From positions 35,890 through 99,889 of the forward strand of contig JAFDEF010000004.1 in assembly GCA_019310485.1 (NCBI GenBank): a stretch of DNA of 64,000 nt, given 5' to 3'. The stretch comes from Deltaproteobacteria bacterium (lineage in GTDB: Bacteria; Desulfobacterota; DSM-4660; Desulfatiglandales; HGW-15). This document shows, in pieces, positions 1-64,000 of this stretch. Position 1 is the stretch's first letter. Every line of letters starts with the position of its first letter. The translations under genes and the position numbers were made by a program. The notes under the pieces were generated by a model. It was not told the DNA's origin and ran no database searches. It saw nothing but the letters and a program-made list of their open reading frames with translations.

Positions 1-687
1 TGTTACGTAATGAGCATAAAGTGCACCCCCAAGGGCGGCGAGAGCTGCTGAAAGCACAAAGACTTTGATCTTGTACCTGGCTACAGGGACTCCCATGGTC
101 TCGGCTGCATCTTCGCTCCGTTTTAAGGCCTGAAGTGCCCTTCCCACCCTTGAATTAGCGAGATTGATCAAGAAAATCACGGCACCTATAACAACCAGCC
201 ACACAAAAACATAATAGCTGGTGTCGGTATCAAGGACCAATCCTCCGAGGCTGAAAGTGGGGATCCCCACAAGCCCGGAAGGGCCGCCCGTGAGACTGCC
301 CCATTCTTTGAAAACAATACTTACGATCTCTCCAAACCCAAGAGTTGCCATGGCCAAATAGTGCCCTTTTAATTTCAGGGCGGGAATACCTAATATAAGC
401 GCTATGGCGCAAGCCAACAACACGGCCAGGACTACTGTAACACACGGGCTCCATCCAGTTTGTATTGAGAGTACTCCCGAGGTGTATGCGCCAATACCGT
501 AAAAGGCTGCCTGGCACAGGGACAGCTGGCCTGCGAAACCAATGAGCATGGTAAGCCCAAGGGCTACAAGAACATGAATCCCGACGAAGATCATCAAGGT
601 CTGGTAGTATAAATTGCGCTCCACCAGAGGGAACAAGAAAAGGGCTACGGCAAGGAACACCAGCATGTATAGGTTGTTCTTCGTCAT
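1..687 (-). CDS. Branched-chain-amino-acid-type ABC transporter permease, LivM-like (3' end runs off the window)
   Basis: Own reverse translation from ATG at 687 gives MTKNNLYMLVFLAVALFLFPLVERNLYYQTLMIFVGIHVLV..., a polytopic hydrophobic LivM-like protein. The start abuts the TAA stop of the upstream LivH-type gene. Absent from the ORF track because it is open at the window edge. Confidence 0.75.
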   Translation of the reverse strand, partial: MTKNNLYMLVFLAVALFLFPLVERNLYYQTLMIFVGIHVLVALGLTMLIGFAGQLSLCQAAFYGIGAYTSGVLSIQTGWSPCVTVVLAVLLACAIALILGIPALKLKGHYLAMATLGFGEIVSIVFKEWGSLTGGPSGLVGIPTFSLGGLVLDTDTSYYVFVWLVVIGAVIFLINLANSRVGRALQALKRSEDAAETMGVPVARYKIKVFVLSAALAALGGALYAHYVT

Positions 688-1566
688 TTATTCCACTTCG
701 TATTTTCCAAGAATTCCTCCCGGCCGTACAAATAGAACCAGGAGCATGATGAGAAAGGCAAACGCATCCTTGTACCCTGAGGAAATAAAACCCGCAGCAA
801 AGGATTCCACTATGCCAATAGCAAGGCCTGCCACTACAGCGCCGAAAGAGTTTCCCACTCCCCCGACAATCGCCGCGGAGAAACCTTTAATGCCCAGCAT
901 GGCACCCCTGTCGTATTCCATCAGCGTAATTGGAGTAATGATTGCACCTGCCACGGCGCCTATTGCGGCACTCATGGCAAAGCTCAGGGTTACCATCATT
1001 TTCACGTTAATTCCCATGCAGCTGGCGGCGTCACGGTTAATGGCACATGCCCTCAGAGCTTTCCCGGCCATGGTGAATTTGAAAAAATACGTAAGGAGTA
1101 ACACTACAAGCAGCGTCAGTCCTATCACCCAGAGAATCTGGGGCACAATAACGGCTCCGGCTATATGTATTGGTTTTGCATGGGTGAAAGGCTCAAGGGG
1201 ATGAGAGTCCTTGCCCCAGGTTATCATTGCAAGGCCCTTGAGGATGATGGACACCGCTATTGTGATCAGAATCATGGTCACAAGCGAAGGGTTTTTCAGT
1301 GTGCTGATGGTCAGTCTCTCAAACAGAATACCCACCACAGTGACGAGACCAACGGAGAGGAAGAAAGAGAGGAACATGCTCATGCCAAAGGTGGAATGAA
1401 ACATGATCATGGCCATACCACCAATCATGACAAATTCGCCCTGGGCAAAATTGAGCACATCCGTGGCATTGTATATGATATTGAAGCCTACGGCTACCAT
1501 GGCATAAATGCTGCCAACAGTTATTCCGGTCAAAAGCAATTGAAGACATTGGGCCGAAAGAGTCAA
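688..1566 (-). CDS. Branched-chain-amino-acid-type ABC transporter permease, LivH-like
   Basis: 292-aa ORF. N-terminus LLLTGITVGSIYAMVAVGFNIIYNATDVLNFAQGEF is the typical LivH/BPD_transp_2 signature. Hydrophobic throughout. Confidence 0.9.
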   Translation of the reverse strand: MTLSAQCLQLLLTGITVGSIYAMVAVGFNIIYNATDVLNFAQGEFVMIGGMAMIMFHSTFGMSMFLSFFLSVGLVTVVGILFERLTISTLKNPSLVTMILITIAVSIILKGLAMITWGKDSHPLEPFTHAKPIHIAGAVIVPQILWVIGLTLLVVLLLTYFFKFTMAGKALRACAINRDAASCMGINVKMMVTLSFAMSAAIGAVAGAIITPITLMEYDRGAMLGIKGFSAAIVGGVGNSFGAVVAGLAIGIVESFAAGFISSGYKDAFAFLIMLLVLFVRPGGILGKYEVE

Positions 1567-1617
1567 ATTAGAAACCCCTCTTGCAAAGGAAATGTAGCGG
1601 GCTCAGAGCCCGTATGT

Positions 1618-2754
1618 TCATTTTTCAACCACAGATGGATCCTGAACCCTTACCGGTTTTGCCTGTTTTCCGTATCCAAGAAACTGATCCATGAACACGA
1701 TAAAAGGTGTAAGGATATTCCTTTCAGCAAAGACCCTGACCATCCGATGAAGGAAGTTATTCGGCTTGTTCCACGGGCAGACCCTCACACAAACCGAGCA
1801 GTGGGTACCGTTCTTAACCCACCAATCGAAACATTTCATGGCATGGATCGGCCATTTCAGCATGCCGGGTGAATTGGAAACATCCCAAGCTTTATCTGTT
1901 CTTTCCCCTGTCATAAGAGCGCGGCTGGGGCAATACTTTGCGCACAGCTTACATTTCTCGCAAAATTTCTGGACTCCTATGTCCACGGGAGAATCCGGAA
2001 TCAAGGGCAGGTCGGTAAACACCTTGCTGATTCTAACTCTTGGCCCGAACTCCCTGGTGATAAGCTGTCCGCTTCGTCCCATCTCTCCCAGTCCTGCATC
2101 CACGGCCATGGGAATACTTATTCCGAGCTCATTAACTGCAGGAATGGCCTTGAACCCCAGCTCTGCAATAAAGGTGGCAAGGGAGCTGGCACACCAGGCG
2201 GCTTTCGAGTAACCGATGTCGGTTTCAGCCTCCACGTTCGGGGTGTACCGCATACCTTCATAATGCATTTCGCTGGCCAGCACAATCACCATCTTGTACT
2301 CGGGAGGGATTTCAATGGGGTCCCCGTCCCCGGCTGCATTCGTATACATCGCGTTGTGCAGGCCCCAGTGAGTGTAAATCCACAGAGGGTTTAACTTTGC
2401 AATACCCACAAGGTCTGCACCGATCCACAGCGCCGCCTCCTTGATAATCCTGGACATGGCCTGAGGATCGGGGTCTTTAAGCCTGTATTTCTTGTTGTAA
2501 ATGGGAGAAGTCTCTCTTGCCAGCGCGTTTTTCCTTAACAGATAGTCAACAGTACGCCCGGATACCCATCGTGCATGATCCAGGATCGTTTTTCCGGGAA
2601 TTTGCTTTGCGATATTCTCAACACTTCTTTTATGCATAAGGGTGTACTTGTCTGCTTCAACCGCGCCGCGGCTGAAACCCGTGTTGCGCTCGTCAAAACG
2701 GACAAGTTCCCCGGTAATATATTTTTTGTAAGTCGGTTCTTTTACTTTTCTCAT
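1618..2754 (-). CDS. Reductive dehalogenase (RdhA) family homologue, cytoplasmic type (no TAT signal), paralogue 1
   Basis: 378 aa. C-terminal FCEKCKLCAKYCP ... C-x12-CSVCVRVCPWNK matches the RdhA two-cluster pattern, in which the second cluster has one distant Cys. The N-terminus MRKVKEPTYKKYITGELVRFDER lacks an RRxFLK twin-arginine motif. No RdhB-like anchor gene is adjacent. Confidence 0.75.
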   Translation of the reverse strand: MRKVKEPTYKKYITGELVRFDERNTGFSRGAVEADKYTLMHKRSVENIAKQIPGKTILDHARWVSGRTVDYLLRKNALARETSPIYNKKYRLKDPDPQAMSRIIKEAALWIGADLVGIAKLNPLWIYTHWGLHNAMYTNAAGDGDPIEIPPEYKMVIVLASEMHYEGMRYTPNVEAETDIGYSKAAWCASSLATFIAELGFKAIPAVNELGISIPMAVDAGLGEMGRSGQLITREFGPRVRISKVFTDLPLIPDSPVDIGVQKFCEKCKLCAKYCPSRALMTGERTDKAWDVSNSPGMLKWPIHAMKCFDWWVKNGTHCSVCVRVCPWNKPNNFLHRMVRVFAERNILTPFIVFMDQFLGYGKQAKPVRVQDPSVVEK

Positions 2755-2900
2755 AGAAAATGATCTTCCGAGTTAAAGGTCTCCTGATCCAATTTTATTC
2801 ACCAGGCACTGCAAGAAAGCCGATCTCCGCGCACAGAGATCGGCTTCCACCTCTCACATACCCGGGGAGTTAAATCCCCTTGCCAAAATTCTAACCGGAC

Positions 2901-4052
2901 CTACTCCAGCAATTTCCAGTTTCCATTGACCACTTTAACCATCACCACGGATTCTTTTGTCAGGCCATTGTGGTTGGTGGGGGAGTAATTGTAAGTGCCG
3001 ACCACGCCAACAAAGTTTTTGAGATTTTCGATATAGTCCCTGATCTTGGCTCGATCAGGCCCCACAGCCTTCAGGGCACTGATAGCAATCCTTATGGCAT
3101 CATGAGCGTTACCGCCGAACTTGCTCACATCGTGCTTGAACCTAGACTCGTAAGCTTTCTTGTATTTCATCAGGATCGGCTTTTGAGGATCTGAATCAGG
3201 GAGCTGGTCAGCGACGATCAATTTTGGAGAAGGGAAGATGATTCCCTCCCCTGCTTTTCCCGTCATTTGGAGAAATTTTTTCGATGCAGCGCCATGGCTC
3301 TGGTATAAGGGTATTTTCATTGCCAGCTGCTTCCAGTTCTTTGTCACTATTGCTTCCGTGGGACCAACCGTCCAGCAGATCAGGGCCTGAGCATCAGTTC
3401 TCTGGATTCGCGTCAACTGAGCGGTCATGTCGGAGTCTTTTGGACCAAATTTCTCATCAGCCACCACCTGGATTCCAAACTTGGGTGCCACCGCGATCAG
3501 TTGTTCCCGGCCACTGTCCCCAAAGCCGTTTGAGACAGTGATAATCCCTACCCTTTTGATGCCGACCTTGGTCATGTACTGGTAAATCCTGGTTACGACG
3601 TTGGTATCGGTCTGAACGGTGTTAAAAACCCATTTCTTTGGTGGCTGCACAATCTTTCTGCTTGCGCCAAGAGCTATGTGGGGAATTTTTGCCTTTTGCA
3701 CAATAGGAATCACTGCCAGCGCGGATCCGCTCGACATGGGCCCAAGAATGATGGACACCCTATCCTTTTTGATCAGTTTCTGCGCCAGGGTAACCGCCCG
3801 GGTGGGTTTACCCTCTGTATCATAGACGATCAGCTTGATAGGGTGGCCGTTTATGCCTCCGGCCTTGTTGACTTCATCTGCAATCATCACAAAAGTGTTT
3901 TTCCCGGGCTCCCCTAGAAAAGAAAGGCCTCCGGTAACTTCCATGATTGCTCCAATCCTGTAAGGCTGTGCAGCCATACTCGGCGGCACCAAGAAGCAAA
4001 ATGCCGCAAGCAGCGCAATCCCCATTGCCAGGTATCGTTGAATTGCTTTCAT
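2901..4052 (-). CDS. Periplasmic substrate-binding protein, LivK/type-I (Peripla_BP_6-like)
   Basis: ORF 2901..4103. I prefer the internal ATG at 4052 (MKAIQRYLAMGIALLAAFCFLVPPSMAAQPYRIGA), which has a signal peptide and is preceded by GGAGAGGAGG. Body has typical LivK-like motifs (GGINGHPIKLIVYDTEGKP). Confidence 0.85.
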   Translation of the reverse strand: MKAIQRYLAMGIALLAAFCFLVPPSMAAQPYRIGAIMEVTGGLSFLGEPGKNTFVMIADEVNKAGGINGHPIKLIVYDTEGKPTRAVTLAQKLIKKDRVSIILGPMSSGSALAVIPIVQKAKIPHIALGASRKIVQPPKKWVFNTVQTDTNVVTRIYQYMTKVGIKRVGIITVSNGFGDSGREQLIAVAPKFGIQVVADEKFGPKDSDMTAQLTRIQRTDAQALICWTVGPTEAIVTKNWKQLAMKIPLYQSHGAASKKFLQMTGKAGEGIIFPSPKLIVADQLPDSDPQKPILMKYKKAYESRFKHDVSKFGGNAHDAIRIAISALKAVGPDRAKIRDYIENLKNFVGVVGTYNYSPTNHNGLTKESVVMVKVVNGNWKLLE

Positions 4053-4278
4053 AAATTTCCTCCTCTCCCTGATTGTATTGTTTGTTTCGGCGAATGCTAT
4101 CATATTTACTAGGGAATAAACCTTACCCTTTTGGCGGTAATTCTAGTTGCCAGCCCTACCTCTAGGGAAGCACAACAGGCTTGCGGACCGACTCCCAAGG
4201 CAAAAGGCTGCCTCCTTGTTGTTTCGTGGCTCATAGAGAGCTTTTTATAAATAAAAAGTAGCCTGAGTCAAGGTTTTT

Positions 4279-4296
4279 TTCACATTTTTCACATTT
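4279..4296. promoter_or_regulatory. Tandem 9-bp direct repeat TTCACATTT x2 in a divergent promoter region (candidate operator)
   Basis: Read directly: ttcacattt ttcacattt. It lies between the SBP gene (-) and the first XRE/cupin regulator (+). Function not established. Confidence 0.25.
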
Positions 4297-4367
4297 GGCT
4301 TGCTTTTTTTAAAAAATATTCAATAATATGAACACCCCCGGGTGAATCTAGCACTGGAGAGGCTCCC

Positions 4368-4955
4368 ATGTTGATGGTAAAAATTGGGACGAGAATAAAA
4401 GAAAATCGGTGGCGACAGGGTCTAACACTTAAGGATCTTTCAGAAAGATCAGGCCTTTCGGTGGGTCTTTTGAGTCAGATTGAGCGTGGAATTTCCTCCT
4501 CCAGCATCCGCAACATACAGAAGATTGTGAAAGGACTTGGTATCAGTTTTGCCAGTCTGTTTGATGACACTGATCCAGGTGAAAACGGTGCTCAGATGCA
4601 CCAAACATCCAGGAAAGGGATCCAAATTTCGGTCGTACGCGGTAAAAAGAGGAAAAAACTTCTCATGCCCTTTGGGGGTTTTATGGAGCTTCTCGCACCG
4701 GTTCACAATCACAAGATGGAATTTATCTTCCTTCGCTATCCGGTAGGAGCCAAAGTGAAGGAGCCATTTTCCCATGAAGGAGAAGAATGCGGTCTTGTAT
4801 TGAAGGGAAAACTTAAGGCTATTGTCGGTGATCAAGAATTCATCCTTGAGGCTGGTGACAGCATCTACTTTGACAGTACTATTCCTCACCGATGGGAGAA
4901 TATGGCCAAAACTGAAACCACGTTCATCTCAGCCCTCACACCCCCCTCATTGTAA
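4368..4955 (+). CDS. XRE-family HTH + C-terminal cupin transcriptional regulator (copy 1)
   Basis: 195 aa. The N-terminus ...RQGLTLKDLSERSGLSVGLLSQIERG is an HTH_3 motif. The C-terminal GDSIYFDSTIPHRWEN is a cupin motif. GGAGAGG lies upstream of the ATG. Confidence 0.85.
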   Translation: MLMVKIGTRIKENRWRQGLTLKDLSERSGLSVGLLSQIERGISSSSIRNIQKIVKGLGISFASLFDDTDPGENGAQMHQTSRKGIQISVVRGKKRKKLLMPFGGFMELLAPVHNHKMEFIFLRYPVGAKVKEPFSHEGEECGLVLKGKLKAIVGDQEFILEAGDSIYFDSTIPHRWENMAKTETTFISALTPPSL

Positions 4956-4985
4956 TCTCCGGGAGAGCCTTCCCTTTGTTTTTAG

Positions 4986-5014
4986 TTGACAAGTGGTTTA
5001 CTTTTGTTTACTAA
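4986..5014 (+). promoter_or_regulatory. Sigma70-like promoter candidate (TTGACA-17-TACTAA) with GTTTACT / TACTAA short direct repeats
   Basis: TTGACA at 4986-4991, a 17-nt spacer, then TACTAA at 5009-5014. GTTTACT occurs twice and TACTAA is tandemly repeated. Lies just upstream of the second regulator. Confidence 0.35.
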
Positions 5015-5054
5015 TACTAACCGATTTCAGGGTACTACCAGGGCCCTTTTGCAC

Positions 5055-5624
5055 ATGGAAAAAGAAATACAAAAAAGAATAAAGATGTATAGAAAAGACC
5101 GGGGCCTTACCCTTAGAGAGCTGGCTGAAAGGGCTGGGTGTACGCACTCCTATATTTCTCAGGTGGAAAAGGGAAAAAGTGTTCCATCTCTATCCATGGT
5201 GGGAAAACTTGCTTCCGCCCTTGAAGTTAGCGTGGTGGACCTTCTTAACGGTCTGCCGGGGGTAGAAGACAAAGGCGAATGGTATCTGAGCAAAAATGAT
5301 CGAAAAACAATAAATTATCCTGACGGCAAAGTTTCAAGCCAACTTCTGGTACCCCGGATTACAACCAGAAAGATGGAACCATTGATAAGTACAATAAAGC
5401 CTGGGGGCAGCTCTGATGCTGCCGAGGGGATGAATCACCCCCCTGGGACCGAGGAGTTTGTTTTCTTGATAAAAGGAGAGCTTGATTTTGCCGTAAACGG
5501 AAAGGAGATTCACCTAAAGGAGGGTGATACTCTCAGTTTTGACGGAAATCTGCCGCATAGCTGGGTGAACAGCAGCGGCAAAACAGCGGTGGTCCTTTTT
5601 GTGTTTACTCCACCCATATGGTGA
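5055..5624 (+). CDS. XRE-family HTH + cupin transcriptional regulator (copy 2)
   Basis: ORF 4986..5624. I prefer the ATG at 5055 (MEKEIQKRIKMYRKDRGLTLRELAERAGCTHSYISQVEKG). The C-terminus has a cupin motif (GDTLSFDGNLPHSWVN). Confidence 0.85.
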   Translation: MEKEIQKRIKMYRKDRGLTLRELAERAGCTHSYISQVEKGKSVPSLSMVGKLASALEVSVVDLLNGLPGVEDKGEWYLSKNDRKTINYPDGKVSSQLLVPRITTRKMEPLISTIKPGGSSDAAEGMNHPPGTEEFVFLIKGELDFAVNGKEIHLKEGDTLSFDGNLPHSWVNSSGKTAVVLFVFTPPIW

Positions 5625-5657
5625 GATGTGACCGGAAACAGAGGGGTAGAAGAAGTT

Positions 5658-8030
5658 ATGGAACAAAGAGTATTTTCGACCATAGGCAAGGTAACCAGAC
5701 GCAAGGAAGGGATAGCTCGGGTAACAGGAAAGGAAGTTTTTTCCTCAGATGTGACACTTCCAGGCATGCTGTTTGCGAGAGTACTCAGGAGCCCTTATCC
5801 GCATGCAAAGGTCCTTTCAGTGGACACGGAGGAAGCGGAGAAGATGGGCGCGATCTGTGTTACGCCCGATGAGGTACCCCAGATTCGCTATAACGAGAGG
5901 CAGGTAAGCATTCCTTCAAAGACCTACCGCGACAGGACCGTGTTGCCAGAGGTGGTCAGGCATGTGGGTGAAGGCGTTGTTGGAGTGGCAGCCAGGACGG
6001 AAGCGCTTGCCGAGGAGGCGGTCAGGCGAGTTAAGGTTGAATGGGAAAGACTGCCTGCCGTTTTTGATCCCTTTGAGGCAATGAAAGAGGGGGCCCCTGC
6101 TGTCCATGAGGATGTAATGCTGGGGGATGTCAGGCTTCCTATTAAGAACAACATTGCCTGTGTGCGGGAAGTCAGCGAAGGGGATATTGAAGAAGGCTTT
6201 AGCATCGCTGATTTCATTGTGGAGGAGGAATTTCGAACAGGGAGAGCCTATCACACGCAGCTTGAAACCAAGGCGGTAGTCTGCCGCCCTGAACCTGACG
6301 GCGGCATCACCGTGTGGCCGACTGCCCAGTCCATCCATAACACAAGACAGCTCCTTGGTAGAATCTTCGATATCCCTTTGAGTAAAGTGAATGTCGTAAG
6401 AGTCCCTATTGGGGGTGCTTTTGGATCAAGTATTCAGATGAACACTGCTGTTGCCGTTTGCGCGGCTCTAGCACTCAAGGCAAAGAGGCCGGTAAAGCTT
6501 TGCCTGACCCGCGAAGAGGACATGTATGATCACTGCAAGTACCCCTCAATCATTAGGCTTAAATACGGGATCAAGAAAGACGGGACTATAACCGCAGGCG
6601 AGATGCAGACCGTTGTTGATATAGGGGCACATAATATTCAGGCATATCCGCTGCTGGGATGTATGGCAGGATGGTTTGTTTCTCTTTACAGAATGCCTCA
6701 CATGCACTTTCACGGGACGGCTGTTTATACAAACAAAGCGCCCGCATGCGCGATGCAGGGATACGGAAACCCACAGGTTTCTTTTGCAGTTGAAAGCATG
6801 ATGGATATCCTTGCAGAGAAGGTGGGCATGGACCCTGTTGATCTTCGCCTGAAAAACTATGTGGGACTTGGAGAAACATTCTGGGGCCAGGGACCCACGG
6901 TGCGATCCATCATCCGTAGCTGCGGGGTGGAGGAGATGCTTTCAAAGGGGAAAGAAAAGATAGGATGGGACAAACGGGGAAAGCCTGAAGAAAAAAGAGG
7001 AAGGTATCGCCGCGGTATTGGCGTGGGCAGGAGCTTTCATACTTCGGGAACAGGCGCTCCCATGCCCGGAGAGGTCATTGATTATTCCACGGCAATGGTA
7101 AAAGTTAATGAAGATGGCTCGGTTGATTACCTGACCGCTCTTATGTGTCACGGGGGCGGAACTCTTGAGGCAGGTGCAAAGATTGTCGCAGAGGTGATGG
7201 GTGTGCCGCTTGACAAAGTTGGGATTTCACCATCCGATACCAGGAGCACGGGGTATGATGTTTGTACCCATGCTACGCGAGGGGTTTACTGCGGAGGGGC
7301 TGCAATAAAGAAGGCGGCGGAGTCGGCAAAAAAGATCCTGCTGGAGTTTGCTTCCCGGCTGCTGGAAGTTAATCCGGATGCGCTTCAAATAAGGCCTGAC
7401 GAAGAGCTGGGCCAGGGAGTGATATTTCTTGAGGGTGCGAAAGACAAAGCCATAACAGTGGGGGAAGTGGCAAAGACCGCCCAGTTGAAGGGCTGGGGTA
7501 CAGCCATAGCTGTAGAAAGCCACAGGCAGGTGAACTGCCCCCCATGCTTTGTCACTAACTTTATAGAAGTGGAGGTGGATACTGAAACAGGGAACGTAAG
7601 GCCAACCAGGGCCGTGGCCGCCGTGGATGCTGGAACGGTCATTAACCCTGACCTGGCTGCCGGTCAACTGGAAGGGGGACTCTGCCGCGGGATTGGTCTG
7701 GCTCTTCTCGAGGATACTGACTATGACAGGGATACAGGAGAGCTCACGTGCGGCGCCAGCCTGGTAGACTATAAGACATATACTGCTGTTGACATGCCTT
7801 TTGTGGATGATCTTGAAGCCTTTTTTGCCAATACATATGAGCCTTCAGGTCCTTTTGGGGCAAAAGGTGTGGGGGAGGCTGCCAACAACTGTACTGCCGG
7901 CACAGTGGCCAATGCCGTTTACAATGCAATTGGGATTCGTTTCAAAGAAGCACCCATCACGCCGGAAAAGGTTTTAAAAGCCTTGAAAGAAAATGGCGCA
8001 GCAAAAAGGAGAGCTGAAAGAAATGATTAA
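5658..8030 (+). CDS. Xanthine dehydrogenase/aldehyde oxidase-family molybdopterin-binding large subunit (L1)
   Basis: About 790 aa. N-terminal a/b-hammerhead-like region (GKVTRRKEGIARVTGKEVFSSDVTLPGMLFARVLRSPYPHAKV). Also GGAFGS and a C-terminal GAKGVGEA motif. The ATG at 5658 follows GAGGGG; an alternative start at 5628 is possible. Confidence 0.9.
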   Translation: MEQRVFSTIGKVTRRKEGIARVTGKEVFSSDVTLPGMLFARVLRSPYPHAKVLSVDTEEAEKMGAICVTPDEVPQIRYNERQVSIPSKTYRDRTVLPEVVRHVGEGVVGVAARTEALAEEAVRRVKVEWERLPAVFDPFEAMKEGAPAVHEDVMLGDVRLPIKNNIACVREVSEGDIEEGFSIADFIVEEEFRTGRAYHTQLETKAVVCRPEPDGGITVWPTAQSIHNTRQLLGRIFDIPLSKVNVVRVPIGGAFGSSIQMNTAVAVCAALALKAKRPVKLCLTREEDMYDHCKYPSIIRLKYGIKKDGTITAGEMQTVVDIGAHNIQAYPLLGCMAGWFVSLYRMPHMHFHGTAVYTNKAPACAMQGYGNPQVSFAVESMMDILAEKVGMDPVDLRLKNYVGLGETFWGQGPTVRSIIRSCGVEEMLSKGKEKIGWDKRGKPEEKRGRYRRGIGVGRSFHTSGTGAPMPGEVIDYSTAMVKVNEDGSVDYLTALMCHGGGTLEAGAKIVAEVMGVPLDKVGISPSDTRSTGYDVCTHATRGVYCGGAAIKKAAESAKKILLEFASRLLEVNPDALQIRPDEELGQGVIFLEGAKDKAITVGEVAKTAQLKGWGTAIAVESHRQVNCPPCFVTNFIEVEVDTETGNVRPTRAVAAVDAGTVINPDLAAGQLEGGLCRGIGLALLEDTDYDRDTGELTCGASLVDYKTYTAVDMPFVDDLEAFFANTYEPSGPFGAKGVGEAANNCTAGTVANAVYNAIGIRFKEAPITPEKVLKALKENGAAKRRAERND

Positions 8031-8907
8031 CACCAGGATACTGACTCAAGAATTTGACTATTTTGCTCCTGAGTCAATAAAGCAGGTTGTTGAGCTGCTG
8101 GAAAGGCACGGAGAAGGGGCCAGGGTCATCGCAGGGGGGACAGACCTTATTAACCAGATGAAAGAGGAAAAGATGTCCCCCTCCTGCCTTGTAAACATCA
8201 TGAATGTTAAGGGCCTGCGCTACATCAAAGAGGATGAGGGACTTAGAATAGGAGCAGCAACAAAGCTCCGAGATGTGAGGGCTTACTGCTTTAAAAGCCG
8301 CTATGTTGCCCTATACGAGGCCATTTCCTCTTTAGGGAAGCCCCAGGTGTGGAATATGGGAACCATTGGGGGGAACCTCTGTAACGCCTCTCCTGCTGCT
8401 GACACTGCACCACCCCTGCTGGTTTTCAAAGCCCGTGTAAAACTTGTAGGCAAGGACGGAGAAAGGGAACTTTTGCTGGAGGATTTCTTTACAGGCGTTA
8501 ATAGCACTGTACTGCAGCCCACTGAATTGATGGTGGAAATTCACCTGGACCCTCCAGGTGATGGTGCGGGCAATGCTTTCCTGAAAGTAGCCAGGGTCGG
8601 AGCCGACATATCCAAGGTCAGCTGCGCGGTTTTTTTGAAAAGGCAGGGCCGGACTTGCACGGAGTGCAGGGTCGCCCTCGGTGCAGTAGCGCCTGTGCCT
8701 ATGAGGGTGAAGGTGGTCGAGGAAATGATTGAGGGTCGAGAAATTGAGGAATCTTTAGTGGCAAAGGCTAGCGAGATTGTTTCAGAGGAAGTTAAGCCGA
8801 TTGACGATATCAGGTCAAGTGCAGAGTACAGGAGACAAGTTGCCGCAGTGACTTTCAGGGATGTATTTTGGAAAGCCTGGGATCGGGCAATTGGAGGGAA
8901 AAATTGA
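8023..8907 (+). CDS. FAD-binding medium subunit of Mo-hydroxylase (CoxM/XdhB-like, M1)
   Basis: ARVIAGGTDLINQMK and GTIGGNLCNASPAADTAPPLL are the FAD_binding_5 signatures. The ATG at 8023 overlaps the L1 stop by 8 nt (ATGATTAA). Confidence 0.9.
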   Translation: MINTRILTQEFDYFAPESIKQVVELLERHGEGARVIAGGTDLINQMKEEKMSPSCLVNIMNVKGLRYIKEDEGLRIGAATKLRDVRAYCFKSRYVALYEAISSLGKPQVWNMGTIGGNLCNASPAADTAPPLLVFKARVKLVGKDGERELLLEDFFTGVNSTVLQPTELMVEIHLDPPGDGAGNAFLKVARVGADISKVSCAVFLKRQGRTCTECRVALGAVAPVPMRVKVVEEMIEGREIEESLVAKASEIVSEEVKPIDDIRSSAEYRRQVAAVTFRDVFWKAWDRAIGGKN

Positions 8908-9371
8908 ACAAGCGAAAAGTAACCTTCACTGTAAATGGAGAGAGACATGAGCTCGTGGTTGAGCCTAATGAGCTTTTGCTCAATGTGCTTAGAGAAAAGC
9001 TGGGGCTAACCGGAACAAAGTATGCCTGCGGCAAGGGCCAGTGCGGGGCTTGCACCGTTTTGGTTAATGGGGAATCTTTCTTAAGCTGCTTGACGCTGGC
9101 AGTTGCTGTTGATGGGGCGGAGATCCGTACAATAGAAGGCGTGGCTGAACCAGACGGCACTCTTGACCCAATTCAGGAGGCTTTTCTTGACAGCAGCGCT
9201 ATTCAATGTGGTTTTTGTACGCCGGGGATGGTCCTAATGGGCAGAGAGCTCCTGAATAGAAATCCGCGAGCCACAGAGGAAGAAATCAGAGAGCAGATCA
9301 AGGGCAACCTGTGCCGGTGCACTGGTTATTTTAGCATTGTCAGAGCCATAAAAAGCTGCTGCGAAAAATAA
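8904..9371 (+). CDS. [2Fe-2S] small subunit of Mo-hydroxylase (CoxS/XdhC-type, S1)
   Basis: CGKGQCGACTVLVNG plus CGFCTPGMV...CRCTGY are the two 2Fe-2S motifs. The likely TTG start at 8904 follows GGAGGG and overlaps the M1 stop (TTGA). The ORF-track ATG at 8868 is an alternative. Confidence 0.88.
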   Translation: MNKRKVTFTVNGERHELVVEPNELLLNVLREKLGLTGTKYACGKGQCGACTVLVNGESFLSCLTLAVAVDGAEIRTIEGVAEPDGTLDPIQEAFLDSSAIQCGFCTPGMVLMGRELLNRNPRATEEEIREQIKGNLCRCTGYFSIVRAIKSCCEK

Positions 9372-9397
9372 CTGTGATTGGAAGTGCACAATATTTA

Positions 9398-9474
9398 GGG
9401 GGGAAGGCAATGGATTTAGTGGTCAGCAGCCAGGGAGACTCGGAGCAGAAGAAATGCCCTTCCCCATTTTTATT
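9398..9474 (+). terminator. Possible terminator-like structure between the two Mo-hydroxylase gene sets
   Basis: GGGGGGAAGGCA (9398-9409) can pair with TGCCCTTCCCC (9455-9465), giving 10 bp with one bulge, followed by ATTTTTATT. The 45-nt loop is atypical. Confidence 0.25.
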
Positions 9475-9536
9475 GAGCTATTAGCAGCTATGATGTATAG
9501 GGCTTTTTTCCGGCGTTGAAAGGAGAAACCGCTAAA

Positions 9537-10421
9537 ATGATTGAGGCAGAGTACGTGGCCCCTTCAAATCTTGGGGAACTTTTTAAGTCCATTGAAGGCA
9601 GGGCCGAAAGGGTAAAATTTGTTGCAGGCTGCACAAACGTGTTGCCCGACTTGCGAGCGCAAAATCCAGCCCCGATGCTTTTGGTTGATTTAACCGGAAT
9701 AGAGGAGCTGCGCCGAATAGAAGAAAACAACGGTGTAATTTCCATAGGCTCACTGGCCACAATGACTGAACTCGCCGCATCTGAGATCATCAGGACCCAT
9801 GGCCCGATTCTCGCCTCAGCCGCAAGGGCCTTGGGCAACCCGCTGACGCGAAACAGGGCAACCATTGGTGGAAATATTGCAGATGCATCTCCTGCAGCTG
9901 ATACTGCGCCCCCACTGCTTGCCCTTGAAGCAACGATCCATACTGAGGGAGCCAGCCATGCAAAAAGGGAAATCCCTGTGGAGGAATTTTTCATTGGCCC
10001 CAACCAGACCGTGCTGAACCAGGGGGAACTTATTACACGGATCACTTTCCCAATACCAAAAGACCCCTCTGCCTCCAGCCATATCAAATTCGGCCTCAGA
10101 AATGCGATGGCTATCTCAGTGGTATCAGTGGCTGTTGTACTTGAAATGCAGGGGAATTTGTGCCATAGGGCACGAATTGCCCTGGGATCAGTGGCACCTA
10201 AGCCGATTCGAGCTTATCTGACAGAAAAAGAACTGGAGGGGAGAAAGATCACTGAGGAAGTTCTTGAAAGCTGCGCGGAAGTTGTTAAGAAGGAGATTTC
10301 TCCAATAACTGATATACGTGCTTCCGCACAGTACAGAGAGCATGTTACCGGCGTGCTTCTTAAGAGGGCACTTTGGCAAGCCGCCAGAGAAGGAGAGAAT
10401 AGTACAAATGGCAACATATAA
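9537..10421 (+). CDS. FAD-binding medium subunit of Mo-hydroxylase (M2)
   Basis: VKFVAGCTNVLPDLR and ATIGGNIADASPAADTAPPLL motifs. The ATG at 9537 is preceded by AAAGGAGA. Confidence 0.9.
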   Translation: MIEAEYVAPSNLGELFKSIEGRAERVKFVAGCTNVLPDLRAQNPAPMLLVDLTGIEELRRIEENNGVISIGSLATMTELAASEIIRTHGPILASAARALGNPLTRNRATIGGNIADASPAADTAPPLLALEATIHTEGASHAKREIPVEEFFIGPNQTVLNQGELITRITFPIPKDPSASSHIKFGLRNAMAISVVSVAVVLEMQGNLCHRARIALGSVAPKPIRAYLTEKELEGRKITEEVLESCAEVVKKEISPITDIRASAQYREHVTGVLLKRALWQAAREGENSTNGNI

Positions 10422-10881
10422 ACTTGAACTTAAGTTGAACGGAGAAAAGCTTAGTGCGCAGGTCCTTGCCCATGAAAACCTTTTGAGTGTAATGAGGAAC
10501 AAGCTTGGAGCCAAGGAAGTAAAGAACGGTTGCAATAAGGGAGACTGTGGAGCATGCGCCGTGCTGCTGGACGGGAAAGCTGTAAATGCCTGTCTTACGC
10601 TTGCCTTGCAGGCCAATGGCAAAGAAGTGACCACGGTCAAAGGTATAGGAACAGAGGATCAGCCCCATCCCCTTCAAGAAAGCTTTGTGAGGCACGGCGC
10701 CATACAGTGCGGATTTTGCACTCCCGGTATGATAGTCTCCTCCAAAGCGCTTCTTGACACGATTCCAAACCCGGACAGGAGGCAAATCAGGGAGGGGATT
10801 TCAGGAAACCTATGCAGATGCACCGGTTATAACAAAATTGTGGAAGCCATCGAGGATGCTGCTCTTAAAAGGAAATCATAA
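10408..10881 (+). CDS. [2Fe-2S] small subunit of Mo-hydroxylase (S2)
   Basis: MATYKLELKLNGEK..., CNKGDCGACAVLLDG, CGFCTPGMI, CRCTGY. The ATG at 10408 overlaps the M2 3' end by 14 nt. Confidence 0.9.
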   Translation: MATYKLELKLNGEKLSAQVLAHENLLSVMRNKLGAKEVKNGCNKGDCGACAVLLDGKAVNACLTLALQANGKEVTTVKGIGTEDQPHPLQESFVRHGAIQCGFCTPGMIVSSKALLDTIPNPDRRQIREGISGNLCRCTGYNKIVEAIEDAALKRKS

Positions 10882-10899
10882 ACTAAGCGGAGATAAGAC

Positions 10900-13212
10900 G
10901 TGAAAAAGGATCCAAAAGACCAACTATCAAATTATGAGTACCAGTTTATAGGCAAGCCTGTGCCCCGCCATGATGCATGGGACAAGGTTTTTGGCAGGAC
11001 GAAGTATGCAGATGATTTTGATATGCCTGGCATGCTTTTTGGGAAGGTACTTAGAAGTTCTTATCCAGCTGCAAAGATCCTTTCTATCGATACTTCCGGG
11101 GCGGAAAAGATGCCCGGAGTGGCCGCAGTTTTGACGGCAAAGGACGTTCCCAACAATGAGACAGTTACTCGATTTGGCCAGACTCACCAAGTAGGAGGAT
11201 TTGAAGGCCTGTACAGGGTTCTAGCAGATAAGAAAGTAAGGTTCATGGGAGAGGCAGTGGCGCTGGTGGCTGCGGAGACTGAGGAGATTGCCGAAGAGGC
11301 TCTGGCGCGTATCAAAGTGGAATACGAGCAGTTGCCAGGAGTATTTGATCCGCTGGAAGCAATGAATCCAGATGCATATCAGGTGGGGGAGGGAGACAGC
11401 AACATTATCTGCAACTACCAGGTCAGAAAAGGAGATGTGAAAGAGGGATTTTCCCGTTCGCATGTTGTTGTTGAGAATACCTACAGGGTCCCCTTTGTTG
11501 AACATGCTTTCTTGGAGCCTGAATCAGGAATCGCCTGGATTGATGATAGCGAGATCATCACTATCCGTGTCTCCACCCAGGTAATCGAGCATTTTAGAGA
11601 CGTGGCGGATGTGCTTGGGATCCCACACAACAAGGTGAGGGTGATTGCCCCGATGGTGGGAGGAGGGTTTGGTAGCAAGGAAGACATCACGGTTGAGACC
11701 TTTTTGGCGCTTCTAACCTGGAAAACCGGTAAGCCTGTGAAAATGACGTGGACAAGAGAGGGGTCAATAATCTCCTCCAGCAAGCGGCATCCTTACGTCA
11801 TGAAATACAAAACAGGAGCAACAAGGGACGGCAAGTTGATGGCTATGGAGGCGCAGTTGATCTCAGATGCCGGAGCGCATGTTTATTTAAGCCCCTGGGT
11901 TCTCCTTTATTCTACTGTTGATGCCACGGGCCCCTACGATATTCCCAATGTCAAAGTAGATTCTTACACCGTGCTTACGAACAATACTTTCACGAGCGCA
12001 AATCGAGGCTTTGGCGCTCCACAGGTCTGCTTTGCTTATGAATCTCAGATGGATGAGCTGGCCAGGAGATTAAGCCTCTCCCCGCTTGAAATACGCAAGA
12101 GGAATTATCTCCGAAAAGGGGATGCGCTGGCCACAGGTAGGGTGCTGGAATACGGAGTTGAGACGGAAAAAACCGCGATAAAAGCACTTGAGGCCCTTGG
12201 GGAACCTTCGATGCCTTCGTCTCCCACGGAGAAAATCGGCCAGGGCCTGGCATCCGGCATGATGAGTTACGGCAGGATGACTTTTCTTCACGACACTTCG
12301 CGATCTTACGTTGGGATAGAACTGGATGGAAGCGTTACTGTCAGGTGCGGGGTGCAGGATATCGGGGGCGGCCAGGCATCATCTCTGGCATCCATTGCCG
12401 CTGAAATTCTTGGTGTACCCATGGAAGAGATCAAGGTGTTTATTGGGGATACAGCGCTCACTCCAATAGCAGGAACGACGACGGCCACAAGGATGCTTTA
12501 CATGTCCGGGAACGCCACCCTTAAGGCCGCCACGGAAGTTAAGAAAAGTCTTTTGCCCAAGGCAGCGGAAATGCTGGAGGCCAGTCCTGAGGACCTGGTT
12601 TTCAGAGACAAGAAGGTTTTTGTAAGAGGAGCGCCTGCAAGGGCTATACCGCTTGCAGATGTGGTAAAAGCCTGTGCCGCAGATGGAGTGCAGCTTTACA
12701 ATGTAGCTCAGTTTAATGCGCCGTTTAGAGAGCTGATTGACTTTAAAACGGGTCAGGGCCAGGTTTTCCCTGATTTTACATTTGGATCCCATGCCGTGGA
12801 AGTGGCTGTTGATACCGAGACAGGGAAAGTGAGGGTGCTAAAGCTGGTAGCGTGCTACGATGTGGGCCAGGCTATTAACCCCCTTAGTGCTGAGGGGCAG
12901 ATTGAAGGAGGTGCCCTTTATGGTCTTGGGTATGCCCTCACAGAGGAAGTGATCCTGGACAAAGGCATCACGCTCACCCCTTCGTTTTCCGAGTACCTGG
13001 TTCCCACATCAGTGGACGCACCTCATGTCAAAACAATCATGCTGGAGTCAAGGGATGGAGCAGGACCTTTTGGTGCAAAAGGAATAGGGGAACCATCGTG
13101 CAACTCCATTGCACCCGCAGTGGCTAATGCAGTGGCCAATGCCATAGGAGCAAGGATTTTGGACCTTCCCCTGACGCCTGAAAAGATACTCAGGTCCCTG
13201 CAGAAGCTCTGA
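10900..13212 (+). CDS. Xanthine dehydrogenase-family molybdopterin-binding large subunit (L2), xanthine-dehydrogenase-like active-site residues
   Basis: 770 aa with a GTG start. It carries GGGFGSKE, NRGFGAPQ and GAKGIGEP. From memory these align with bovine XDH GGGFGGKE(Glu802), FR(880)GFGGPQ and the catalytic Glu1261 motif. Confidence 0.9.
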   Translation: MKKDPKDQLSNYEYQFIGKPVPRHDAWDKVFGRTKYADDFDMPGMLFGKVLRSSYPAAKILSIDTSGAEKMPGVAAVLTAKDVPNNETVTRFGQTHQVGGFEGLYRVLADKKVRFMGEAVALVAAETEEIAEEALARIKVEYEQLPGVFDPLEAMNPDAYQVGEGDSNIICNYQVRKGDVKEGFSRSHVVVENTYRVPFVEHAFLEPESGIAWIDDSEIITIRVSTQVIEHFRDVADVLGIPHNKVRVIAPMVGGGFGSKEDITVETFLALLTWKTGKPVKMTWTREGSIISSSKRHPYVMKYKTGATRDGKLMAMEAQLISDAGAHVYLSPWVLLYSTVDATGPYDIPNVKVDSYTVLTNNTFTSANRGFGAPQVCFAYESQMDELARRLSLSPLEIRKRNYLRKGDALATGRVLEYGVETEKTAIKALEALGEPSMPSSPTEKIGQGLASGMMSYGRMTFLHDTSRSYVGIELDGSVTVRCGVQDIGGGQASSLASIAAEILGVPMEEIKVFIGDTALTPIAGTTTATRMLYMSGNATLKAATEVKKSLLPKAAEMLEASPEDLVFRDKKVFVRGAPARAIPLADVVKACAADGVQLYNVAQFNAPFRELIDFKTGQGQVFPDFTFGSHAVEVAVDTETGKVRVLKLVACYDVGQAINPLSAEGQIEGGALYGLGYALTEEVILDKGITLTPSFSEYLVPTSVDAPHVKTIMLESRDGAGPFGAKGIGEPSCNSIAPAVANAVANAIGARILDLPLTPEKILRSLQKL

Positions 13213-13238
13213 ACGATTTAGCCTGAAGGGGGTTAGAT

Positions 13239-14183
13239 ATGAAGTCAAGTTTGACCGTCTTGGCTATAGGCGGTAATTCTCTAATAAAGGACAGGAAAAG
13301 CGTTGCCCTCCAGGACCAGTACGAGGCAGTCAAGGAAACAACTCGGTATATTGCAGACCTTATTGAAAACGATCTTAATATTGTGATAACTCATGGAAAT
13401 GGCCCCCAGGTGGGTTTTATTTACAGGAGGGGAGAACTGGCTCAACATGAGCTACCGCTGATACCTCTGGATATCTGTGGTGCAGATACCCAGGGGGCTA
13501 TTGGCTACATGATTGAGAAAGCGCTTCTAAACGAACTTCGCAAAAGAGGAGTTGAAAAAAGAATTACTGCTCTGGTAACAATGACCCTTGTTGACAGGGA
13601 TGACAGCTCTTTTCAAAACCCAACAAAGCCGATCGGGTCCTTTATGCCAAGGGAAAAGGCGCTTGCCAACAAGGAGCAGTTTGGGTGGGATATAGCGGAG
13701 GATGCAGGCAGAGGCTTCAGGCGTGTTGTGCCTTCCCCGATCCCCAGAAAAATAATAGAACTGGATGCTATTAAAACCCTTCTTGAAAAAAACTATGTTG
13801 TAATTGCTGCCGGGGGTGGCGGGATCCCTGTAATCAAAAATGACGCAGGGGATCTTGAGGCTGTAGAAGCTGTTATTGATAAAGACCTGGGGTCTTCTCT
13901 TCTGGCCAGAAACCTGGGTGCTGATACGTTCATAATTTCAACCTCGATTGATGCGGCATACCTTAATTTCGGACAGGAAAACCAAGAGCCCCTCAGGCAT
14001 GCCACACTTTCGGACATGAAGGAATATCTTGAGCAGGGACATTTCAAGCCCGGCTCCATGAAGCCGAAGGTCGAATCAATCGTTCAGTTCCTTGAAGGTG
14101 GTGGGAAAAGGGCGATTATCACTTTACCTGAAAACCTGCTAAAGGCGGTGAACGGGGAGTGCGGAACAACGATCACGGCTTAG
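13239..14183 (+). CDS. arcC: Carbamate kinase
   Basis: 314 aa. VLAIGGNSL... and ITHGNGPQVG are amino-acid-kinase-fold carbamate kinase signatures. AAGGGGIPV is also present. Confidence 0.9.
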   Translation: MKSSLTVLAIGGNSLIKDRKSVALQDQYEAVKETTRYIADLIENDLNIVITHGNGPQVGFIYRRGELAQHELPLIPLDICGADTQGAIGYMIEKALLNELRKRGVEKRITALVTMTLVDRDDSSFQNPTKPIGSFMPREKALANKEQFGWDIAEDAGRGFRRVVPSPIPRKIIELDAIKTLLEKNYVVIAAGGGGIPVIKNDAGDLEAVEAVIDKDLGSSLLARNLGADTFIISTSIDAAYLNFGQENQEPLRHATLSDMKEYLEQGHFKPGSMKPKVESIVQFLEGGGKRAIITLPENLLKAVNGECGTTITA

Positions 14184-14231
14184 AAGTGACAAATACATAT
14201 GTGAACGGGTTGAGAGAGAAAGGAGCGAAAA

Positions 14232-15158
14232 ATGGGGTTTGAAGGAAGAGACATTCTTTCAACAGAGGATTTTACCAAGGATGAGATTCTGGAAATCATG
14301 GAAGTGAGTGCCAGGATGGAGGAACTGGCCAGAACAAAAGGCGTCTCCAACCTCCTCTCAGACAAGATTGTGGCAGTAATCTTTTTAGAACCTTCCACCC
14401 GTACCAGGCTTTCATTTGAAACAGCGATCAGGAGGCTTGGCGCAGGATGCATCACTGTGGCGGATGCAAAAACATCTTCAGCAGCCAAGGGTGAGACCCT
14501 TGCCGATACCGCCCGTACTATAGAAGGCTACGTGGACTGCATAATCGTGCGCCAGCCAATGATTGGGGGGGCCAAGTTGATGGCTGACGCTGTGAGTGTT
14601 CCTGTAATAAATGGAGGGGATGGCCCGGGCCAGCACCCAACCCAGGCACTCCTGGATCTTTATACGATTAAGAAAGAGACAGGCAGGCTTGAGCAGCTCA
14701 AGGTGGCAATGGTGGGTGATCTAAAGTATGGAAGAACCGTTCACTCACTTTCCTATGCGCTAGCCCCTTTTTTGCCGGAAAGATATATCTTTTGTGCTCC
14801 AGATGCCTTGCAAATGCCCAAAAATATTGTTGCGGACATGAAAGCAAAAGGTATCACCTGCCAGCAAACTTCCGGGCTTGAAGATGCCCTCGAGGCTGAC
14901 ATTCTTTACATGACGCGCATTCAAAGAGAACGTTTTGATAACCCGGCAGACTATGAGAAACTCAAGGGAAGCTACATCCTGACCCGCGAGATATTGGAAA
15001 AAGGCAACAAAGAGATCACCGTCATGCATCCCCTGCCAAGAGTGGATGAAATAAGCACGGATGTTGACGACCTACCCAATGCAGCCTATTTCAGGCAAGC
15101 CCATAACGGTGTGTTTCTGAGAATGGCTCTCCTGGCAATGATTATGGGCAGAGCATAG
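14232..15158 (+). CDS. pyrB: Aspartate-carbamoyltransferase-type (PyrB-like) transcarbamylase
   Basis: 308 aa with STRTR, HPTQ and HPLPRVDEI motifs. HPLPR is the ATCase type rather than the OTCase HCLP type. No pyrI or pyrC is adjacent; it sits directly after carbamate kinase. Confidence 0.75.
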   Translation: MGFEGRDILSTEDFTKDEILEIMEVSARMEELARTKGVSNLLSDKIVAVIFLEPSTRTRLSFETAIRRLGAGCITVADAKTSSAAKGETLADTARTIEGYVDCIIVRQPMIGGAKLMADAVSVPVINGGDGPGQHPTQALLDLYTIKKETGRLEQLKVAMVGDLKYGRTVHSLSYALAPFLPERYIFCAPDALQMPKNIVADMKAKGITCQQTSGLEDALEADILYMTRIQRERFDNPADYEKLKGSYILTREILEKGNKEITVMHPLPRVDEISTDVDDLPNAAYFRQAHNGVFLRMALLAMIMGRA

Positions 15159-15267
15159 AAGCGCATTTCAGCAAAGTTTATCCTTACCATTTTTCCGCTA
15201 CCGGAAGTAAGCCTCGCAGCCACTTTGGGCGTGGGAAAGAAAATTTGCGAAAAAAGGCAATTTTTTG

Positions 15268-15297
15268 TTGACAAAGATATATCATATATCATATATT
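15268..15297 (+). promoter_or_regulatory. Sigma70-like promoter candidate in an AT-rich repeat tract upstream of the GntR gene
   Basis: TTGACA at 15268-15273, then about 18 nt, then TATATT at about 15292-15297. It is embedded in atatcatatatcatatattatatt (iterated ATATCAT). Confidence 0.4.
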
Positions 15298-15396
15298 ATA
15301 TTTTGTATATTAAGAAATTTTTTCTCCAAGACCTATTATGGTGATATTATATGAAATAATCCTTTGGTCAGATCTTATTCAGTTTAGGGGTTTGCT

Positions 15397-16110
15397 ATGC
15401 AAAGTACCTTAAGAAACACTTCATTGACTACCGGTCTTGCGGTGAGCGGACAGCCGAAGCTTTACAAACAGATCTGGAAAGCGATTGCAGAAGGAATTAA
15501 GGAGGACATCATAAGTGGATATTACCGACCAGGAGACCGTCTTGTAGAGGCTGAATTGGCAGCCAAATATGATTCAAGCAAGACACCGGTGAAGGAGGCA
15601 CTGCGATATCTAAACGGCATCGGTTTCGTTGAGGTTGTGCCTTACAAAGGTGCGATTGTTACGAAAATGGACAAGAACGATGTTATCAGCCTTTACAAAA
15701 TTCAAAGCGTTTTAGAGGCATTGGCGGCGCGTGAGGCCCTTCCGAATCTTGGTAAAGCAGACTACGACAAAATGGAGACATATGCAGGCCTGCTAGAAAA
15801 TTACTACCGAGAGGGCAAGAAGGACAAATATGAGAAGGCTAACCTTATGTTTCATTCTGTTGTGTGGGGAGGTCTTGATAACAGAAACTTAATTGATCTA
15901 ATTATTACTATCCGGGAGAAGCTTCAGAGATATCGCCCAATAACTAGACGCTATCCGGAAAAATTCAAGGAGCTTGTCGCTGAGCATCGAAAAATGATTC
16001 ACGTTCTGAAAGAAAAGGACGTCAATAGGGCTGAGAAAATGGTCCGGAGACATTATGAAAAAAACGCTGAGATAATTGTCAGTATCTTGGAAAGGGAAGA
16101 TGGGTTTTAA
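15397..16110 (+). CDS. GntR-family transcriptional regulator (FadR/FCD-type C-terminal domain)
   Basis: 237 aa. YRPGDRLVEAELAAKYDSSKTPVKEALRYLNGIGFVEVVPYKGAIV is the GntR winged HTH. The C-terminus is helical. Confidence 0.85.
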   Translation: MQSTLRNTSLTTGLAVSGQPKLYKQIWKAIAEGIKEDIISGYYRPGDRLVEAELAAKYDSSKTPVKEALRYLNGIGFVEVVPYKGAIVTKMDKNDVISLYKIQSVLEALAAREALPNLGKADYDKMETYAGLLENYYREGKKDKYEKANLMFHSVVWGGLDNRNLIDLIITIREKLQRYRPITRRYPEKFKELVAEHRKMIHVLKEKDVNRAEKMVRRHYEKNAEIIVSILEREDGF

Positions 16111-16272
16111 AGATTCAAGGAGAGAGCTCTTTTTGCCTGTGTACTCTTTTGAAAGCCAGCCACAATTTTTTCTCTCTGCACTCATCAGTGCTGAAAGGAT
16201 ATGGATAAAGCTGTAAGGGAAGTGTAGGAAATTGAAATCAAAAATCATTTTTTCCAAAAGGAGGGAACGGAG

Positions 16273-17907
16273 ATGCGAAAGGGGACTATTTTCTTTGGAG
16301 TGGCTTTAGCATGGGGCTTTATTTTAGCATTCGTCCTCGGACTAGTGATGCCAACAGCAGCCCAAGGGAAAGAGCCTGTTGTTCTCAAAGCTTGGGCCCT
16401 GACCTATCCTGAACCCGTGGAAATCTGGCGAGTTTTGAGTGACGATTTAAGGGAATTGGGTATCCAGGTAAAATTGCGAAACGGTTCCATTGGTGAGTGG
16501 GTGGGGGACATCATTCGAAAAGAGAATCCCTACCACCTTGTCACCATGACTTGGTCGGGGTCGCCCGAGCGGATAGAGCCTTCTTGGTTCCTAACAGAAT
16601 TTTTCCACTCCAGCAGGATTGAAAGAGGGCGAAATTATGGCAATTATGTGAGTAAGAAGTTTGACGCTTTGATGAAAACTCAGTTGAGGGAAATGGATCC
16701 TGAAAAAAGAAAGCAATTGCTTTGGAAGGCCCAGGAAATTATCAACCGAGACAATGCCTTTTTCCCCATCTATCATCACGATATGATTCAAGCTTACAAT
16801 TGCGATAGAATTGAAGGCGTGATTCCGACGATGGGATCCTGCATCGGGTGGCCTTACAATCCTTGGACCTTTTTTAGGGCTAGGCCAAAAGGCAAGATCC
16901 GGGAACCCCGAGTTGTTAACAGAAAAGACCTGATGTCCACGAATCCTTTTGCGGCTCAAGAGGCCCAAACAATGGGCTGGATGAGGCTCATTTATGATAC
17001 GTTTGCCAAACGAGACAAGGATTCTAAGTTGATACCATGGGCGGCCGAATCTTGGAACATTGTTGACGATACCACGGTCGACATTGTTCTAAGGGATGGC
17101 ATGAGGTTTCATGATGGTAAGCTGGTCACCGTAGAGGATGCAAAATTTACCTTTGATTATATTATGAAATGGAAATTTCCTATGTTTTCTGCTGATTGGC
17201 GCAATATTGAGCATGTGGAGATTAGAGATGGGCGGACGCTGCGGTTCAAGTTGAAAAGTCCTTACGCACCCTTTGTCGCGAATATCTTGTTGAACACCTT
17301 CATCATACCCAAGCACATATGGAAAGATATCCCTAGTTCTGTTGGTGTGGCAAACCCAATGGACTGGCCCAATCCCACGCCGATTGGCAGTGGCCCTTAC
17401 CAGTTGGTGGAGTGGAAGAAGAAAGAGTACTTTCATCTAAAGGCAAACAAGAATCATTTTATCAAACCTAATTTTGATGGATTGTACTATCTGGTCGTCC
17501 CTACTACTGAAGGGATGATAGCTATGCTTGAAAAGCAACAGGCTGAAATTTATGGATTTGCCCTTGATGCGGTTCAGGCAAACAAGCTTGATGCTCTTCC
17601 CTATTTAAAAACGGTTAGAGTACCAAATCATTCAATAACAGAAATACGGCCAAATTTCAAGATGAGACCCACGAGCGACCCCAGTTTCAGGCGGGCCTTC
17701 CAATATGCTATTAACAGAAAAGGATTGTTGGACATTGTATACCAGGGCCAAGGGGTGGTAGCACACAATACGCCAATTATTCCCATCAATAAACCATGGA
17801 GCAATCCCAACGTACCATCCATTAAATTTGATCTGGGCAAGGCGACACAGATCCTTAAAGAAGCGGGCTATACATGGGATTCGAAGGGACGTTTGTGTTA
17901 CCCATAG
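16273..17907 (+). CDS. Family-5 (DppA/OppA/NikA-type) ABC substrate-binding protein, apparently circularly permuted
   Basis: 544 aa with signal peptide MRKGTIFFGVALAWGFILAFVLGLVMPTAAQG. Residues about 33-205 resemble the C-terminal third of canonical family-5 SBPs. Residues about 215-544 resemble the N-terminal two thirds (see finding). Confidence 0.8.
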   Translation: MRKGTIFFGVALAWGFILAFVLGLVMPTAAQGKEPVVLKAWALTYPEPVEIWRVLSDDLRELGIQVKLRNGSIGEWVGDIIRKENPYHLVTMTWSGSPERIEPSWFLTEFFHSSRIERGRNYGNYVSKKFDALMKTQLREMDPEKRKQLLWKAQEIINRDNAFFPIYHHDMIQAYNCDRIEGVIPTMGSCIGWPYNPWTFFRARPKGKIREPRVVNRKDLMSTNPFAAQEAQTMGWMRLIYDTFAKRDKDSKLIPWAAESWNIVDDTTVDIVLRDGMRFHDGKLVTVEDAKFTFDYIMKWKFPMFSADWRNIEHVEIRDGRTLRFKLKSPYAPFVANILLNTFIIPKHIWKDIPSSVGVANPMDWPNPTPIGSGPYQLVEWKKKEYFHLKANKNHFIKPNFDGLYYLVVPTTEGMIAMLEKQQAEIYGFALDAVQANKLDALPYLKTVRVPNHSITEIRPNFKMRPTSDPSFRRAFQYAINRKGLLDIVYQGQGVVAHNTPIIPINKPWSNPNVPSIKFDLGKATQILKEAGYTWDSKGRLCYP

Positions 17908-17929
17908 TATATGTGTATATAGTATGTAG

Positions 17930-17958
17930 TTGTCGAGGACGCCTTGCGTCCTCGACAA
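17930..17958 (+). promoter_or_regulatory. Strong intercistronic stem-loop after the SBP gene (13-bp stem)
   Basis: TTGTCGAGGACGC ctt GCGTCCTCGACAA read directly. There is no clear U-tract. It could be an mRNA-stability element or partial terminator that raises SBP:permease stoichiometry. Confidence 0.5.
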
Positions 17959-18063
17959 TTGTTGCGTACTGCCATCAGCAGCGAATAAAGGGGCTCTACT
18001 CCCCATAGCCAATCAAGCCCTAGGACCGTCCTGGGGAGGGGCGTTTCCGTCCGCTTAGGTCGC

Positions 18064-18933
18064 ATGGAAATGGGAGTTTGGAAACGGAATTTAAAGTTAA
18101 TATTACATAACCCGATGGGTATGTTTGGGGTTGCGACTCTTTCGACATTCGCGTTGCTTGCCATTTTTGCCCCCCTTATCATGCCCTATGATCCCATGAA
18201 GTGCCAATACATTGACGGGGAGCTGGCAAGGCTGCAGCCTCCCAGTATGCACTTCTTGTTGGGCACAACCCATTTTGGCCGGGACGTTTTGAGCCAAGTG
18301 ATTATTGGCTCGAGGGTGGCTTTGATTGTAGGATCACTGGCGGCTATTTTTCTTACTTTTATTGGAACTAATATCGGTTTGGTCGCTGGCTATTGTGGTG
18401 GTCGCGTAGACAGCTTGCTTATGCGGCTCACAGACATTGCTTTTGGGATCCCTTTCATCCCCTTTGCTTTTCTTCTGATTGCTTTGGTAGGCCCTTCGAT
18501 CTGGAATATTATTATCGTGATATCCTTTCTCATGTGGCGGACCACAGCAAGGGTGATCCGTTCTCAAGTCCTGAGTTTGAAGGAGCGACCCTTTATTACA
18601 GCTGCAAAGGTAAGCGGGGCTAGTCACTTGAGGATTATGTATGTTCACATCTTGCCCAATGTATTACCTATGTCTTTCTTATATATCGCCCTGGGGATTG
18701 CCTGGTCCACGTTATCTGAGGCAAGTCTAAGCTTTTTGGGTATAGGGGATCCTAGGATGATCAGCTGGGGGCAAATGCTTTATTATGCCTTTATTACCGG
18801 ATCCGCGCGTACTGCTTGGTGGTACGTATTACCTCCCGGAATTTGTATAGCTCTCTTCGTGATATCGGCCTTCATGGTGGGGCAGGCTTACGAAGAAGTT
18901 GTGAACCCCCGATTGAGAAAAAGAAATTCCTAA
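18064..18933 (+). CDS. Dpp/Opp/Nik-type ABC permease (DppC/OppC-like)
   Basis: 289 aa. N-terminal OppC_N-like segment followed by a BPD_transp_1 core (RLTDIAFGIPFIPFAFLLIALVGPS...PFITAAKVSGAS). Confidence 0.9.
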   Translation: MEMGVWKRNLKLILHNPMGMFGVATLSTFALLAIFAPLIMPYDPMKCQYIDGELARLQPPSMHFLLGTTHFGRDVLSQVIIGSRVALIVGSLAAIFLTFIGTNIGLVAGYCGGRVDSLLMRLTDIAFGIPFIPFAFLLIALVGPSIWNIIIVISFLMWRTTARVIRSQVLSLKERPFITAAKVSGASHLRIMYVHILPNVLPMSFLYIALGIAWSTLSEASLSFLGIGDPRMISWGQMLYYAFITGSARTAWWYVLPPGICIALFVISAFMVGQAYEEVVNPRLRKRNS

Positions 18934-18935
18934 GC

Positions 18936-19985
18936 ATGCAAGCAGCGATCGAAAATGAAAACGAGATGCTTTTACAGGTCGATGACCTGAAAGTGGATTA
19001 CCAAATGGAGGGAGCGGTAGGCAGGGCAGTGGATGGGGTTTCCTTTGCCCTACGAAAAGGGGAGTGTATCGGCCTGGTTGGGGAATCAGGCTCAGGCAAG
19101 AGCACAATTGCCAAGGCAATTCTCAAATTACTTCCTTCCAATGGTGCACTGGCTGGGGGAAGAGTTATTCTCAAGGGCAGAGATATAAGCCATTTTACGG
19201 AAGAGGAGATGGATGCCATCCGTTGGGCAGAGATCTCACTGGTGCCACAGAGTGCCATGAACGCCTTGAATCCTGTTCAACGAATATCCAGCCAGATGGT
19301 AGAGACGTTCCTGGCTCATCAGGCTAAGGCCGATTCCAGAAAGACCTTACTGGATAAATGTCAGCAGCTTTTTGAAATGGTTGGTCTGAGTAGAAATCGG
19401 ATTTTTGATTATCCACACCAGTTCAGCGGCGGAATGAGACAAAGAGCCACTATCGCTATGGCTATTGCCCTTGAGCCATCTGTGGTAATTGCCGATGAGC
19501 CAACCACAGCCCTAGATGTCATTATGCAGGCCCAAATCATTAATTTGCTGAAATCCTTGAGTGAAGATAAGGGAGTTTCCATTATTCTGATTACCCATGA
19601 TATATCCATTGTTGCCCAGATATGTCAAAGGGTTGGGGTTATGTATGCAGGGCGTCTTGTGGAATCCGGTGACATCTTGAAGGTATTTAATAATCCTTTT
19701 CATCCGTATACGATGGGTTTGAAGGCCGCCTTTCCTACGATCAAGGAACTGAAAAAGACCCTCATCTCTATTCCGGGAAGTCCTCCCTTATTGACTAAAC
19801 GGCTAGAAGGCTGCTGCTTTTCGGATAGATGCCCCTTTTCTATTGAGCAATGCCAGAGGGTAATCCCGCACACCGTTACAATTAGAGAAGACCACTATGT
19901 GGCATGCCACCGTATTGAATATGCGGAGCGCTTCAGAAAAGAAATTATCGATATTTTTGGAACCAGGGTCAGGGGCCAGTCGTAA
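18936..19985 (+). CDS. Dpp/Opp-type ABC ATPase (DppD/OppD-like)
   Basis: ATG at 18936, immediately after the permease stop. Walker A GESGSGKST, signature FSGGMRQR, Walker B VVIADEPTTALD, and a C-terminal oligo_HPY-type extension. Confidence 0.9.
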   Translation: MQAAIENENEMLLQVDDLKVDYQMEGAVGRAVDGVSFALRKGECIGLVGESGSGKSTIAKAILKLLPSNGALAGGRVILKGRDISHFTEEEMDAIRWAEISLVPQSAMNALNPVQRISSQMVETFLAHQAKADSRKTLLDKCQQLFEMVGLSRNRIFDYPHQFSGGMRQRATIAMAIALEPSVVIADEPTTALDVIMQAQIINLLKSLSEDKGVSIILITHDISIVAQICQRVGVMYAGRLVESGDILKVFNNPFHPYTMGLKAAFPTIKELKKTLISIPGSPPLLTKRLEGCCFSDRCPFSIEQCQRVIPHTVTIREDHYVACHRIEYAERFRKEIIDIFGTRVRGQS

Positions 19986-20974
19986 TGATTGAGGTGAAGG
20001 ATCTTCAAAAGTCTTTTGCTGTGAAAGAAACTTTTTTCAGTGCTTTTACTTCACTTCTCAAAAAAAAAGAGAAACGGATAAGGGCGGTAAATGGCATTTC
20101 TTTTAGCATCCATGCTGGTGAGATCATGGGGGTGGCAGGGGAGAGTGGCTGTGGAAAAACAACCACTGCCATGCTACTCCTTGGTTTGTATCGTCCTTCG
20201 GGAGGAAAAGTGCTTTTTGAAGGGATGGATATTTCCTCTCTGAAAGGAACAGAACTAAGATATTTTCGCAGAAAGGCACAGCTCATTTTTCAGGATCCTT
20301 ATGAGTCGCTAAATCCCAGGTTCACTGTGTACCGAACTATTGAAGAACCATTAATCGTAAATCGCCTTCGACGCAAAAGCGAACGCAGAGAAAAGATCAT
20401 GAAAGCTATGGAAAAGGCTAAATTAATGCCTTTGGAGGCTTTTTGCGATAAATACCCGCACGAACTGAGTGGCGGCGAACGGCAAAGGGTGTGCATTGCC
20501 AGAGCAATTGTCCTGGAGCCCGTTCTTCTGATTGCGGATGAAGCCACTTCTATGCTGGATGTATCCATCCGGGCCGGTATCTTGGAAATTATTAAGGAGC
20601 TAACAGAAGAAATGAAAATGGCTACGCTTTATATTTCTCATGATATGTCTCTTTTGGGAAGTATATGCGACAAGATTGGAATAATGTACGCGGGGGAGAT
20701 AGTGGAAATTGGAAGGTCTGAAGATATTATCCAATCTCCCTTGCACCCCTATACCAGAGCTTTAATTGAAGCAGTTCCAGTTCCTGAATTTCGGCGGGCT
20801 AAACTCAAACTGAAAGCCATTGCCGGGGAGCCACCGGATTTGGTTAATCTCCCCAGAGGATGCAGTTTTCGACTGAGGTGCGAAAGGGCTATTAAGGCTT
20901 GCCGGACATCAAGGCCAAAGCTTTTCGAGGTGAAACAAGGTCACTTTGTGGCCTGCCATCAGGTGGGAGACTAA
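19985..20974 (+). CDS. Dpp/Opp-type ABC ATPase (DppF/OppF-like)
   Basis: TAATG stop/start overlap with the previous gene. GESGCGKTT, LSGGERQR, LLIADEATSMLD. Confidence 0.9.
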   Translation: MIEVKDLQKSFAVKETFFSAFTSLLKKKEKRIRAVNGISFSIHAGEIMGVAGESGCGKTTTAMLLLGLYRPSGGKVLFEGMDISSLKGTELRYFRRKAQLIFQDPYESLNPRFTVYRTIEEPLIVNRLRRKSERREKIMKAMEKAKLMPLEAFCDKYPHELSGGERQRVCIARAIVLEPVLLIADEATSMLDVSIRAGILEIIKELTEEMKMATLYISHDMSLLGSICDKIGIMYAGEIVEIGRSEDIIQSPLHPYTRALIEAVPVPEFRRAKLKLKAIAGEPPDLVNLPRGCSFRLRCERAIKACRTSRPKLFEVKQGHFVACHQVGD

Positions 20975-20976
20975 TC

Positions 20977-21948
20977 TTGGAGAGGAGATATATCGCAAGT
21001 CGGATAGCTCAAACCATCATTACGCTTTACGCGGTATTAACGCTGATGTGGGTCCTGTTTCGTCTTGTCCCCGGAGATCCTACAGCTATGTTCTTAAGCG
21101 GCCGATTGTCACCTGAAGATGTTGAGGCTATAAGAAAATTATGGGGGCTCGATCAGCCTTTACACGTCCAATATTTCAAATATATGAAAAATCTTTCCAT
21201 GGGTGATCTGGGAATATCCTTTTCCTACCGGGAGCCAGTGCTTAAGGTGATGCTTCCAGCCCTTTTCAATACATTAATTCTCATGATTCCTTCTATATTG
21301 ATGGCCATTGTAGTTGGCACTCTCATGGGCACCAATCTGGGATGGAAGAGGGGAAGCGCACGCGAGAGAATAGGGGTGGTGCTGTCCTTGTTTGTGCGGT
21401 CTTTTCCTGTGTTCCTAACCGGTATTATTGTTTTAATGATCTTTGTCCATCTGCTTGGGTGGTTTCCATTGGGAGGGATGAGGACCATTGGCGCATTTGG
21501 TCTTTCATGGTGGGAGCGATTTCTGGATGTGAGCCATCATTTGGCTTTACCCTTTGGGGTTGCATTTCTTTACTATGTTGGGGATGTCGTGGTTATATCA
21601 AGAACGAGCATGTTAGAAATGATAGGAGAAGAATTTCTCCAATTTGCCAAAGCACGAGGTCTATCCGACAAAAAGGTTAAAAAGATTGCAATGCGCAATG
21701 CCATTATCCCTGTTATTACTTACTCCACAATACTCATTGGTTTTGCTTTTGGTGGGCAGGTTTTGCTCGAAGTTGTCTTTGCTTGGCCGGGGGTTGGACG
21801 GCTAATGGTGAATTCCGTTCAGATACACGATTACCCGGTTGCTCAGGCAGCCTTTTTTCTCATGGCTACCGCCGTCATTATTGCCAATTTGCTGGTCGAC
21901 TTTTCTTATGGCTATCTTGATCCGCGGATTTCAATCCAAAAGCGCTAG
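20977..21948 (+). CDS. Dpp/Opp/Nik-type ABC permease (DppB/OppB-like)
   Basis: ORF 20899..21948. I prefer the in-frame TTG at 20977, after AGGTGGGAG (LERRYIASRIAQTIITLYAVLTLMWVLFRLVPGDP, the typical DppB N-terminus). Confidence 0.85.
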   Translation: MERRYIASRIAQTIITLYAVLTLMWVLFRLVPGDPTAMFLSGRLSPEDVEAIRKLWGLDQPLHVQYFKYMKNLSMGDLGISFSYREPVLKVMLPALFNTLILMIPSILMAIVVGTLMGTNLGWKRGSARERIGVVLSLFVRSFPVFLTGIIVLMIFVHLLGWFPLGGMRTIGAFGLSWWERFLDVSHHLALPFGVAFLYYVGDVVVISRTSMLEMIGEEFLQFAKARGLSDKKVKKIAMRNAIIPVITYSTILIGFAFGGQVLLEVVFAWPGVGRLMVNSVQIHDYPVAQAAFFLMATAVIIANLLVDFSYGYLDPRISIQKR

Positions 21949-21959
21949 CAGAAAAGGGA

Positions 21960-21980
21960 TTTGGGCCGCAAGGGCCCAAA
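21960..21980 (+). promoter_or_regulatory. Intercistronic GC-rich hairpin between the permease and the rdhA-like gene
   Basis: TTTGGGCC gcaag GGCCCAAA (8-bp stem), followed by GAGGAAG and the ATG at 21995. Confidence 0.4.
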
Positions 21981-21994
21981 GTAGAGGAAGCAAA

Positions 21995-23179
21995 ATGAAG
22001 AAGTTATCTCAACCCTATTACAAGAAATATATTACAAGCGAATTGAAACGTTTTGATGAAAGGCACACCGGATTCAGTCGAGCTGCTAAGCAGGGGGATA
22101 GGTATACGCAGATCTACAAAAACGGTGTCAAGAATATTGCAAGAAAGGAGCTCGGCAAGACCATCTTCGACCATTCCATGGCGGTGGCGTCAAAGAGCGT
22201 CGACCAAATCCTCCGTAAAACCGCTTATGCTAGGGAAGCAGTTCCGGCACAAAATAGAACTTTCCGCTTAAGGGATCCTGACCCTGTGGCCATGAGCAGG
22301 ATTGTCAAAGATGCGGGAAAGTGGTTCGGTGCTGATCTAGTAGGCGTGACCAAGCTCAATCGCTTATGGGTTTACACCCACTGGGGACTCCACAATGTTC
22401 GTTACACCAACGCGGCAAAAGAGGGAGACCCTGTGGATATTCCTTCACAGTATAAAAACGTTATAGTTATGGTTCACGAGATGGATTATGACGCGCTGGC
22501 CCGCAGTCCCCATCGAGAGCCCGCAACAAACATGGGGTATTCGCGGATGGCGTGGACAGCGACCATGCTAGCTACCTTCATCGGGGAACTTGGGTATGTT
22601 GCGATTCCATCAGGCAACGAGTTGGGGATCAATATCCCTTTTGCTGTGGATGCTGGATTGGGGGAAATGGGCCGTAACGGGCTTCTCATCACACGGGAGT
22701 TCGGACCGAGGGTGCGTATCAGCAAGGTTTTCACTGACCTGCCTCTAGCGCCCGATGCTCCCATTGACATCGGTGTTCAACGGTTTTGCGAGAAGTGTGG
22801 GCGTTGTGCCGAATCATGCCCTAGCCGAGCTATCATGTCCGGCGAAAGAACGGATAAGGCATGGGATGAGTCCAATTCGGAAGGTCTCCTTAAGTGGCCT
22901 GTTCGGGCTATGCGGTGTTTTGAATGGTGGGTGAAAAACGGCGGGGGATGTTCCGTGTGCATCCGGGTCTGTCCGTGGAATAAGCGTAACAACTTGATAC
23001 ACAAGTGCGTCAGGCAATTTGCGGAAAGGGATCTTTTCATCAAGCTTATCGTCCAGTTGGACAAGCTTGTAGGATTTGGTCGACAACGAAAAGAGCCGGG
23101 CTACGCCACTTGGCAGGATCCGTCTGTGACGCAGACAGGTCCCTCCCCAGAGAATGTTTTAGATGCCCATGGGTCATGA
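21995..23179 (+). CDS. Reductive dehalogenase (RdhA) family homologue, cytoplasmic type, paralogue 2
   Basis: ORF 21839..23179. I prefer the ATG at 21995 (MKKLSQPYYKKYITSELKRFDERHTGFSR), collinear with paralogue 1. FCEKCGRCAESCP ... CSVCIRVCPWNK. No TAT motif. Confidence 0.75.
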   Translation: MKKLSQPYYKKYITSELKRFDERHTGFSRAAKQGDRYTQIYKNGVKNIARKELGKTIFDHSMAVASKSVDQILRKTAYAREAVPAQNRTFRLRDPDPVAMSRIVKDAGKWFGADLVGVTKLNRLWVYTHWGLHNVRYTNAAKEGDPVDIPSQYKNVIVMVHEMDYDALARSPHREPATNMGYSRMAWTATMLATFIGELGYVAIPSGNELGINIPFAVDAGLGEMGRNGLLITREFGPRVRISKVFTDLPLAPDAPIDIGVQRFCEKCGRCAESCPSRAIMSGERTDKAWDESNSEGLLKWPVRAMRCFEWWVKNGGGCSVCIRVCPWNKRNNLIHKCVRQFAERDLFIKLIVQLDKLVGFGRQRKEPGYATWQDPSVTQTGPSPENVLDAHGS

Positions 23180-23309
23180 TGGGGGCCGAAAACCCAGGCT
23201 GACACTCGAATTTGAAAGAAAAGTTCTATGCCTGCAGAAAAACGTGGAATGAAGTATGATCTGGAGATTGACCTCGGATACCGATGATTATGAAAAGGAG
23301 AATATTATA

Positions 23310-24722
23310 ATGGAAAACAAAACAATTTTGTTGAAGGACGCGGACTTTGTGGTTAGGTACTCTTCCAGAGTAGATGCGTTCGCATCAGTGGTTATTCAAG
23401 GAAACTTGATCATCGAAGTGGGTGACAGCGAGGATCTCAAAGAGAAGTATCAATATGACGAGGTATACGATTGCAAGGGAAAGGTAGTCTTGCCAGGTTT
23501 AATTAACTCTCATACCCACTGTAATGAAACCATGATGAGAGGCTTGGGGCACCAGCTTAAGTTCCACGACTGGGTAGATAACGTTATCCTTCCCATCGGT
23601 GCCGCCATGGAAAACATGGATGAAAATTTGTATACATGTCTTGCCCAGATGACAGCCATGGAGGCGGTGGCCAGTGGTACCACGTCCATCATTGAACACA
23701 GTGTCAATTTTGGGAAAAGGCATGTATACACCATAGCGACAGCGTTGCAGGATTTTGGAATCAGAGGGGCTGTGGCCAAAGGGGCAGAGGATTTTTCGCC
23801 TCTGGACAGGGGCCACGTGGGCTCCATAGAGGAGGAGATCAGGGAGACGCAGGGATTCTTGGAGAGATGGAAAGTCCAGGGGAATGGCCTCATCAAGGCA
23901 TGGGTAGGGCCTTCGGGGATTGAGGGGAAGACCACGGGGGGATGTACTGGAGATCTGCTGAAGGAGCTTAAAAAGCTGGCGGATTCCTATGACACGCGGT
24001 ACCATACTCATTTAGCTGGAAATATCTGGGAGGTCGAGAATATTCGTAGGGAAAAAGGGATGGCCGGGAGTGTGGCCTTTGCAGATTCGCTGGGCATCCT
24101 GGATGAGAAGACTTCGCTTGCACACTGTATTTGGGTAAGTCATGGAGAGGATGAAATCCTAAGAAGGGCAAAGCCTCAGATTTGTCATTGTCCAAGCTGC
24201 AATCAAATCAATGGCCTTGGCATCATCCCATTGGTCGAGCTGCGCAAGCAGGGAACAGTTTGTGCAATTGGTACAGATGGGGCGCCCCAGAATGACTCCT
24301 TGGACATGTTTAGAGAGATGAGGCAGGCGGTCCTTTTGCAGAAGATCCGTGCCCTGGATCCAGACATCATGGGGCATCTTGATGCCTTTCAGATGGCTAC
24401 AGAGTCGGGCGCAAAGGTGCTAGGGATAGAAAACCTTGGCAAGATCGAACCGGGATATTTGGCCGATATCATTATCATCCAGCGTAAGGGAAACCTATTT
24501 CTTACGCCCATGTACGATCCTATCGATACCTTGGTCTATGCAGGCTCTGGAGGAAGAGACGTTGCCATGACAATGGTTAACGGCAGAGTGCTTTACAAAG
24601 ATGGGCAATTTAGGACGGTTGATGCGGAAAAGGTTATCTCCACGCTGAAGGAGGCAAGTAGCCTAATGCCGGTACCAGGGGATAGGTTTTCCTGTATTTA
24701 CAGCCCTGGGGCCGTGTTGTAG
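23310..24722 (+). CDS. Amidohydrolase-superfamily enzyme (ATZ/TRZ - SsnA - nucleobase deaminase-like)
   Basis: ATG at 23310 after AAAAGGAG. PGLINSHTHCNE (HxH metal ligands), YHTHLAG, HCIW, AIGTDGAPQND (Asp ligand). Confidence 0.8.
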   Translation: MENKTILLKDADFVVRYSSRVDAFASVVIQGNLIIEVGDSEDLKEKYQYDEVYDCKGKVVLPGLINSHTHCNETMMRGLGHQLKFHDWVDNVILPIGAAMENMDENLYTCLAQMTAMEAVASGTTSIIEHSVNFGKRHVYTIATALQDFGIRGAVAKGAEDFSPLDRGHVGSIEEEIRETQGFLERWKVQGNGLIKAWVGPSGIEGKTTGGCTGDLLKELKKLADSYDTRYHTHLAGNIWEVENIRREKGMAGSVAFADSLGILDEKTSLAHCIWVSHGEDEILRRAKPQICHCPSCNQINGLGIIPLVELRKQGTVCAIGTDGAPQNDSLDMFREMRQAVLLQKIRALDPDIMGHLDAFQMATESGAKVLGIENLGKIEPGYLADIIIIQRKGNLFLTPMYDPIDTLVYAGSGGRDVAMTMVNGRVLYKDGQFRTVDAEKVISTLKEASSLMPVPGDRFSCIYSPGAVL

Positions 24723-24980
24723 GCGAATGAGGGAAGCCCTGATAGGTATTGCCTTCAAAATCGGTTGGGATGAGATAGTTGTTGTCATTCAGTGTGATTC
24801 TGATAGCTTGAAGTTGACTGAGATCTCCCATCGGATCAGGCCATGAGGTCTTAACCCCGTTGTTGTCCACGCGGGCTTGAAGATCGAACTCCAGACGCAA
24901 GGCCAAGAAGCTGCCTACAATATGCCCTATACCGGACTCATCGCAGTGATGATAAATGGGGCGAACCTTCAGGATGGAAA

Positions 24981-26207
24981 GTGCTTTCTTTTCAGGAAGT
25001 CTCGGCCCTACCCCTGGTGGAGAATCCTGAAAAAAAAGTGAACAGGGCGCTGGATAACCCTATTGGTTCAGAGAAAATTGAAGAAATGGCCAGGCCGGGA
25101 ATGAAGGCCGTGGTGCTTTTCGATGACTGGCAGCGTCCCACCCCGGCTTACCTTGTTTTCCCCGAAATCCTTGGCAGGTTGAATGGGGCGGGGATACCTG
25201 ACAGCGACGTTACAGCGATCTGTGCACTTGAAACTCATCCGCCAATGTCACGCGAGGATATCCGCCGAAAAATAGGTAGAGTTTCTTACGAACGCCTCTT
25301 CCCACGGATTTTTAACCACGATGCTCGTTCTCCAGAAAACGTGGCCGTCGGCAAAAGTTCTTACGGCACCTTTGTCAGGGTTAACCCCTATGTCTTTGAG
25401 TCCGATTTAAGAATAGGTATCGGGACATGTGTTCCGCATCCCTGGGCTGGATTCGGAGGTGGCACAAAGCTTGTGATGCCTGGAGTTTGTGGGCAGGATA
25501 CAATAGCGCAGCACCACCTCAAATGGCTTCAGACCGGGGAAATAGGACCCGGGCGCATAGAGGGGAATCGGTTCCTGGAAGAACAGGAGGAAATAGCGGA
25601 AATAGTTGGCTTCGATTTCAAGATCGACTTCATTTTGAATGATGAGAAAGAGCCGGTAAAGATTTTTGCCGGAAATCCTGTAGAGGAACACAAAAAGGCA
25701 GCCATAGAGAGCTTGGAGTGCTGCAAGATTGATATTTCCGGCCAAAGCGATGTGAGCATTACTTCTGCATTTCCGCTCGAGAAGGGGTTACAATCTCTGA
25801 AAGGCCTGGGAACAGCAGTTAGGGCTACTAAAGTTGGAGGATACATTATCTGGATGGCGCCTCAGGAAGATGGGGAGAGATTGATTCCCATATGGGAAGA
25901 AGTGGCCAGTAAGAAGTCTGCCGCAGAGTACATGGAAGATCTTTTGTCAGGGAACTATCCACCAAAATGTGAACCACTTGGCATAAGCCTTTTAATTACT
26001 ATTCATTACCTGAAACAGATAACTAAGAAATTTTCGAGGATAGTACACGTTACCAAAGGTATCCCCATAAGGCTTGTTGAGGCAATGGGATTTTCATATG
26101 CAACTAGTATCGAAGAAGCGATCGATATTGTTCAAAAGGAAGTTCCTGAAGGTAATGTTTCAATTTTTCCTTCTGGTGGCAGCGTCTTCCCAGTCCTGAG
26201 CGATTAA
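24981..26207 (+). CDS. LarA-family (lactate racemase-like, nickel-pincer-nucleotide-dependent) racemase/epimerase homologue
   Basis: 408 aa. LDNPIGSEKIEEMARPG, FDDWQRPTP, ALETHPP and PHPWAGFGGGTKLVMPG align (from memory) with L. plantarum LarA LDNPIGSDKLEELARGK / SDHTRP / GFHRP(His108) / SHFFAGFSGGRK(His174, Lys184). GTG start. About 23 aa shorter at the N-terminus than that reference. Confidence 0.7.
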   Translation: MLSFQEVSALPLVENPEKKVNRALDNPIGSEKIEEMARPGMKAVVLFDDWQRPTPAYLVFPEILGRLNGAGIPDSDVTAICALETHPPMSREDIRRKIGRVSYERLFPRIFNHDARSPENVAVGKSSYGTFVRVNPYVFESDLRIGIGTCVPHPWAGFGGGTKLVMPGVCGQDTIAQHHLKWLQTGEIGPGRIEGNRFLEEQEEIAEIVGFDFKIDFILNDEKEPVKIFAGNPVEEHKKAAIESLECCKIDISGQSDVSITSAFPLEKGLQSLKGLGTAVRATKVGGYIIWMAPQEDGERLIPIWEEVASKKSAAEYMEDLLSGNYPPKCEPLGISLLITIHYLKQITKKFSRIVHVTKGIPIRLVEAMGFSYATSIEEAIDIVQKEVPEGNVSIFPSGGSVFPVLSD

Positions 26208-26466
26208 TCGCTTTGAGCGGTGGTATAGTCAAATAGCTCACAATCGGAAGAAAACAATAGTTTCACCTGAAAGGATGCTTATTACTCCATGACCTCATTT
26301 TATCCGTCAGGCTATATGACTTGGAAAGTGAGCCCCTCACGACCCATTTCCTCTAAGAAGTCTCCAATTTTCCTTCCATGAGCAGAGCTTGTTTTGACAT
26401 TTGGCACCGTCTTCTTTATATTCAAAATATTCAGGATTATTGAACATACTGTCCTTGAGGTTTGGT

Positions 26467-27018
26467 ATGAATGATAAATTGATCTGGGTGGATTTAGAGA
26501 TGACGGGCCTTGATCCTGAAAAGGGCCACATACTTGAAATAGCAAGCATTGTAACAGACAGCGATCTGGAGATTATTGCAGAAGGGCCAAACCTCGCAAT
26601 AAACTACCCGGAAGAAATTGTTCGTTCCATGGATGAGTGGAGCAAATCCCACCATGGGGCATCCGGTCTTGTAGACAGGGTCAAAAGCTCGCACTACGAT
26701 TGCAAAAAGGCGGAAGAAGTTACCCTCCGTTTCTTGTCCCAGTATTGCAAGAGGGGGGAATCACCACTTTGCGGAAATTCCGTATGGCAGGATCGACGGT
26801 TCCTTGTAAAGCACATGCCGCGCCTGGAAAGCTTTCTTCATTACAGGAATATTGATGTAAGCACAATCAAGGAACTGGTTCGAAGATGGTATCCTTCCCT
26901 CCCGGCTTATGAGAAAAGAAAAGCACACCTTGCCCTTAGCGACATTAAGGAATCCATAAACGAGCTGAGATACTATCGGGAAACAGTGTTTGTTGGCGGA
27001 ATAACGTTGAAATGCTGA
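26467..27018 (+). CDS. orn: Oligoribonuclease
   Basis: MNDKLIWVDLEMTGLDPEKGHILEIASIVTD..., a DEDDh exonuclease with H-x4-D (AHLALSDIKESI). About 183 aa from the ATG at 26467. Confidence 0.9.
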   Translation: MNDKLIWVDLEMTGLDPEKGHILEIASIVTDSDLEIIAEGPNLAINYPEEIVRSMDEWSKSHHGASGLVDRVKSSHYDCKKAEEVTLRFLSQYCKRGESPLCGNSVWQDRRFLVKHMPRLESFLHYRNIDVSTIKELVRRWYPSLPAYEKRKAHLALSDIKESINELRYYRETVFVGGITLKC

Positions 27019-27106
27019 GAAAAAGTTCAAAGCCAGGCCCCAGACTGAACAGCCTTGCGCCGGATGCTTTCCCGGTTTTGAGGTCCTGCCCATATTAAAG
27101 GGGCGC

Positions 27107-28585
27107 CTATTTTTCCCCTTTGGGCGTCTGCTTTTCGGGTTTGGTCACCTTTCCGGTAGTAAGATATTCGTGGATACTTTTTGCAGCCACCTTTCCGGCG
27201 CCCATGGCGGAGATCACCGTGGCTGCACCGGTTACAATATCCCCACCTGCAAACACTCCCTTTTTCGAGGTTTCAAGAGTATCCGGATCACACTCAAGTG
27301 TGCCCCAGCGTGTGGTCTTGAGATCAGGGGTAGTCATGGGAATAAGCGGGTTTGGGCGGTTTCCGAGAGCAGGGACCACAGTATCACAATCAATAATGAA
27401 CTCACTTCCCTTGATGGGTATGGGCCTGCGGCGACCCGAGGCGTCCGGCTCACCCAGCTTCATCTTTATGCATTCTATTGATTTAACCTTCCCTTTCTCG
27501 TCCCCTATGATGCGCACTGGATTTGTGAGAATCTTAATCTGCACGCCCTCTTCTTCTGCGTGGTGTATTTCCTCTGCACGGGCAGGCATTTCTGCCCGGC
27601 TTCGGCGGTAGACAATTATGGATTCAGCACCGAGGCGGAGAGCTGTGCGCGCTGAATCCATTGCCACGTTGCCGCCGCCGATTGTGATCACTTTCTTGCT
27701 TCTTATGGGGGCTGTCCCGTACTCGGGAAATCTGAAAGCCTTCATCAGGTTTGACCTTGTGAGGTACTCGTTGGCTGAGTATACACCAACAAGGTTTTCC
27801 CCGGGAATGTTCATGAAAATGGGCAGACCGGCCCCTGTACCAATAAATACTGCGTCAAACCCGTTTCTTAGAAGTTCATCAACAGTGTTTGCTTTGCCAA
27901 CCACGTAGTCGGTTTTTATCTCCACGCCGAGCTTTCTAAGGTAGTCTACTTCAAATCTCACAATCTCCTTGGGAAGCCGGAACTCGGGAATGCCGTATAC
28001 AAGTACCCCGCCCGGTTCATGAAGAGCCTCAAAAATCGTGACCTGGTGGCCGAGCTTGATAAGATCACCTGCCACTGTCAAACCCGCAGGCCCTGCGCCA
28101 ATGACCGCCACCTTTTTACCTGTGGGCTTGGAGATATCGGGCAGCTTGATTTTGCCGGCTGATCGTTCGAAGTCTGCTGCAAACCGCTCCAGCCGCCCGA
28201 TTGCAACCGGTTCACCCTTCTTTCCCAAGATGCACTTTGACTCGCACTGCGACTCTTGGGGACAAACACGGCCGGTAACAGCAGGAAGCGAATTCTGCTC
28301 CTTAAGTTTCCAGGCTGCCTCTATAAACTTCCCCTCCTCGATAAGTTTAATAAACTCAGGTATTCTTATGTTTACAGGACAGCCGGTCATGCAAAGAGGC
28401 TTCTTGCATTTGAGGCAGCGCTTTGCCTCGGTCAATGCAAGTTCTTCAGTGAAGCCGTAAGGCACTTCTTCAAAATTGTGTCTTCGCCTTCGTGGATCTT
28501 GCTCCGGCATTTTTTGCCGTGGAATTTTTTTTCTCTCTTTTGGGTCCATCTCTATTCCTGATTTGAAAGCGGTGTTAGAAGTCAA
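27107..28585 (-). CDS. NfnB / GltD-type NADPH-dependent FAD + 2x[4Fe-4S] oxidoreductase subunit
   Basis: 492 aa. EAKRCLKCKKPLCMTGCPV...TGRVCPQESQCESKCILG (GltD N-terminal clusters), VAVIGAGPAGLT, GGGNVAMD. It lies downstream of a protein carrying an NfnA domain. Confidence 0.85.
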   Translation of the reverse strand: MTSNTAFKSGIEMDPKERKKIPRQKMPEQDPRRRRHNFEEVPYGFTEELALTEAKRCLKCKKPLCMTGCPVNIRIPEFIKLIEEGKFIEAAWKLKEQNSLPAVTGRVCPQESQCESKCILGKKGEPVAIGRLERFAADFERSAGKIKLPDISKPTGKKVAVIGAGPAGLTVAGDLIKLGHQVTIFEALHEPGGVLVYGIPEFRLPKEIVRFEVDYLRKLGVEIKTDYVVGKANTVDELLRNGFDAVFIGTGAGLPIFMNIPGENLVGVYSANEYLTRSNLMKAFRFPEYGTAPIRSKKVITIGGGNVAMDSARTALRLGAESIIVYRRSRAEMPARAEEIHHAEEEGVQIKILTNPVRIIGDEKGKVKSIECIKMKLGEPDASGRRRPIPIKGSEFIIDCDTVVPALGNRPNPLIPMTTPDLKTTRWGTLECDPDTLETSKKGVFAGGDIVTGAATVISAMGAGKVAAKSIHEYLTTGKVTKPEKQTPKGEK

Positions 28586-28637
28586 CTGTTTCCATACAGA
28601 TTAGGCCCTTGCTTTTTGGACTTAGAGCTCGCTTTGC

Positions 28638-31163
28638 CTATCCTTTTGCTGTCAGGCAAGCATGGCCCGGCTCATGCATGGGGACAGGCTCCTGAGGCAT
28701 AGCCTCAATTTCTTCCGTTTTAAAGGCAGCCTGTCTTTGCATCAATTCGATCCAGTTGATTTTCAGTCCGTCAAGAAAGGGACCGTCGACGCAGGCAAAT
28801 TTCGTTGCTTCACCCACGCTGACTCTACACGCCCCGCACATGCCCGTGCCGTCAAGCATTAGAGGGTTCATGGCAGTCTGTGTGGGGATTCCATGTTTTT
28901 TAGCAAGCTCGGAGACAAGCATCATCATGAAAGTGCATCCAATGACATATGCCTGGTCTATCTTTTCCCCTCTTTGGATTAACATTTCAATAGCCTCTTG
29001 AACTCCCCCTTTCAATCCCTCTGAGCCGTCCTTGGTGACAATAACCAGTTCGTCACAGTTTGCCGATAGCCTGTCTTTCCAGTGAAGAAGGTAATGACTT
29101 GCAGCTTCCTCTATACATATGACCCTGTTGCCGGCCTGCTTCATGGCCCTGGCGATTGGGAGCATGGCTCCCACACCGTAACACCCTCCTGCGCAAACAA
29201 CCGTGCCGTATTTCTTGACATCAACGGGCTTGCCCAGTGGTCCTGTCAGGTGGGCTAGGTATTCTCCAGCACGGGTATTGGCAAGCTCGCGGCTTGACCT
29301 GCCGAGTTCCAAGGTGACCAGCGTGATTGTGCCGCTTTTGCGGTCAAAGTCGGATATGGTGTAAGGAATGCGCTCGGAGGTCCTGCCCACCATGGCAATG
29401 ACAAACTGTCCTGGTTGACATTTTTGGGCTATGACAGGTGCCTGGATAGTAACCATATGAGTATTTGGAACAATTTCAATTTTTTCAATTATTCGAAAAG
29501 GAGTTTCTTCGGCCTCCTCGCGCTCTTTTTTCTTTTCAATTTCCTCTGGGGGCATGAAAGCCTCCAATGCGCAAACGAGATCGCTCAAACGGTGACCGCG
29601 ATAGAATTGAGGAAGTGAGTCCACATGCTCAAGAGGAGATGGCTCTGGAGACAAAGGGGGTTCTTGGTCAATCGCCTTTCTTTTTTTCATTTCCTTCAAG
29701 ATTCCCCCTGTGGTCCTGAACCCGAATCCGGAAACCCCCATCTTTTTTGCTATGTCACAAACTATTTTCCAGTCAGGAAAGAGATTTTCCGGCGGGGTAG
29801 CTGCTGCTTTCAGGGTTTTCACTTTGCCCTGGGAGTTAAGGAAAGTTCCGTCTGTTTCAGCAAGGGCAGCAGCTGCCAGGAAGACATCAGCCGTTTTCTC
29901 CAGTCGTGACGGGAACAAATCGGCTACAATAATTGCCTCTAGCTTTTCAATTGAAATCGGGTCAATAAAATCACCCAGCGAGTAAAGGGCCTTAATTTTT
30001 CCCCTGTTTATTGCGTCGAGTACTGAAGCAGGCTGGATGAGTAATTTATCGCCATTAGCAGTGGCCAGGGCGAAGTTATCTGATTTCATTACCTCTTTTG
30101 TGAATTTCTTAAGAATGTATATCTCCTCTCTTGTGGCCCCTGAATGAGCAATAAGAGCAAATTGATCCCCTCTGTAAGCCTCAAGGATCCCGGCTGCCCG
30201 CTCAACCGCTTCTTTATAAGAAGCCTCTATGAGCCCATCTTCGATCCGAACCTGGTGTGAAAGTCGCCTTGCGGGATTGTTTAGAAGTTGGGGAAGCACA
30301 AAACGCCCTATTGCGCAGATCCTGGCTTCCCTGGAAAAAGCGCTCATGCTTGCGCCAATGGCTTTGCCATCCTTGATTTTGAAATTAAGCGAGCAGCCAA
30401 GTGGGCAAACCACGCATGTGGATTCTTGGACCCAGTCAGGAGCCCCATACCATTTGGCAAACCTGTCGGACATTGCCCCGGTAGGGCAGATGTCGACACA
30501 TGCCCCGCAAAAACGGCAATCTGTGTCCGTGTGGGGCCTGTTGAAAGCTGTGCCTATGCGGGCGTCTTTACCACGGTTAATAAAATCAATTGTGCCCTTT
30601 TCGTGGATCTTTTCGCAAATGCGGGCGCACCGGCCGCAAAGGATGCACAGGTTGTAGTCCCTGTCCATAAAGGGATCAATTTGCTCAACTTCGAGGTTTT
30701 TGTAAATGATTGGAACTTCCAGGTCATTAATTTCGTATTCATCGGCAAGCATTCTAAGCTCGCATGTGTCCCTGTTGCTGCAAAAAACGCACCGGGTCAC
30801 CTTTCCGGCTTTGAAGGAGCGGGGACGGTATTTTTCGCACGACTCGCGATGAAGACACACAAAGCAAGGGCTGGTATGGCCGCTTAGCATCAGTTTTATG
30901 ACGTTTTTTCGCAACTCTATGATTTCAGGTGATACAGTCTTTACGACCATGCCTTCAGCAGCGGGAGTCGTGCAGGACGTAGGATATCCACGCATTCCCT
31001 CGATTTCCACAATACATAACCGACACGCCCCATATGGCTCAAGGGCAGGGTGGGCACAAAGGGTGGGGATCTTGATACCTGCCTTTTGCGCGGCCTCAAG
31101 TACGGTGTCTCCTTCCTTGGCTTTTACCTTTCGGCCTTCTATAGTCAATTGAATCTCGGTCAT
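28638..31163 (-). CDS. Fusion protein: NuoG/HydA-N-terminal-like Fe-S module + truncated molybdopterin-oxidoreductase-like domain + C-terminal NfnA/PyrK-like FAD/[2Fe-2S] domain
   Basis: 841 aa. The N-terminal 2Fe-2S region is CAHPALEPYGACRLCIVEI...C. HTSPCFVCLHRESC is an H-x3-C-x2-C-x5-C motif. CILCGRCARIC and CRFCGACVDICP are further clusters, and CVVCPLGCSL is a Mo-bisPGD-type 4Fe-4S motif. An acidic linker follows. The C-terminal ...GGCYGVGAM...MLDGTGMCGACRVSVGEATKFACVDGPF is the NfnA/PyrK signature. Confidence 0.8.
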   Translation of the reverse strand: MTEIQLTIEGRKVKAKEGDTVLEAAQKAGIKIPTLCAHPALEPYGACRLCIVEIEGMRGYPTSCTTPAAEGMVVKTVSPEIIELRKNVIKLMLSGHTSPCFVCLHRESCEKYRPRSFKAGKVTRCVFCSNRDTCELRMLADEYEINDLEVPIIYKNLEVEQIDPFMDRDYNLCILCGRCARICEKIHEKGTIDFINRGKDARIGTAFNRPHTDTDCRFCGACVDICPTGAMSDRFAKWYGAPDWVQESTCVVCPLGCSLNFKIKDGKAIGASMSAFSREARICAIGRFVLPQLLNNPARRLSHQVRIEDGLIEASYKEAVERAAGILEAYRGDQFALIAHSGATREEIYILKKFTKEVMKSDNFALATANGDKLLIQPASVLDAINRGKIKALYSLGDFIDPISIEKLEAIIVADLFPSRLEKTADVFLAAAALAETDGTFLNSQGKVKTLKAAATPPENLFPDWKIVCDIAKKMGVSGFGFRTTGGILKEMKKRKAIDQEPPLSPEPSPLEHVDSLPQFYRGHRLSDLVCALEAFMPPEEIEKKKEREEAEETPFRIIEKIEIVPNTHMVTIQAPVIAQKCQPGQFVIAMVGRTSERIPYTISDFDRKSGTITLVTLELGRSSRELANTRAGEYLAHLTGPLGKPVDVKKYGTVVCAGGCYGVGAMLPIARAMKQAGNRVICIEEAASHYLLHWKDRLSANCDELVIVTKDGSEGLKGGVQEAIEMLIQRGEKIDQAYVIGCTFMMMLVSELAKKHGIPTQTAMNPLMLDGTGMCGACRVSVGEATKFACVDGPFLDGLKINWIELMQRQAAFKTEEIEAMPQEPVPMHEPGHACLTAKG

Positions 31164-31216
31164 AGCCCCTCATTCCTTTTAACTTGATAGCTTCCCACGG
31201 CTTGCTGCAGGAAGCT

Positions 31217-34200
31217 TCATTGCATCTCGAATTGAGTTTCCAGATCACATCTCAAGCATCTTTTGGCTTCCAGCATGGCCTGCTCTTCGGAAAGACTTTC
31301 TTCAACTTCTTCAAAGCTTTTGATGCGGTCATTTCTGTCCTTGCGAGGTATCTGTGGCCTTGCAAGTTGTTCAATTTCCTCATCCGTTAGCTCGACCGGT
31401 GGCACATATTCTGCGGGCCGAACGGGCTTGTAGTGCCGTACGACGGGGTTTCCCCTGAGATACTGGTGAATCCCTTTTGCCGCAAGCTTTCCGTGAAAGA
31501 TGGCTGTTACAACGTTTAGTGGACCGGTCACCACATCACCGCCGGCGAAGACGCCCTTTCTGTCACAGAGGTCTGTCTCTTCATCGACCACTATGGTTCC
31601 TTGTCTGCTAACTTTTAAGCCAGCGTCCTTTGAAAAGCTCAGATCAGATGTCTGACCGATGGCGACAATAACATTATCACATCCTACCATAAACTCGGAC
31701 CCAGGAATTGGCAACGGCCTTCGCCTGCCGCTTGCATCGGGCTCCCCTAGTTCCATCTTGATGCACTCTATGCCCCTGATTCCGTTCCCTTCAGGAACGA
31801 CTCGTTTGGGGGCGGTGAGGAACCTGACATCGATCCCTTCCTCCTCAAGCTGTTCCAGTTCTTCGGGCAGGGCTGGCATTTCTTCAAAGGAGCGTCTGTA
31901 AAGAATAAACACGCTTTTTACGCCAAGTCGAATAGCACATCGGGCAGAGTCAATGGCCACGTTGCCGCCGCCGACCACCGCCACCCTTTCTCCCAGATTG
32001 GGTTTTTTATTGAGATTGACATCCCTAAGGAACCTAACCCCTGGAATAACGGCCGGATTGTCAGCCCCCTCAATGGCTAGTTCCAAGGCCTTATGCGAGC
32101 CCGTCGCAATGAATACGGCTTTGTAAGCCTGATTGAAAAGATCTTCAATCGTGAAGTCTTTACCCAGTGTTTGATTTGCCCTTATCTCAACGCCGGTCTT
32201 TTTGATGTAATCTATTTCATAGTCAAGCACATCACGCGGCAGCCGGTATTCGGGGATGCCCACCGCTAGCATTCCTCCTAGGATAGGAAGGGCCTCGAAA
32301 ATGGTACATTGGTAGCCGGTTAGGGTGAGAAAATATGCGGCTGAAAGCCCTGCAGGTCCTGAGCCTATGATTGCTATTTTTTCTTTATACTTGGCTTCGG
32401 CCTTTCTGGGCTTGATGCCCTTTTTCATTTCATAATCCGCGGCAAAGCGCTTGAGAGCGCGGATTGCGATTGGATCACCATGCTTTCCAGCCTCACATTT
32501 TGTCTCGCAAGGGTGTGGGCAAACTCGTCCACATATGCCTGGAAGTGGATTCTCCTTGCGGATGACCCTGATAGCATCATCGAACTTTCCTTGCGCGATG
32601 TAGCCCACATAACAGGGTACATCCTGGTTTATGGGGCATGTATACTGGCATGGAGATGAAATGAGCCCTTTGCAAACGACGGCATCGCATGTTTTCCTTT
32701 TCAGGTGGTCTTCAAATTCATCTTTGAAATAGCGCAGCGCACTCAACACTGGGTTCGGAAGCGTCTGTCCAAGGCCGCACAAGGAACTTGATTGAACCGT
32801 ATGGCAAAGCTTTTCGAGTTTACCAATGTAACTCATATCGCCTTTGCCCTCAGTAATTTCAGTGACCATCCTTAGCAAGTGCTGAGAGCCCATCCTGCAA
32901 GGGACACACTTTCCACATGATTCAGTATGGGTGAATCCTAGAAAGTATTTGACAACATCCACTATGCAGGAATCCTCATCCATCACGATCATTCCGCCTG
33001 AGCCCATAATGGATCCAGCTTTGGCAAGTTCTTCATAGTCCACTCTTAAATTTGATAGTTCCGCGGGGATGCAACCGCCAGAAGGCCCCCCTGTTTGGAC
33101 AGCTTTGAATTTTTTGTGGTCTGGAATGCCCCCTCCGATATTGAATATGATATCTTCTATGCTGATGCCCATGGGGACCTCGATCAGGCCTGTACGATTG
33201 ATTTTGCCAGCCAAGGCAAAGGTCTTAGTGCCCTTGCTTGTTTCAGTGCCATAGGAGGCGAACCATTCGGGCCCTTTGTTCATGATTTCGGAGACGTTAG
33301 CAAGTGTTTCGACATTGTTAATATTCGTAGGTTTACCGTGAAGGCCGGCTTGGGCAGGGAAGGGCGGACGTGGCCTAGGCATTCCCCTTTTTCCTTCAAT
33401 AGAAGCCATAAGAGCCGTCTCCTCACCGCAAACAAATGCTCCAGCCCCCATCTTGATTTTTATCTCAAGATTGAAATCCGATCCCATGATATTATTGCCT
33501 AAGAATCTCAATTGTCTCATTTGGTTAATTGCGTTCCGAATTCGTTCGATTGCAAGAGGATATTCAGCGCGAACATAAACAATAGCCTGGCTTGCCCCAA
33601 TTGCATAAGCCCCTATGGTCAGCCCTTCTAAGACGGCATGGGGGTCGCTTTCAAGCACTGCCCGATCCATAAATGCCCCCGGGTCTCCTTCGTCGGCATT
33701 GCAAATCATGTACTTTATGTCGCTCTTTGACTTTCGAGCAAAGCTCCACTTAAGACCGGTTGGGAAACCTGCACCACCACGTCCGCGCAGACCAGAGGCC
33801 TTTATCTTCTCAATTACTTCTTCTGGTTTCATCTTGAGGGCTTTGTAAAGACCAGAATATCCACCTCTGGCCACGTAGTGATATACATTAGATGGGTCTA
33901 TAAGACCCGCATTTCTCAACACAACTCGAACCTGTGGATTGATCATGGGGAGGTCAGTGAACTTAGGAAGACCTTCAATATCTATTTCTCCAAAGGAGCA
34001 CAAAGCGTATTCAAAGCAGGGGCTTCCATTAAGGATGAAACCCTCTATAAGTTCAGGAATCATATCCTCATTTACTCCTTGATAAAGGACACGCCTGCCG
34101 TCAGGAAGCCCTATTTCAATATTTGGCTCCGAATAGCACATTCCCAGGCAGCCCACTCCGACTATGTCCGCCTGAAGATTACGTTTTTCGAGCTCCTGGC

Positions 34201-34336
34201 TAAATCGATGCCAAGCTCGCATCGCACCAGCAGCTCTTCCACATGTCGCTTCTCCAACCAATATTCTGGGTTTTTCAATCTGGTTGAATTTTTCCCACAG
34301 AACCTTTGCTTTTTGTTGTATCTCTTCGAAATTCAT
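31217..34336 (-). CDS. Fusion protein: NuoF/HydB-like (FMN, NADH-binding) + GltD/NfnB-like (FAD, NADPH-binding) domains
   Basis: 1039 aa. GLRGRGGAGFPTGLKWSF is the 51-kDa FMN site, and ESCGKCVPCR is the N3 cluster. The GltD-like half is GICGRVCPHPCETKCEAG, IAIIGSGPAGLSAA and GGGNVAIDSAR. The N-terminus is a thioredoxin-like 2Fe-2S-type region. Confidence 0.8.
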   Translation of the reverse strand: MNFEEIQQKAKVLWEKFNQIEKPRILVGEATCGRAAGAMRAWHRFSQELEKRNLQADIVGVGCLGMCYSEPNIEIGLPDGRRVLYQGVNEDMIPELIEGFILNGSPCFEYALCSFGEIDIEGLPKFTDLPMINPQVRVVLRNAGLIDPSNVYHYVARGGYSGLYKALKMKPEEVIEKIKASGLRGRGGAGFPTGLKWSFARKSKSDIKYMICNADEGDPGAFMDRAVLESDPHAVLEGLTIGAYAIGASQAIVYVRAEYPLAIERIRNAINQMRQLRFLGNNIMGSDFNLEIKIKMGAGAFVCGEETALMASIEGKRGMPRPRPPFPAQAGLHGKPTNINNVETLANVSEIMNKGPEWFASYGTETSKGTKTFALAGKINRTGLIEVPMGISIEDIIFNIGGGIPDHKKFKAVQTGGPSGGCIPAELSNLRVDYEELAKAGSIMGSGGMIVMDEDSCIVDVVKYFLGFTHTESCGKCVPCRMGSQHLLRMVTEITEGKGDMSYIGKLEKLCHTVQSSSLCGLGQTLPNPVLSALRYFKDEFEDHLKRKTCDAVVCKGLISSPCQYTCPINQDVPCYVGYIAQGKFDDAIRVIRKENPLPGICGRVCPHPCETKCEAGKHGDPIAIRALKRFAADYEMKKGIKPRKAEAKYKEKIAIIGSGPAGLSAAYFLTLTGYQCTIFEALPILGGMLAVGIPEYRLPRDVLDYEIDYIKKTGVEIRANQTLGKDFTIEDLFNQAYKAVFIATGSHKALELAIEGADNPAVIPGVRFLRDVNLNKKPNLGERVAVVGGGNVAIDSARCAIRLGVKSVFILYRRSFEEMPALPEELEQLEEEGIDVRFLTAPKRVVPEGNGIRGIECIKMELGEPDASGRRRPLPIPGSEFMVGCDNVIVAIGQTSDLSFSKDAGLKVSRQGTIVVDEETDLCDRKGVFAGGDVVTGPLNVVTAIFHGKLAAKGIHQYLRGNPVVRHYKPVRPAEYVPPVELTDEEIEQLARPQIPRKDRNDRIKSFEEVEESLSEEQAMLEAKRCLRCDLETQFEMQ

Positions 34337-34782
34337 TCCATCTCCTTTAAGAGCTGCTTGGTTTTCTGTGGCGTCATCCTGCCGTAGACTATATCATCAA
34401 CCACCACTATCGGGGAGAGTGCGCAAGACCCAAAGCATGCCACGCGCTCCAGGCTGAACTTGTAATCAGGAGTGGTTTCTCCAGGTTTAATGCCTATATA
34501 TTTTACCACCTCATTCATGATCCTTTGGCCACCCCGAACGTGGCAGGCTGTCCCTTGGCACACACGGACGATGTGGTCACCGGGCCTTGTAAACCTAAAC
34601 TGGGTATAAAAGGTTGCCACTCCGTAAATGCTACTCTGCGAAACTCGCAGATACTCAGAGATTCCCTTTACAGCATCTTCTGAAATATATCCGAGTTTTC
34701 CCTGAACATCCTGGAGGATCGGTATGAGGCTGTCGCGACTCCGATCATAAGACTGAAGCACTGTCTGCAATTCCTGCGTCAT
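34333..34782 (-). CDS. NuoE/HydC-like thioredoxin-fold [2Fe-2S] subunit
   Basis: 149 aa. VCQGTACHVRG ... CFGSCALSPIVVVD is the classic NuoE motif. Its stop overlaps the NuoF-fusion start by 4 nt. Confidence 0.9.
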   Translation of the reverse strand: MTQELQTVLQSYDRSRDSLIPILQDVQGKLGYISEDAVKGISEYLRVSQSSIYGVATFYTQFRFTRPGDHIVRVCQGTACHVRGGQRIMNEVVKYIGIKPGETTPDYKFSLERVACFGSCALSPIVVVDDIVYGRMTPQKTKQLLKEME

Positions 34783-35025
34783 TTCTTAGACCACCTGTCC
34801 TCGTTTTCATATAAATTCCCATAGCTTACAGCACCAAACACGGCTGAACACAGATTTGAAGCTTCTAATTCTTAAAATCACCCGCATCGGGGGAGCCCTC
34901 CAAGGCTCCAGATCCGCGTGAATTTATAGAAATTACGCACTACCGCTGTCAAGAGAAAACTACGGGAAAAAAGCGGATAGTGAAAGGTTTAGCTTCAATG
35001 ATGAAAACCGGGCGCGGCAAAGAAA

Positions 35026-35952
35026 TCAGGAGATGCTTCTCTGAGCGTAAGTTTCCTGGAGGGTTTTAACAAGGTGGGTCAGGGTGGAATTCACTGGAGT
35101 GGCTATCCCCCGGGCTTTTCCCTCCCGCACAATGGCTCCATTGATGAACTCGATTTCCGTCATTTTTTTGTTGAGTACGTCCTGGAGCATTGAGGCCACA
35201 TTGCCTGAAGTAGCCTGGCATACTTCAATTACGCGCCCGAGAGGATCTGAATAGGGGAGAGTGATTCCCTTGGTGCGCGCCACGGAAACTGCTTCATTGA
35301 CAGCTTGTTCCATAATGATTCTTGTACCGCTAAATTTTGGCAGTAAGCCGTTCTTAAGCCCTGTTATGGCTGCCAGGGCATTAATGCCCACATTTATGAT
35401 CAATTTACCCCAGATGAGGTTCTCGACATCTTCAATTGCCTTTGTCACAAAGCCCGCCTTGTTAAAGGCGTTTACAATCTTAGCCACAGCATTATCAGGA
35501 CCGTTTACCGGCCCAATCATGGTTTCCCCCTGGCCTGCGTGCCTGATGCTCCCAGGCCCCAAAACAGTGGCCCCCTCTGCTGTGACACCCCCTAGAATCC
35601 TTTGTTCATTAAAGATCTCCTGCAATATCTCAATATTTCCCACCCCATTTTGTAAGGTGAGGATCCTTGCCTTGGGTTCTATCCACGGCCTGAGGATTTG
35701 GGCAGCAGCAAGGGTATCGTAAGATTTGACGCATATAAGAACCACATCTGGCACAAGGGGAGGCTTGCCGGTATTTGTGCGCACCTTTACCCGGTATTCT
35801 CCTGTGACACCTTCAACCCTGATGCCCTTCTTGTTTATCTCTAATGCTCGTTCTTCGTGCTTGTCCTGGAGCACGACCTCAAAGCCCGCCATCTTGAGGC
35901 GAGCGGCAAAAAGGCATCCCATGGCCCCAGGGCCAACAATCAAAAAACGCAT
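35026..35952 (-). CDS. panE: 2-dehydropantoate 2-reductase
   Basis: I prefer the ATG at 35952 (MRFLIVGPGAMGCLFAARL, a Rossmann motif). ApbA/PanE-like length, about 308 aa. Adjacent to panB. Confidence 0.8.
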   Translation of the reverse strand: MRFLIVGPGAMGCLFAARLKMAGFEVVLQDKHEERALEINKKGIRVEGVTGEYRVKVRTNTGKPPLVPDVVLICVKSYDTLAAAQILRPWIEPKARILTLQNGVGNIEILQEIFNEQRILGGVTAEGATVLGPGSIRHAGQGETMIGPVNGPDNAVAKIVNAFNKAGFVTKAIEDVENLIWGKLIINVGINALAAITGLKNGLLPKFSGTRIIMEQAVNEAVSVARTKGITLPYSDPLGRVIEVCQATSGNVASMLQDVLNKKMTEIEFINGAIVREGKARGIATPVNSTLTHLVKTLQETYAQRSIS

Positions 35953-36049
35953 TTTCTTATCCCCTGTGTTGACCACATGGTTGTTCGTGCCTCTCCCCTT
36001 GAGCATGTTGCCAGGGGGCAAAAGGGAGGCGGGAGCGGGGCAAGTACAA

Positions 36050-36883
36050 TTAGATTTTTTCCGCCTCCTCCTGGCTCATGGAAAAAGTGTGCTCCGGCCC
36101 AGGGAAGGCGCCCGTTTCCAGATCGTTTTTATATTGGACCAGCGCTTCCTTTATCATGGGAGACAGATTAATATATTGCTTCACAAATTTCGGGGTGAAC
36201 CTTTCGAAAAGCCCCACCACGTCATGGTAAACCAGCACTTGGCCGTCGCAATCTTTTCCTCCGCCTATGCCGATTGTGGGGATCTTCAGCTCTTTTGTAA
36301 TGCGGGCTGCCAGAAGATCGGGAATGCATTCCATCACCACCATAAAAGCACCGGCCTGTTCTAGGTCCTTTGCTGACTGAACGAGCTTTCTAGCACTCTC
36401 AGCGTCTTTCCCTTGCACCTTGAAACCGCTCAGCATGGTGGCTGTTTGAGGTGTAAGCCCGATATGGGCGCAAACCGGTATACCGGCTTTTACAATTGCG
36501 CTTACGGTGGGAGCCACCTCGCTCCCCCCCTCAAGCTTTACTGAATCACAACCTGCTTCCTTGATGAATCTGCCGGCATTTTGAACAGCCTGTTCAAGAC
36601 TCACCTGGTAAGACATAAAAGGCATGTCTCCAATAACGAAGCTGCCTTTGACCGCCCGGCATACGGCTTTGCAATGGTGAATCATATCATCCATCGTGAC
36701 AGGCACTGTTGAGTCATATCCCAGCACCACCATACCGAGGGAATCTCCGACAAGTATGGTGTCAATCCCGGCTTCATCCACCAGCCTCGCTGTTGGATAG
36801 TCATATGCTGTCATCATGGAGATCTTTTGCCCCAATTCCTTTTTCTGAAGTAATTCCCCGATTGTGACCTTTTTTCTATCCAT
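36050..36883 (-). CDS. panB: 3-methyl-2-oxobutanoate hydroxymethyltransferase
   Basis: ATG at 36883 preceded by AGGAGG. MMTAYDYPTARLVDEAGIDTILVGDSLGMVVLGY is the canonical PanB signature. Confidence 0.92.
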   Translation of the reverse strand: MDRKKVTIGELLQKKELGQKISMMTAYDYPTARLVDEAGIDTILVGDSLGMVVLGYDSTVPVTMDDMIHHCKAVCRAVKGSFVIGDMPFMSYQVSLEQAVQNAGRFIKEAGCDSVKLEGGSEVAPTVSAIVKAGIPVCAHIGLTPQTATMLSGFKVQGKDAESARKLVQSAKDLEQAGAFMVVMECIPDLLAARITKELKIPTIGIGGGKDCDGQVLVYHDVVGLFERFTPKFVKQYINLSPMIKEALVQYKNDLETGAFPGPEHTFSMSQEEAEKI

Positions 36884-37168
36884 AATAGCCTCCTGGTCGC
36901 GCTCTAGGATGCGCAATTTGCTTGACTAAAAAGAATCTGTGCTTTTCATGCAAGACCAAAATCCCCTATATCTAAGGCTGATATCCAAGTCAACTAAAAC
37001 CTAAACTAAGCGTTTCAAATTTCGGCAAGTAAAACCAATTCCCCCTGATCTACCATCAAGCCAGTATGATCTATTTTCCTGGGCTTTGAACAAGCTGCAG
37101 GCGGGTAAAGAGATTTTGCCCAGGGTTTAAGGTTTATGCGCTTTTGGGCTGTTCAGGCGAAGCACGAT

Positions 37169-38320
37169 CTATACCAGCTCAGCATAATGAGCATTTAGCG
37201 CTCTTCGGCTTAAAAGCACGGCCAAAAAGCCGGCCAGGGCTATAAGTGGAAAGAGAAATAGGGAGATTTCAAAAGAGGAGTACCTTGAAATCACGGAAAG
37301 TGCCAGAGGGATAAGAATCCCGCCACTGGGCAGGGCCAGTTTTATAATGCCTAGCACTGTGCCGGCCATGCTTTTGTATAAAATCCCGGCAAGAGCGATC
37401 AATAGGGGAAAAAGCGCTGACACTGTGAGCCCGGAAAGGAGCACCATGGCATAAGTGAGGGGTGCTGATTTTATCAAAAAGAGGCCCGTCAAAAAAAGCG
37501 TTGCCAGGCCGAAGAGAAGGATAATCAGGTCCAGTATCTTTTCTCTCCTGGCAACAAAACCGGCGCAGAGCCTTCCAAGCCCAATTCCGGAGAGAAAAAT
37601 TATAAGACCTATTTTTGAAGTGACCTGTGTCAAGCCTCTCAGCTCCATCAGAAAAGTGGTCATTATACCTATTATGCATGTCTCCAGGCCGATCGCACAA
37701 ACAGTTGCAAAATAAAAGACAAGGACTATTTTTTGCCGCTTGAGGAATCTAAATCGCTCATAGAATCCCTCGGATGTTTTTTGTGTTCCCTTGATTCTCG
37801 TTAGGCCAAAGATAAACGCAAGGCAAAGCACTATTATCCCTGATCTAATCATGCTTTGTCGCCAGTTCATTTGCAAGAAAACAAGATATAAGGTTATCAT
37901 GAGACAGCCGAAGGTCACGAAAAAGTGATTTATGTTAATGAAAAGACTTTCCTTTCCCTCGTGGAGATCAAGAAGCATCGGGTCGGTTACTCCTTCGTAG
38001 GTGCCGATTCCAGCGCCAATAAAAAACATGATAAAGAGGTTCAAATAAAACGACTGCCTTAAATAGAAGCAAAAAAAGGAAACTGCCAGAATAAAGCTCC
38101 CGATAAACAGGATCCTAGGCTTGTCAAAGGTGTCGGCAAGTGATCCCGAAATAGTAACCGAGAGCAAGAAACCGATGTTTTGAATCGAGATAAGCAAACC
38201 GATCTGGAAGGGGGTCAGGCCTATGTTGCGTGCGGCCGCACCCACGATTGTAATTCCAACCCCGAGGAAAAACATGGACAAGAACGACATTACCGTCAGT
38301 AACATTGTGCTGGCGAGCAT
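37169..38320 (-). CDS. MFS transporter (12-TM type), substrate unknown
   Basis: ORF 37169..38344. I prefer the ATG at 38320, after GGAGGAA. Hydrophobic repeats, with a DTFDKPR-type loop between TM2 and TM3. Confidence 0.8.
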   Translation of the reverse strand: MLASTMLLTVMSFLSMFFLGVGITIVGAAARNIGLTPFQIGLLISIQNIGFLLSVTISGSLADTFDKPRILFIGSFILAVSFFCFYLRQSFYLNLFIMFFIGAGIGTYEGVTDPMLLDLHEGKESLFININHFFVTFGCLMITLYLVFLQMNWRQSMIRSGIIVLCLAFIFGLTRIKGTQKTSEGFYERFRFLKRQKIVLVFYFATVCAIGLETCIIGIMTTFLMELRGLTQVTSKIGLIIFLSGIGLGRLCAGFVARREKILDLIILLFGLATLFLTGLFLIKSAPLTYAMVLLSGLTVSALFPLLIALAGILYKSMAGTVLGIIKLALPSGGILIPLALSVISRYSSFEISLFLFPLIALAGFLAVLLSRRALNAHYAELV

Positions 38321-38536
38321 ACAATTTCCTCCAATGTCCACCATTCATATCAAAACAGGTACAAAAAGCAAACTGTTATGAAGTCCAGAGCCCTGTAAGA
38401 CTCGATAATGACCTTGACAATTTCTATATTATTAACTAATTGGCGGTGTAGTCTCTGGTCGAATTAGGTAGCCCGGCCCTCAATGCAATAAACAGGGTGA
38501 GGGTATGAAAGAAAGCCGGGTGATTCCTTTTGAATT

Positions 38537-40213
38537 ATGCCACAAGAAATGAAGGGAAAATCTATGGACGTCTCAGTGAGCCCTGAGGGTGAAAAGTTTG
38601 AGCTTCCGAAGGAAGAAGACTATGCAAGGGAGTACGAAAGGCTACGATCTATTGCAAAAGAGGAGAGAGAGAAAGGGCGGGAAATTGTTGTGGTAATGGG
38701 CTTGGGGTTCGTGGGCGCCGTGATGGCTGCCGTGGTGGCCGACACGGTGGATCCTGGCAGTGGAAAGCCAAGCAAGTACGTGATCGGAATGCAAAGGCCC
38801 AGCCCGAGGAGCTTCTGGAAAATTCCCCTTCTAAACAGGGGGCTCTCGCCGGTGAAGGCCGAGGATCCAGAGGTTGCCCCGATGATAGAGCGCTGTGTAA
38901 AGGATAAAAAGACGCTAACTGCCACTTACACCTATGATGCCCTAAAACTGGCCGATCTTCTCATTGTGGATGTTCAATGTGACTTTTTGAAACAAGAGCT
39001 TGGAAACTTGAGAAGCGGCCACGCAGACATAAGCGCACTGGAGACGAGTTTCAAAGTCATAGGGGAAAAAATTAGGCCTGAGTGCCTGGTCCTGATAGAG
39101 ACTACGGTTCCTCCGGGAACCACTGAATATGTTGCTTATCCACTCATTAAGAAAGGCTTCAAGAAAAGAGGCATCAAAGAGGAGCCGCTAATAGCGCACA
39201 GTTTTGAAAGGGTTATGCCAGGAAGGGAATATGTGAAGTCCGTCAGGGATTTCTGGCGTGTTTGCAGCGGTATAAATGAGGAGAGCACAGAAAAGGTGAC
39301 TCGCTTTCTCTCAGAAGTCATAAACGTAGATCAATATCCACTAACAGTTCTTGAGAGGCCTATAGAGAGCGAAACGTGCAAAATAGTTGAAAACAGTTAC
39401 CGGGCTACGATCCTGGCATTCTTGAATGAGTGGAGCCTATTTGCGGAGACAAACGGAGTAGATCTGATTAAGGTGGTCAATGCAATCAAAATGCGTCCCA
39501 CCCACAGCAACATTATCTTCCCGGGGCCGGGTATTGGAGGGTACTGTCTTCCGAAGGACGGGGGCTTAGGTCTTTGGGCTTACCGGCACCTTCTGGGGTT
39601 TGACAACGAGATATTCAGGATTACGCCTGAGGCAATTAATATTAATGATACTAGGGCATTGCATGCAGCCCAGCTTGTCCGGGATGCGATGAGGAACATG
39701 GGCCGGATCGTGGCTGCATCGCAGATCACTGTTCTCGGGGCATCTTATAGGGAAGGTGTTGGAGACACCCGCTATAGCGGATCAGAAATTATTGTTCGAA
39801 AACTGACTGAAATGGGAGCAGAGGTCAAGGCCCATGACCCGTATGTGGAACACTGGTGGGAGCTTGAAAAGCAGGATACATACCCTGCTGCGGGAACTAG
39901 CTGGAAACGTTTCTTTCGCAACCAGGAGCATCTTTCGGAATTCCGGATGACACACGATCTGGCGGACGCTCTGAAAGACTCAGATGCAATCGTTTTTGCT
40001 GTGCGGCACAGCGAATACCTTAATCTGGATCCCGATGAGGTGGTTAAGATGGCAGGGGACAGGGTCGCAATTGTAGACTGCTTCGGGATATTCGAGGATT
40101 GGAAGATAGAAAGGTATTTTGAGCTTGGATGCGAGGTGAAAGGCCTGGGACGGGGGCACATCAACAGGATAAAAGACAGGGTCCGCAAAAGGAAACTGGG
40201 CGAGGAATCCTGA
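38537..40213 (+). CDS. UDP-glucose/GDP-mannose dehydrogenase-family nucleotide-sugar dehydrogenase with N- and C-terminal extensions
   Basis: 558 aa. Rossmann VVVMGLGFVGAVMAAVVAD and catalytic-Cys motif GPGIGGYCLPKDG. The start is uncertain; an ATG at 38564 has a better SD (GAAGGGA). Confidence 0.8.
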   Translation: MPQEMKGKSMDVSVSPEGEKFELPKEEDYAREYERLRSIAKEEREKGREIVVVMGLGFVGAVMAAVVADTVDPGSGKPSKYVIGMQRPSPRSFWKIPLLNRGLSPVKAEDPEVAPMIERCVKDKKTLTATYTYDALKLADLLIVDVQCDFLKQELGNLRSGHADISALETSFKVIGEKIRPECLVLIETTVPPGTTEYVAYPLIKKGFKKRGIKEEPLIAHSFERVMPGREYVKSVRDFWRVCSGINEESTEKVTRFLSEVINVDQYPLTVLERPIESETCKIVENSYRATILAFLNEWSLFAETNGVDLIKVVNAIKMRPTHSNIIFPGPGIGGYCLPKDGGLGLWAYRHLLGFDNEIFRITPEAININDTRALHAAQLVRDAMRNMGRIVAASQITVLGASYREGVGDTRYSGSEIIVRKLTEMGAEVKAHDPYVEHWWELEKQDTYPAAGTSWKRFFRNQEHLSEFRMTHDLADALKDSDAIVFAVRHSEYLNLDPDEVVKMAGDRVAIVDCFGIFEDWKIERYFELGCEVKGLGRGHINRIKDRVRKRKLGEES

Positions 40214-40434
40214 GCATCTTTTCTTGACTTTGCCACTTTTCCAAGCTAAAGTTGAGGCACTTGCAGGAAGCAGCTTCCCGGTTTTGACGCAGCATTGCCG
40301 CTGCCTGGCATTAACTCTTTTCTGACAATGTTTGTTTTTCAAAGGGGTGTGGCCGTTCAAGGACAAGCTCGGAATTGCCATGCGGTTTAGAGCGGCCAAC
40401 AAGGTGTAAATACCTATCAAGAAAGGAGGAAGTT

Positions 40435-41658
40435 ATGAAGAAGGCCATCATTATCTTGAGTGTTCTGATCTTCTCGTTTGGATTTGTTTCAGGTGCGCTT
40501 GCACAAGAGGTGAGGGTAGGAACTCTTCTGGCTCACACGGGCCCACTAAAGGAGTTTGGCCCTGCCATCCAGAACGGAGTTGTTCTTGCTGTAAAGCAAA
40601 TGGCTGCTGCCGGCTTTAACATCAAGCTCATACACGAGGACAGCGAGACATCGGCGATTCCGGCCACCAATGCAGCCAAGAAGCTGGTTGAAGTGGACAG
40701 GGTGGTGGCTATCATAGGTGCACTTGCTAGTGGCGTGACTGTACCAGTGGCAGAGTCCGTGACCTGCTCTGACGGCGTGATTCTCATGTCGCCTGCTTCA
40801 ACATCGCCCCTGATCACAGTTCTTCCCGCAGACCAGGGAAGGGATTATCTGTTCAGAACCTGCCCTTCGGACGCATTGCAAGGGGTCATTGCAGGCAAGT
40901 TAGCGGCAAGCTACAACAAGACGGCATCAGTGCTTTATGTAAATAATCCTTATGGGCAGGGTCTGGCCCAGCAGTTCAAGAGGTCCTTTGAAAAGCGGCG
41001 CGGAAAAGTGCTTGCCATGGTTCCCCACGACGAGAAGGCTGCCGAGTCCTACACCGCAGAACTTAAGAAAGCTCTTGCAGGAAATCCAGACCGGCTTTGC
41101 GCGTTCAGCTACCCGGAACATGCCAAGGTATACTTGAAGGAAGCAATAGAGTTCTTCCACTATAGAAGGTTCCTGTTTTGCGACGGCACCAAATCAAATG
41201 ACATTATTAAAGCTGTGGGGGCAAGGAATCTTGAAGGCCAAATGGGAACAGCGCCGGGAAGCGCAGGAGGGGAGCCCTACGTAATTTTCAGTGCGGACTA
41301 CAAGGTGGAGTTCGGAACATTGCCTCCTCTTCCCTTTATTACTAATGCCTATGACGGAATGGCTGTCATAGGGCTGGCTGCCTATGCGGCCAAAGTCAAG
41401 GGACTTCCACTGACTGCAAAAAATATCAGGGATAATTTACGGTATGTGGCGAATCCTCCGGGCGTTGTTGTCAAACCAGGTGAATTTAAGAAGGCCTTTG
41501 AGTTGCTTGACAAGGGTAAAGAGATCAACTATGAGGGCGCTGCAGGCTCGGTCAATTTCGATAAGAACGGAGACGTCATAACACCCATCGAGGTCTGGAA
41601 ATACCACAAGGGTAAAATCGTGACCGTCAGGGTGGAATACGAGGTGCCCAAGGAATAA
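40435..41658 (+). CDS. Periplasmic substrate-binding protein, LivK/type-I
   Basis: ATG at 40435 after AAAGGAGGA. Signal peptide MKKAIIILSVLIFSFGFVSGALAQE. Peripla_BP_6-like body. Confidence 0.85.
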   Translation: MKKAIIILSVLIFSFGFVSGALAQEVRVGTLLAHTGPLKEFGPAIQNGVVLAVKQMAAAGFNIKLIHEDSETSAIPATNAAKKLVEVDRVVAIIGALASGVTVPVAESVTCSDGVILMSPASTSPLITVLPADQGRDYLFRTCPSDALQGVIAGKLAASYNKTASVLYVNNPYGQGLAQQFKRSFEKRRGKVLAMVPHDEKAAESYTAELKKALAGNPDRLCAFSYPEHAKVYLKEAIEFFHYRRFLFCDGTKSNDIIKAVGARNLEGQMGTAPGSAGGEPYVIFSADYKVEFGTLPPLPFITNAYDGMAVIGLAAYAAKVKGLPLTAKNIRDNLRYVANPPGVVVKPGEFKKAFELLDKGKEINYEGAAGSVNFDKNGDVITPIEVWKYHKGKIVTVRVEYEVPKE

Positions 41659-41686
41659 AAGTCTAGGCGCTCATAATTTAACAAGC

Positions 41687-41716
41687 AAAAAGGGAGCTCT
41701 TGTAAGCTCCCTTTTT
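41687..41716. terminator. Bidirectional rho-independent terminator between convergent genes
   Basis: AAAAAGGGAGCT cttgta AGCTCCCTTTTT is a perfect 12-bp stem flanked by A-run and T-run. Confidence 0.8.
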
Positions 41717-41762
41717 GTGGTGGGCAAGGAGACGCATGGGGTACCGGGAAAGGGGGGATAGG

Positions 41763-42734
41763 CTATTCTTCAAGTAATTTAGATACCCGTTTTTCCTCTC
41801 CCAGCATGCCTTGAGGTCTGTATATTAAGATAATTTCCAGGAGAATCCCTATTAAAAGGAAACGAATGTAAGGGGCCCTGGCCTTCAGCGTGTAAGGCAG
41901 AAGATCAGTCATGAAACTCGTTCCTATCCATATGCCCCATATCACATAAGCCCCGAGGATGGCTCCCTTGTTGTTGCCGCTTCCCCCTGCCATCAACATT
42001 ACCCAAATAATAAAGGTGCCGTAAAGCGGCGTGAAGACATCCGGAGAAATGGACTTGGTATAATGGGCATACAGGGCACCTCCAACTCCCATCACCATGG
42101 AGCCAAAAATAAGGGATTGCATTTTGAAGTGAAAAATATCTTTTCCACTCATGGAAGCGGATATCTCATCTTCCCTGATTGCCCTCAGTACCCTCCCCCA
42201 GGGAGATCGGATGGCCCGTTCGATAAGCAGGTAGATGAAGAGCATAATGATCACTACAACTATCAGATAGATATAATTGTAGTGCTTGGCGCTAACAATT
42301 CCCTGCAAAGGCTGGGGCAGACCCATGAGGCCTCTTGGTCCATTGGCCAGCCAGTGCTCGTTGTTAAAAATCAGCCTGAAGGTTTCAGCAATACCAAGGG
42401 TTGCAATAGCAAGGTAATCCTCCCTGAGCTTAAGGGTAGGAATGCCGATCAGAAAGCCTATGATTCCGCATACCGCGGCAGCACCCAGCAGCCCGACCAC
42501 GAAAGGCAGATTAAGCCCGAAGATTTGATTAACATACTGGGCGTAGATTCCGGTTGGTTTCGGGGTTGTAAGCATAGCCGAAGTGTAGGCGCCCACGCAG
42601 AAAAAACCAGCGATTCCTATATTAAAAAGGCCCGTATAACCCCACTGGATGTTTAGTCCCAGGCAAAACACGGCATATATGCTGGCCATGATTGCCAGGG
42701 AGACCAGGTATGCAATAAAGCCCCCCAGTTCCAT
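41763..42734 (-). CDS. Branched-chain-amino-acid-type ABC permease, LivM-like
   Basis: 323 aa, a polytopic BPD_transp_2-type protein (GYTGLFNIGIAGFFCVGAYTSA). Confidence 0.9.
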   Translation of the reverse strand: MELGGFIAYLVSLAIMASIYAVFCLGLNIQWGYTGLFNIGIAGFFCVGAYTSAMLTTPKPTGIYAQYVNQIFGLNLPFVVGLLGAAAVCGIIGFLIGIPTLKLREDYLAIATLGIAETFRLIFNNEHWLANGPRGLMGLPQPLQGIVSAKHYNYIYLIVVVIIMLFIYLLIERAIRSPWGRVLRAIREDEISASMSGKDIFHFKMQSLIFGSMVMGVGGALYAHYTKSISPDVFTPLYGTFIIWVMLMAGGSGNNKGAILGAYVIWGIWIGTSFMTDLLPYTLKARAPYIRFLLIGILLEIILIYRPQGMLGEEKRVSKLLEE

Positions 42735-43654
42735 TATGCGCTCTTACCTCCGAATATGCCTCTCGGCCTAACCAAAAGTATAATAATCATGATAATGAAG
42801 GCCACAGCGGGCTTGTAAGTTGGCATTAGAAAGGCCGTTGAAACCTGCTGGGCCACCCCTATGATCAGGCCCCCGAGCAGCGCACCGTATATATTCCCAA
42901 TGGTACCAAGGATTGCGGCTGCAAACAGGGGAATGAGAAAGTTCCACCCCATTGAGGGTTGCAATTGAACGTCTATTCCGTAAAGAATGCCCCCGGCAGC
43001 AGCCAGGGCTCCGCCTATCCCCCACGTCCATATAATGATTCGCTCTGTGTCAATGCCTGAAACCAGGGCCAACTGCATGTTGTCGGCAGTTGCCCTCATT
43101 GCCTTTCCCATTTTTGTGCTCTGCAAGAAAAGGTGCAGAAAAATAATAAGGGAGAAAGCTATGATAACAATCAAAACCTGGTCTGGCCTGATTTTGATTC
43201 CAAGAGGAAGATCCATGGCAGGGCGAAGCATGCCGGGCCTGTAAAATAAGGAATCAGCTCCCCACACGATAAGGATGACCATCCGTAAAATAAAAGCTGC
43301 ACCCAAGGAGGACATGGCGAAAATTACCGCCCCGCTTCCCTTTGAGCGAAGTTTTCTGTACAAAATGCGATCAAAGATAATCGCCACGCATGCCACTGCC
43401 ACCATGGAGATAGGGAAAGCGATCAGCATACGCCACCCAAAAGAAAAAGGCCCGAAGTTGGTATCGGGGATGCCCACCCATGCAAGGAAATCGGTTACCA
43501 CAAACAAGGCCACGTAAGCGCCGGCGGACATCAAATCTCCATGGGCAAAATTAGCGAACCGGATAATCCCGTACACCAGCGTCAGGCCGATCGCGCCTAA
43601 AGCGATGATACTACCAAGCACAATCCCATAGGTAATGAGTTCCGGCATTCTCAC
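42734..43654 (-). CDS. Branched-chain-amino-acid-type ABC permease, LivH-like
   Basis: 306 aa. GLTLVYGIIRFANFAHGDLMSAGAY is the LivH N-terminal signature. Confidence 0.9.
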   Translation of the reverse strand: MRMPELITYGIVLGSIIALGAIGLTLVYGIIRFANFAHGDLMSAGAYVALFVVTDFLAWVGIPDTNFGPFSFGWRMLIAFPISMVAVACVAIIFDRILYRKLRSKGSGAVIFAMSSLGAAFILRMVILIVWGADSLFYRPGMLRPAMDLPLGIKIRPDQVLIVIIAFSLIIFLHLFLQSTKMGKAMRATADNMQLALVSGIDTERIIIWTWGIGGALAAAGGILYGIDVQLQPSMGWNFLIPLFAAAILGTIGNIYGALLGGLIIGVAQQVSTAFLMPTYKPAVAFIIMIIILLVRPRGIFGGKSA

Positions 43655-44355
43655 CCCCCCAAATACAGGCGGCCGATTTCTTCATCCGCCAGCAGGACCT
43701 CTCCTTTGTCATCCATCACGTTCCTACCCATGGCAAGCACGTAGGCATGGTGGGCCATTTTTAGAGCCTCCCTGGCATTTTGTTCCACGATCACTATGAC
43801 CACTCCTGTGGCATTGATTTCTTTGACCTTTTCAAAGATGTCTGCCACAAGCAGTGGAGCGAGTCCGGCAGAAGGTTCGTCCAGGAGAAGAACCTGGGGG
43901 TCCAGCATCAGGGCTCTTCCCATGGCAACCATCTGTCTTTGGCCTCCAGAAAGTTGCCCGGCCTTATCCTTTTTGCGCTCTCTCATCACCGGGAATAGAT
44001 CATAGACTTCCTCAAGTCTCTGGCTGAAGTCGTCGGTTCTGATAAAGGCACCCATCTCCAGGTTTTCCTGAATGGTGAGAGAGGGGAATACATTGTCTAC
44101 CTGGGGCACATAGCTGATGCCTTTTCTGGCTATTCTGTCAGGCTTGAGGCCGGTAATATCTTCGTCGTTCAGGATTATTTTTCCCTGGTGGGGTTTCAGG
44201 AGACCGAAGATTGCTTTCAACAAGGTTGACTTTCCGGCACCGTTTGGGCCGATAATAGAGACGATTTCTCCGGATTTGGCCTCCATGCTTACGCCGTGAA
44301 GTATGTCTACGGCAGTGTATCCTACAGTAACATTTTCCACTTTCAGAACGATCAT
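43651..44355 (-). CDS. ABC ATPase, LivF-like
   Basis: 234 aa. GPNGAGKSTLLK, LSGGQRQMVAMGRAL, LLLDEPSAGLAP. Confidence 0.9.
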   Translation of the reverse strand: MIVLKVENVTVGYTAVDILHGVSMEAKSGEIVSIIGPNGAGKSTLLKAIFGLLKPHQGKIILNDEDITGLKPDRIARKGISYVPQVDNVFPSLTIQENLEMGAFIRTDDFSQRLEEVYDLFPVMRERKKDKAGQLSGGQRQMVAMGRALMLDPQVLLLDEPSAGLAPLLVADIFEKVKEINATGVVIVIVEQNAREALKMAHHAYVLAMGRNVMDDKGEVLLADEEIGRLYLGG

Positions 44356-45128
44356 CTATACTGTCCGCCCAGGTAAGCCTCTAGAACCTTTTTGTTTCTC
44401 TTGATTTCTTCAGGTGTTCCTTCAGCCAGTTTCTTGCCTTCGCTCATCACAATCACCGGGTTGCAGAGATTCATGACAAGATCCATGTCATGCTCGATCA
44501 ACAGAAATGTTATGCTTTTTTCTTCGCAAAGTTTCCTTATGTTATCAATAAGCTTGCCCATCAAGGTGCGGTTTACCCCTGCTCCCGGCTCGTCAAGGAG
44601 AACCATCCTGGGATCAGCCATCATGCTTCTGGCAAGTTCAAGAAGCTTTTTTTGTCCTCCAGATAGTGAGCCCGCATACTCGTCTTTGAGATCAATAAGT
44701 TCGACAAATTCAAGAACTTCGAGTGCTTTTTCCTTGATGGCTTTCTCCTGCTTTTTGACCGCTCCTTGTCGGAACCAAGTATTCCAGATCTTTTCTCCAA
44801 CCTGGTGCTCGGGTATAAGCATCAGGTTTTCAAGAACAGTCATTTGGGCGAATTCACGTGTGATCTGAAATGTCCGGTAGATTTTCTTCTTAAATATGTG
44901 GTGTGGAGGCAGCCCGTTTATTTCCTCCCCCTGGAAAAATATCTTGCCCTTGTCCGGCTTGTAGTGACCCGTAATGACATTAAAAAGAGTTGTTTTTCCG
45001 GCTCCGTTAGGGCCAATTAGGCCTGTAATTGAACCCTCTTTCACATCCAGGGAGCAATTGCAAACGGCCATAAGGCCCCCGAAACTTTTGTCAACTTCCT
45101 TTATTTCAAGCATGCTTTTTTCTGCCAT
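44352..45128 (-). CDS. ABC ATPase, LivG-like
   Basis: GPNGAGKTTLFN, LSGGQKKLLELARSM, VLLDEPGAGVN, and a C-terminal BCA_ABC_TP_C-like tail (EAYLGG). The start is ambiguous: TTG at 45140 or ATG at 45128. Confidence 0.9.
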   Translation of the reverse strand: MAEKSMLEIKEVDKSFGGLMAVCNCSLDVKEGSITGLIGPNGAGKTTLFNVITGHYKPDKGKIFFQGEEINGLPPHHIFKKKIYRTFQITREFAQMTVLENLMLIPEHQVGEKIWNTWFRQGAVKKQEKAIKEKALEVLEFVELIDLKDEYAGSLSGGQKKLLELARSMMADPRMVLLDEPGAGVNRTLMGKLIDNIRKLCEEKSITFLLIEHDMDLVMNLCNPVIVMSEGKKLAEGTPEEIKRNKKVLEAYLGGQYR

Positions 45129-45345
45129 CGCTACATCCAAGTACTATAAGAACCATGAAAAGCAACCTGTTAACTCTACCACCTACAAGCCCGTACCCAG
45201 AACCCGGCCCTCTGTCGGAAAACAGTATTTCGGCCACTTGCGCGAGAATAAAGGAAAATAAGAGTGGGTGTCAAGTTCCCATTTCGACACTAAAAACCAG
45301 AACCACTCGCGCAGGCTCGTACCCACTGATCAATTTCCATGGTTC

Positions 45346-45522
45346 CTAGTCCACAAGATAATCTTTGAGTTTTTCCTGAAGGGAGTCAGGCCATTCATCG
45401 CTGTAAAGGAAGGCCTTTATCTCCTCTCTGGAAAGTGACTGTACTATTTCTGCGGGTAACTTTCTTAGAGCTTCGAGTTTCCTTTGATCAGGTGGTTGCT
45501 CGGATGATCCTTTTTTCTCCAT
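45346..45522 (-). CDS. Small hypothetical protein (58 aa), below the ORF-track cutoff
   Basis: Own translation: MEKKGSSEQPPDQRKLEALRKLPAEIVQSLSREEIKAFLYSDEWPDSLQEKLKDYLVD. The ATG is preceded by AAAGGAGAG at good spacing. No family recognised. Confidence 0.5.
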   Translation of the reverse strand: MEKKGSSEQPPDQRKLEALRKLPAEIVQSLSREEIKAFLYSDEWPDSLQEKLKDYLVD

Positions 45523-45618
45523 TCGGTCTCTCCTTTTTGCCTACCATTACACATTGCTTAACGATATTCAACCCTACCATAAAACTCTTCACACACTGCC
45601 TGATTGAGCCAATACTGA

Positions 45619-46352
45619 GCACGACCCACAGAATCTACCAGTGCCCGGGTGGCATGGAAACTCAAGAAAATGGGATATTCGAAAATATATTGCCTCAAGG
45701 GGGGCTTCAGGGAATGGGTCAAGTCGGGATTTCCGGTAGAAGAAAAGTGGACCATAAGAAAGGAATGCGTTACCTGCCACAGTGAGGTAACCCCAGCCAT
45801 TGTGTGAGACTGGAAGCTGAGCGAGCACAGCAAGTACGAGGTAACATGTTCTGTATGCCACGGGGAAAAGCACTCGACCGAAGAAGACGTTGAAAAAGCT
45901 CAGCCCGTGACACCGGATCGATGTGCCATGTGCCACCAGGTGCAGGGAGATCAATTTAAGGCCGGAAAACATGCCCCAGCATGGTCGTCAATGAAAGCAA
46001 TGCCCACGGCTCACTGGCAGCCTATGGCCATGATGGAGGGAATGAAGGGGTGCGGGAGGACGGGGATGGTAAATAAAGTTTTTTTCCGCTTTTTCGCACG
46101 GGGTTCAATGCCCCGTGCGAAATTCCACAGGGTTTACTCACATTTCACGACGCGCCCTCGCCCATAGAAATCAAGCTTTTCCTGATGTTCTCGAAATACC
46201 GGATGCGCACTTTCCAGGGCACTTTTCATGCTAATCCAGATTATGCCTTCTGGTATGGCTGGAGCAAGATGGTGCAAGTGCTGACTGAAATCAGGGCAAT
46301 GGCTGAAGACCTGCGCCAAAAAGCACGCGCTAAGAAAAAAGCCGCTCAATAA
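45619..46352 (+). pseudogene. Decayed rhodanese-domain / multihaem cytochrome c gene remnant
   Basis: One frame reads ...VAWKLKKMGYSKIYCLKGGFREWVKSGFPVEEKWTIRKECVTCH SEVTPAIV-TGA-DWKLSEHSKYEVTCSVCHGEKH...DRCAMCHQVQGDQFKAGKH...GMKGCG. That gives three CxxCH haem motifs (45766, 45847, 45922) with an in-frame TGA at 45805. Upstream stops lie at 45601 and 45616, and there is no signal peptide. Similarity is lost at about 46060, where the repeat copy sits. A C-terminal piece continues in another frame (...TFHANPDYAFWYGWSKMVQVL...AAQ*). Confidence 0.6.
46086..46139 (+). repeat. Dispersed short repeat, copy 1 (contains 9-bp-stem hairpin CGCACGGGG/CCCCGTGCG)
   Basis: ccgctttttcgcacggggttcaatgCCCCGTGCGAAATTCCACAGGGtttactc. 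Its 26-nt stretch AATGCCCCGTGCGAAATTCCACAGGG is identical, in reverse complement, to 58400-58425. Confidence 0.8.
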
Positions 46353-46375
46353 AAGGGCACTGCCAGAGGGGAAAC

Positions 46376-48241
46376 CTAAGGATCGCGGGCGTATCCTTTA
46401 GAGGGGACCGCTAAACTCAGGTATCGCTCATTTTCCCTGAACATGAGCCTTTTATCTACCATCATGCTGAGAAAAGACAGGATCTTATCTTCGCCAAATG
46501 CAGGAAAGGCTTCCACTATGCTGCGAAGCGGCCTGTTTTGCTGACAGAAAAGATAGATCTTTCGTGAACTCCCCTTCAGGCGATGGTTTAGGTCATCCTC
46601 CCCGAGACGCCGCTCACGTATGATCAAGAAATCACCTCCGTCCTGGTAGGAGAGGATGGGTTCGCTTCTTGGCGATTGGTGAAGCTCTCTGTATTGGTTT
46701 TCCCACCTCGCGACGGCTTCTTTGACAGGCTGCCATAAGTGTTTCTGGTCTCTTATCCCTCCATGGTAGCCTTGCATCATGAGCTTCAGCTTCCTGAGAA
46801 CAGCCCCGGGAAAAAGATAGCTGTAGAAAGGATGGTTGCCCGTTCTCTTGATACCAAAGCCTTTTGGGTTGTGCCAAACCGGGCTGCCATACCCCAACCA
46901 GAAAGGAGTTGGCTTGAGGGGCTGAAACGGCATGGCGAACTCCAGGTTGGCCAGGGTATCTGCCACGTCACTTTGCTCGCTTCCAGGGAAATGGAGGATA
47001 AGGTTGGAGACAAGGCCTGGGAAACCAGGGGTCTCGCAATTCTTCATAATTTCCAGGTTCTCTATTGCCGTGGTGCCCTTGTTGAGTTTCTTGAGTAACG
47101 GGGTGCTCAAGGCTTCTATTCCCACCTGGATGTACCTCATGCCAGCGCTTGCCATGGTTGCCAGTTCTTCTCTTGACGTTGAGGCGCGCACTTCTGCAAA
47201 GAGCCGAAACTCTTTTCCCGGCGAAGCCAGTTTTTTAAAAAAGGATGTCAAGTCTTTGTTGGGCAACAGGTTATCCATGAAAGACAGGGAAAGTGTCTCG
47301 TATTTCTCAGAAAGTAACCTGATCTCTGAGAGCATTTTCTCGGGTGACTTGGCCCTGTAACCATTCCACTGGATATTAAGATTGCAGAACGCACACCCCC
47401 GCCCCTTTTTGCTTGAGTGCTTGCGCCACCAGCATCCCCTTGACATTTCAACCGGAATCTTTGGGAAAAAACGCTTTTTAGGGCTGAACGAATTAAGAAG
47501 CTGAAAGTAGTCGCTGTAGTCAGGAACAGGAAGGACATCGAGATCCGGCACCTGGGAAAATGCCTCGGAGGCTTTGCCCCTGTACCCTGCCCTGCTCATG
47601 AGCCCCGAAATGAGCCCAACTTCTTCATTCTGCCTATCGCTGAGCAAGAGTCTGCAAAGCTTTGCGAGCGGCACTTCTCCTTCGCCGCTAACTGCGAAAT
47701 CGATTTCAGGAAAAGTGTTCAGCAGGCTGAGCCCCATTTCTCCTGAGCATGCAGAACCGCCAACTACAATTTTCAGATCAGGTGCTCTTTGCTTTATCTC
47801 GTGGATGAAGAAAAGAGTGCTGGTGAGCTGGCTGAAGTTTATTGAAAAACCAGCGACATGGTATGCTGCCCAGTCCTTTTCATCCACAATGGTGTCTGTT
47901 ACGCTTTTAAGCGTTTGACATACCTTTTCCAGTCTGATTTCTCTATCTTGAAAAACACCCCTTGCATGCCGGCTCCAGAAGCGACTTATGGTATCCAGCC
48001 TTTCAGGATAAAGCAGTGCAGCATAGGGTGCCTCTGAAAGCCATGATCTTTCCGATATTTGTGCATAAAGCCCGTAGCCAAGGGCCGCCGCCACCTGAAG
48101 GTAAACATGATGGGTATCCACCTCTGCCTTGGGCACCTCCCGGCCAAGATATGCCTTAAGTGCTCCAAGTTGAATGGAAGGCCTGTTAAAAAGGGGCCAT
48201 GGTGTGGAGATAAGTGCTATTCGAAGACCCACGTGGTTCAC
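46376..48241 (-). CDS. B12-binding-domain radical SAM enzyme, resembles the RiPP-maturation radical SAM C-methyltransferase family
   Basis: 621 aa with a GTG start. N-terminal RIALISTPWPLFNRPSIQLGALKAYL and KIVVGGSACSG form the B12-like domain. The only cluster-type motif is SRGCWWRKHSSKKGRGCAFCNL (C-x12-C-x2-C). A C-terminal winged-helix-like tail is present. Family assignment is from memory of TIGR03975-like proteins. Confidence 0.7.
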   Translation of the reverse strand: MNHVGLRIALISTPWPLFNRPSIQLGALKAYLGREVPKAEVDTHHVYLQVAAALGYGLYAQISERSWLSEAPYAALLYPERLDTISRFWSRHARGVFQDREIRLEKVCQTLKSVTDTIVDEKDWAAYHVAGFSINFSQLTSTLFFIHEIKQRAPDLKIVVGGSACSGEMGLSLLNTFPEIDFAVSGEGEVPLAKLCRLLLSDRQNEEVGLISGLMSRAGYRGKASEAFSQVPDLDVLPVPDYSDYFQLLNSFSPKKRFFPKIPVEMSRGCWWRKHSSKKGRGCAFCNLNIQWNGYRAKSPEKMLSEIRLLSEKYETLSLSFMDNLLPNKDLTSFFKKLASPGKEFRLFAEVRASTSREELATMASAGMRYIQVGIEALSTPLLKKLNKGTTAIENLEIMKNCETPGFPGLVSNLILHFPGSEQSDVADTLANLEFAMPFQPLKPTPFWLGYGSPVWHNPKGFGIKRTGNHPFYSYLFPGAVLRKLKLMMQGYHGGIRDQKHLWQPVKEAVARWENQYRELHQSPRSEPILSYQDGGDFLIIRERRLGEDDLNHRLKGSSRKIYLFCQQNRPLRSIVEAFPAFGEDKILSFLSMMVDKRLMFRENERYLSLAVPSKGYARDP

Positions 48242-48348
48242 TTATTTTCTGGCAGTGTTTTCTTGTCCTTAAGGGGCACAGTTTTTGTCGCCAGATCCTT
48301 TGCATGTTTATAGTTAATAAGACGCTGGAGCATAATTTTTGGGGCCAT
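48238..48348 (-). CDS. Candidate 36-codon ORF translationally coupled to the radical SAM gene (possible precursor/partner peptide)
   Basis: Own translation: MAPKIMLQRLINYKHAKDLATKTVPLKDKKTLPENK. Its TGA overlaps the GTG start of the radical SAM gene (GTGA). No convincing SD. An overlapping alternative 18-codon ORF, MARALTCYGPKNYAPASY, lies at 48314..48370. Confidence 0.25.
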   Translation of the reverse strand: MAPKIMLQRLINYKHAKDLATKTVPLKDKKTLPENK

Positions 48349-48514
48349 AACAGGTCAGGGCCCGAGCCATGTCCCCACCCCGAGCATACCCGATAGTCCG
48401 CTTCTGCAAGAGCTTTTACACCCTGAAGCAGCGCGGCCAGTTCATGGCTGGCACAGGCACCGCTCTATTGTGCAGATCATTTAATCTCAATTAATAGGGT
48501 GTCAAGTTTTTTGT

Positions 48515-48569
48515 GAGCTTTTTGACACCGCGTTTGATGCAGCGTGCAAAATTCCAGGTGAGTCTACTC
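48515..48569 (+). repeat. Dispersed short repeat, diverged copy 3 (overlaps the LysM gene stop codon)
   Basis: gagctttttgacaccgcgtttgatgcagcGTGCAAAATTCCAggtgagtctactc is collinear with copy 1, about 70% identical by eye. A bulged hairpin sits at the equivalent position. Confidence 0.55.
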
Positions 48570-50345
48570 GATTGTCTGAGGGGAAGGACTAAGGCTCAGG
48601 ACATGGTAGCTTTTTTGTGACAGAAATCCGGCCACACCCTCGGGCAAGTCGAGCTTGGTTGCAAAGATATCCTCGCCCCGGGAGTCTCGGAACGTGATTC
48701 CGGAGATCCTTAGCGTAATGTTCCTAGATGCTTCCCTGTTTGCAGCAAGAAATACGTGTGGGTCTGCATCAAAAGGTACCCCCAGAAAAGTTAAGATCTT
48801 GAATAATATCAACAAAGGATTCTTTTCTCCGGCAAGAGCCAGAACATAAAAGCCGTGATCCTTTAAAAGTGAGGTGATTTCCTGACCGAGGCCCGAAATA
48901 TCAACGATGCTTTCTCTGCCCCCAATTCTAAGGAAGAAGTCAGCCCTCACAATCAGGTTATAGTCCCTTTTTTGATCCCTGTAGATTGGTATTTCCACGT
49001 CCTTGTTATATGACTGGCCGACAAGACTTAACACGTTTTCAACAAGTTCCCTTACGCCGGCTCCTGGTTTGATCAAATCCACTTTAAAGGAAGCTTGGGT
49101 CGGCGATTCGTTTTTTGGTGGGGGGTATTCAACGACCTTTATCCCGGAAGCTGCCAGAAAGTTCTTTACTCCATCCGGAGTCTTTCCTTCTCCTGGTTTA
49201 AGGAGCGTGAGTGAAACAGTCTCCTCTTCCTTGCCTGAGAGCGATGAAGGGCGCTTGAAAATCCAATCAGCCGTTATTTTCACCGGAATATCCCCCTCCA
49301 GTTCCAGGGGCTCTTCACTCGTGCTTACCTGGCGATACTCACAAAGGGGAAGAACTTCATCCAGCGCATCCCTCAGGTCTTCGTTTTTGCTGAGATGGAC
49401 GATCCGGTAGTTTTTCCAGCTTGAGGTGATCAGGTCGCTCATTCTTTCAGGCAGAGCATTTGACAGATCTACAATCACTCGGATGCCGCTTGACAGGTTA
49501 AGTACCGGGAAAGAATCAGCTTTTAGTCTTATTTGGCCTCCGGATTTCAAGGGAATGAAATGCTCACCTGAGTCCACCCATTCTTCTCCAACCATGGAGA
49601 ACACTTCTCCGAGCTGATGCCTCAGAGATTCCAGAGTTTGGCTCAGCACTTTGCCTTCAGGTTTGATGGTTTTCTTGGGCTTAACAGGGAGCCTAACTAC
49701 CTGGGGAGAATAAATAGGAAGCCGTACAACCTGACCCGGGTGGATAAGGTTAATATCTTCTATGTTGGGATTCAGCTTTGCAAGCAGGGCCAGGTACTCG
49801 TCTGTAATTTTTTCCGGGGGCATTTTGTACTTCTCAAGGACCACCTTTGTCAGGCTGTCTCCCTTCTTGACAGTGTAGTTTTCAAGCTTCACATTTTTCA
49901 GCTCTTCAAGACTGGTAATGGCCTCGGGAGCCTTTTGAGTCGCGGTCGGCACTCCTTTGATAGGCGCAATTGTCAGTGGAATCAGGATCTTTTCACCCGG
50001 ATAGATGAGATCGAGATTGGTGAGAGACTTGTTGAGCCTTTTTAGAACAGCCAAGAGTTCGGCAAGATTTCGCTTTTGGAGCAGCCCTCTTTCCCTGAAA
50101 AGCTGCCAGATGCGATCCCCTTTCTGAACAGTGTAAAGCTCTGTCAGTACCTTCTTGTTGTCAACCTTCTGTATTCTTTTGTCCGCCTCGGCTTCTTTCA
50201 CCAGCGAGATAGAATAAGTCTGTTCCTGATTTTCTGTTTCCGCGGAAAGGATATTATCTGGCACGAGGAAATGGAGAAGAAGTACGAGAACGAAACAGAA
50301 AACGATGTTTTTCAGTTTGTATTTCAATTTTTTCCTGGCGGACAA
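48564..50345 (-). CDS. Membrane-anchored/secreted protein with two LysM domains and a large uncharacterised C-terminal region
   Basis: 593 aa with a TTG start. N-terminal hydrophobic anchor IVFCFVLVLLLHFLV. LysM motifs YTVQKGDRIWQLF...IYPGEKILIP and YTVKKGDSLTKVV...IHPGQVVRLP. Confidence 0.75.
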   Translation of the reverse strand: MSARKKLKYKLKNIVFCFVLVLLLHFLVPDNILSAETENQEQTYSISLVKEAEADKRIQKVDNKKVLTELYTVQKGDRIWQLFRERGLLQKRNLAELLAVLKRLNKSLTNLDLIYPGEKILIPLTIAPIKGVPTATQKAPEAITSLEELKNVKLENYTVKKGDSLTKVVLEKYKMPPEKITDEYLALLAKLNPNIEDINLIHPGQVVRLPIYSPQVVRLPVKPKKTIKPEGKVLSQTLESLRHQLGEVFSMVGEEWVDSGEHFIPLKSGGQIRLKADSFPVLNLSSGIRVIVDLSNALPERMSDLITSSWKNYRIVHLSKNEDLRDALDEVLPLCEYRQVSTSEEPLELEGDIPVKITADWIFKRPSSLSGKEEETVSLTLLKPGEGKTPDGVKNFLAASGIKVVEYPPPKNESPTQASFKVDLIKPGAGVRELVENVLSLVGQSYNKDVEIPIYRDQKRDYNLIVRADFFLRIGGRESIVDISGLGQEITSLLKDHGFYVLALAGEKNPLLILFKILTFLGVPFDADPHVFLAANREASRNITLRISGITFRDSRGEDIFATKLDLPEGVAGFLSQKSYHVLSLSPSPQTIE

Positions 50346-50658
50346 AATAATTTAGGTTATTTTAAATAGCTAATCAAAATAATGTCAATATTTTTCTAAA
50401 TTGTAACTATCCACTTTACCAGAAACGCTCAGTTATATCTTTAGAGCTAACTCCTTGTAATTTAAAGTGATTCTCTTGGGGCTTCTTTTTTGGAGCTATT
50501 GGCGATCTCGGGGAATCCTTCTAAGATAGTACCAGATATTGGCAGGCGTGAACCTTGAGAACACATCATATAGTATTTATTCTTTACAAACAGGTGAGAA
50601 TCTGGTACAAATTCAATGATCTACTTGTTCTCAGAAAGCCTCAGGAGGGGAGGTTTCC

Positions 50659-53600
50659 ATGAACATCAAGAAAGTCAGCATGCTGGGGTTCAAGTCGTTT
50701 ATGGAACGGCTTGAGATTCATTTTCCGGCAGGAATCAGTGCTATTGTAGGTCCAAACGGGTGCGGAAAGAGCAATATTGTAGACGCCATCAGGTGGGCCA
50801 TGGGAGAGCAAAGCGCCAAGTTATTAAGGGGTAGGTGCATGGAAGATGTGATCTTCAATGGTTCCAACACGCACAAGCCCTTTGGTATGGCAGAAGTCTC
50901 CATTGTTTTTGAGAATGGCAATGGCTCTTTTCCTCAGCAATTCGCAAATGAGACCGAGGTTTCTGTTACAAGGCGTCTGTACCGCTCAGGAGAAAGCGAG
51001 TATTTGATCAACGGTGTTCCCTGCAGGCTGAAAGATATTCAGGAAATGTTCATGGACACCGGTCTTGGAAACAGGGCTTACTCAATTATCGGTCAGGGTC
51101 AGATTACCTCGATCATAGAGCAAAAACCCGAAGACACCCGGGCTATGCTTGAAGAAGCTGCAGGTGTGACCAAGTACAAGAAAAAGGTTGAAGAATCCCG
51201 CAGAAAGATAGAAGCAACGAAAGCAAATCTTCAGCGTCTTGAAGACATACTGGCAGAAGTTCAAAGACAAATGAGGTCGCTTAAAAGACAGGCCGCTAAG
51301 GCCAGGCGCTACAAGGCCATTGGAAAGGAAATTAAGCGGCTTGAGCTGATAATTCACAGCAACACTTATCATGAGCTCAAGAAGGAGTCAGGTTACAGAA
51401 TCAAATCCACTGAAGATCTTGTTAATGAAGAGATATCACGTGCCACTGAAATTTCTAAGATCCAGGCTCTCATTGAGAACATGAACCTGGAGCTCGAAGA
51501 AAGAGACAGAAAACTTTCCCTGCTAAGACAGGACTATCTCCGGGCCAAGGAAAAGCTAGGGAAAAAAGAGACTGCCCTGGAATCAATGGCAGCGGAAAAA
51601 AGGATGCAGGAACAACTGGAGAAGCGTCTTGAGAAGGAGAAAGAGGAACTCCGAGAAAGGGTTAAAGAGCTCGAGAAAGAAAAAGAAGAGCTTTTGGGGA
51701 AAATTGAGGAAGCCAAGAAGGCTGCAAGCGCTCTCGAAGGGGAGGTAGAGCTTCAGGCAACAAGGGTCAAGAACAGGCAAGAATTACTAAAGCAGGTAAG
51801 AGAAGCATACGATGAGGCTAGAAACAGAGTCAACTCAGGGGCTTCCAGGGAAAGCAGCCTGGCTCAGGAATCAAGCTACCTCAGCAAGAGAATCCAAGAG
51901 ATTACGGACAGCAAGTCCAGACTTGAGAGAGAAAGAGAAGGGGTTCGGCTGAAAATTGGGAGAATCCTGCAGGCTTCGGAAAGAGCGCGAGATCTGAGGG
52001 AAGCACTTGCCCGGAATTTTGAGGAAATAGAAGAGCGCATTGTGCATGAAAACGAGACCATGAATACTCTTGCAGAACGCCTGGAGGAGCTTCAAGCAGA
52101 ATTCAAGAGTATAGAAGCACAGCTAAATACAGATCAGACAAGACTGGCCAGCCTGCATTCGTTGATAGAAAACTTTGAAGGATATAAAACCGGGGTCCGG
52201 GCAATTATGAAAGCCAATGACCTGGAGCCCAAGCGGACAGGACGAATTATGGGGCTGGTGGCTGATATCATAGATGTTGATCCCAAATACGAGCTGGCAG
52301 TTGAAGCTGTACTGGCCGATAAGCTCCAATATGTAATTGTGGAAACCCAGGAGGACGGCAAAGAGGCAATTGACTACCTGAAGCTCCGAGCCAGAGGGAG
52401 AAGCAGTTTTGTTCCCGTCAAAGACATTAATTGCGCTAATGGTGCCGGCAGTCAGAACGGTTTTCCTCTTTTGAAAGATTTTGTGAGAGTGAAAAGCCCT
52501 TACAGGCCCCTGGTTGACGTTCTTTTGGGTAATGCAGCGGTTGTTGAAGATCTGAGCAAGGCCATTTCTGCATGGGCTGAAAACGGGAAGGACCAGTGCC
52601 TTGTTACCCCCGAAGGAGATATTGTGGAAAAGAGCGGTATTCTGAGCGGTGGGAAGGTGGCTCATACATCGCATGGAATTCTGGCAAGAAAAAGGGAGAT
52701 CAAACATCTTCAAGAAAAGGTGTCCCGGCAAAAGACAGAAATGGAGGAGCTGAAACAAAAGCTTGAAGCTCTGAGTGCCGAAAAGGAAAAAGTGAAAGAA
52801 AAGCTGGAAAGTCTTGTGGATGAGAAATTTGAGTGCCAGGAAAAGATTAATGATGTTGACAAACGTAACTTTCAGCTGGGGCATGAAATTGACCAACTCG
52901 AAAAGCTTTCTGAGAGGATATCACAGGAAATTAAACAAAAGGAAAAAGAGCATAAAAGGCAGGCAGAGGCGCTGAACAAAGTGGAATCAGAGCTGGTTCT
53001 GTGTCAGGAAAGGAAAAAGCAAGAAGAAATCTATCTTCGCGAAAAAGAGACTGAGCTTAAGGAAACGGAAAAAGAATTTGAACAATACCGCGGTGAGCTT
53101 GCAAAACTTGAAATGGATCTCGGCCTTCTAAGGGAGGGGCGGAGAGGTCTGCTGAGGGAAGTTGAAAGGATTGAGGATTTTGGAAGAGAGGCTCAAAAGC
53201 GATCCAGGAGAATAGATGAAGACATTGTGAGGACAAGGGAAAAACAGCAATACTATGTAATGCAAAAGGAGAGCATGGAAGAGGAATTGGAAGAGTTGCG
53301 CGACAGGTTGCTTCGCTCTGAGAAGACGTTGAGTATGGCTGACCAAGAACGCAACGAATTCCGCAACAAAATCCTCGAAAAGGAAAGGCAGACCGATGCG
53401 CTCCGAAAGGAGTTGGAATCCCTAAGGGAAGAGATCCACAATGCAAAGATGGAACAATCAGAGATAAGTTTCAAAATGGATGGTCTGGTTGAAATAGTGA
53501 AGGAGAAATACAACGAAGACCTGGCTCAAATATACAAGGATTACCTGGTGGAGGATTTTTCAGCCCCTGACGCCAAGGAGAAGCTTGAACACCAGAGGAG

Positions 53601-54222
53601 GTTAAGAGAAAAGCTCGGTGAAGTAAACTTAACTGCAATCCAGGAGCACGAAGCATTGAAAGAGAGACACGCATTCATCACCGAGCAGAGGCAAGACCTG
53701 CTGGATTCGATTGATTCACTTAACGAGGCAATCAGAAAGATTAACAAAACCTCTCTTGAAAAATTTATGGACACCTTCAGGAAAGTTGACGAGAAGCTCA
53801 AGGTGGTCTTCCCAATTCTTTTTAACGGCGGCACGGCTGGACTAAAACTAATGGATGAGTCAAGGCCCCTCGAGAGCGGGGTGTTGGTCCAGGTGCAACC
53901 TCCTGGCAAGCGCCTGAGCCATATGGGACTGCTCTCAGGGGGGGAAAAGGCTCTGGTGGCAATGGCGCTTCTCTTCGCCATTTACCTGATAAAGCCAAGC
54001 CCGTTCTGTCTGCTCGATGAAGTTGATGCCCCTCTTGACGATGCCAATATTGATCGATTTAACGAACTGCTCAAAGAGATAAAGAAGTACTCCCAGATTA
54101 TCCTAATTACCCACAACAGGCGCTCTATGGAAATCGTAGACAGGCTGTTCGGGGTGACGATGGAGAAGAAGGGAGTGTCGAAAATGGTATCCGTCAATCT
54201 TGAGGGAGTCAGAAACAACTAA
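50659..54222 (+). CDS. smc: Chromosome segregation protein SMC
   Basis: 1187 aa. FKSF...GPNGCGKSNIVDAIRWAMGE, long coiled coils, a hinge, and C-terminal LSGGEKALVAMALLFAIY...LDEVDAPLD. Confidence 0.95.
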   Translation: MNIKKVSMLGFKSFMERLEIHFPAGISAIVGPNGCGKSNIVDAIRWAMGEQSAKLLRGRCMEDVIFNGSNTHKPFGMAEVSIVFENGNGSFPQQFANETEVSVTRRLYRSGESEYLINGVPCRLKDIQEMFMDTGLGNRAYSIIGQGQITSIIEQKPEDTRAMLEEAAGVTKYKKKVEESRRKIEATKANLQRLEDILAEVQRQMRSLKRQAAKARRYKAIGKEIKRLELIIHSNTYHELKKESGYRIKSTEDLVNEEISRATEISKIQALIENMNLELEERDRKLSLLRQDYLRAKEKLGKKETALESMAAEKRMQEQLEKRLEKEKEELRERVKELEKEKEELLGKIEEAKKAASALEGEVELQATRVKNRQELLKQVREAYDEARNRVNSGASRESSLAQESSYLSKRIQEITDSKSRLEREREGVRLKIGRILQASERARDLREALARNFEEIEERIVHENETMNTLAERLEELQAEFKSIEAQLNTDQTRLASLHSLIENFEGYKTGVRAIMKANDLEPKRTGRIMGLVADIIDVDPKYELAVEAVLADKLQYVIVETQEDGKEAIDYLKLRARGRSSFVPVKDINCANGAGSQNGFPLLKDFVRVKSPYRPLVDVLLGNAAVVEDLSKAISAWAENGKDQCLVTPEGDIVEKSGILSGGKVAHTSHGILARKREIKHLQEKVSRQKTEMEELKQKLEALSAEKEKVKEKLESLVDEKFECQEKINDVDKRNFQLGHEIDQLEKLSERISQEIKQKEKEHKRQAEALNKVESELVLCQERKKQEEIYLREKETELKETEKEFEQYRGELAKLEMDLGLLREGRRGLLREVERIEDFGREAQKRSRRIDEDIVRTREKQQYYVMQKESMEEELEELRDRLLRSEKTLSMADQERNEFRNKILEKERQTDALRKELESLREEIHNAKMEQSEISFKMDGLVEIVKEKYNEDLAQIYKDYLVEDFSAPDAKEKLEHQRRLREKLGEVNLTAIQEHEALKERHAFITEQRQDLLDSIDSLNEAIRKINKTSLEKFMDTFRKVDEKLKVVFPILFNGGTAGLKLMDESRPLESGVLVQVQPPGKRLSHMGLLSGGEKALVAMALLFAIYLIKPSPFCLLDEVDAPLDDANIDRFNELLKEIKKYSQIILITHNRRSMEIVDRLFGVTMEKKGVSKMVSVNLEGVRNN

Positions 54223-54404
54223 CACATTTTCCTTCCATGAATGCTTCTTTTCATCATGTGTGCATCTGCTTGTGCCACGGATCCACCTAAGCTCCTGATT
54301 TGCTAACTGCTGCGAAAAATTTCTAATCTCTGAAGATAGAACTTGCCATTGCCCAGCAACTGCTTATATATGGTAGCAACTTGGCAGTTGATGGAGAGAT
54401 GGAG

Positions 54405-55367
54405 ATGGTTAGGTTTTTTCGCAGAAAAGAGAAAAAGGTTGAAAAAGGAGACAATAACTTTCTCACAAGATTAAAGCAGGGCCTTTCCAAAACGCGGTCT
54501 GGATTTGCAGGAAGGTTGGACCGCACTCTTTTCGGCAAAAAGGAAATAAATGCTGAAATGCTGGAGGAACTTGAAGAGATTCTTTTCACCTCTGATCTCG
54601 GTGTTTCCACCACACAGGCGCTGATAGAGATCGTTCAACAGGGAGTTGAGAGAAAAGAGCTCAACAGCCCGGAAAAGCTCAGAGAAGCCTTGAAAGAACA
54701 TATTCTCTCTTTTCTCGGGGTGCCTGATGTAGACCACGGAGCCCCTGCCCCGGGAGAACCGCTGGTTATTATGGTTATCGGGGTAAACGGGGTCGGGAAG
54801 ACCACAACCATAGGAAAGGTGGCACACCAGTTTCGGCAAGAGGGCAAAAAGGTGATGCTTGTCGCGGCAGATACCTTCAGGGCTGCTGCTATCGAACAGC
54901 TCCAGATTTGGGGGGAAAGAGTTGATGCTGAGGTTATCAAGCAGAAGCAAGGGGCTGATCCTTCAGCGGTTGTTTTCGACGCCCTTTCTGCTGCCCTGGC
55001 CAGGCAAGTAGATGTTGTAATTATTGATACGGCAGGAAGACTTCACACAAAGACTAACCTCATGGACGAACTCGAAAAAATATCCCGTATCGCGGGGCGC
55101 AAGGTCCAGGGGGCGCCTCACGATGTTTGGCTGGTTCTGGATGCAACCACAGGCCAGAATGCCATTTCACAGGCTGAAATGTTTCACAAGGCTCTGGGAG
55201 TTACAGGTATTATTCTAACCAAGCTGGATGGAACGGCAAAAGGTGGTATTGTGGTTGGCATCTCCCACCAGCTAAAACTGCCCATAAAGTTTATCGGTAT
55301 CGGGGAAAAAATTGATGACCTGCGGCCTTTTAATGCCGGGGATTTTGTAGAAGCGATTTTCGGCTGA
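54405..55367 (+). CDS. ftsY: Signal recognition particle receptor FtsY
   Basis: GVNGVGKTTTIGK, DTAGRLH, TKLDGTAKGG. The start is ATG at 54405, 6 nt after GGAGAG; 54399 and 54381 are alternatives. Confidence 0.93.
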   Translation: MVRFFRRKEKKVEKGDNNFLTRLKQGLSKTRSGFAGRLDRTLFGKKEINAEMLEELEEILFTSDLGVSTTQALIEIVQQGVERKELNSPEKLREALKEHILSFLGVPDVDHGAPAPGEPLVIMVIGVNGVGKTTTIGKVAHQFRQEGKKVMLVAADTFRAAAIEQLQIWGERVDAEVIKQKQGADPSAVVFDALSAALARQVDVVIIDTAGRLHTKTNLMDELEKISRIAGRKVQGAPHDVWLVLDATTGQNAISQAEMFHKALGVTGIILTKLDGTAKGGIVVGISHQLKLPIKFIGIGEKIDDLRPFNAGDFVEAIFG

Positions 55368-55385
55368 GGCCAAGTCCTCAGCTTT
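55363..55385. terminator. Hairpin between convergent ftsY and glmM (terminator candidate)
   Basis: GCTGAGG ccaagt CCTCAGC followed by TTT. It overlaps the ftsY stop codon. Confidence 0.35.
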
Positions 55386-55393
55386 AGGCATAC

Positions 55394-56743
55394 TTAGCCA
55401 AGAGAGGTTTTTATTGTTTCCGCAATCCTGGCACAAAGATCCTCCGCCATATCCTGTGTCGGTGCTTCAACCATTATGCGACACAGATCCTGTGTGCCGG
55501 AATAGCGCACCAGTACCCTTCCCCGATCACCCAGTTTTTTTTCTGCTTCCCTGATAATTCTTGAAACCCGGGGAAAAGAGGAAAGCTCTTCCTTTCTCTT
55601 GACAGGTACGTTTATAAGTGCTTGGGGATAAATTTCCATAATATCCACCAATTCCGATAGCGGCTTGTTCTCAAACAACATGGCAGCAATCAACTGGAGA
55701 GCTGAAAGGATACCATCCCCGGTGGTGTGGTGGTTGAGAAAAATAATGTGACCGGATTCTTCGCCTCCAATAACTGCCCCCAGCCGCTTCATATCCTCCA
55801 GAACATAGCGATCGCCGACATTGGAGGGATGGTAGTTCAGGCCAAGTTTCCCACACGCAATCCTCAGGCCCAGATTGCTCATCACCGTGCCTATAACCAG
55901 ATTATTTTTGAGCTTGCCAAGTTTCTTGAGCGCGTTTGCGCATATAATAAGAGTCTGGTCACCTGTCACTCTTCGCCCTCTCTCATCAACGGCAATCAGC
56001 CGGTCGCCATCCCCGTCAAAGGCCAGGCCCAGTGAAGCTCCTGTTTGCACCACTCTTTCTTCCAGATCCCCGGTGTGCAACGATCCACACTGATCATTTA
56101 TGTTGATTCCATTGGGTTGATTGTGGATGACTTCTGTCCTTGCCCCAAGTTCAACAAAAACTTCAGGTGCAACTCTATGAGTCGCTCCGTTTGCCGTGTC
56201 AAGCACTACCTTGATGTTGTCCATGGAGCAACCGGCAGGAAAACTTCTCTTGAGGAAATCAATATAGCGATCCTGGGAATCCCTCATTTCAATCTGGCGA
56301 CCTATCTCTGGGGGGGGAACAAATGCTTGTTTAGGCGTGTCGTTCAAGATAAGATCCTCAAGGTGTTCTTCTTCTTGCTCGCTCAGCTTAAATCCATCAC
56401 CTTTGAAGAACTTGATTCCATTGTCCTGAAAGGGGTTATGGGAGGCTGAAATCATTATTCCCATTCCTAAGGCAAGGCTCTTTGTGAGGAATGCAACGCC
56501 GGGGGTAGGTAGAATCCCCGCTAGAAGAGTGTCACAACCCATGGAGGTAATGCCCGCGATAAGTGCACTTTGAAGCATGGGGCCGGAGATCCGGGTATCT
56601 CTTCCAATTATCACGGGCCCGGGGCCGTCTTTGTCTTTTCTGGCTTGAGCTATGGCCTGTCCCACAGAGAGGACGGTGTGTGCATCCATTGGAAAGCGGT
56701 TTGCTTCTCCTCGAATGCCGTCTGTTCCGAATAGCTTACCCAT
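55394..56743 (-). CDS. glmM: Phosphoglucosamine mutase
   Basis: 449 aa. MGKLFGTDGIRGEAN and the active-site GIMISASHNPFQDNGIKFF. Confidence 0.93.
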   Translation of the reverse strand: MGKLFGTDGIRGEANRFPMDAHTVLSVGQAIAQARKDKDGPGPVIIGRDTRISGPMLQSALIAGITSMGCDTLLAGILPTPGVAFLTKSLALGMGIMISASHNPFQDNGIKFFKGDGFKLSEQEEEHLEDLILNDTPKQAFVPPPEIGRQIEMRDSQDRYIDFLKRSFPAGCSMDNIKVVLDTANGATHRVAPEVFVELGARTEVIHNQPNGININDQCGSLHTGDLEERVVQTGASLGLAFDGDGDRLIAVDERGRRVTGDQTLIICANALKKLGKLKNNLVIGTVMSNLGLRIACGKLGLNYHPSNVGDRYVLEDMKRLGAVIGGEESGHIIFLNHHTTGDGILSALQLIAAMLFENKPLSELVDIMEIYPQALINVPVKRKEELSSFPRVSRIIREAEKKLGDRGRVLVRYSGTQDLCRIMVEAPTQDMAEDLCARIAETIKTSLG

Positions 56744-56844
56744 TGGTTATCTCCAGAGCAGCGGCGGCAAAGCGCCGCAGCAGAGTATTGGGGGCGGATA
56801 ACTTTTCAGGCTCTCAGAAGACATCGATTTGCACTGCGGGTTCC

Positions 56845-58101
56845 TTATATCTTAAACAGGCGCATTGACGGAAACGTAGAATCAACTCTCCGGCAGAGCT
56901 CGTCAACGACTTGCTGGAGCCAGCGGGTTCCAGCCATTGAAGCAGAGTCGGGCAAAGTCTGGATGACCACAAGGTAGTCGGCATTGCTTGATGGCATATG
57001 AGCTTCCAGTTGGCTCAAAAAGTTTTCTCGGAGTTCCTTGACCTGAGCTGTGTCAATCAGATCAGATAAAAACATATCGCATACCCCGGAGGCTTTTTGC
57101 TGAAATTCCTTTTTTCTTGCTGCTGCCTGTCCTCTGGCGGGGTGGTTTTTAAGTGAAGCAGGCATCTTTTCAGCCATAGCCTTAAGTCGAGCAGTGCGCT
57201 CCTTCTTGGCCATGTAAAGTTTTTCCATGGCTCCTTCGTAGAGCATTGTTCCCGTGGCATCGCGGGTAAAGAAAAGTTTGCGCACGTATTTGTACCACTG
57301 CTCCAATGCTACCAGGTTAGCAAGATAGAACATATTGTTTCTCACCACCCTGGAAAGCGATGTGTACTGGTAGGGAGTATAGTCGGTGACAAGTCCTTTG
57401 TAGGATTTACCCACAATAAACTTGTTGTCTTCAACGCTGTCGTTTCGCAGGATGGTGCCGGCAGCAACAACGTTGCCGTAACCCAGTCTAAGAGGGCCCA
57501 CCATTCCGCCCTGTCCACCCAGGAAAATGGGTGGTTGGTTCACCATGACGCCCCGGGGCACGTCACCGATCAGGGAGGGAGTTGCTTTATCCCCGTCAGG
57601 GGTGAAATTAAAATGAATGTAAGAGCTTCCCACCTCACTATGATTGCGAGGGCCTCTTCCCCCTGCCATAAGGCAGTCACAGAAATTAACAAGGCTTCCA
57701 ATTGTGACAAAAGGGAAAAGGATGGTTTGCTTTAACGCCACGCAGTGTGCGCCCCTTGCCTGCTCTTCCAGCAGGCACCCTTCGCGAACATGAGCGCCCA
57801 GGCCCATGCTGGATTTTTCGAGAAAAACAGACTCCTTGAAAAACCCTCCCTTTAGCTCGACCCCCGGCCCTATCTGGCAGTTCTCAATAGTGACCGGGCC
57901 CTCATAGCCAATTCTGACATCTCTTGCAATGAGCGTTTTCTCACCGTATATGCGGCATCCTGGAAAAATCTTGACTCCATTGCCTGAGATGCGGCTCACA
58001 TCGACCTCTTTTCCGATATCCAGCGTCAGTGGGTTGGGAATATCCACACCTTTTTGAATCAGGTTTTGGATGATGTCCCGGCTTCTGGGGTTGAGTTCCA
58101 C
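56845..58101 (-). CDS. Left-handed beta-helix (hexapeptide-repeat) protein with C-terminal helical domain; GlmU-acetyltransferase-domain-like
   Basis: 418 aa, with a GTG start after GGAGAG. It has iterated short beta-helix-like turns (GVKIFPGCRIYG, VRIGYEGPVTIENCQIGPGVELKG, LGGQGGMVGPLRLGYGNVVAAGTIL), then about 170 aa of helical, Lys/Ala-rich sequence. It lies directly upstream of glmM on the same strand. Confidence 0.5.
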   Translation of the reverse strand: MELNPRSRDIIQNLIQKGVDIPNPLTLDIGKEVDVSRISGNGVKIFPGCRIYGEKTLIARDVRIGYEGPVTIENCQIGPGVELKGGFFKESVFLEKSSMGLGAHVREGCLLEEQARGAHCVALKQTILFPFVTIGSLVNFCDCLMAGGRGPRNHSEVGSSYIHFNFTPDGDKATPSLIGDVPRGVMVNQPPIFLGGQGGMVGPLRLGYGNVVAAGTILRNDSVEDNKFIVGKSYKGLVTDYTPYQYTSLSRVVRNNMFYLANLVALEQWYKYVRKLFFTRDATGTMLYEGAMEKLYMAKKERTARLKAMAEKMPASLKNHPARGQAAARKKEFQQKASGVCDMFLSDLIDTAQVKELRENFLSQLEAHMPSSNADYLVVIQTLPDSASMAGTRWLQQVVDELCRRVDSTFPSMRLFKI

Positions 58102-58353
58102 TGTGCTCTCCGAAAAATATATTCGAATGGACTTTACTGAGACTTTTGCCTCTTGTCAACCATACCCACAAGGAAGCAGGCACTTCAACTAGTAGCATCA
58201 TCCTCACCCTTTGCCGTTGCGGCGTAGCTCTAATTACGCCTCGCTCTTAAGGATTTCGGATGCCTTGCATATCAACATTTTCCAACAGCCTCCCATGAAT
58301 CCAGTTTTCCAACCGGCTGCTAGTACAAGTTTTTTGACAATATTTGAATATGT

Positions 58354-58381
58354 TTGCTAACGCCCTTCAATTATGTATAAT
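58354..58381 (+). promoter_or_regulatory. Sigma70-like promoter candidate (TTGCTA-16-TATAAT, TG immediately upstream of -10)
   Basis: TTGCTA at 58354-58359 and TATAAT at 58376-58381. It would give a leader of about 75 nt containing repeat copy 2 before the MFS gene. Confidence 0.45.
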
Positions 58382-58393
58382 AGAGTACTCGAC

Positions 58394-58443
58394 AGTAAGC
58401 CCTGTGGAATTTCGCACGGGGCATTCCTACGGGGTAAAAGCGA
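58394..58443 (-). repeat. Dispersed short repeat, copy 2 (inverted relative to copy 1)
   Basis: The plus strand reads agtaagCCCTGTGGAATTTCGCACGGGGCATTcctacggggtaaaagcg. 31 of 32 nt match the reverse complement of copy 1 across the core. Confidence 0.8.
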
Positions 58444-58464
58444 ATCCAGGGAGTTTTGGACAAT

Positions 58465-59916
58465 ATGCAACCGGAGGGCGAATACAAGTCAAAGTGGGTT
58501 ATTCTGGGCGCCGTTATGACAGGCGTTATAATGGGCCCTATTGACGGAAGCATTGTGAACGTCGTTCTTCCCACGATTGCCAGAGACTTTCACTCCGACT
58601 ACTCCATAGCTCAGTGGGTGCCCACCATCTATCTCCTGGCTGTATGCTCATTTATCCTTGTATACGGCCGGCTGGGCGACATGCTGGGCTATAAGAGGAT
58701 ATTTCTTACAGGCCTGGGGTGTTTTGCTTTAGCTTCGTTTCTGTGCGGTTTTTCGCAGAGTATCTTGATGCTCATAGTATTCAGAGCAATACAGGGCCTT
58801 GCAGTAGCCATGCAGATGGCCCTAGGTCTGGCAATAGTGACTTCGGCTTTCCCGGCAGCTGAGCGAGGCAAGGCTATCGGCATTTACGGTACGGCGATTG
58901 CCGTGGGATTGATGCTGGGCCCGGTGCTTGGAGGGGTGATAGCCGCCTACCTTAACTGGCGCTATGTATTTTTCCTTAACATTCCAATAGCTGCCATAGC
59001 TCTGATATGGGGTTCAAGAGTAATACCCCCTGGGGTCAAGAAACCTGGCCAACATCTCGATCTTTATGGGGCAGTGCTGGCCTTTGTTTCCCTTTTCAGC
59101 ATCATTCTTTTTGCCAACCGGGGCAAGGAGTGGGGATGGTTGTCGCTGAGGTGCATAGTTCTCTTGGTCTTGGCATTGGTCTTCGCCGCATTGTTTATCT
59201 TTGTGGAGCGCAAATTGGGCCAACCAATGCTGGACCTTTCCATTTTCAAAAGCCGCCGCTTTAGTTTTGCCAGTCTGGGTGCCTTGGGAAGCTTCATGGC
59301 GCTATATACGCTTGTTTTTCTCACGCCTTGGTATATGGCAGATGCTCTGAACAAAGATGTGATGACAGTGGGTTTAGTAATGATCGCTTTACCGGGAGTG
59401 ACCTTGGTGGTTGGGCCTTTGAGCGGGGCCTTATCAGACCATATCGGGGTCAGGGGCCTTGCCTTTTGCGGGATGCTTATCCATGCCGCAGGCCTGGTTC
59501 TTCTCAGCCAGCTCGATGCCTCTTCACAAAACTTTGATATTGCGTGGCGTCTGGCTGTTTGTGGACTAGGATCGGGAATGTTTCAGAGCCCAACCAACAG
59601 TGCCATCATGGGAAGTGTCCCTCCCTGGCATCGAGGCATTGCTTCCAGCATGCTGGCCGTGATGAGAAATACGGGCATGGCGTTTGGAATAGCAATCGCA
59701 GGGGCAATAGTTTATAACCTGGCTCCGGCCACAACTTTAGGTCACAGCGGTCTTTTTACAGGCCCTGATTTGGATCAATTCTTAAATGGGCTCCACTGGG
59801 CATATATCGGGGGAGCCGTTCTGGCAATACTCTCAGCTCTCAGCGCCATCTCTGCCAAAGGACGGCAAGAACCAGTGTCTCACCAAGCTCATGCCCCATC
59901 GGATGTGGCAAGCTAG
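58465..59916 (+). CDS. MFS transporter, DHA2 (EmrB/QacA-like, 14-TM) family
   Basis: About 483 aa. WVILGAVMTGVIMGPIDGSIVNVVLPTIARDF and GRLGDMLGYKRIFLTG are DHA2-type motifs. ATG at 58465; TTG at 58456 is an alternative. Confidence 0.85.
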   Translation: MQPEGEYKSKWVILGAVMTGVIMGPIDGSIVNVVLPTIARDFHSDYSIAQWVPTIYLLAVCSFILVYGRLGDMLGYKRIFLTGLGCFALASFLCGFSQSILMLIVFRAIQGLAVAMQMALGLAIVTSAFPAAERGKAIGIYGTAIAVGLMLGPVLGGVIAAYLNWRYVFFLNIPIAAIALIWGSRVIPPGVKKPGQHLDLYGAVLAFVSLFSIILFANRGKEWGWLSLRCIVLLVLALVFAALFIFVERKLGQPMLDLSIFKSRRFSFASLGALGSFMALYTLVFLTPWYMADALNKDVMTVGLVMIALPGVTLVVGPLSGALSDHIGVRGLAFCGMLIHAAGLVLLSQLDASSQNFDIAWRLAVCGLGSGMFQSPTNSAIMGSVPPWHRGIASSMLAVMRNTGMAFGIAIAGAIVYNLAPATTLGHSGLFTGPDLDQFLNGLHWAYIGGAVLAILSALSAISAKGRQEPVSHQAHAPSDVAS

Positions 59917-60003
59917 AAAAGTGATGGTACATTGCTCAACACAGGAGAGGACGTGACGGTGTACGTTGGCTGGGGTCACACGTGCGAATAGCCCAAGGTC
60001 AGT

Positions 60004-60798
60004 TCATATCCCGAGGTATCCCAGACTGGCTGAGATATCTTCGCAGGCTTTCTTTAAAAGACGAACAAAATTTTCCACGCCGTTTTCATCGTTCCGCCTG
60101 CTTAAAGGAAGCGCAATACCCAGTGCGGCTATAACATGGCGAGAATAATCACGTATTGGAGCGGCAATACCCATAACAGCTTCCACAGCTTCTTCCCGTT
60201 CCACCACGTAGCCATCCTTGCGAATTTGCTCAAGCCGCAAACTGAATGCGTTTTGATCTGTAATGGAAAAAGGCGTGTATGGCTGAAGCGGTTCTTTCTC
60301 AAGGATCCTTTTTGCTTCTCCGGGCTCGAGGTGGGCCATCAAAACCATGCCCAGCATCCCGTAGTGAAGGGGTCTCCTCCACCCTATGTCAGAAGAAATC
60401 CTGATCATTCCGCGGCCCTCGCGCTTGTCCACATAGACAAGCTGATCATCCATCATTGTCCCGAGAAGCACCGTGGCCCCTGTCTGACTTTGAATCCATG
60501 ACATAGGCGAGGCTGCTGCACGGCGCAAGGAAAAAGAGGAAAATACAATGCCGCCCAGTTCAAAAAGGCGAAGGCCAAGATGGTAGTGTCCTGTGCTTGG
60601 TTCTTTTTGAAGGTAGCCCCGCGAGGCAAGATTAGAGATAAGGCGCTTCGCTGTTGTTTTGTTTAGCCCGGTTTTCTTCACCAGTTCCGAAAAACTCATT
60701 TCCCTGTTTTGGAAGCTAAATGCATCCAGAATATCAAGGGCTCTTTCGAGCGATCTAACCCTGTAGTTTCCTTGCCGTTCCTTTTCAAGTGCTCTCAT
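60004..60798 (-). CDS. IclR-family transcriptional regulator
   Basis: 264 aa. The N-terminal winged HTH is RSLERALDILDAFSFQNREMSFSELVKKTGLNKTTAKRLISNL. The C-terminus is an IclR effector domain. Confidence 0.88.
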   Translation of the reverse strand: MRALEKERQGNYRVRSLERALDILDAFSFQNREMSFSELVKKTGLNKTTAKRLISNLASRGYLQKEPSTGHYHLGLRLFELGGIVFSSFSLRRAAASPMSWIQSQTGATVLLGTMMDDQLVYVDKREGRGMIRISSDIGWRRPLHYGMLGMVLMAHLEPGEAKRILEKEPLQPYTPFSITDQNAFSLRLEQIRKDGYVVEREEAVEAVMGIAAPIRDYSRHVIAALGIALPLSRRNDENGVENFVRLLKKACEDISASLGYLGI

Positions 60799-60851
60799 GA
60801 GGTATCTTTCTTGCCCTATTTCTATCGGCTGATAAGGCCGGATGCCAAATG

Positions 60852-62459
60852 CTACTTGCGGTAACGCTCACGGCTTTCATCATTTTGAGCCAGTTCAGCC
60901 AGACCGCCTTTGCCAAACTTGTTTAACTTTACCCCACCTGAAAGCCTCGGAAATTCTTTCATGACGCACAGCTCGTCAGGGAGTTTATGAGCTGCGAGTT
61001 TTTCTTCAAGAAACGACCGAATCTCTCCCAATGAAACACTCTGTCCGCTTCTGGGTATAATGCATGCACAGATACTTTCACCCAAAACCGGATTAGGGGT
61101 TGCCACCACACAAACCTCCTGTACTTTGGGGTGCTCCACCAGCAGGGATTCCAGTTCATGAGGATAGATCTTGAACCCTCCCCTGTTTATCAGGTCTTTT
61201 GTCCGGCCATATATCTTGAAGTAGTTCCCTTCCTGCCTTGAGACGAGGTCCCCCATATAAAGCCATCCGTCTATAATTTGCTTGCTTGTTTCTTCAGGGT
61301 TGTTCCAGTAACCTTTCATCACATGCCACCCGGAAACAGCAAGTTCGCCGATCTCTCCATCAGGCACTTCCTCGTGCGTTGCGGGATCCGCGACCTTTGC
61401 CCTGGTGTCTTCGACCGGCTTTCCTATGTAGTTTTCTCTTATCTCCAGGGGCGAGGGATATGGGCATATGATACCAAGACCGGGACCGACTTCCGAAGCG
61501 CCCCAGAAAGAAGTTAAATACACGCCCATTTCCTTTTCTACCTGTGTAATCAGTCCCTCGGGGGCGATCTGTCCTGCTATCAATCCCGCCCTTAGAGAGC
61601 TCAGGTCATATTTTTTTCTCCGCGGATGATTTAGCTCAAGTATATAGTGAACAGGGGCGGCGAGTTGCAAGGTGACCTTTTCTTTTTCAATAAGCTGAAA
61701 TGCCTTTTCAACCTCGAATTTCTCCATTAGCACAAGCCTGGATTTAAGCAGCAGGGGCTGAATCAGAATGGCTCCACACCCATAGGAATGGCTCATAGGA
61801 AGAACTGCAATAAAAACATCCTCTGATGTAGCCAGCACGCCTTTGGAGTATTGAAATGCGCCCCTGCAAGCCCCGTAGTGAGTGATCATTGCCCCTTTCG
61901 GCTTTCCTGTTGTTCCCGACGTGTAAATCAACATCGCCAGGTCTTCCTTTGGGTCAATCGCAGGAAATGTTACGTCCGTCCGGTGCCCGTGTTCCAGCAA
62001 CTCATTAAGAGAATAAACAAAATTGCTTTTTTCTTTTCCCACGCAGATGACTGCTTCGAGATCAGGCAGGGATGGTTTTAATGCCATCACAGCATTAAGG
62101 TAGTTGTAACCCTCCCATTCTTCAAAAATAATAACGCCCTTGCTGCCTGAGTTTTTCAGAATAAATTGTGCCTCGGCTTTTCGGTAGTGAGGATTAACCC
62201 AGGTCACGATGACCCCAAGTTTCTGGAGCGCATAAAAGGAAACCATAAGTTCGACGGAATTTTTCATATATATCGCGACACGGTCTCCTTTGCGGAAGCC
62301 AAGCCCCGAAAGACTGGATGCAAAGGAATTTGCCATGTCATTCAGTTCCCTGTAAGTGAGGCTTTGAGCTTCTTCAATGACCCCAATTTTATCGGGGACC
62401 AGCTCAGCCGCCCTTTCAAGCACGCCTCCAACAGATAGCCTATTGAACATTTCTTTCAT
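60852..62459 (-). CDS. AMP-dependent acyl-CoA synthetase/ligase (class I adenylate-forming)
   Basis: 535 aa. IYTSGTTGKPKGAMITH (A3/P-loop motif), YGCGA, GWLYMGDL, GRTKDLINRGGFKIYP. Confidence 0.88.
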   Translation of the reverse strand: MKEMFNRLSVGGVLERAAELVPDKIGVIEEAQSLTYRELNDMANSFASSLSGLGFRKGDRVAIYMKNSVELMVSFYALQKLGVIVTWVNPHYRKAEAQFILKNSGSKGVIIFEEWEGYNYLNAVMALKPSLPDLEAVICVGKEKSNFVYSLNELLEHGHRTDVTFPAIDPKEDLAMLIYTSGTTGKPKGAMITHYGACRGAFQYSKGVLATSEDVFIAVLPMSHSYGCGAILIQPLLLKSRLVLMEKFEVEKAFQLIEKEKVTLQLAAPVHYILELNHPRRKKYDLSSLRAGLIAGQIAPEGLITQVEKEMGVYLTSFWGASEVGPGLGIICPYPSPLEIRENYIGKPVEDTRAKVADPATHEEVPDGEIGELAVSGWHVMKGYWNNPEETSKQIIDGWLYMGDLVSRQEGNYFKIYGRTKDLINRGGFKIYPHELESLLVEHPKVQEVCVVATPNPVLGESICACIIPRSGQSVSLGEIRSFLEEKLAAHKLPDELCVMKEFPRLSGGVKLNKFGKGGLAELAQNDESRERYRK

Positions 62460-62572
62460 CTCAACCCCTTCGCCATCGTTTTATATGTTCTGGCAAGTAC
62501 CAAAACCCCTTTCCCCCCAGAGCAAATAGTGCTTGTTGAAGCCGGGGCCATAGGAAAACATGTTTTCGCACC

Positions 62573-62589
62573 ATGAAACCAGCTTTCAT
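62573..62589. promoter_or_regulatory. Inverted repeat ATGAAA-N5-TTTCAT at the predicted ligase transcription start (operator candidate)
   Basis: atgaaaccagctttcat read directly. It lies just downstream of the -10 candidate of the ligase promoter. Confidence 0.3.
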
Positions 62590-62596
62590 ATCATGC

Positions 62597-62625
62597 AGCA
62601 TAATTTCGTCACAAAAAGATGTCAA
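62597..62625 (-). promoter_or_regulatory. Sigma70-like promoter candidate for the acyl-CoA ligase gene (TTGACA-17-TATGCT)
   Basis: On the minus strand, TTGACA lies at 62625-62620 and TATGCT at 62602-62597. Confidence 0.4.
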
Positions 62626-62937
62626 CGCAAAACCATCAAAGGCCAGCTAGGTTCTTCTAGAAGTTCCGCCAATACTATCCTTGACATGCATCCGGCATGC
62701 TGTTAGAAAAACTGAAAACGGGGTTCGCAGTGCGAAACGAACTTTAGGTAACTTCTTTTTGTTAGAGAAAACTAAGCTTTGTGATATAGATATGACTCAA
62801 CTAGGCAGGTGTGGTGAGAATGGTAACAAAACCCAAATCCCAAGGCAATTAACTACCCCGCCGCAAGCGGACGGGGTATCAATCGGAAATTTTCTTAACA
62901 CCCAAAGGGGCGGGGAATTGAACCATCGTCCGTCTCT

Positions 62938-62953
62938 GGCGGATTAATCCGCC
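62938..62953. repeat. Perfect 16-bp palindrome GGCGGATTAATCCGCC followed by a third GGCGGAT half-site (62957-62963)
   Basis: Read directly in the 650-bp divergent intergenic region between the ligase (-) and the SDR (+). Confidence 0.6.
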
Positions 62954-63112
62954 TCCGGCGGATAAAAAGGAATGAGAAGAGCTCATTCGAGGGTCTTGCA
63001 AGCGCCAATAAATAGGGGCGAGTGTTTGAATCGCAATTGAAATGGAAAAGCTTCCACATGCCTGCACAAGCATCAATCATGAGCAACGTTTGGGAGCTTG
63101 TGGAATAGTGAG

Positions 63113-63874
63113 ATGAGAATCAAAGGCAGTAACATCCTTGTAACAGGCGGGGCGGGCAGTTTCGGCCGGGCTTTCAGCTTTGACCTGGCCTCGTGCGGTG
63201 CAAGGATTTTTTCCTGCGATATAGACGCGGAAGCGCTGGCAGGGATTAGAGATGAGGCGCAGTCTCAAGGACTAGGCATAGAAACATTCCAGGCTGACAT
63301 CAGTAAGGAAAATCAGGTTGAGGGGCTCTTTAATAAAATCGTGGAACAATTTGGCCCCCTGGATGTTTTGATCAATAATGCAGGAGTTGCAGAGGATGGG
63401 CTTCTTATCAAGAAGGAGAACGGAGGATACCGAAAATTTTCTTTCTCACAATGGAAAAAAGGGGTTGATATAAACCTGAACGGTGTCTTTCTTTGTGCAA
63501 GGGAAGCAGCTTTTCACATGATTCGGCAGGGTAGCGGAGGCCTTATAATAAACATTTCTTCGGTTTCCAGGCACGGAAGTTTCATCCAGTCCAATTATTC
63601 AGCCACAAAGGCCGCTGTTGTTGCACTCAGCGTTGTCTGGGCTAAGGAGCTATCCGGGTACGGTATCCGTTCGGTGGCGATCGCCCCCGGATATATTGAT
63701 ACTCCGCTTACAAGGAAAATCCCTGAAAAGGTAAGGCAAAAGATCGTTTTCGAGCAGATTCCCCAAAAGCGGATGGGCAATGTGAGCGAAGTCGCGCACG
63801 CGATTCGTTTTGCAATAGAAAATGATTACTTGAACGGCCGGGTTATTGACCTTGACGGTGGTCTGAGAATATAG
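63113..63874 (+). CDS. Short-chain dehydrogenase/reductase (FabG / 3-hydroxyacyl-CoA dehydrogenase-like)
   Basis: MRIKGSNILVTGGAGSFGRA, NNAG, S...YSATK catalytic tetrad motif. ATG at 63113 within ORF 63098..63874. Confidence 0.88.
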   Translation: MRIKGSNILVTGGAGSFGRAFSFDLASCGARIFSCDIDAEALAGIRDEAQSQGLGIETFQADISKENQVEGLFNKIVEQFGPLDVLINNAGVAEDGLLIKKENGGYRKFSFSQWKKGVDINLNGVFLCAREAAFHMIRQGSGGLIINISSVSRHGSFIQSNYSATKAAVVALSVVWAKELSGYGIRSVAIAPGYIDTPLTRKIPEKVRQKIVFEQIPQKRMGNVSEVAHAIRFAIENDYLNGRVIDLDGGLRI

Positions 63875-63927
63875 TCCAGCGATCGGCCTACCAATGTTAG
63901 AATTATGTTTAGAAGGTGGTGGAGAAG

Positions 63928-64000
63928 ATGCAAAATACAAAAGAGATCCTTACTGATTGCACTCTTTGTTACCATAGCTGTGGTTGCAGAGTGAGTCTCG
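63928..64000 (+). CDS. Molybdopterin-oxidoreductase-family protein, N-terminal 4Fe-4S domain only (5' partial, runs off the window)
   Basis: Own translation from the ATG at 63928, after GGTGGTGGAG: MQNTKEILTDCTLCYHSCGCRVSL. The C-x2-C-x3-C pattern is typical of the Mo-bisPGD enzyme N-terminus. Only 24 codons are visible. Confidence 0.45.
   Translation, partial: MQNTKEILTDCTLCYHSCGCRVSL

Follow-up and report, generated by a model that had tools for sequence, protein, structure and literature searches.

A carbamate kinase (CK) and PyrB, the catalytic chain of aspartate carbamoyltransferase (ATCase), close an operon-like row of genes headed by two regulators and two molybdenum (Mo) hydroxylases, MoA and MoB, in the 64-kb stretch of deltaproteobacterial DNA analysed here (the window). 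From the enzyme identities, gene order, orthology and recurring associations established below, we infer that this resident PyrB may act together with CK to strip the carbamoyl group from N-carbamoyl-aspartate made by the Mo-hydroxylase module, yielding ATP. The proposal is tentative, and we hold it at somewhat below even confidence.

Carbamate Kinase and ATCase

The CK gene (13239-14183, plus strand, 314 aa) has a GGGGG ribosome-binding site and starts 26 nt past the stop codon of the MoB large subunit (MoB_L); pyrB follows (14232-15158, plus strand, 308 aa, AAGGAG ribosome-binding site). Both open reading frames are intact and 48 nt apart, as the initial annotation had described, together with the HPLPR and HPTQ motifs of the transcarbamylase. 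CK passes the NCBIfam arcC model TIGR00746 (364.7 bits, cutoff 358.25) and scores 391.9 bits against NF009007 (cutoff 266), and the AA_kinase fold (PF00696) spans residues 5-295, making the match full-length. Its clade (73-79% identity) is frequent in MAGs of Deltaproteobacteria/Thermodesulfobacteriota. At the level of sequence, the protein is a genuine carbamate kinase.

The ATCase scores 370.9 bits against TIGR00670 (asp_carb_tr), 134 bits over the cutoff of 236.95, and 315 bits against NF002032 (cutoff 263). Genuine ATCases share the motifs S[TR]RT, HP[ST]Q, HP[LG]P and RXQ (Barba et al., 2013, Table 1; PMC4016543), and all four are present (STRT 55-58, HPTQ 135-138, HPLP 266-269 and RIQ 229-231). 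Slightly extended (STRTR 55-59, HPTQ 135-138, R229-I-Q231 and HPLPR 266-270), they are invariant in 32 clade relatives. The motifs that bind carbamoyl phosphate (CP) and aspartate are all intact, including the aspartate-binding residues to which the initial annotation had drawn attention. The best PDB matches are the ATCases of M. jannaschii, P. abyssi and E. coli, with P. abyssi (1ml4) second-best, and the protein is 100% identical to MBW2299165.1. These features mark it as a genuine ATCase (PyrB) of ATC II type.

An Orthologue of the Resident pyrB

Relatives of the window ATCase at 72-82% identity occupy pyrE, pyrC and argF contexts, such as pyrE-pyrB (L031, 82% identical to the window copy), PyrC'(-)-pyrE-pyrB-RNaseT (L030, 73%), pyrB-PyrC'-pyrE (L028, 72%) and argF-pyrC-pyrB-pyrE. 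A canonical PyrC fills the PyrC' slot in sister loci, and the ArgF and PyrE of the relatives' clusters pass TIGR00658 (447 bits) and TIGR00336, respectively. In an NJ tree, CK/Mo-linked and pyr-linked copies of pyrB interleave, with no separate clade, and the ATCase sequence carries no sign of catabolic specialisation. By positional orthology the gene is the resident, housekeeping-type pyrB in a Deltaproteobacteria/Desulfobacterota MAG, and not a dedicated catabolic paralogue.

None of the 49 loci of the clade (52-97% identity) has pyrI beside pyrB, vs 32 of the 57 more distant ATCase loci that formed the comparison set. The absence of pyrI, pyrC and carAB nearby had been rightly observed but is no anomaly; the entire clade is without pyrI. 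A tblastn search across all 64 kb detects neither a homologue of PyrI, PyrC, PyrE or ArgF nor a further transcarbamylase, and the window holds no CarB-size ORF except an SMC and a NuoF-GltD fusion. Since a PyrI homologue is missing from the window, a class B ATCase holoenzyme (PyrB6-PyrI6) was rejected.

The Mo-Hydroxylase Row Upstream

Two HTH_3 + Cupin_2 regulators (Pfam) head the row on the plus strand. The first (4368..4955) is PuuR-like, scoring 82.9 bits against the NCBIfam PuuR model, below its cutoff of 211, and is identical in L001. Orthologues of the second (4986..5624), 47-62% identical, lie directly 5' of the MoA large subunit (MoA_L) in L035, L114, L118 and L119, and also precede MoA in the Aminicenantes and Desulforhopalus loci. 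MoA is encoded in the order L-M-S. Its large (molybdopterin) subunit (5628..8030, plus strand) belongs to the XDH-family hydroxylases (Ald_Xan_dh_C, MoCoBD_1, MoCoBD_2), falls under every NCBIfam equivalog cutoff, has 4-hydroxybenzoyl-CoA reductase alpha as its nearest PDB entry (295 bits), bears a GPFGAKGVGE motif at its C-terminus and is 73-84% identical across several phyla. The medium (FAD) subunit (7993..8907, plus strand; FAD_binding_5, CO_deh_flav_C) is without the 4-Cys insertion, and the small (2x[2Fe-2S]) subunit (8868..9371, plus strand; Fer2, Fer2_2) likely starts at ~8904, following the L001 gene call (4673-5140, offset 4231). MoB is encoded as M-S-L, all plus strand, with a medium (FAD) subunit (9516..10421; FAD_binding_5, CO_deh_flav_C), a small (2x[2Fe-2S]) subunit (10318..10881; Fer2, Fer2_2) whose start is likely ~10408 after the L001 call (6177-6650), and a large (molybdopterin) subunit (10900..13212; Pfam; nearest PDB 1rm6, 383 bits; GPFGAKGIGE motif). 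Orthologues of MoB_L, 66-80% identical, adjoin MoA in L035 and L113-L119.

Both sets have the domains of three-subunit (L/M/S) XDH-family Mo-hydroxylases and GPFGAKG[VI]GE near the C-terminus of L. The C-terminal G-x-G-E is the catalytic-Glu motif of the XDH family; its presence in both large subunits, with medium subunits that lack the 4-Cys insertion, fits hydroxylases rather than reductases. All equivalog scores of the Mo enzymes lie far under their cutoffs. Xanthine dehydrogenase proper (XdhA/PucD) was rejected, with XdhA scores of 491-526 vs a cutoff of 780, as was 4-hydroxybenzoyl-CoA reductase, with HcrA scores of 436-539 vs 995 and no 4-Cys ([4Fe-4S]) insertion. The neighbourhood of Mo-hydroxylase genes noted in the initial annotation is borne out as two complete sets with two regulators upstream, all on the strand of CK and PyrB, which come last. 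No promoter or terminator above chance lies between genes of the row, the CK-ATCase gap included, and the ATCase is probably co-transcribed with CK and the two Mo-hydroxylases.

The sole strong promoter-like site (15268-15297, promoter scan 11 of 12) lies 3' of the ATCase and belongs to a strain-variable island of 11.3 kb (15151..26455), outside the CK/ATCase unit. The island contains GntR, an Opp-type ABC transporter, an RDH-like Fe-S protein, a TRZ/ATZ-type amidohydrolase and a LarA-like protein (Pfam, NCBIfam). In blastn, the window and L001 are 98.5% identical on either side of it, with 744 nt in L001 in its place. The unit does lie between Mo genes and a GntR/transporter module, as first described, but the latter is not conserved context. 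The conserved downstream neighbour of pyrB in this lineage, and a synteny anchor, is an RNase_T-family exonuclease (26401..27018, plus strand; Pfam), which adjoins or soon follows pyrB in L001, L026, L030 and L035 (60-97% identity). In L030 and L001 no gene separates the two; the interval measures ~7 kb in L026 and L035, and in the window the island fills it with 11.3 kb.

Recurrence of CK and Mo Genes Near pyrB

CK is the immediate neighbour of pyrB, on one side or the other, in 12 of the 49 clade loci vs 1 of the 57 other ATCase loci, and MoA/MoB genes are nearby in 9/49 vs 0/57, counts drawn from related metagenomic loci that are phylogenetically non-independent. The CK-ATCase pairing exceeds chance, and since the CKs that adjoin pyrB span 40-99% identity, the association arose or persisted in several lineages. 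The link between MoA/MoB and pyrB takes at least five different arrangements. Mo genes are followed by CK and pyrB in the window, L001 and L035; in the Spirochaetaceae-type L002, L032 and L033, MoA L-M-S is followed by pyrB overlapping the stop codon, with no CK nearby; pyrB precedes MoA in L038 and L040; L047 and L113 read MoL-MoL-MoM-argF-MoS-PyrC'-pyrB-CK-pyrE; L062 has MoB-PyrC' and L028 XdhC-MocA-pyrB-PyrC'. In L026 and L111, Mo genes are absent from the 8-10 kb around the CK-pyrB pair, and CK sits among argF, PyrC', pyrB and pyrE, a layout that would suit a biosynthetic carbamoyl-phosphate hub equally well.

The Module in Other Phyla

MoA-seeded contexts, chosen without bias toward ATCase, show that the HTH-cupin-MoA-MoB unit is 66-84% conserved in Desulfobacterota, Aminicenantes, Acidobacteria and others. 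In Aminicenantes it is followed by AroM, an amino-acid racemase, a D-hydantoinase homologue and a novel 347-aa transcarbamylase that is OTC/AOTC-like, not ATCase-like. The Acidobacteria/TARA locus reads MoA-MoB-AroM-D-hydantoinase-second amidohydrolase-symporter (D-hydantoinase 398 bits, cutoff 393). In Desulforhopalus singaporensis, MoB and two amidohydrolases are followed by HTH-cupin-MoA-racemase; an aspartase near the module is on the opposite strand and looks to be in a separate operon. The unit is a conserved catabolic, ureide-forming module. It has probably spread laterally, as suggested by the greater similarity between lineages of MoA_L (66-75%), MoB_L (66-73%) and CK (74%) than of the adjoining ATCases (54%).

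No pyrB lies within 10 kb of the MoA-seeded loci of three other phyla. Modules with their own ring-opening and decarbamoylating enzymes do not adjoin pyrB, and modules that adjoin pyrB are without such enzymes. Neither the window cluster nor the rest of the 64 kb encodes a ring-opening amidohydrolase, racemase or AroM, which leaves an essential step of the dual-role reading without a local candidate.

Comparison with Known Systems

The association of an ATCase-like carbamoyltransferase with CK, and of YgeW with YqeA, near Mo-hydroxylases and hydantoinase-type enzymes is experimentally established (PMC4016543; bioRxiv 10.1101/2025.05.19.654654; 10.1101/2025.04.24.650524). The earlier statement that no catabolic ATCase-fold enzyme had been characterised is incorrect, as Barba et al. 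(2013; PMC4016543) assayed the pseudo-ATCase ureidoglycine carbamoyltransferase of Rubrobacter xylanophilus (UGTCase, group 1, Rxyl_2847), whose gene has those of CK, allantoinase and XDH as neighbours. Like the window, its cluster sets an ATCase-fold enzyme directly beside CK and close to XDH-family genes; cyclic amidohydrolases are near, and the logic, ureide phosphorolysis with ATP made via CK, is the one proposed here. The closest authentic relative of UGTCase-type enzymes is the P. abyssi-type ATCase, as for the window protein. However, pseudo-ATCases are extra paralogues acting on allantoate, in which HPLA, H[ST]LP or HSLP replaces HPLP and AIA/AIS/SIA, GX[SC] or VXP replaces RXQ (PMC4016543), whereas the window protein, the resident pyrB orthologue, keeps HPLP and RIQ and so fails the motif test for pseudo-ATCases. 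No allantoinase or other cyclic amidohydrolase is found in the window cluster, though CK is adjacent. In the literature searched, no catabolic action on carbamoyl-aspartate was found for a genuine ATCase.

The 2,8-dioxopurine (reductive uric acid) pathway comprises XdhD/DOPDH, YgfK/UacX, SsnA, HyuA, YgeW/UacY, YgeY, YgeX and YqeA (bioRxiv 10.1101/2025.05.19.654654; 10.1101/2025.04.24.650524). It follows the same gene-cluster logic, from a Mo enzyme through ring-opening amidohydrolases and a hydantoinase to a transcarbamylase and CK that yield ATP. In contrast, the window Mo enzymes are three-subunit (L/M/S) proteins nearest to 4-hydroxybenzoyl-CoA reductase, not XdhD, and the transcarbamylase is PyrB. 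A cluster of this kind was rejected: YgeW, YgeX, YgeY and HyuA are missing from the window, and a lone SsnA-like protein (206 bits vs 444) lies in the strain-variable island.

A CK gene next to a transcarbamylase gene is accepted as the mark of a catabolic pair (PMC6022934), and the window pair has this layout, on one strand, across a short gap without above-chance signals, in an adjacency that recurs in the clade. In the arginine and agmatine deiminase pathways, CK pulls the unfavourable ureido phosphorolysis by a catabolic OTCase or PTCase, and the genes are adjacent and co-transcribed (PMC6022934). Those enzymes are dedicated and often of altered oligomeric state, whereas the window ATCase is of ordinary anabolic type, and the feeder, there a deiminase, would here be the Mo-hydroxylases. 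CK is also coupled to ATCase and OTCase in Pyrococcus, where an anabolic CK ('CK-like CPSase') channels CP to both (PMC6022934). The window ATCase shares with that system its closeness to archaeal ATCases, but Pyrococcus is archaeal and hyperthermophilic, and the window is bacterial, with Mo-hydroxylases alongside. The in vivo role of anabolic CK is now questioned for T. kodakarensis (PMC13260591).

The hydantoinase process relies on hydantoin racemase, D-hydantoinase and N-carbamoyl-amino-acid amidohydrolase, none of which is encoded in the window; the MoA/MoB modules of other phyla resemble it in having AroM and Asp/Glu-racemase-family proteins, D-hydantoinase homologues and a further amidohydrolase. 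5-Carboxymethylhydantoin and dihydroorotate both open to N-carbamoyl-aspartate. Carboxymethylhydantoinase and orotate fermentation were reportedly described in Clostridium oroticum by Lieberman and Kornberg in the 1950s; in that organism the carbamoyl group is removed hydrolytically (ureidosuccinase), not by ATCase and CK. We know of no Mo-hydroxylase feeder for either the hydantoinase process or the C. oroticum fermentation, and the literature searched held nothing relevant on chemistry of this type.

A Dual Role for PyrB?

Why would catabolic genes gather around a housekeeping pyrB? It is possible that PyrB is the one enzyme that they need and do not bring. The two Mo-hydroxylases would add two water-derived oxygens to an N-heterocycle to give a cyclic ureide of the hydantoin or dihydropyrimidine type, which a cyclic amidohydrolase would open to N-carbamoyl-aspartate. 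This second enzyme, a module-encoded D-hydantoinase homologue in other lineages, would here be encoded elsewhere and may be of the DHOase or PyrC' type. PyrB, running in the phosphorolytic direction, would then release aspartate and carbamoyl phosphate, and CK, forming ATP, CO2 and NH3, would pull this unfavourable step forward, so that PyrB would do double duty, biosynthetic and catabolic.

In favour of this dual role are the enzyme identities and motifs, the operon-like layout, the recurring Mo-pyrB and CK-pyrB links, the MoA-seeded contexts, the G-x-G-E motif and the precedent of CK-transcarbamylase pairs. Against it count the resident pyrB orthology, the missing ring-opening enzyme, CK-pyrB pairs without Mo genes, Spirochaetaceae-type loci without CK, the OTC/AOTC-like transcarbamylase of Aminicenantes, the non-independence of the loci and the ATCase equilibrium, which strongly favours carbamoyl-aspartate. 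The link of the module to aspartate rests almost entirely on PyrB adjacency. The catabolic reading of the initial annotation, phosphorolysis of an N-carbamoyl compound followed by ATP formation through CK, is partly supported, in so far as the ATCase is canonical and the Mo module elsewhere has racemases, hydantoinase-type and decarbamoylating enzymes, which makes ring opening, phosphorolysis and CK a reasonable sequence.

In a more specific version, which we regard as decidedly improbable, HTH-cupin-MoA-MoB would form the centre of an anaerobic route, so far undescribed, for a 4-substituted imidazole, most simply imidazole-4-acetate from histamine or histidine. Two water-dependent hydroxylations would convert imidazole-4-acetate to hydantoin-5-acetate (C5H6N2O2 + 2 O = C5H6N2O4), AroM and Asp/Glu-racemase-family proteins would racemise the racemic hydantoin, and a D-hydantoinase-type enzyme would open it to N-carbamoyl-aspartate. 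In window-type lineages the housekeeping ATCase would run in reverse, and CK would gain one ATP per ureido group.

Alternative Explanations

PyrB may instead be solely biosynthetic, with CK exchanging CP with anabolic transcarbamylases and for that reason lying beside PyrB, and near argF, pyrC and pyrE in relatives. CK could be a one-ATP 'anabolic CK' converting carbamate to CP in ammonium- and CO2-rich anoxic habitats, or a valve that regains ATP from surplus CP, e.g., derived from citrulline via a reversible OTCase. The resident orthology of pyrB agrees with this, as does CK inside the arginine/pyrimidine clusters argF-PyrC'-pyrB-CK-pyrE (L113), PyrK-like-argF-PyrC'-pyrB-CK (L111), pyrB-CK-pyrE (L069), argF-pyrB-CK (L057) and PyrC'-pyrB-CK (L043), with ArgF and PyrE passing their models and canonical PyrC in the same slot of sister loci. 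However, by an estimate from general chemistry, very little free carbamate exists at neutral pH with moderate ammonium, and the repeated, variously arranged adjacency of MoA/MoB and pyrB, with Mo subunits even interleaved with argF and PyrC', would go unexplained. Pyrococcus has been proposed to use an anabolic CK (PMC6022934), and in T. kodakarensis the CP for pyrimidines comes from a reversed OTCase (PMC13260591), yet disruption of arcC barely affected pyrimidine prototrophy there (PMC13260591), and no bacterial anabolic CK was found in the literature searched, including PMC6022934 and PMC13260591. We consider an exclusively biosynthetic pair doubtful.

It is less probable still, and to our mind unlikely, that PyrB is a bystander at an insertion hot spot where HTH-cupin-MoA-MoB-CK landed as a mobile catabolic island, its transcarbamylase and ring-opening partners being encoded elsewhere. 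The demonstrably variable pyrB-RNaseT junction, the suggested lateral spread of MoA_L, MoB_L and CK and the pyrB-free loci of three other phyla speak for such an insertion, which would, however, require that chance alone brought the genes together in several phyla and at least five arrangements, in some cases with stop and start codons that overlap (L002) or with genes interleaved (L047, L113); moreover, neither the clusters of the window, L001 and L035 nor the rest of the 64 kb encodes a transcarbamylase other than PyrB. Very improbable is a neofunctionalised paralogue, a new pseudo-ATCase for carbamoyl-beta-alanine, ureidoglycine/allantoate, oxalurate or carbamoyl-diaminopropionate. The adjacent CK and nearby XDH-family genes recall the Rubrobacter cluster, but the four intact motifs without any diagnostic replacement, the wide margin over the PyrB equivalog cutoff and the close kinship with copies in pyrE/pyrC contexts, in no separate clade, largely refute it.

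Implications

If the resident ATCase and CK do run phosphorolytically, carbamoyl-aspartate would join the short list of ureido compounds that yield ATP by substrate-level phosphorylation, at present citrulline, carbamoylputrescine, allantoate and 2,3-diureidopropionate, and a catabolic module would have recruited a textbook biosynthetic enzyme without duplicating it. Should the imidazole version be true, a genuine ATCase would for the first time be assigned a catabolic role; should CK instead feed PyrB, it would be the first bacterial anabolic carbamate kinase. The variable back end of the module, whether hydantoinase and amidohydrolase, a novel transcarbamylase or PyrB and CK, offers a testable handle on an anaerobic N-heterocycle pathway that is apparently widespread in sediments and the ocean.

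Carbamate kinase and ATCase genes

The genes for carbamate kinase (CK; 13239-14183, + strand, 314 aa) and the adjacent transcarbamylase (14232-15158, + strand, 308 aa) are intact ORFs with good ribosome-binding sites, separated by 48 nt on the shared strand. Against TIGR00746, the NCBIfam equivalog for carbamate kinase, the CK scores 364.7 bits and so passes (cutoff 358.25), and the transcarbamylase widely clears both ATCase equivalogs, TIGR00670 (370.9, cutoff 236.95) and NF002032 (315, cutoff 263). An exact search of the contig index gave no match for the transcarbamylase; the cluster listing showed its 100% identity with MBW2299165.1, a Deltaproteobacteria MAG protein. The locus is thus as the initial annotation described it, in both ORFs, their positions, family identities and neighbours. 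Neither homologues of PyrI, PyrC, PyrE or ArgF nor a second transcarbamylase were found within the 64-kb window, which holds no CarB-sized ORF apart from SMC and a NuoF-GltD fusion. An Rfam search of the window gave no match to a PyrR attenuator, a riboswitch or any other family, and the promoter and terminator scan stayed at chance level, except for one strong promoter-like site 3' of the ATCase gene.

Is the transcarbamylase a genuine ATCase? Genuine ATCases are told from pseudo-ATCases by four motifs, S[TR]RT, HP[ST]Q, HP[LG]P and RXQ, the last two of which are replaced in pseudo-ATCases (Barba et al., PMC4016543). The window enzyme carries STRT (55-58), HPTQ (135-138), RIQ (229-231) and HPLP (266-269), all four motifs are invariant across 32 relatives, and its top PDB matches are authentic ATCases (M. 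jannaschii, P. abyssi, E. coli). On the strength of the motif test and the solved-structure matches, it is a genuine ATCase and not a pseudo-ATCase, with an intact aspartate site; of the Asp-binding residues to which the initial annotation drew attention, Arg229 and Gln231 are in place in RIQ 229-231. The accompanying statement that no catabolic enzyme of the ATCase fold has been characterised is wrong, because ureidoglycine carbamoyltransferase (UGTCase) is one: this pseudo-ATCase has been assayed, and its gene adjoins those for CK, allantoinase and xanthine dehydrogenase (PMC4016543). No description of a genuine ATCase in a catabolic role fed by a Mo-hydroxylase module was found in the literature searched.

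The resident pyrB of a PyrI-less clade

A total of 119 related loci were gathered and their neighbours mapped by tblastn and clustering. The metagenome search gave at least six close relatives among the matches listed, the remaining matches forming the comparison set, and a genome-contig search with query-specific peptide patterns returned only distant ATCases (25-53% identity, mostly Bacteroidota). pyrI adjoins the ATCase gene in 32 of the 57 loci at or below about 52% identity and in none of the 49 non-duplicate loci (52-97% identity) of the clade that contains the window ATCase. Since pyrI was never found beside a clade pyrB, its absence is a trait of the clade and no anomaly.

Clade members occur as pyrE-pyrB (L031, 82% identity to the window ATCase), as pyrE-pyrB-RNaseT with argF-argG and an oppositely oriented (-) gene for PyrC', an amidohydrolase described below (L030, 73%), and as pyrB-PyrC'-pyrE (L028, 72%); a second lineage has argF-(PyrC or PyrC')-pyrB-pyrE. 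The pyrB-RNaseT junction is common to the window and loci L030, L001, L026 and L035. In a neighbour-joining tree, ATCases linked to CK or Mo genes interleave with those linked to pyrE, pyrC or argF, and no separate "catabolic" clade appears. By its position, the window ATCase gene is the orthologue of the resident pyrB, and it is an ordinary pyrB.

The Mo-hydroxylase module

Upstream of CK lie two complete XDH-family sets on the + strand, MoA (L-M-S, 5628-9371) and MoB (M-S-L, 9516-13212), where L, M and S are the molybdopterin, FAD and [2Fe-2S] subunits. Two HTH_3+Cupin_2 regulator genes precede MoA on the same strand, and 26 nt separate MoB_L from CK. Neither large subunit reaches an NCBIfam equivalog cutoff; the closest PDB entry for both is the 4-hydroxybenzoyl-CoA reductase alpha subunit, and both retain the C-terminal G-x-G-E catalytic-glutamate motif. 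The FAD subunits are devoid of the 4-Cys insertion of 4-hydroxybenzoyl-CoA reductase. MoA and MoB look like ordinary hydroxylases, of a specificity that sequence does not assign.

Three other roles were considered. A role as xanthine dehydrogenases that feed a pathway of the YgeW or allantoin type was rejected because no equivalog is passed and the partner genes are absent from the window, and the missing [4Fe-4S] insertion counts against a reductive dehydroxylase like 4-hydroxybenzoyl-CoA reductase. A Mo enzyme replacing dihydroorotate dehydrogenase came into consideration because none of the clusters compared has pyrD; the module is found without pyr genes in three phyla, and we know of no chemical precedent for such a replacement.

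MoA_L is 73-84% identical across records from Desulfobacterales, Desulforhopalus singaporensis, Aminicenantes, Acidobacteria and Thermoleophilia, and contexts seeded with MoA provide a sample unbiased toward ATCase. The Aminicenantes module comprises HTH-cupin, MoA, MoB, AroM, an amino-acid racemase (passing asp_race/CuyB), a D-hydantoinase homologue and a 347-aa transcarbamylase. In the Acidobacteria/TARA module, MoA, MoB and AroM are accompanied by a D-hydantoinase (398 bits, above the 393 cutoff), another amidohydrolase and a sodium:solute symporter. In the cultured D. singaporensis, MoB and two amidohydrolases are joined by HTH-cupin, MoA and a racemase-family protein. Near this module is an aspartase gene, which was given less weight as evidence for an aspartate end-product, since it is on the opposite strand among unrelated genes. 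On these contexts in other phyla, HTH-cupin-MoA-MoB is a conserved catabolic module, and its back end is the classic "hydantoinase" toolkit of racemase, cyclic amidohydrolase and carbamoyl removal by hydrolysis or transcarbamylase. Toolkit-bearing versions are not beside pyrB, and pyrB-adjacent versions are without the toolkit.

Reductive-dehalogenase (RDH)-family proteins passing TIGR02486 (217-225 bits) are encoded at 1618-2754 (-) and 21839-23179 (+) in the window, and in loci L026 (4261-5400) and L115 (1-2252). A window RDH-family gene sits inside a branched-chain-type ABC transporter operon just 5' of the HTH-cupin genes, the same RDH/transporter arrangement lies directly 5' of CK-pyrB in L026, and Acidobacteria/TARA loci have two RDH-family copies 5' of MoA/MoB.

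Recurrent association of pyrB with CK and Mo genes

CK directly adjoins pyrB in 12 of 49 clade loci versus 1 of 57 others, and MoA and/or MoB orthologues are near pyrB in 9 of 49 versus 0 of 57, both counts being over related metagenomic loci that are not independent. CK occurs on either side of pyrB (40-99% identity to the window CK), as in pyrB-CK-pyrE (L069), argF-pyrB-CK (L057), PyrC'-pyrB-CK (L043) and PyrK-like-argF-PyrC'-pyrB-CK (L111). At least five arrangements bring Mo genes and pyrB together: that of the window (Mo genes, CK, pyrB); MoA L-M-S whose stop codon is overlapped by pyrB (L002, L032, L033; a complete Spirochaetaceae genome and relatives); pyrB then MoA (L038, L040); MoB_L-MoA_L-MoA_M-argF-MoA_S-PyrC'-pyrB-CK-pyrE (L113, L047); MoB-PyrC' (L062); and XdhC-MocA-pyrB-PyrC' (L028). 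This diversity argues against simple inherited synteny. Nothing relevant came up in literature searches on a link between Mo enzymes and pyrB.

In L047 (10-2337) and L113 (295-5181), argF, of the TIGR00658 OTCase type, splits the MoA FAD and [2Fe-2S] subunit genes; it is unusual for a biosynthetic gene to sit within a three-subunit Mo-enzyme operon in this way.

PyrC' and other transcarbamylase clusters

PyrC' (446-451 aa; L028 11241-12590, L030 7516-8862, L060 8595-9950, L113 5206-6561 and others) adjoins pyrB in 13 of the 49 clade loci and, in the argF-X-pyrB-pyrE lineage, tends to accompany CK or Mo genes. A plain DHOase was considered: among PDB entries, PyrC' is nearer to D-hydantoinases than to dihydroorotases (299 versus 172 bits), yet it shares the X slot with the canonical PyrC of sister loci. 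It falls slightly below the TIGR02033 cutoff (365-383 bits, cutoff 393) and shares only 37-44% identity with the hydantoinases of the module. It may act as an analogue of DHOase or as a carboxymethylhydantoinase.

The 347-aa transcarbamylase of Aminicenantes-type contigs (L118 18403-19446; L119 11740-12783), which in both always follows MoA-MoB-AroM-racemase-hydantoinase, keeps STRTR and HPTQ, with HVMPFDRG replacing HCLP/HPLP. It reaches no NCBIfam cutoff (its best scores are 214 versus 306 for OTC and 211 versus 288 for AOTC) and probably represents a new catabolic transcarbamylase subfamily. A second ATCase-family protein in L048 (7633-8736, metagenome contig Ga0187773_10000872; 39% identity), following argF-PyrC'-pyrB-CK, has SNRT for STRT and Q-I-P for R-x-Q and retains HPLP. 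It does not fit any of the three pseudo-ATCase groups described so far and may be a new CK-partnered transcarbamylase. In L112 (1291-15033; GCA_040960625.1, JBFOMW010000070.1), a CK 74% identical to that of the window is part of a different cluster, which resembles one for reductive pyrimidine-type catabolism that includes a phosphorolytic step. The cluster holds DctM, TRZ/ATZ amidohydrolase, PreA-like DHO_dh/Fer4_21 (290 bits, below the 335 cutoff), Aminotran_3, OTC-like transcarbamylase (297, above the 281 cutoff), cyclic amidohydrolase, CK, TctBAC and two M20 amidohydrolases.

A strain-variable island downstream of pyrB

The ATCase gene is followed by genes for a GntR/FCD regulator, an Opp/Dpp-type ABC transporter, an RDH-like Fe-S protein, a TRZ/ATZ-type amidohydrolase, a protein resembling LarA and an exonuclease of the RNase_T type. 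Over 4232-15150 and 26456-29145 the window matches MAG contig L001 at 98.5% identity, and L001 has 744 nt in place of the 11.3 kb between (15151-26455). The segment from GntR to LarA is thus a strain-variable island and no conserved context. The strong promoter-like site 3' of the ATCase gene belongs to the island, whose left junction lies within the last ATCase codons (308 aa in the window, 310 aa in L001); L026 and L035 have a different 7-kb insert at the same site. The best model for the island amidohydrolase is 5'-deoxyadenosine deaminase (330 bits, below the 522 cutoff), and the LarA-like protein scores under all LarA-homologue cutoffs.

Just past the RNase_T gene, three large redox genes (27107-34336, - strand) encode a 492-aa GltD-like protein (Fer4_20 and Pyr_redox_2; 100% conserved in L001), a Fer2_4/NuoG-like/molybdopterin protein of 841 aa whose C-terminal domain is DHODB_Fe-S_bind, and a fusion of NuoF and GltD (1039 aa). 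Their products may form an NAD(P)H/ferredoxin-linked complex.

A possible catabolic use of PyrB

Why should a resident pyrB be joined repeatedly by CK and Mo genes? The best-supported reading, which we hold tentatively, is that PyrB and CK phosphorolyse N-carbamoyl-aspartate derived from the module, yielding ATP. The Mo-hydroxylases would oxidise an N-heterocycle to a cyclic ureide, a cyclic amidohydrolase would open the ring to give N-carbamoyl-aspartate, PyrB would cleave this with phosphate, and CK would turn the carbamoyl phosphate (CP) into ATP, pulling the unfavourable cleavage. The ring-opening enzyme, essential to the scheme, has no candidate encoded in the window. Phosphorolysis is likewise coupled to CK in arginine deiminase and agmatine catabolism and in the ureidoglycine and YgeW/YqeA systems. 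What the enzymes are, how their genes are ordered, their orthology and the recurrent associations are shown here; the substrate, the direction of flux, co-transcription and a dual use of PyrB are inferred. Imidazole-4-acetate would be a chemically tidy feed: two hydroxylations would give hydantoin-5-acetate, an isomer of dihydroorotate, and ring opening would then give carbamoyl-aspartate. A literature search on carboxymethylhydantoin and imidazoleacetate chemistry found nothing relevant.

CK might instead supply or drain CP for anabolic enzymes, as its position among argF, pyrC, pyrB and pyrE in several loci would suggest; this is less likely. It leaves the Mo genes beside pyrB unexplained, an anabolic bacterial CK was not found in the CP literature searched, and in T. 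kodakarensis loss of CK had little effect on pyrimidine synthesis (PMC13260591). That PyrB is a bystander at an insertion hot spot is unlikely: the variable pyrB-RNaseT site supports it, as does the higher identity of Mo and CK genes than of the ATCase across lineages, but the many independent juxtapositions with pyrB weaken the idea. A neofunctionalised ATCase paralogue, contradicted by the motif, score and orthology tests, is highly improbable. The CK-ATCase observation itself is solid, and the recurrence of CK and Mo genes beside pyrB is an unexpected and testable comparative pattern.

Follow-up and report, generated by a model that had tools for sequence, protein, structure and literature searches.

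A four-gene locus joining Bfu-type and Nfn-type modules encodes a candidate serial electron-bifurcating complex

Four consecutive minus-strand genes in the window (the whole 64,000-nucleotide stretch of DNA analysed here, from a Deltaproteobacteria bacterium) have products for which we propose a common function. We consider it an evenly balanced proposition that they form one soluble cytoplasmic iron-sulfur flavoprotein complex whose substrates are only NAD(H), NADP(H) and ferredoxin, and which carries two bifurcation centres in series. Both electron bifurcation and physical association of the subunits we infer from signature motifs and from the pattern of fused and split genes. The first-pass annotation of this DNA had viewed the locus as a union of Bfu/Stn parts with NfnAB parts that had not been described before. 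Domain content supports the union, and a search of the accessible literature yielded no published description of a four-gene Bfu-Nfn hybrid. The locus is not alone in this architecture, which is one variant of a large multi-phylum nuoE-nuoF-nuoG-nfnA-nfnB family in which each of the two gene fusions is present or absent independently.

Organization of the locus and spread of its gene fusions

An ORF check confirmed the positions at which the four minus-strand reading frames had originally been placed, and Pfam recovered every domain of the predicted architecture with very strong E-values. The BfuC/NuoE-like gene (34333..34782; 149 aa; PF01257, 1e-49) is followed by a gene for a BfuB/NuoF core joined to a GltD-type NADPH/FAD module (34336-31217; 1039 aa). 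The third gene (31163-28638; 841 aa) combines BfuA/NuoG iron-sulfur, molybdopterin-remnant and NfnA/NfnS portions, and the fourth, encoding NfnB/NfnL, begins at 28585 or 28549 and ends at 27107. Genes 1 and 2 share the 4-nt ATGA overlap that had been noticed earlier, with an AAGGAG ribosome-binding site upstream. The remaining junctions had been given as about 52 nt, which stands for genes 2 and 3 (53 nt). Between genes 3 and 4, a 52-nt gap is obtained only with TTG at 28585 as the nfnL start; from the alternative ATG at 28549, which has AGGA just before it, the gap is 88 nt. The same choice governs the length of NfnB, initially reported as 492 aa: this holds only for the TTG start, and the ATG yields 480 aa, the length given in public annotation. 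A putative promoter-like element read by eye (TTGACA, 18 nt, TATAAA; 34923..34952, minus strand) lies in the 243-nt intergenic region 5' of the first gene, about 140 nt ahead of its ATG. A consensus promoter scan omitted this element because its -10 hexamer lacks the final T.

We rejected the possibility that the fusions are assembly artefacts. Identical 841-aa and 1039-aa proteins are found in at least five independent assemblies comprising MAGs and metagenomes (for example MBW1977002, MBW1667589, MBW1919291 and RLB29739), and each fusion is represented by more than 100 clusters of full-length homologues in many phyla. Such loci are common among anaerobes: nuoE-nuoF-nuoG-nfnS*-nfnL clusters, whether fused or split, are known from Desulfobacterota, Planctomycetota, Bacteroidota, Aminicenantes, Asgard archaea, Methanothrix and other groups. 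Where the BfuA and NfnS* genes are split, in other phyla, the two always lie side by side, and their translation is often coupled. Given this constant adjacency, and the fusion of BfuA to NfnS* here and in more than 100 homologue clusters, we favour one complex over two enzymes. Bacteroidales loci carry canonical nfnSL directly beside the Bfu-nfnS*L cluster, which suggests that the two sets are not redundant. No conserved gene for a partner-substrate enzyme was found in the neighbourhood. Liang et al. 2019 distinguished NfnAB gene patterns A-D, including an NfnA-NfnB fusion; none of the four fits the hybrid, in which NfnS is fused to a NuoG-like protein.

The Bfu-type core and its exchanged C-terminal module

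The 149-aa subunit scores 151.7 bits against NCBIfam NuoE NF005722, above the cutoff, and has the ligand pattern of the [2Fe-2S] C1 site (C75-x4-C80 and C116-x3-C120). The 1039-aa protein matches PF01512 (4e-48), PF10589 (1e-30), PF14691 (1e-27) and PF07992 (2e-37). Residue-level alignment of its N-terminal thioredoxin-like domain (residues 1-150; 33887..34336, minus strand) with 9bov_B and 8oh5_B reveals a B5-type site (C32, C63, C67 and E70) patterned as in Caldicellulosiruptor saccharolyticus (Csac) NfnB and Sporomusa ovata StnB. The Csac B5 site holds a Zn ion with three Cys and one Glu as ligands (PMC11829005).

The BfuB core (residues 151-557; 32666..33886, minus strand) was assigned by PDB matches, by the signatures of Schut 2022 (Suppl. 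Figs 9-10) and by Foldseek. Its best PDB matches are bifurcating BfuB subunits (E about 1e-200), and its AF2 model superimposes on 9bov_B with a TMt of 0.96 and an rmsd of 1.9 Å. The NADH motif (DEGDPGAFMDR, residues 215-225) and the FMN motif (GAGAFVCGEETAL, residues 297-309) have the exact Bfu form (DEGDPGAFMDR; GAGAFVCGE) rather than that of non-bifurcating NuoF (..EPG.F.DR; GAGAY). Ligands for the B1 [4Fe-4S] cluster are C474, C477, C480 and C520. The B2 site (C457, H544, C550 and C555) aligns with C438, H525, C531 and C536 of A. mobile and is invariant in 74 fusions. In Schut 2022 all 1,558 Bfu sequences retain this site of three Cys and one His, which together with DEGDPGAFMDR and GAGAF sets every one of them apart from non-bifurcating homologues. 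Judged by these motifs, the NuoF part bears the published signatures of bifurcating Bfu enzymes, and BfuC with the BfuB core is a predicted HydABC/Stn-type flavobicluster (B1-FMN-C1) that has the full set of them.

The remainder of the 1039-aa protein (residues 558-1039; 31220..32665, minus strand) is a GltD module of the Stn/NfnABC type. The first reading had likened it to the Stn module, and rightly so: it is colinear with Csac NfnA 100-575 (E 7e-125) and StnC 98-574, and retains the Lys ligand and a permuted EAKRCLRC tail. Two [4Fe-4S] sites are predicted (C563, C567, C575, C602, C606, C610, C614, C1027 and C1030, with K629 as a ligand), as are an FAD motif (GSGPAG, 658-663) and NADPH motifs (GGGNVA, 789-794; YRRS, 813-816). 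K629 occupies the position of Lys170 in Csac NfnA, which ligates cluster A7 (PMC11829005), and C567, C606 and C610 likewise correspond to Cys108, Cys147 and Cys151. K629 and the module's Cys residues are invariant in the 74 fusions, except that C602 is nearly so (at least 90%) and C575 is not among the conserved positions. A Hydrogenedentes homologue (L008) lacks the Lys ligand, a point against the reading proposed below.

The fusion of GltD to NuoF is real, as first proposed, but the module is not simply an addition. No CxxCxxCxxxC motif of the BfuB C-terminal ferredoxin-like domain (CTD; B3 and B4 [4Fe-4S]) follows B2 in the 1039-aa protein. Full-length BfuB relatives (578-666 aa) all have two such motifs except L021 (578 aa), which has none. 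The CTD and the GltD module interchange at an identical junction after the B2 motif, and the cores are 74-79% identical. By its motifs, the protein has lost its ferredoxin-docking domain and has in its stead a Stn-type NADPH:FAD module, for which two [4Fe-4S] sites are predicted.

Among the closest known systems are StnABC/NfnABC (Nfn-Bfu, Type 1 Bfu; Sporomusa ovata, Caldicellulosiruptor saccharolyticus and Thermococcus sibiricus). They share the BfuC and BfuB core (52-56% identity, TMt up to 0.96), the B1, B2 and B5-type sites, a GltD-derived NADPH/FAD module with a Lys-ligated cluster and a permuted EAxRCLxC tail, and a NuoG/Fdh-like BfuA with a Mo-less remnant. Their substrates (NADH, NADPH and ferredoxin) are those proposed for the hybrid. 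In Stn, however, the NADPH module is inserted in BfuA (StnC) and BfuB retains its two-cluster ferredoxin-binding CTD, whereas in the hybrid that domain is gone from BfuB and the module has taken its place. Unlike the three-subunit Stn, the hybrid also has an NfnS-type FAD/[2Fe-2S] domain on BfuA and a fourth subunit, NfnL, such that four flavins are predicted instead of two.

The BfuA-NfnS* fusion and NfnL

The BfuA/NuoG-like iron-sulfur domain (residues 1-290; 30294..31163, minus strand) is defined by PF13510 (4e-24), PF10588 and PF22117; the 841-aa protein also matches PF10418 and, in part, PF00384. Candidate ligands are present for a [2Fe-2S] cluster (C36, C47, C50 and C64), a His-type [4Fe-4S] cluster (H96, C100, C103 and C134, with an inserted Cys triplet C109, C125 and C128), two ferredoxin-type [4Fe-4S] clusters (C173-C183 and C216-C226) and a MopB-type [4Fe-4S] cluster (C250, C253, C257 and C283). 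All cluster Cys are invariant in an 89-sequence alignment of fusions, and His96 is nearly so (at least 90%). These motifs correspond to the A1 [2Fe-2S] and at least the A2-A4 [4Fe-4S] clusters that define a BfuA, and Foldseek matches the domain to BfuA of NiFe-HydABCSL and to NuoG. BfuA, which has lost its Mo site, is thus predicted to string together one [2Fe-2S] and four [4Fe-4S] clusters.

What is left of the molybdopterin oxidoreductase (residues ~291-495; 29679..30293, minus strand) is modelled by AF2 with pLDDT >90. The PF00384 match is limited to profile positions 251-353 (residues 382-474), the Mo-ligand region and domain IV are absent from the 841-aa protein, and PF01568 is not matched. 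The original statement that the locus has neither an H-cluster nor an intact Mo site is supported. Fdh-Bfu enzymes (FdhA-type BfuA with BfuBC, such as FdhF2-HylABC) have the same inserted Cys-rich stretch in their iron-sulfur domain, and BfuA of the present family grades into complete FdhA-like proteins. The Mo/W pterin domain of the hybrid has been cut to ~200 residues without ligand region or domain IV; formate cannot be a substrate. Among relatives, this domain ranges from full FdhA-like size (L022; PF00384 275 bits, PF01568 109 bits) down to the truncation seen here. L022 is alone in having a complete Mo domain of FdhA type, and alone too in its canonical NfnS motif; loss of the Mo site thus appears to accompany the NfnS* state. 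The linker that follows (residues 496-555; 29499..29678, minus strand) has a conserved LPxxYRGH motif (Y521-H524) in the 89 fusions, with G523 invariant and R522 and H524 nearly so (at least 90%). Split BfuA proteins with a truncated MopB domain end in the same Y/F-R-G tail.

The NfnS* domain (residues 556-841; 28641..29498, minus strand) matches NCBIfam NF004862 (NfnA/sulfide-dehydrogenase-like; 323 bits, residues 556-822) and 5jca_S (E 3.5e-75; Foldseek TMt 0.90, rmsd 2.2 Å). It shares with NfnSL (Thermotoga maritima; Pyrococcus furiosus NfnI) its fold, an RxPYT FAD motif (RIPYT, 598-602) and the Asp and three Cys ligands of a [2Fe-2S] cluster (D771, C776, C779 and C791). Its nucleotide motifs, GGCYGVG (659-665, with Cys661) and GC (with Cys743), depart from the canonical GGGxGxAP and GP; across the group the change is from GGGVG(V/I)AP to GGC(Y/F)G(I/V)G(A/G). 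Both Cys, in place of Gly and Pro, are present in 41 of 41 Bfu-linked sequences and in none of 36 canonical NfnS. The NfnS* clade is monophyletic and found solely beside Bfu genes. NfnSL is a free-standing heterodimer, whereas the NfnS of the hybrid is fused to or encoded beside BfuA.

NfnL (27107..28549, minus strand) aligns over its full length with 4ylf_B (E 1e-167), scores 624 bits against TIGR01316 (cutoff 472), and matches PF14691 (1e-42) and PF07992. It has all Cys ligands of two [4Fe-4S] sites and the Glu ligand (E121, in RLERF), an FAD motif (GAGPAG, 151-156) and NADPH motifs (GGGNVA, 291-296; YRRS, 314-317). These motifs are indistinguishable from those of canonical NfnL, and the absence of any group-specific change suggests that its ferredoxin end is intact. 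On this evidence NfnL is an intact NfnB-type subunit, with its proximal cluster ligated by Glu and a predicted bifurcating-FAD architecture. Of the full NfnAB pair that had been claimed for the locus, NfnB is canonical, whereas the NfnA domain falls in a separate clade linked to Bfu and has changes in both NAD(P)-binding motifs.

Proposed electron path and its alternatives

In our scheme, NADPH would reduce the L-FAD of NfnL, where bifurcation would take place. The low-potential electron would leave through the two NfnL clusters to ferredoxin, at what would be the sole ferredoxin site left in the complex, and the high-potential electron would pass via the [2Fe-2S] cluster of NfnS* to S-FAD. 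Because the NAD pocket is remodelled (Gly to Cys661, Pro to Cys743, and Tyr662), S-FAD would be a relay rather than a dehydrogenase site, although these changes might still permit NAD(H) binding or create a different site. The electron would then enter the BfuA chain in the stead of the lost molybdopterin and proceed to B1-FMN-C1, with NAD+ reduced at FMN, and the C1 branch would run into the fused module to reduce NADP+ instead of ferredoxin. Contacts of S-FAD with the BfuA chain and of C1 with the GltD clusters are assumptions of this wiring. Two systems described below offer precedents for the scheme: NfnII, in which the NAD site of a natural NfnS paralogue is occluded, and class II benzoyl-CoA reductase, with its serially coupled modules. 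AF2 models were confident (pLDDT 87, pTM 0.82; pLDDT 90, pTM 0.83), but for the 1039-aa protein four of the five models fell lower, at pLDDT 80-87, and thus its domain arrangement is not firmly fixed.

The whole scheme would be reversible, with a net reaction under this wiring of 3 NADPH + NAD+ + 4 Fd(ox) <-> 3 NADP+ + NADH + 4 Fd(red). Such an enzyme would be a differently geared Nfn that equilibrates ferredoxin near -430 mV rather than -480 mV. NADPH would be both substrate and product, which is unusual and counts against the scheme. With considerable doubt, we suggest that the NfnL FAD and the Bfu FMN/iron-sulfur sites act in one electron path as a double bifurcator/confurcator with a non-canonical NADPH:NADH:ferredoxin stoichiometry. 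If true, this might be 3:1:4 here, and relatives with normal BfuB might run at 4:1:6 or 4:3:2. Anaerobes could then exchange reducing power in any of several 'gears', and the swap of the BfuB CTD between a ferredoxin-binding and an NADPH module would be the gear-shift.

The same complex could be wired in the opposite sense, with the low-potential [4Fe-4S] branch of NfnL feeding BfuA, NfnS* reducing NAD+, and the Bfu core bifurcating again. The distal cluster of NfnSL is a natural electron exit and BfuA is a cluster chain, and relatives with a normal CTD would gain ferredoxin of very low potential, or could make NADPH by a route that spares ferredoxin (calculated from potentials). Serial coupling of two such modules has precedent in class II benzoyl-CoA reductase (BCRII), where a HydBC-type module and a second bifurcating flavin are coupled in series (bioRxiv 10.64898/2026.04.10.717634). 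This enzyme (BamB-I, Bam-Bfu) pairs its HydBC/Bfu-type module with an unrelated bifurcating flavoprotein module, as we propose for the hybrid; that module is HdrA-type with benzoyl-CoA and ETF as outputs, whereas the hybrid has an NfnSL-type module and would use only pyridine nucleotides and ferredoxin. At our locus, however, where BfuB carries the NADPH module and has no ferredoxin site, this wiring would leave the complex without a port for ferredoxin, and the net reaction would collapse to NADPH + NAD+ -> NADP+ + NADH, an energy-wasting transhydrogenation. Moreover, BfuA is fused to NfnS rather than NfnL, and the group-specific changes sit in the nucleotide pocket of NfnS and not in NfnL. 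We therefore regard the opposite wiring as rather unlikely. It is very unlikely that a Stn-like Bfu and an ordinary NfnAB are independent enzymes sharing an operon, with the fusion a tether that transfers no electrons. Metagenome annotations do list separate NuoEF and Nfn, NfnL cannot be told from canonical NfnL, and L022, with its full FdhA and canonical NfnS motif, may be such a case. Against this stand the fused or split pattern conserved over many phyla, the confinement of the monophyletic NfnS* clade to Bfu-linked loci, the canonical nfnSL adjoining the cluster in Bacteroidales, and a BfuA without its own catalytic site, whose chain would end in nothing without NfnS*L.

Another reading treats Cys661 and Cys743 beside S-FAD as a candidate new active site (a redox dithiol, a site for a metal or cluster, or one that binds a third substrate X as proposed for NfnII/Xfn) that would reduce something other than NAD+. 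The two Cys co-vary without exception at a place that normally forms a nucleotide pocket, NfnSL homologues entered the literature as sulfide dehydrogenases, and for NfnII the high-potential partner is a postulated substrate X. Pyrococcus furiosus NfnII, an NfnSL paralogue whose small-subunit NAD(H) site is occluded (PMC12506544) and non-functional, needs another partner for its high-potential branch. There, occlusion is by a loop and an Arg in a free-standing enzyme, whereas the hybrid has two Cys changes and an aromatic residue, and its partner is covalently supplied. Since the BfuA fusion already gives an electron partner, and no additional conserved Cys, substrate-binding domain or conserved partner-enzyme gene was found, we judge a new active site improbable. 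Similarly low is our estimate that bifurcation-type parts have been assembled into a plain NAD(P)H:ferredoxin oxidoreductase, diaphorase or NADH/NADPH transhydrogenase. Homologues of the NuoEFG module that do not bifurcate exist, and the hybrid is without a clear thermodynamic rationale, but its BfuB core has precisely the B2, DEGDPGAFMDR and GAGAF features that mark Bfu in Schut 2022, and its NfnL retains the Glu-ligated cluster typical of bifurcating NfnL.

The operon and its fused genes

The four genes very probably encode a single complex that acts on NAD(H), NADP(H) and ferredoxin and is built from parts of the bifurcating BfuABC family (Bfu) and of Nfn. They lie on the minus strand (window 34782-27107), where the ORF call placed them at the coordinates proposed in the first-pass annotation, and genes 1 and 2 overlap as had been noted (ATGA, with an AAGGAG ribosome-binding site immediately upstream). 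The spacing of about 52 nt given for the other junctions holds between genes 2 and 3 (53 nt) but not between genes 3 and 4, which are 88 nt apart when the last gene is read from ATG. Its start is most likely ATG 28549, which follows AGGA, rather than TTG 28585, and the NfnB protein thereby shortens from the 492 aa first assigned to 480 aa, a length that matches public gene calls. The 243-nt intergenic region upstream of the operon carries a TTGACA-18 nt-TATAAA element as read from the sequence; a scan of the locus for generic promoter and terminator consensus sequences gave no enrichment over shuffled sequences, and an Rfam scan of the locus returned no match.

Pfam and NCBIfam searches recovered every domain that had been named at the outset. 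The BfuC protein (149 aa) is a NuoE-type [2Fe-2S] protein, and in BfuB (1039 aa) the FMN and [4Fe-4S] domains of NuoF precede Fer4_20 and Pyr_redox_2. BfuA (841 aa) begins with a NuoG-type Fe-S set, continues with a partial molybdopterin domain and ends in an NfnA-like FAD/[2Fe-2S] domain (NF004862, 323 bits), and the product of gene 4, here called NfnL, is a full NfnB (TIGR01316, 624 bits). Only the last third of the molybdopterin profile is matched and the dinucleotide-binding domain is absent, in keeping with the original claim that no intact Mo active site exists; this truncation excludes a formate dehydrogenase function for the window locus. An origin of the fusions in misassembly or missed stop codons can be dismissed, because fusion proteins identical to those of the window, which belongs to a Deltaproteobacteria (Syntrophales-like) MAG, are present in at least five independent assemblies and full-length homologues occur across many phyla. 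Judged from sequence, one FMN and three FAD are expected in the complex, along with three or more [2Fe-2S] and nine or more [4Fe-4S] clusters, and the predicted catalytic sites of the complex are for pyridine nucleotides and ferredoxin only.

The BfuB core and its NADPH module

Among solved structures, the best matches to residues 24-560 of the 1039-aa protein are bifurcating BfuB subunits (E ~1e-200), namely Tsib and Csac NfnB (Csac being Caldicellulosiruptor saccharolyticus), A. mobile NiFe-HydB, S. ovata StnB and FeFe HydB proteins, with complex I NuoF scoring far lower. A B2 site of three Cys and one His, together with the motifs DEGDPGAFMDR and GAGAFVCGEETAL, separates 1,558 Bfu proteins from non-bifurcating homologues (Schut et al. 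2022, Suppl. Figs 9-10). All of these signatures are present here, the B2 site as C457, H544, C550 and C555 and the motifs at residues 215-225 and 297-309. By alignment, the N-terminal thioredoxin-like domain also shares the Cys/Cys/Cys/Glu pattern with the B5 sites of Csac and S. ovata. Of the sequence features that mark the Bfu family, the BfuBC core lacks one, the B3/B4 domain, in whose place another module stands.

In characterised BfuB proteins, the B2 motif is followed by a ferredoxin-like domain whose clusters B3 and B4 form the ferredoxin docking site, and the GltD module of the 1039-aa protein begins where this domain would start. The module had been described as GltD/NfnB-like, and the first half of that label stands; instead of resembling NfnB, it aligns colinearly with the NADPH module that Stn/NfnABC enzymes carry within their A subunit (Csac NfnA residues 100-575, E 7e-125), and the alignment takes in both the EAKRCLRC tail, which is circularly permuted, and the Lys ligand of cluster A7 (K629). 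Across 74 aligned NuoF-GltD fusions, K629 and the FAD and NADPH motifs are invariant, as are the cluster cysteines save C602 (nearly invariant) and C575 (not conserved). Ferredoxin-like domain and GltD module alternate among BfuB relatives at an identical junction, after C-x4-C-(K/R)-x-L-(I/V), and the cores closest to that of the window (79% identity in locus L003 of our genome scan and 74% in L002) bear the ferredoxin-like domain. The best AF2 model of the 1039-aa protein is confident (pLDDT 90, pTM 0.83), and its N-terminal half superimposes on Csac NfnB with a Foldseek TMt of 0.96. Foldseek aligned 585-599 columns with BfuB chains that include the C-terminal domain, compared with 537 for the core alone, which weakly suggests that in the model the GltD Fe-S subdomain occupies the place of that domain, a point on which we do not rely.

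Individual relatives depart from these patterns. The Hydrogenedentes NuoF-GltD protein (L008:4849-7977) has Ser in place of the Lys cluster ligand, and an Opitutales BfuB (L012:6154-8001) is without the His-x5-Cys-x4-Cys part of the B2 site. NuoF-GltD fusions of about 1025-1040 aa (55% identical) are also encoded at loci without NfnS*L, that is, the Bfu-linked form of NfnS and its NfnL partner (L086:3373-6945, L088:4245-12871 and L089:3843-11729). In Dehalococcoidia and other MAGs, such fusions sit in Wood-Ljungdahl-type clusters beside MTHFR (MetF), DUF3786 or DUF5981, NuoE and an FdhA-like BfuA, which suggests that this BfuB variant, devoid of the domain that binds ferredoxin, belongs to a second complex, likewise undescribed. 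One such protein, P0214 (in L086/L087), is named just NuoF in its NCBI record.

NfnS*, BfuA and their distribution

The NfnA domain of the 841-aa protein matches P. furiosus NfnI-S (E 3.5e-75, structural TMt 0.90) and retains the Asp-plus-three-Cys [2Fe-2S] site. NfnA domains encoded beside Bfu genes form a monophyletic clade, NfnS*, in a midpoint-rooted neighbour-joining tree built without bootstrap values. Here Cys661 (window 29181-29183) replaces the third Gly of GGGVG(V/I)AP and Cys743 (28935-28937) the Pro of a GP motif, which we take to be the two NAD(P)H-binding motifs of the FNR/PyrK family. The two cysteines co-vary perfectly (41 of 41 Bfu-linked NfnS domains, none of 36 canonical ones), and residue 662 is aromatic in NfnS*. 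The pair might just close the NAD site, or it might form a dithiol or a metal site. The separate NfnB is a canonical NfnL (E 1e-167 against T. maritima NfnB, with the Glu ligand in RLERF), and the NfnL partners of NfnS* have no group-specific change and retain every cofactor ligand. In Bacteroidales MAGs, the Bfu-nfnS*-nfnL cluster is followed immediately downstream by a canonical nfnA-nfnB pair that has the GGGVG motif and is encoded on the other strand (L016:13499-15874, L019:9797-12286 and L020:12375-13844), and this side-by-side occurrence argues that NfnS*L and canonical NfnSL are not redundant.

Across relatives, the Mo domain of BfuA forms a series: complete and FdhA-like at one end, degenerate in intermediate forms and, in the window, reduced to a remnant of roughly 200 residues. 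Among the matches listed, L022 is the only locus with a complete Mo domain and also has the only Bfu-linked NfnS that keeps the canonical motif. After every truncated remnant, fused or split, a (Y/F)RG(H/x)x(I/L) tail is conserved (window 29592-29603; split BfuA C-termini in L006, L007, L010, L014, L016, L023, L026 and L029), and it is missing where BfuA has a complete Mo domain; this tail may be a docking element for NfnS*. Farther upstream in the protein, a stretch of about 24 residues with three invariant cysteines (C109, C125 and C128; residues 108-134, window 30762-30842) interrupts the His-x3-Cys-x2-Cys...Cys motif of the NuoG-type cluster. An additional cluster or Zn could be bound there, and AF2 confidence across the stretch is low (pLDDT 51-81). 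The same insertion is common to FdhA-type and GltD-fused relatives that have no NfnS*, which rejects it as an NfnS*-specific bridging site, and it is absent from a plain FdhA (L089).

To map the family, we used an alignment of the 841-aa protein to scan the genomes of 185,579 species; at least 80 loci matched, and eight domains were assigned to the ORFs of the 80 listed. More than 40 loci, among the matches listed, have the ordered cluster nuoE, nuoF, nuoG-like, nfnA and nfnB. Its carriers are Desulfobacterota (including Desulfobulbus and Syntrophorhabdus), Planctomycetota, Hydrogenedentota, Verrucomicrobiota/Kiritimatiellae, Fidelibacterota, Bacteroidales, Aminicenantes, Chloroflexi, WOR-3, Bacillota, Methanothrix, Thermoplasmatota and Asgard archaea (Hod- and Thorarchaeota), and the family occurs in syntrophs and sulfate reducers. 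The two fusions vary independently of each other. Both are present in the window, a Syntrophales relative and a Hydrogenedentes MAG and, as judged from shared contigs, in Fidelibacterota and Kiritimatiellae; Phycisphaerales and Sedimentisphaerales have the NuoF-GltD fusion only, Desulfobulbaceae, Opitutales and the cultured Desulfonatronum (with an ordinary BfuB) the NuoG-NfnA fusion only, and most remaining loci neither. At 90% clustering there are more than 100 full-length clusters for each fusion, and at 50% the NuoG-NfnA fusion has a handful of representatives, some of them about 1,050 aa long and with a more extended Mo domain. Because BfuA and NfnA are fused in some loci and split in others, the Rosetta-stone argument provides good evidence that they are partners in one complex.

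Gene neighbourhoods gave no consistent functional clue, as the flanks differ between relatives, with unrelated genes in Desulfonatronum. In the window, the next genes upstream, which share the strand of the operon and are 243 nt away from it, are panE/apbA (NADPH-dependent ketopantoate reductase) and panB (35026-36916), with an MFS transporter gene farther upstream; a tie between these genes and the NADPH supply of the complex is weak at best. The Syntrophales relative, which has the same four-gene operon, carries a divergent Ech/Mbh-like membrane complex with hypC/hypE immediately upstream (L082:1817-6960; Proton_antipo, NADHdh, Oxidored_q6, Complex1_30kDa/49kDa and 2x[4Fe-4S]). This hints at a ferredoxin-linked context, in an arrangement not kept in the window.

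Proposed electron flow, known enzymes and other genes of the window

We propose that NfnS* gave up NAD(H) binding and would pass electrons between L-FAD, in NfnL, and the cluster chain of BfuA, taking the place of molybdopterin in an Fdh-type ancestor. When NADPH is the compound oxidised, its electron pair would be bifurcated at L-FAD, with the low-potential electron passing through the NfnL clusters to ferredoxin and the other through NfnS* and BfuA to B1-FMN-C1. NAD+ would then be reduced at FMN, and the C1 branch would lead into the fused module, where NADP+ is reduced. The net reaction would be 3 NADPH + NAD+ + 4 Fd(ox) <-> 3 NADP+ + NADH + 4 Fd(red). At physiological potentials of -280 mV for NADH, -380 mV for NADPH and -500 mV for ferredoxin (Schut et al.), this 3:1:4 reaction would balance at a ferredoxin potential of about -430 mV, compared with -480 mV for canonical Nfn and Stn, a figure that is arithmetic on the assumed wiring. 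Precedents are NfnII, in which the NAD site of an NfnS paralogue is occluded (PMC12506544), and class II benzoyl-CoA reductase, which couples a HydBC/Bfu module serially to a second bifurcating flavin (bioRxiv 10.64898/2026.04.10.717634).

This specific wiring is tentative, and we hold it at somewhat less than an even chance; for the full statement, complex and wiring together as written, we consider the chances evenly balanced. In the opposite wiring, the NfnL clusters would feed BfuA. That scheme is not preferred, because it leaves the window variant without a ferredoxin port and NADPH would merely be dissipated into NADH, and because the group-specific change lies in the nucleotide motifs of NfnS* while NfnL is unchanged. 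Relay through NfnS* is therefore the reading we favour. Nor does the locus correspond to either known enzyme. It is not Stn/NfnABC, since its NADPH module sits on a different subunit (BfuB) and two modules are added, and it is not canonical NfnSL, since its NfnS is part of a fusion and has altered nucleotide motifs. None of the twelve types in the Bfu classification includes NfnSL (Schut et al. 2022, supplementary table), and none of the four fusion patterns (A-D) in a review of Nfn involves NuoG (Liang et al. 2019). We found no description of the Bfu and NfnSL cluster, the NuoG-NfnA fusion or the NuoF-GltD fusion in the open-access literature and bioRxiv, where absence is not proof of novelty, and none of the three appears in the Stn papers, both NfnABC cryo-EM papers or the syntroph metagenome papers.

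Two enzymes are known to join the NADH, NADPH and ferredoxin pools of anaerobes, Nfn and Stn/NfnABC, and they are now viewed as alternatives. The present locus, which is widespread, conserved and experimentally tractable and whose function we infer from sequence, appears to be an unannotated third solution with parts of both in one complex; its genes are currently labelled NuoE, NuoF, 'sulfide/dihydroorotate dehydrogenase-like' or 'glutamate synthase'. If our proposal is true, this would be the second natural case of bifurcation modules in series, after class II benzoyl-CoA reductase, and the ferredoxin port of the Bfu core would be exchangeable for an NADPH port. Redox balances would then have to be redrawn in metabolic reconstructions, where these genes now appear as 'Nfn' plus 'NuoEF' or 'FdhA-HydBC'.

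Elsewhere in the window, two paralogous large subunits of xanthine-dehydrogenase-family molybdoenzymes (Ald_Xan_dh_C, MoCoBD_1 and MoCoBD_2) are encoded near each other (5628-8030 and 10900-13212), each adjoining ORFs of about 300 aa that may be FAD and Fe-S subunits. The region 16273-26207 encodes an oligopeptide-type ABC transporter (family 5 solute-binding protein and permease), a 446-aa 4Fe-4S dicluster protein, an amidohydrolase and a LarA-like protein (lactate racemase N-terminal domain); this region may represent a catabolic island, with no apparent relation to the Bfu-Nfn operon.
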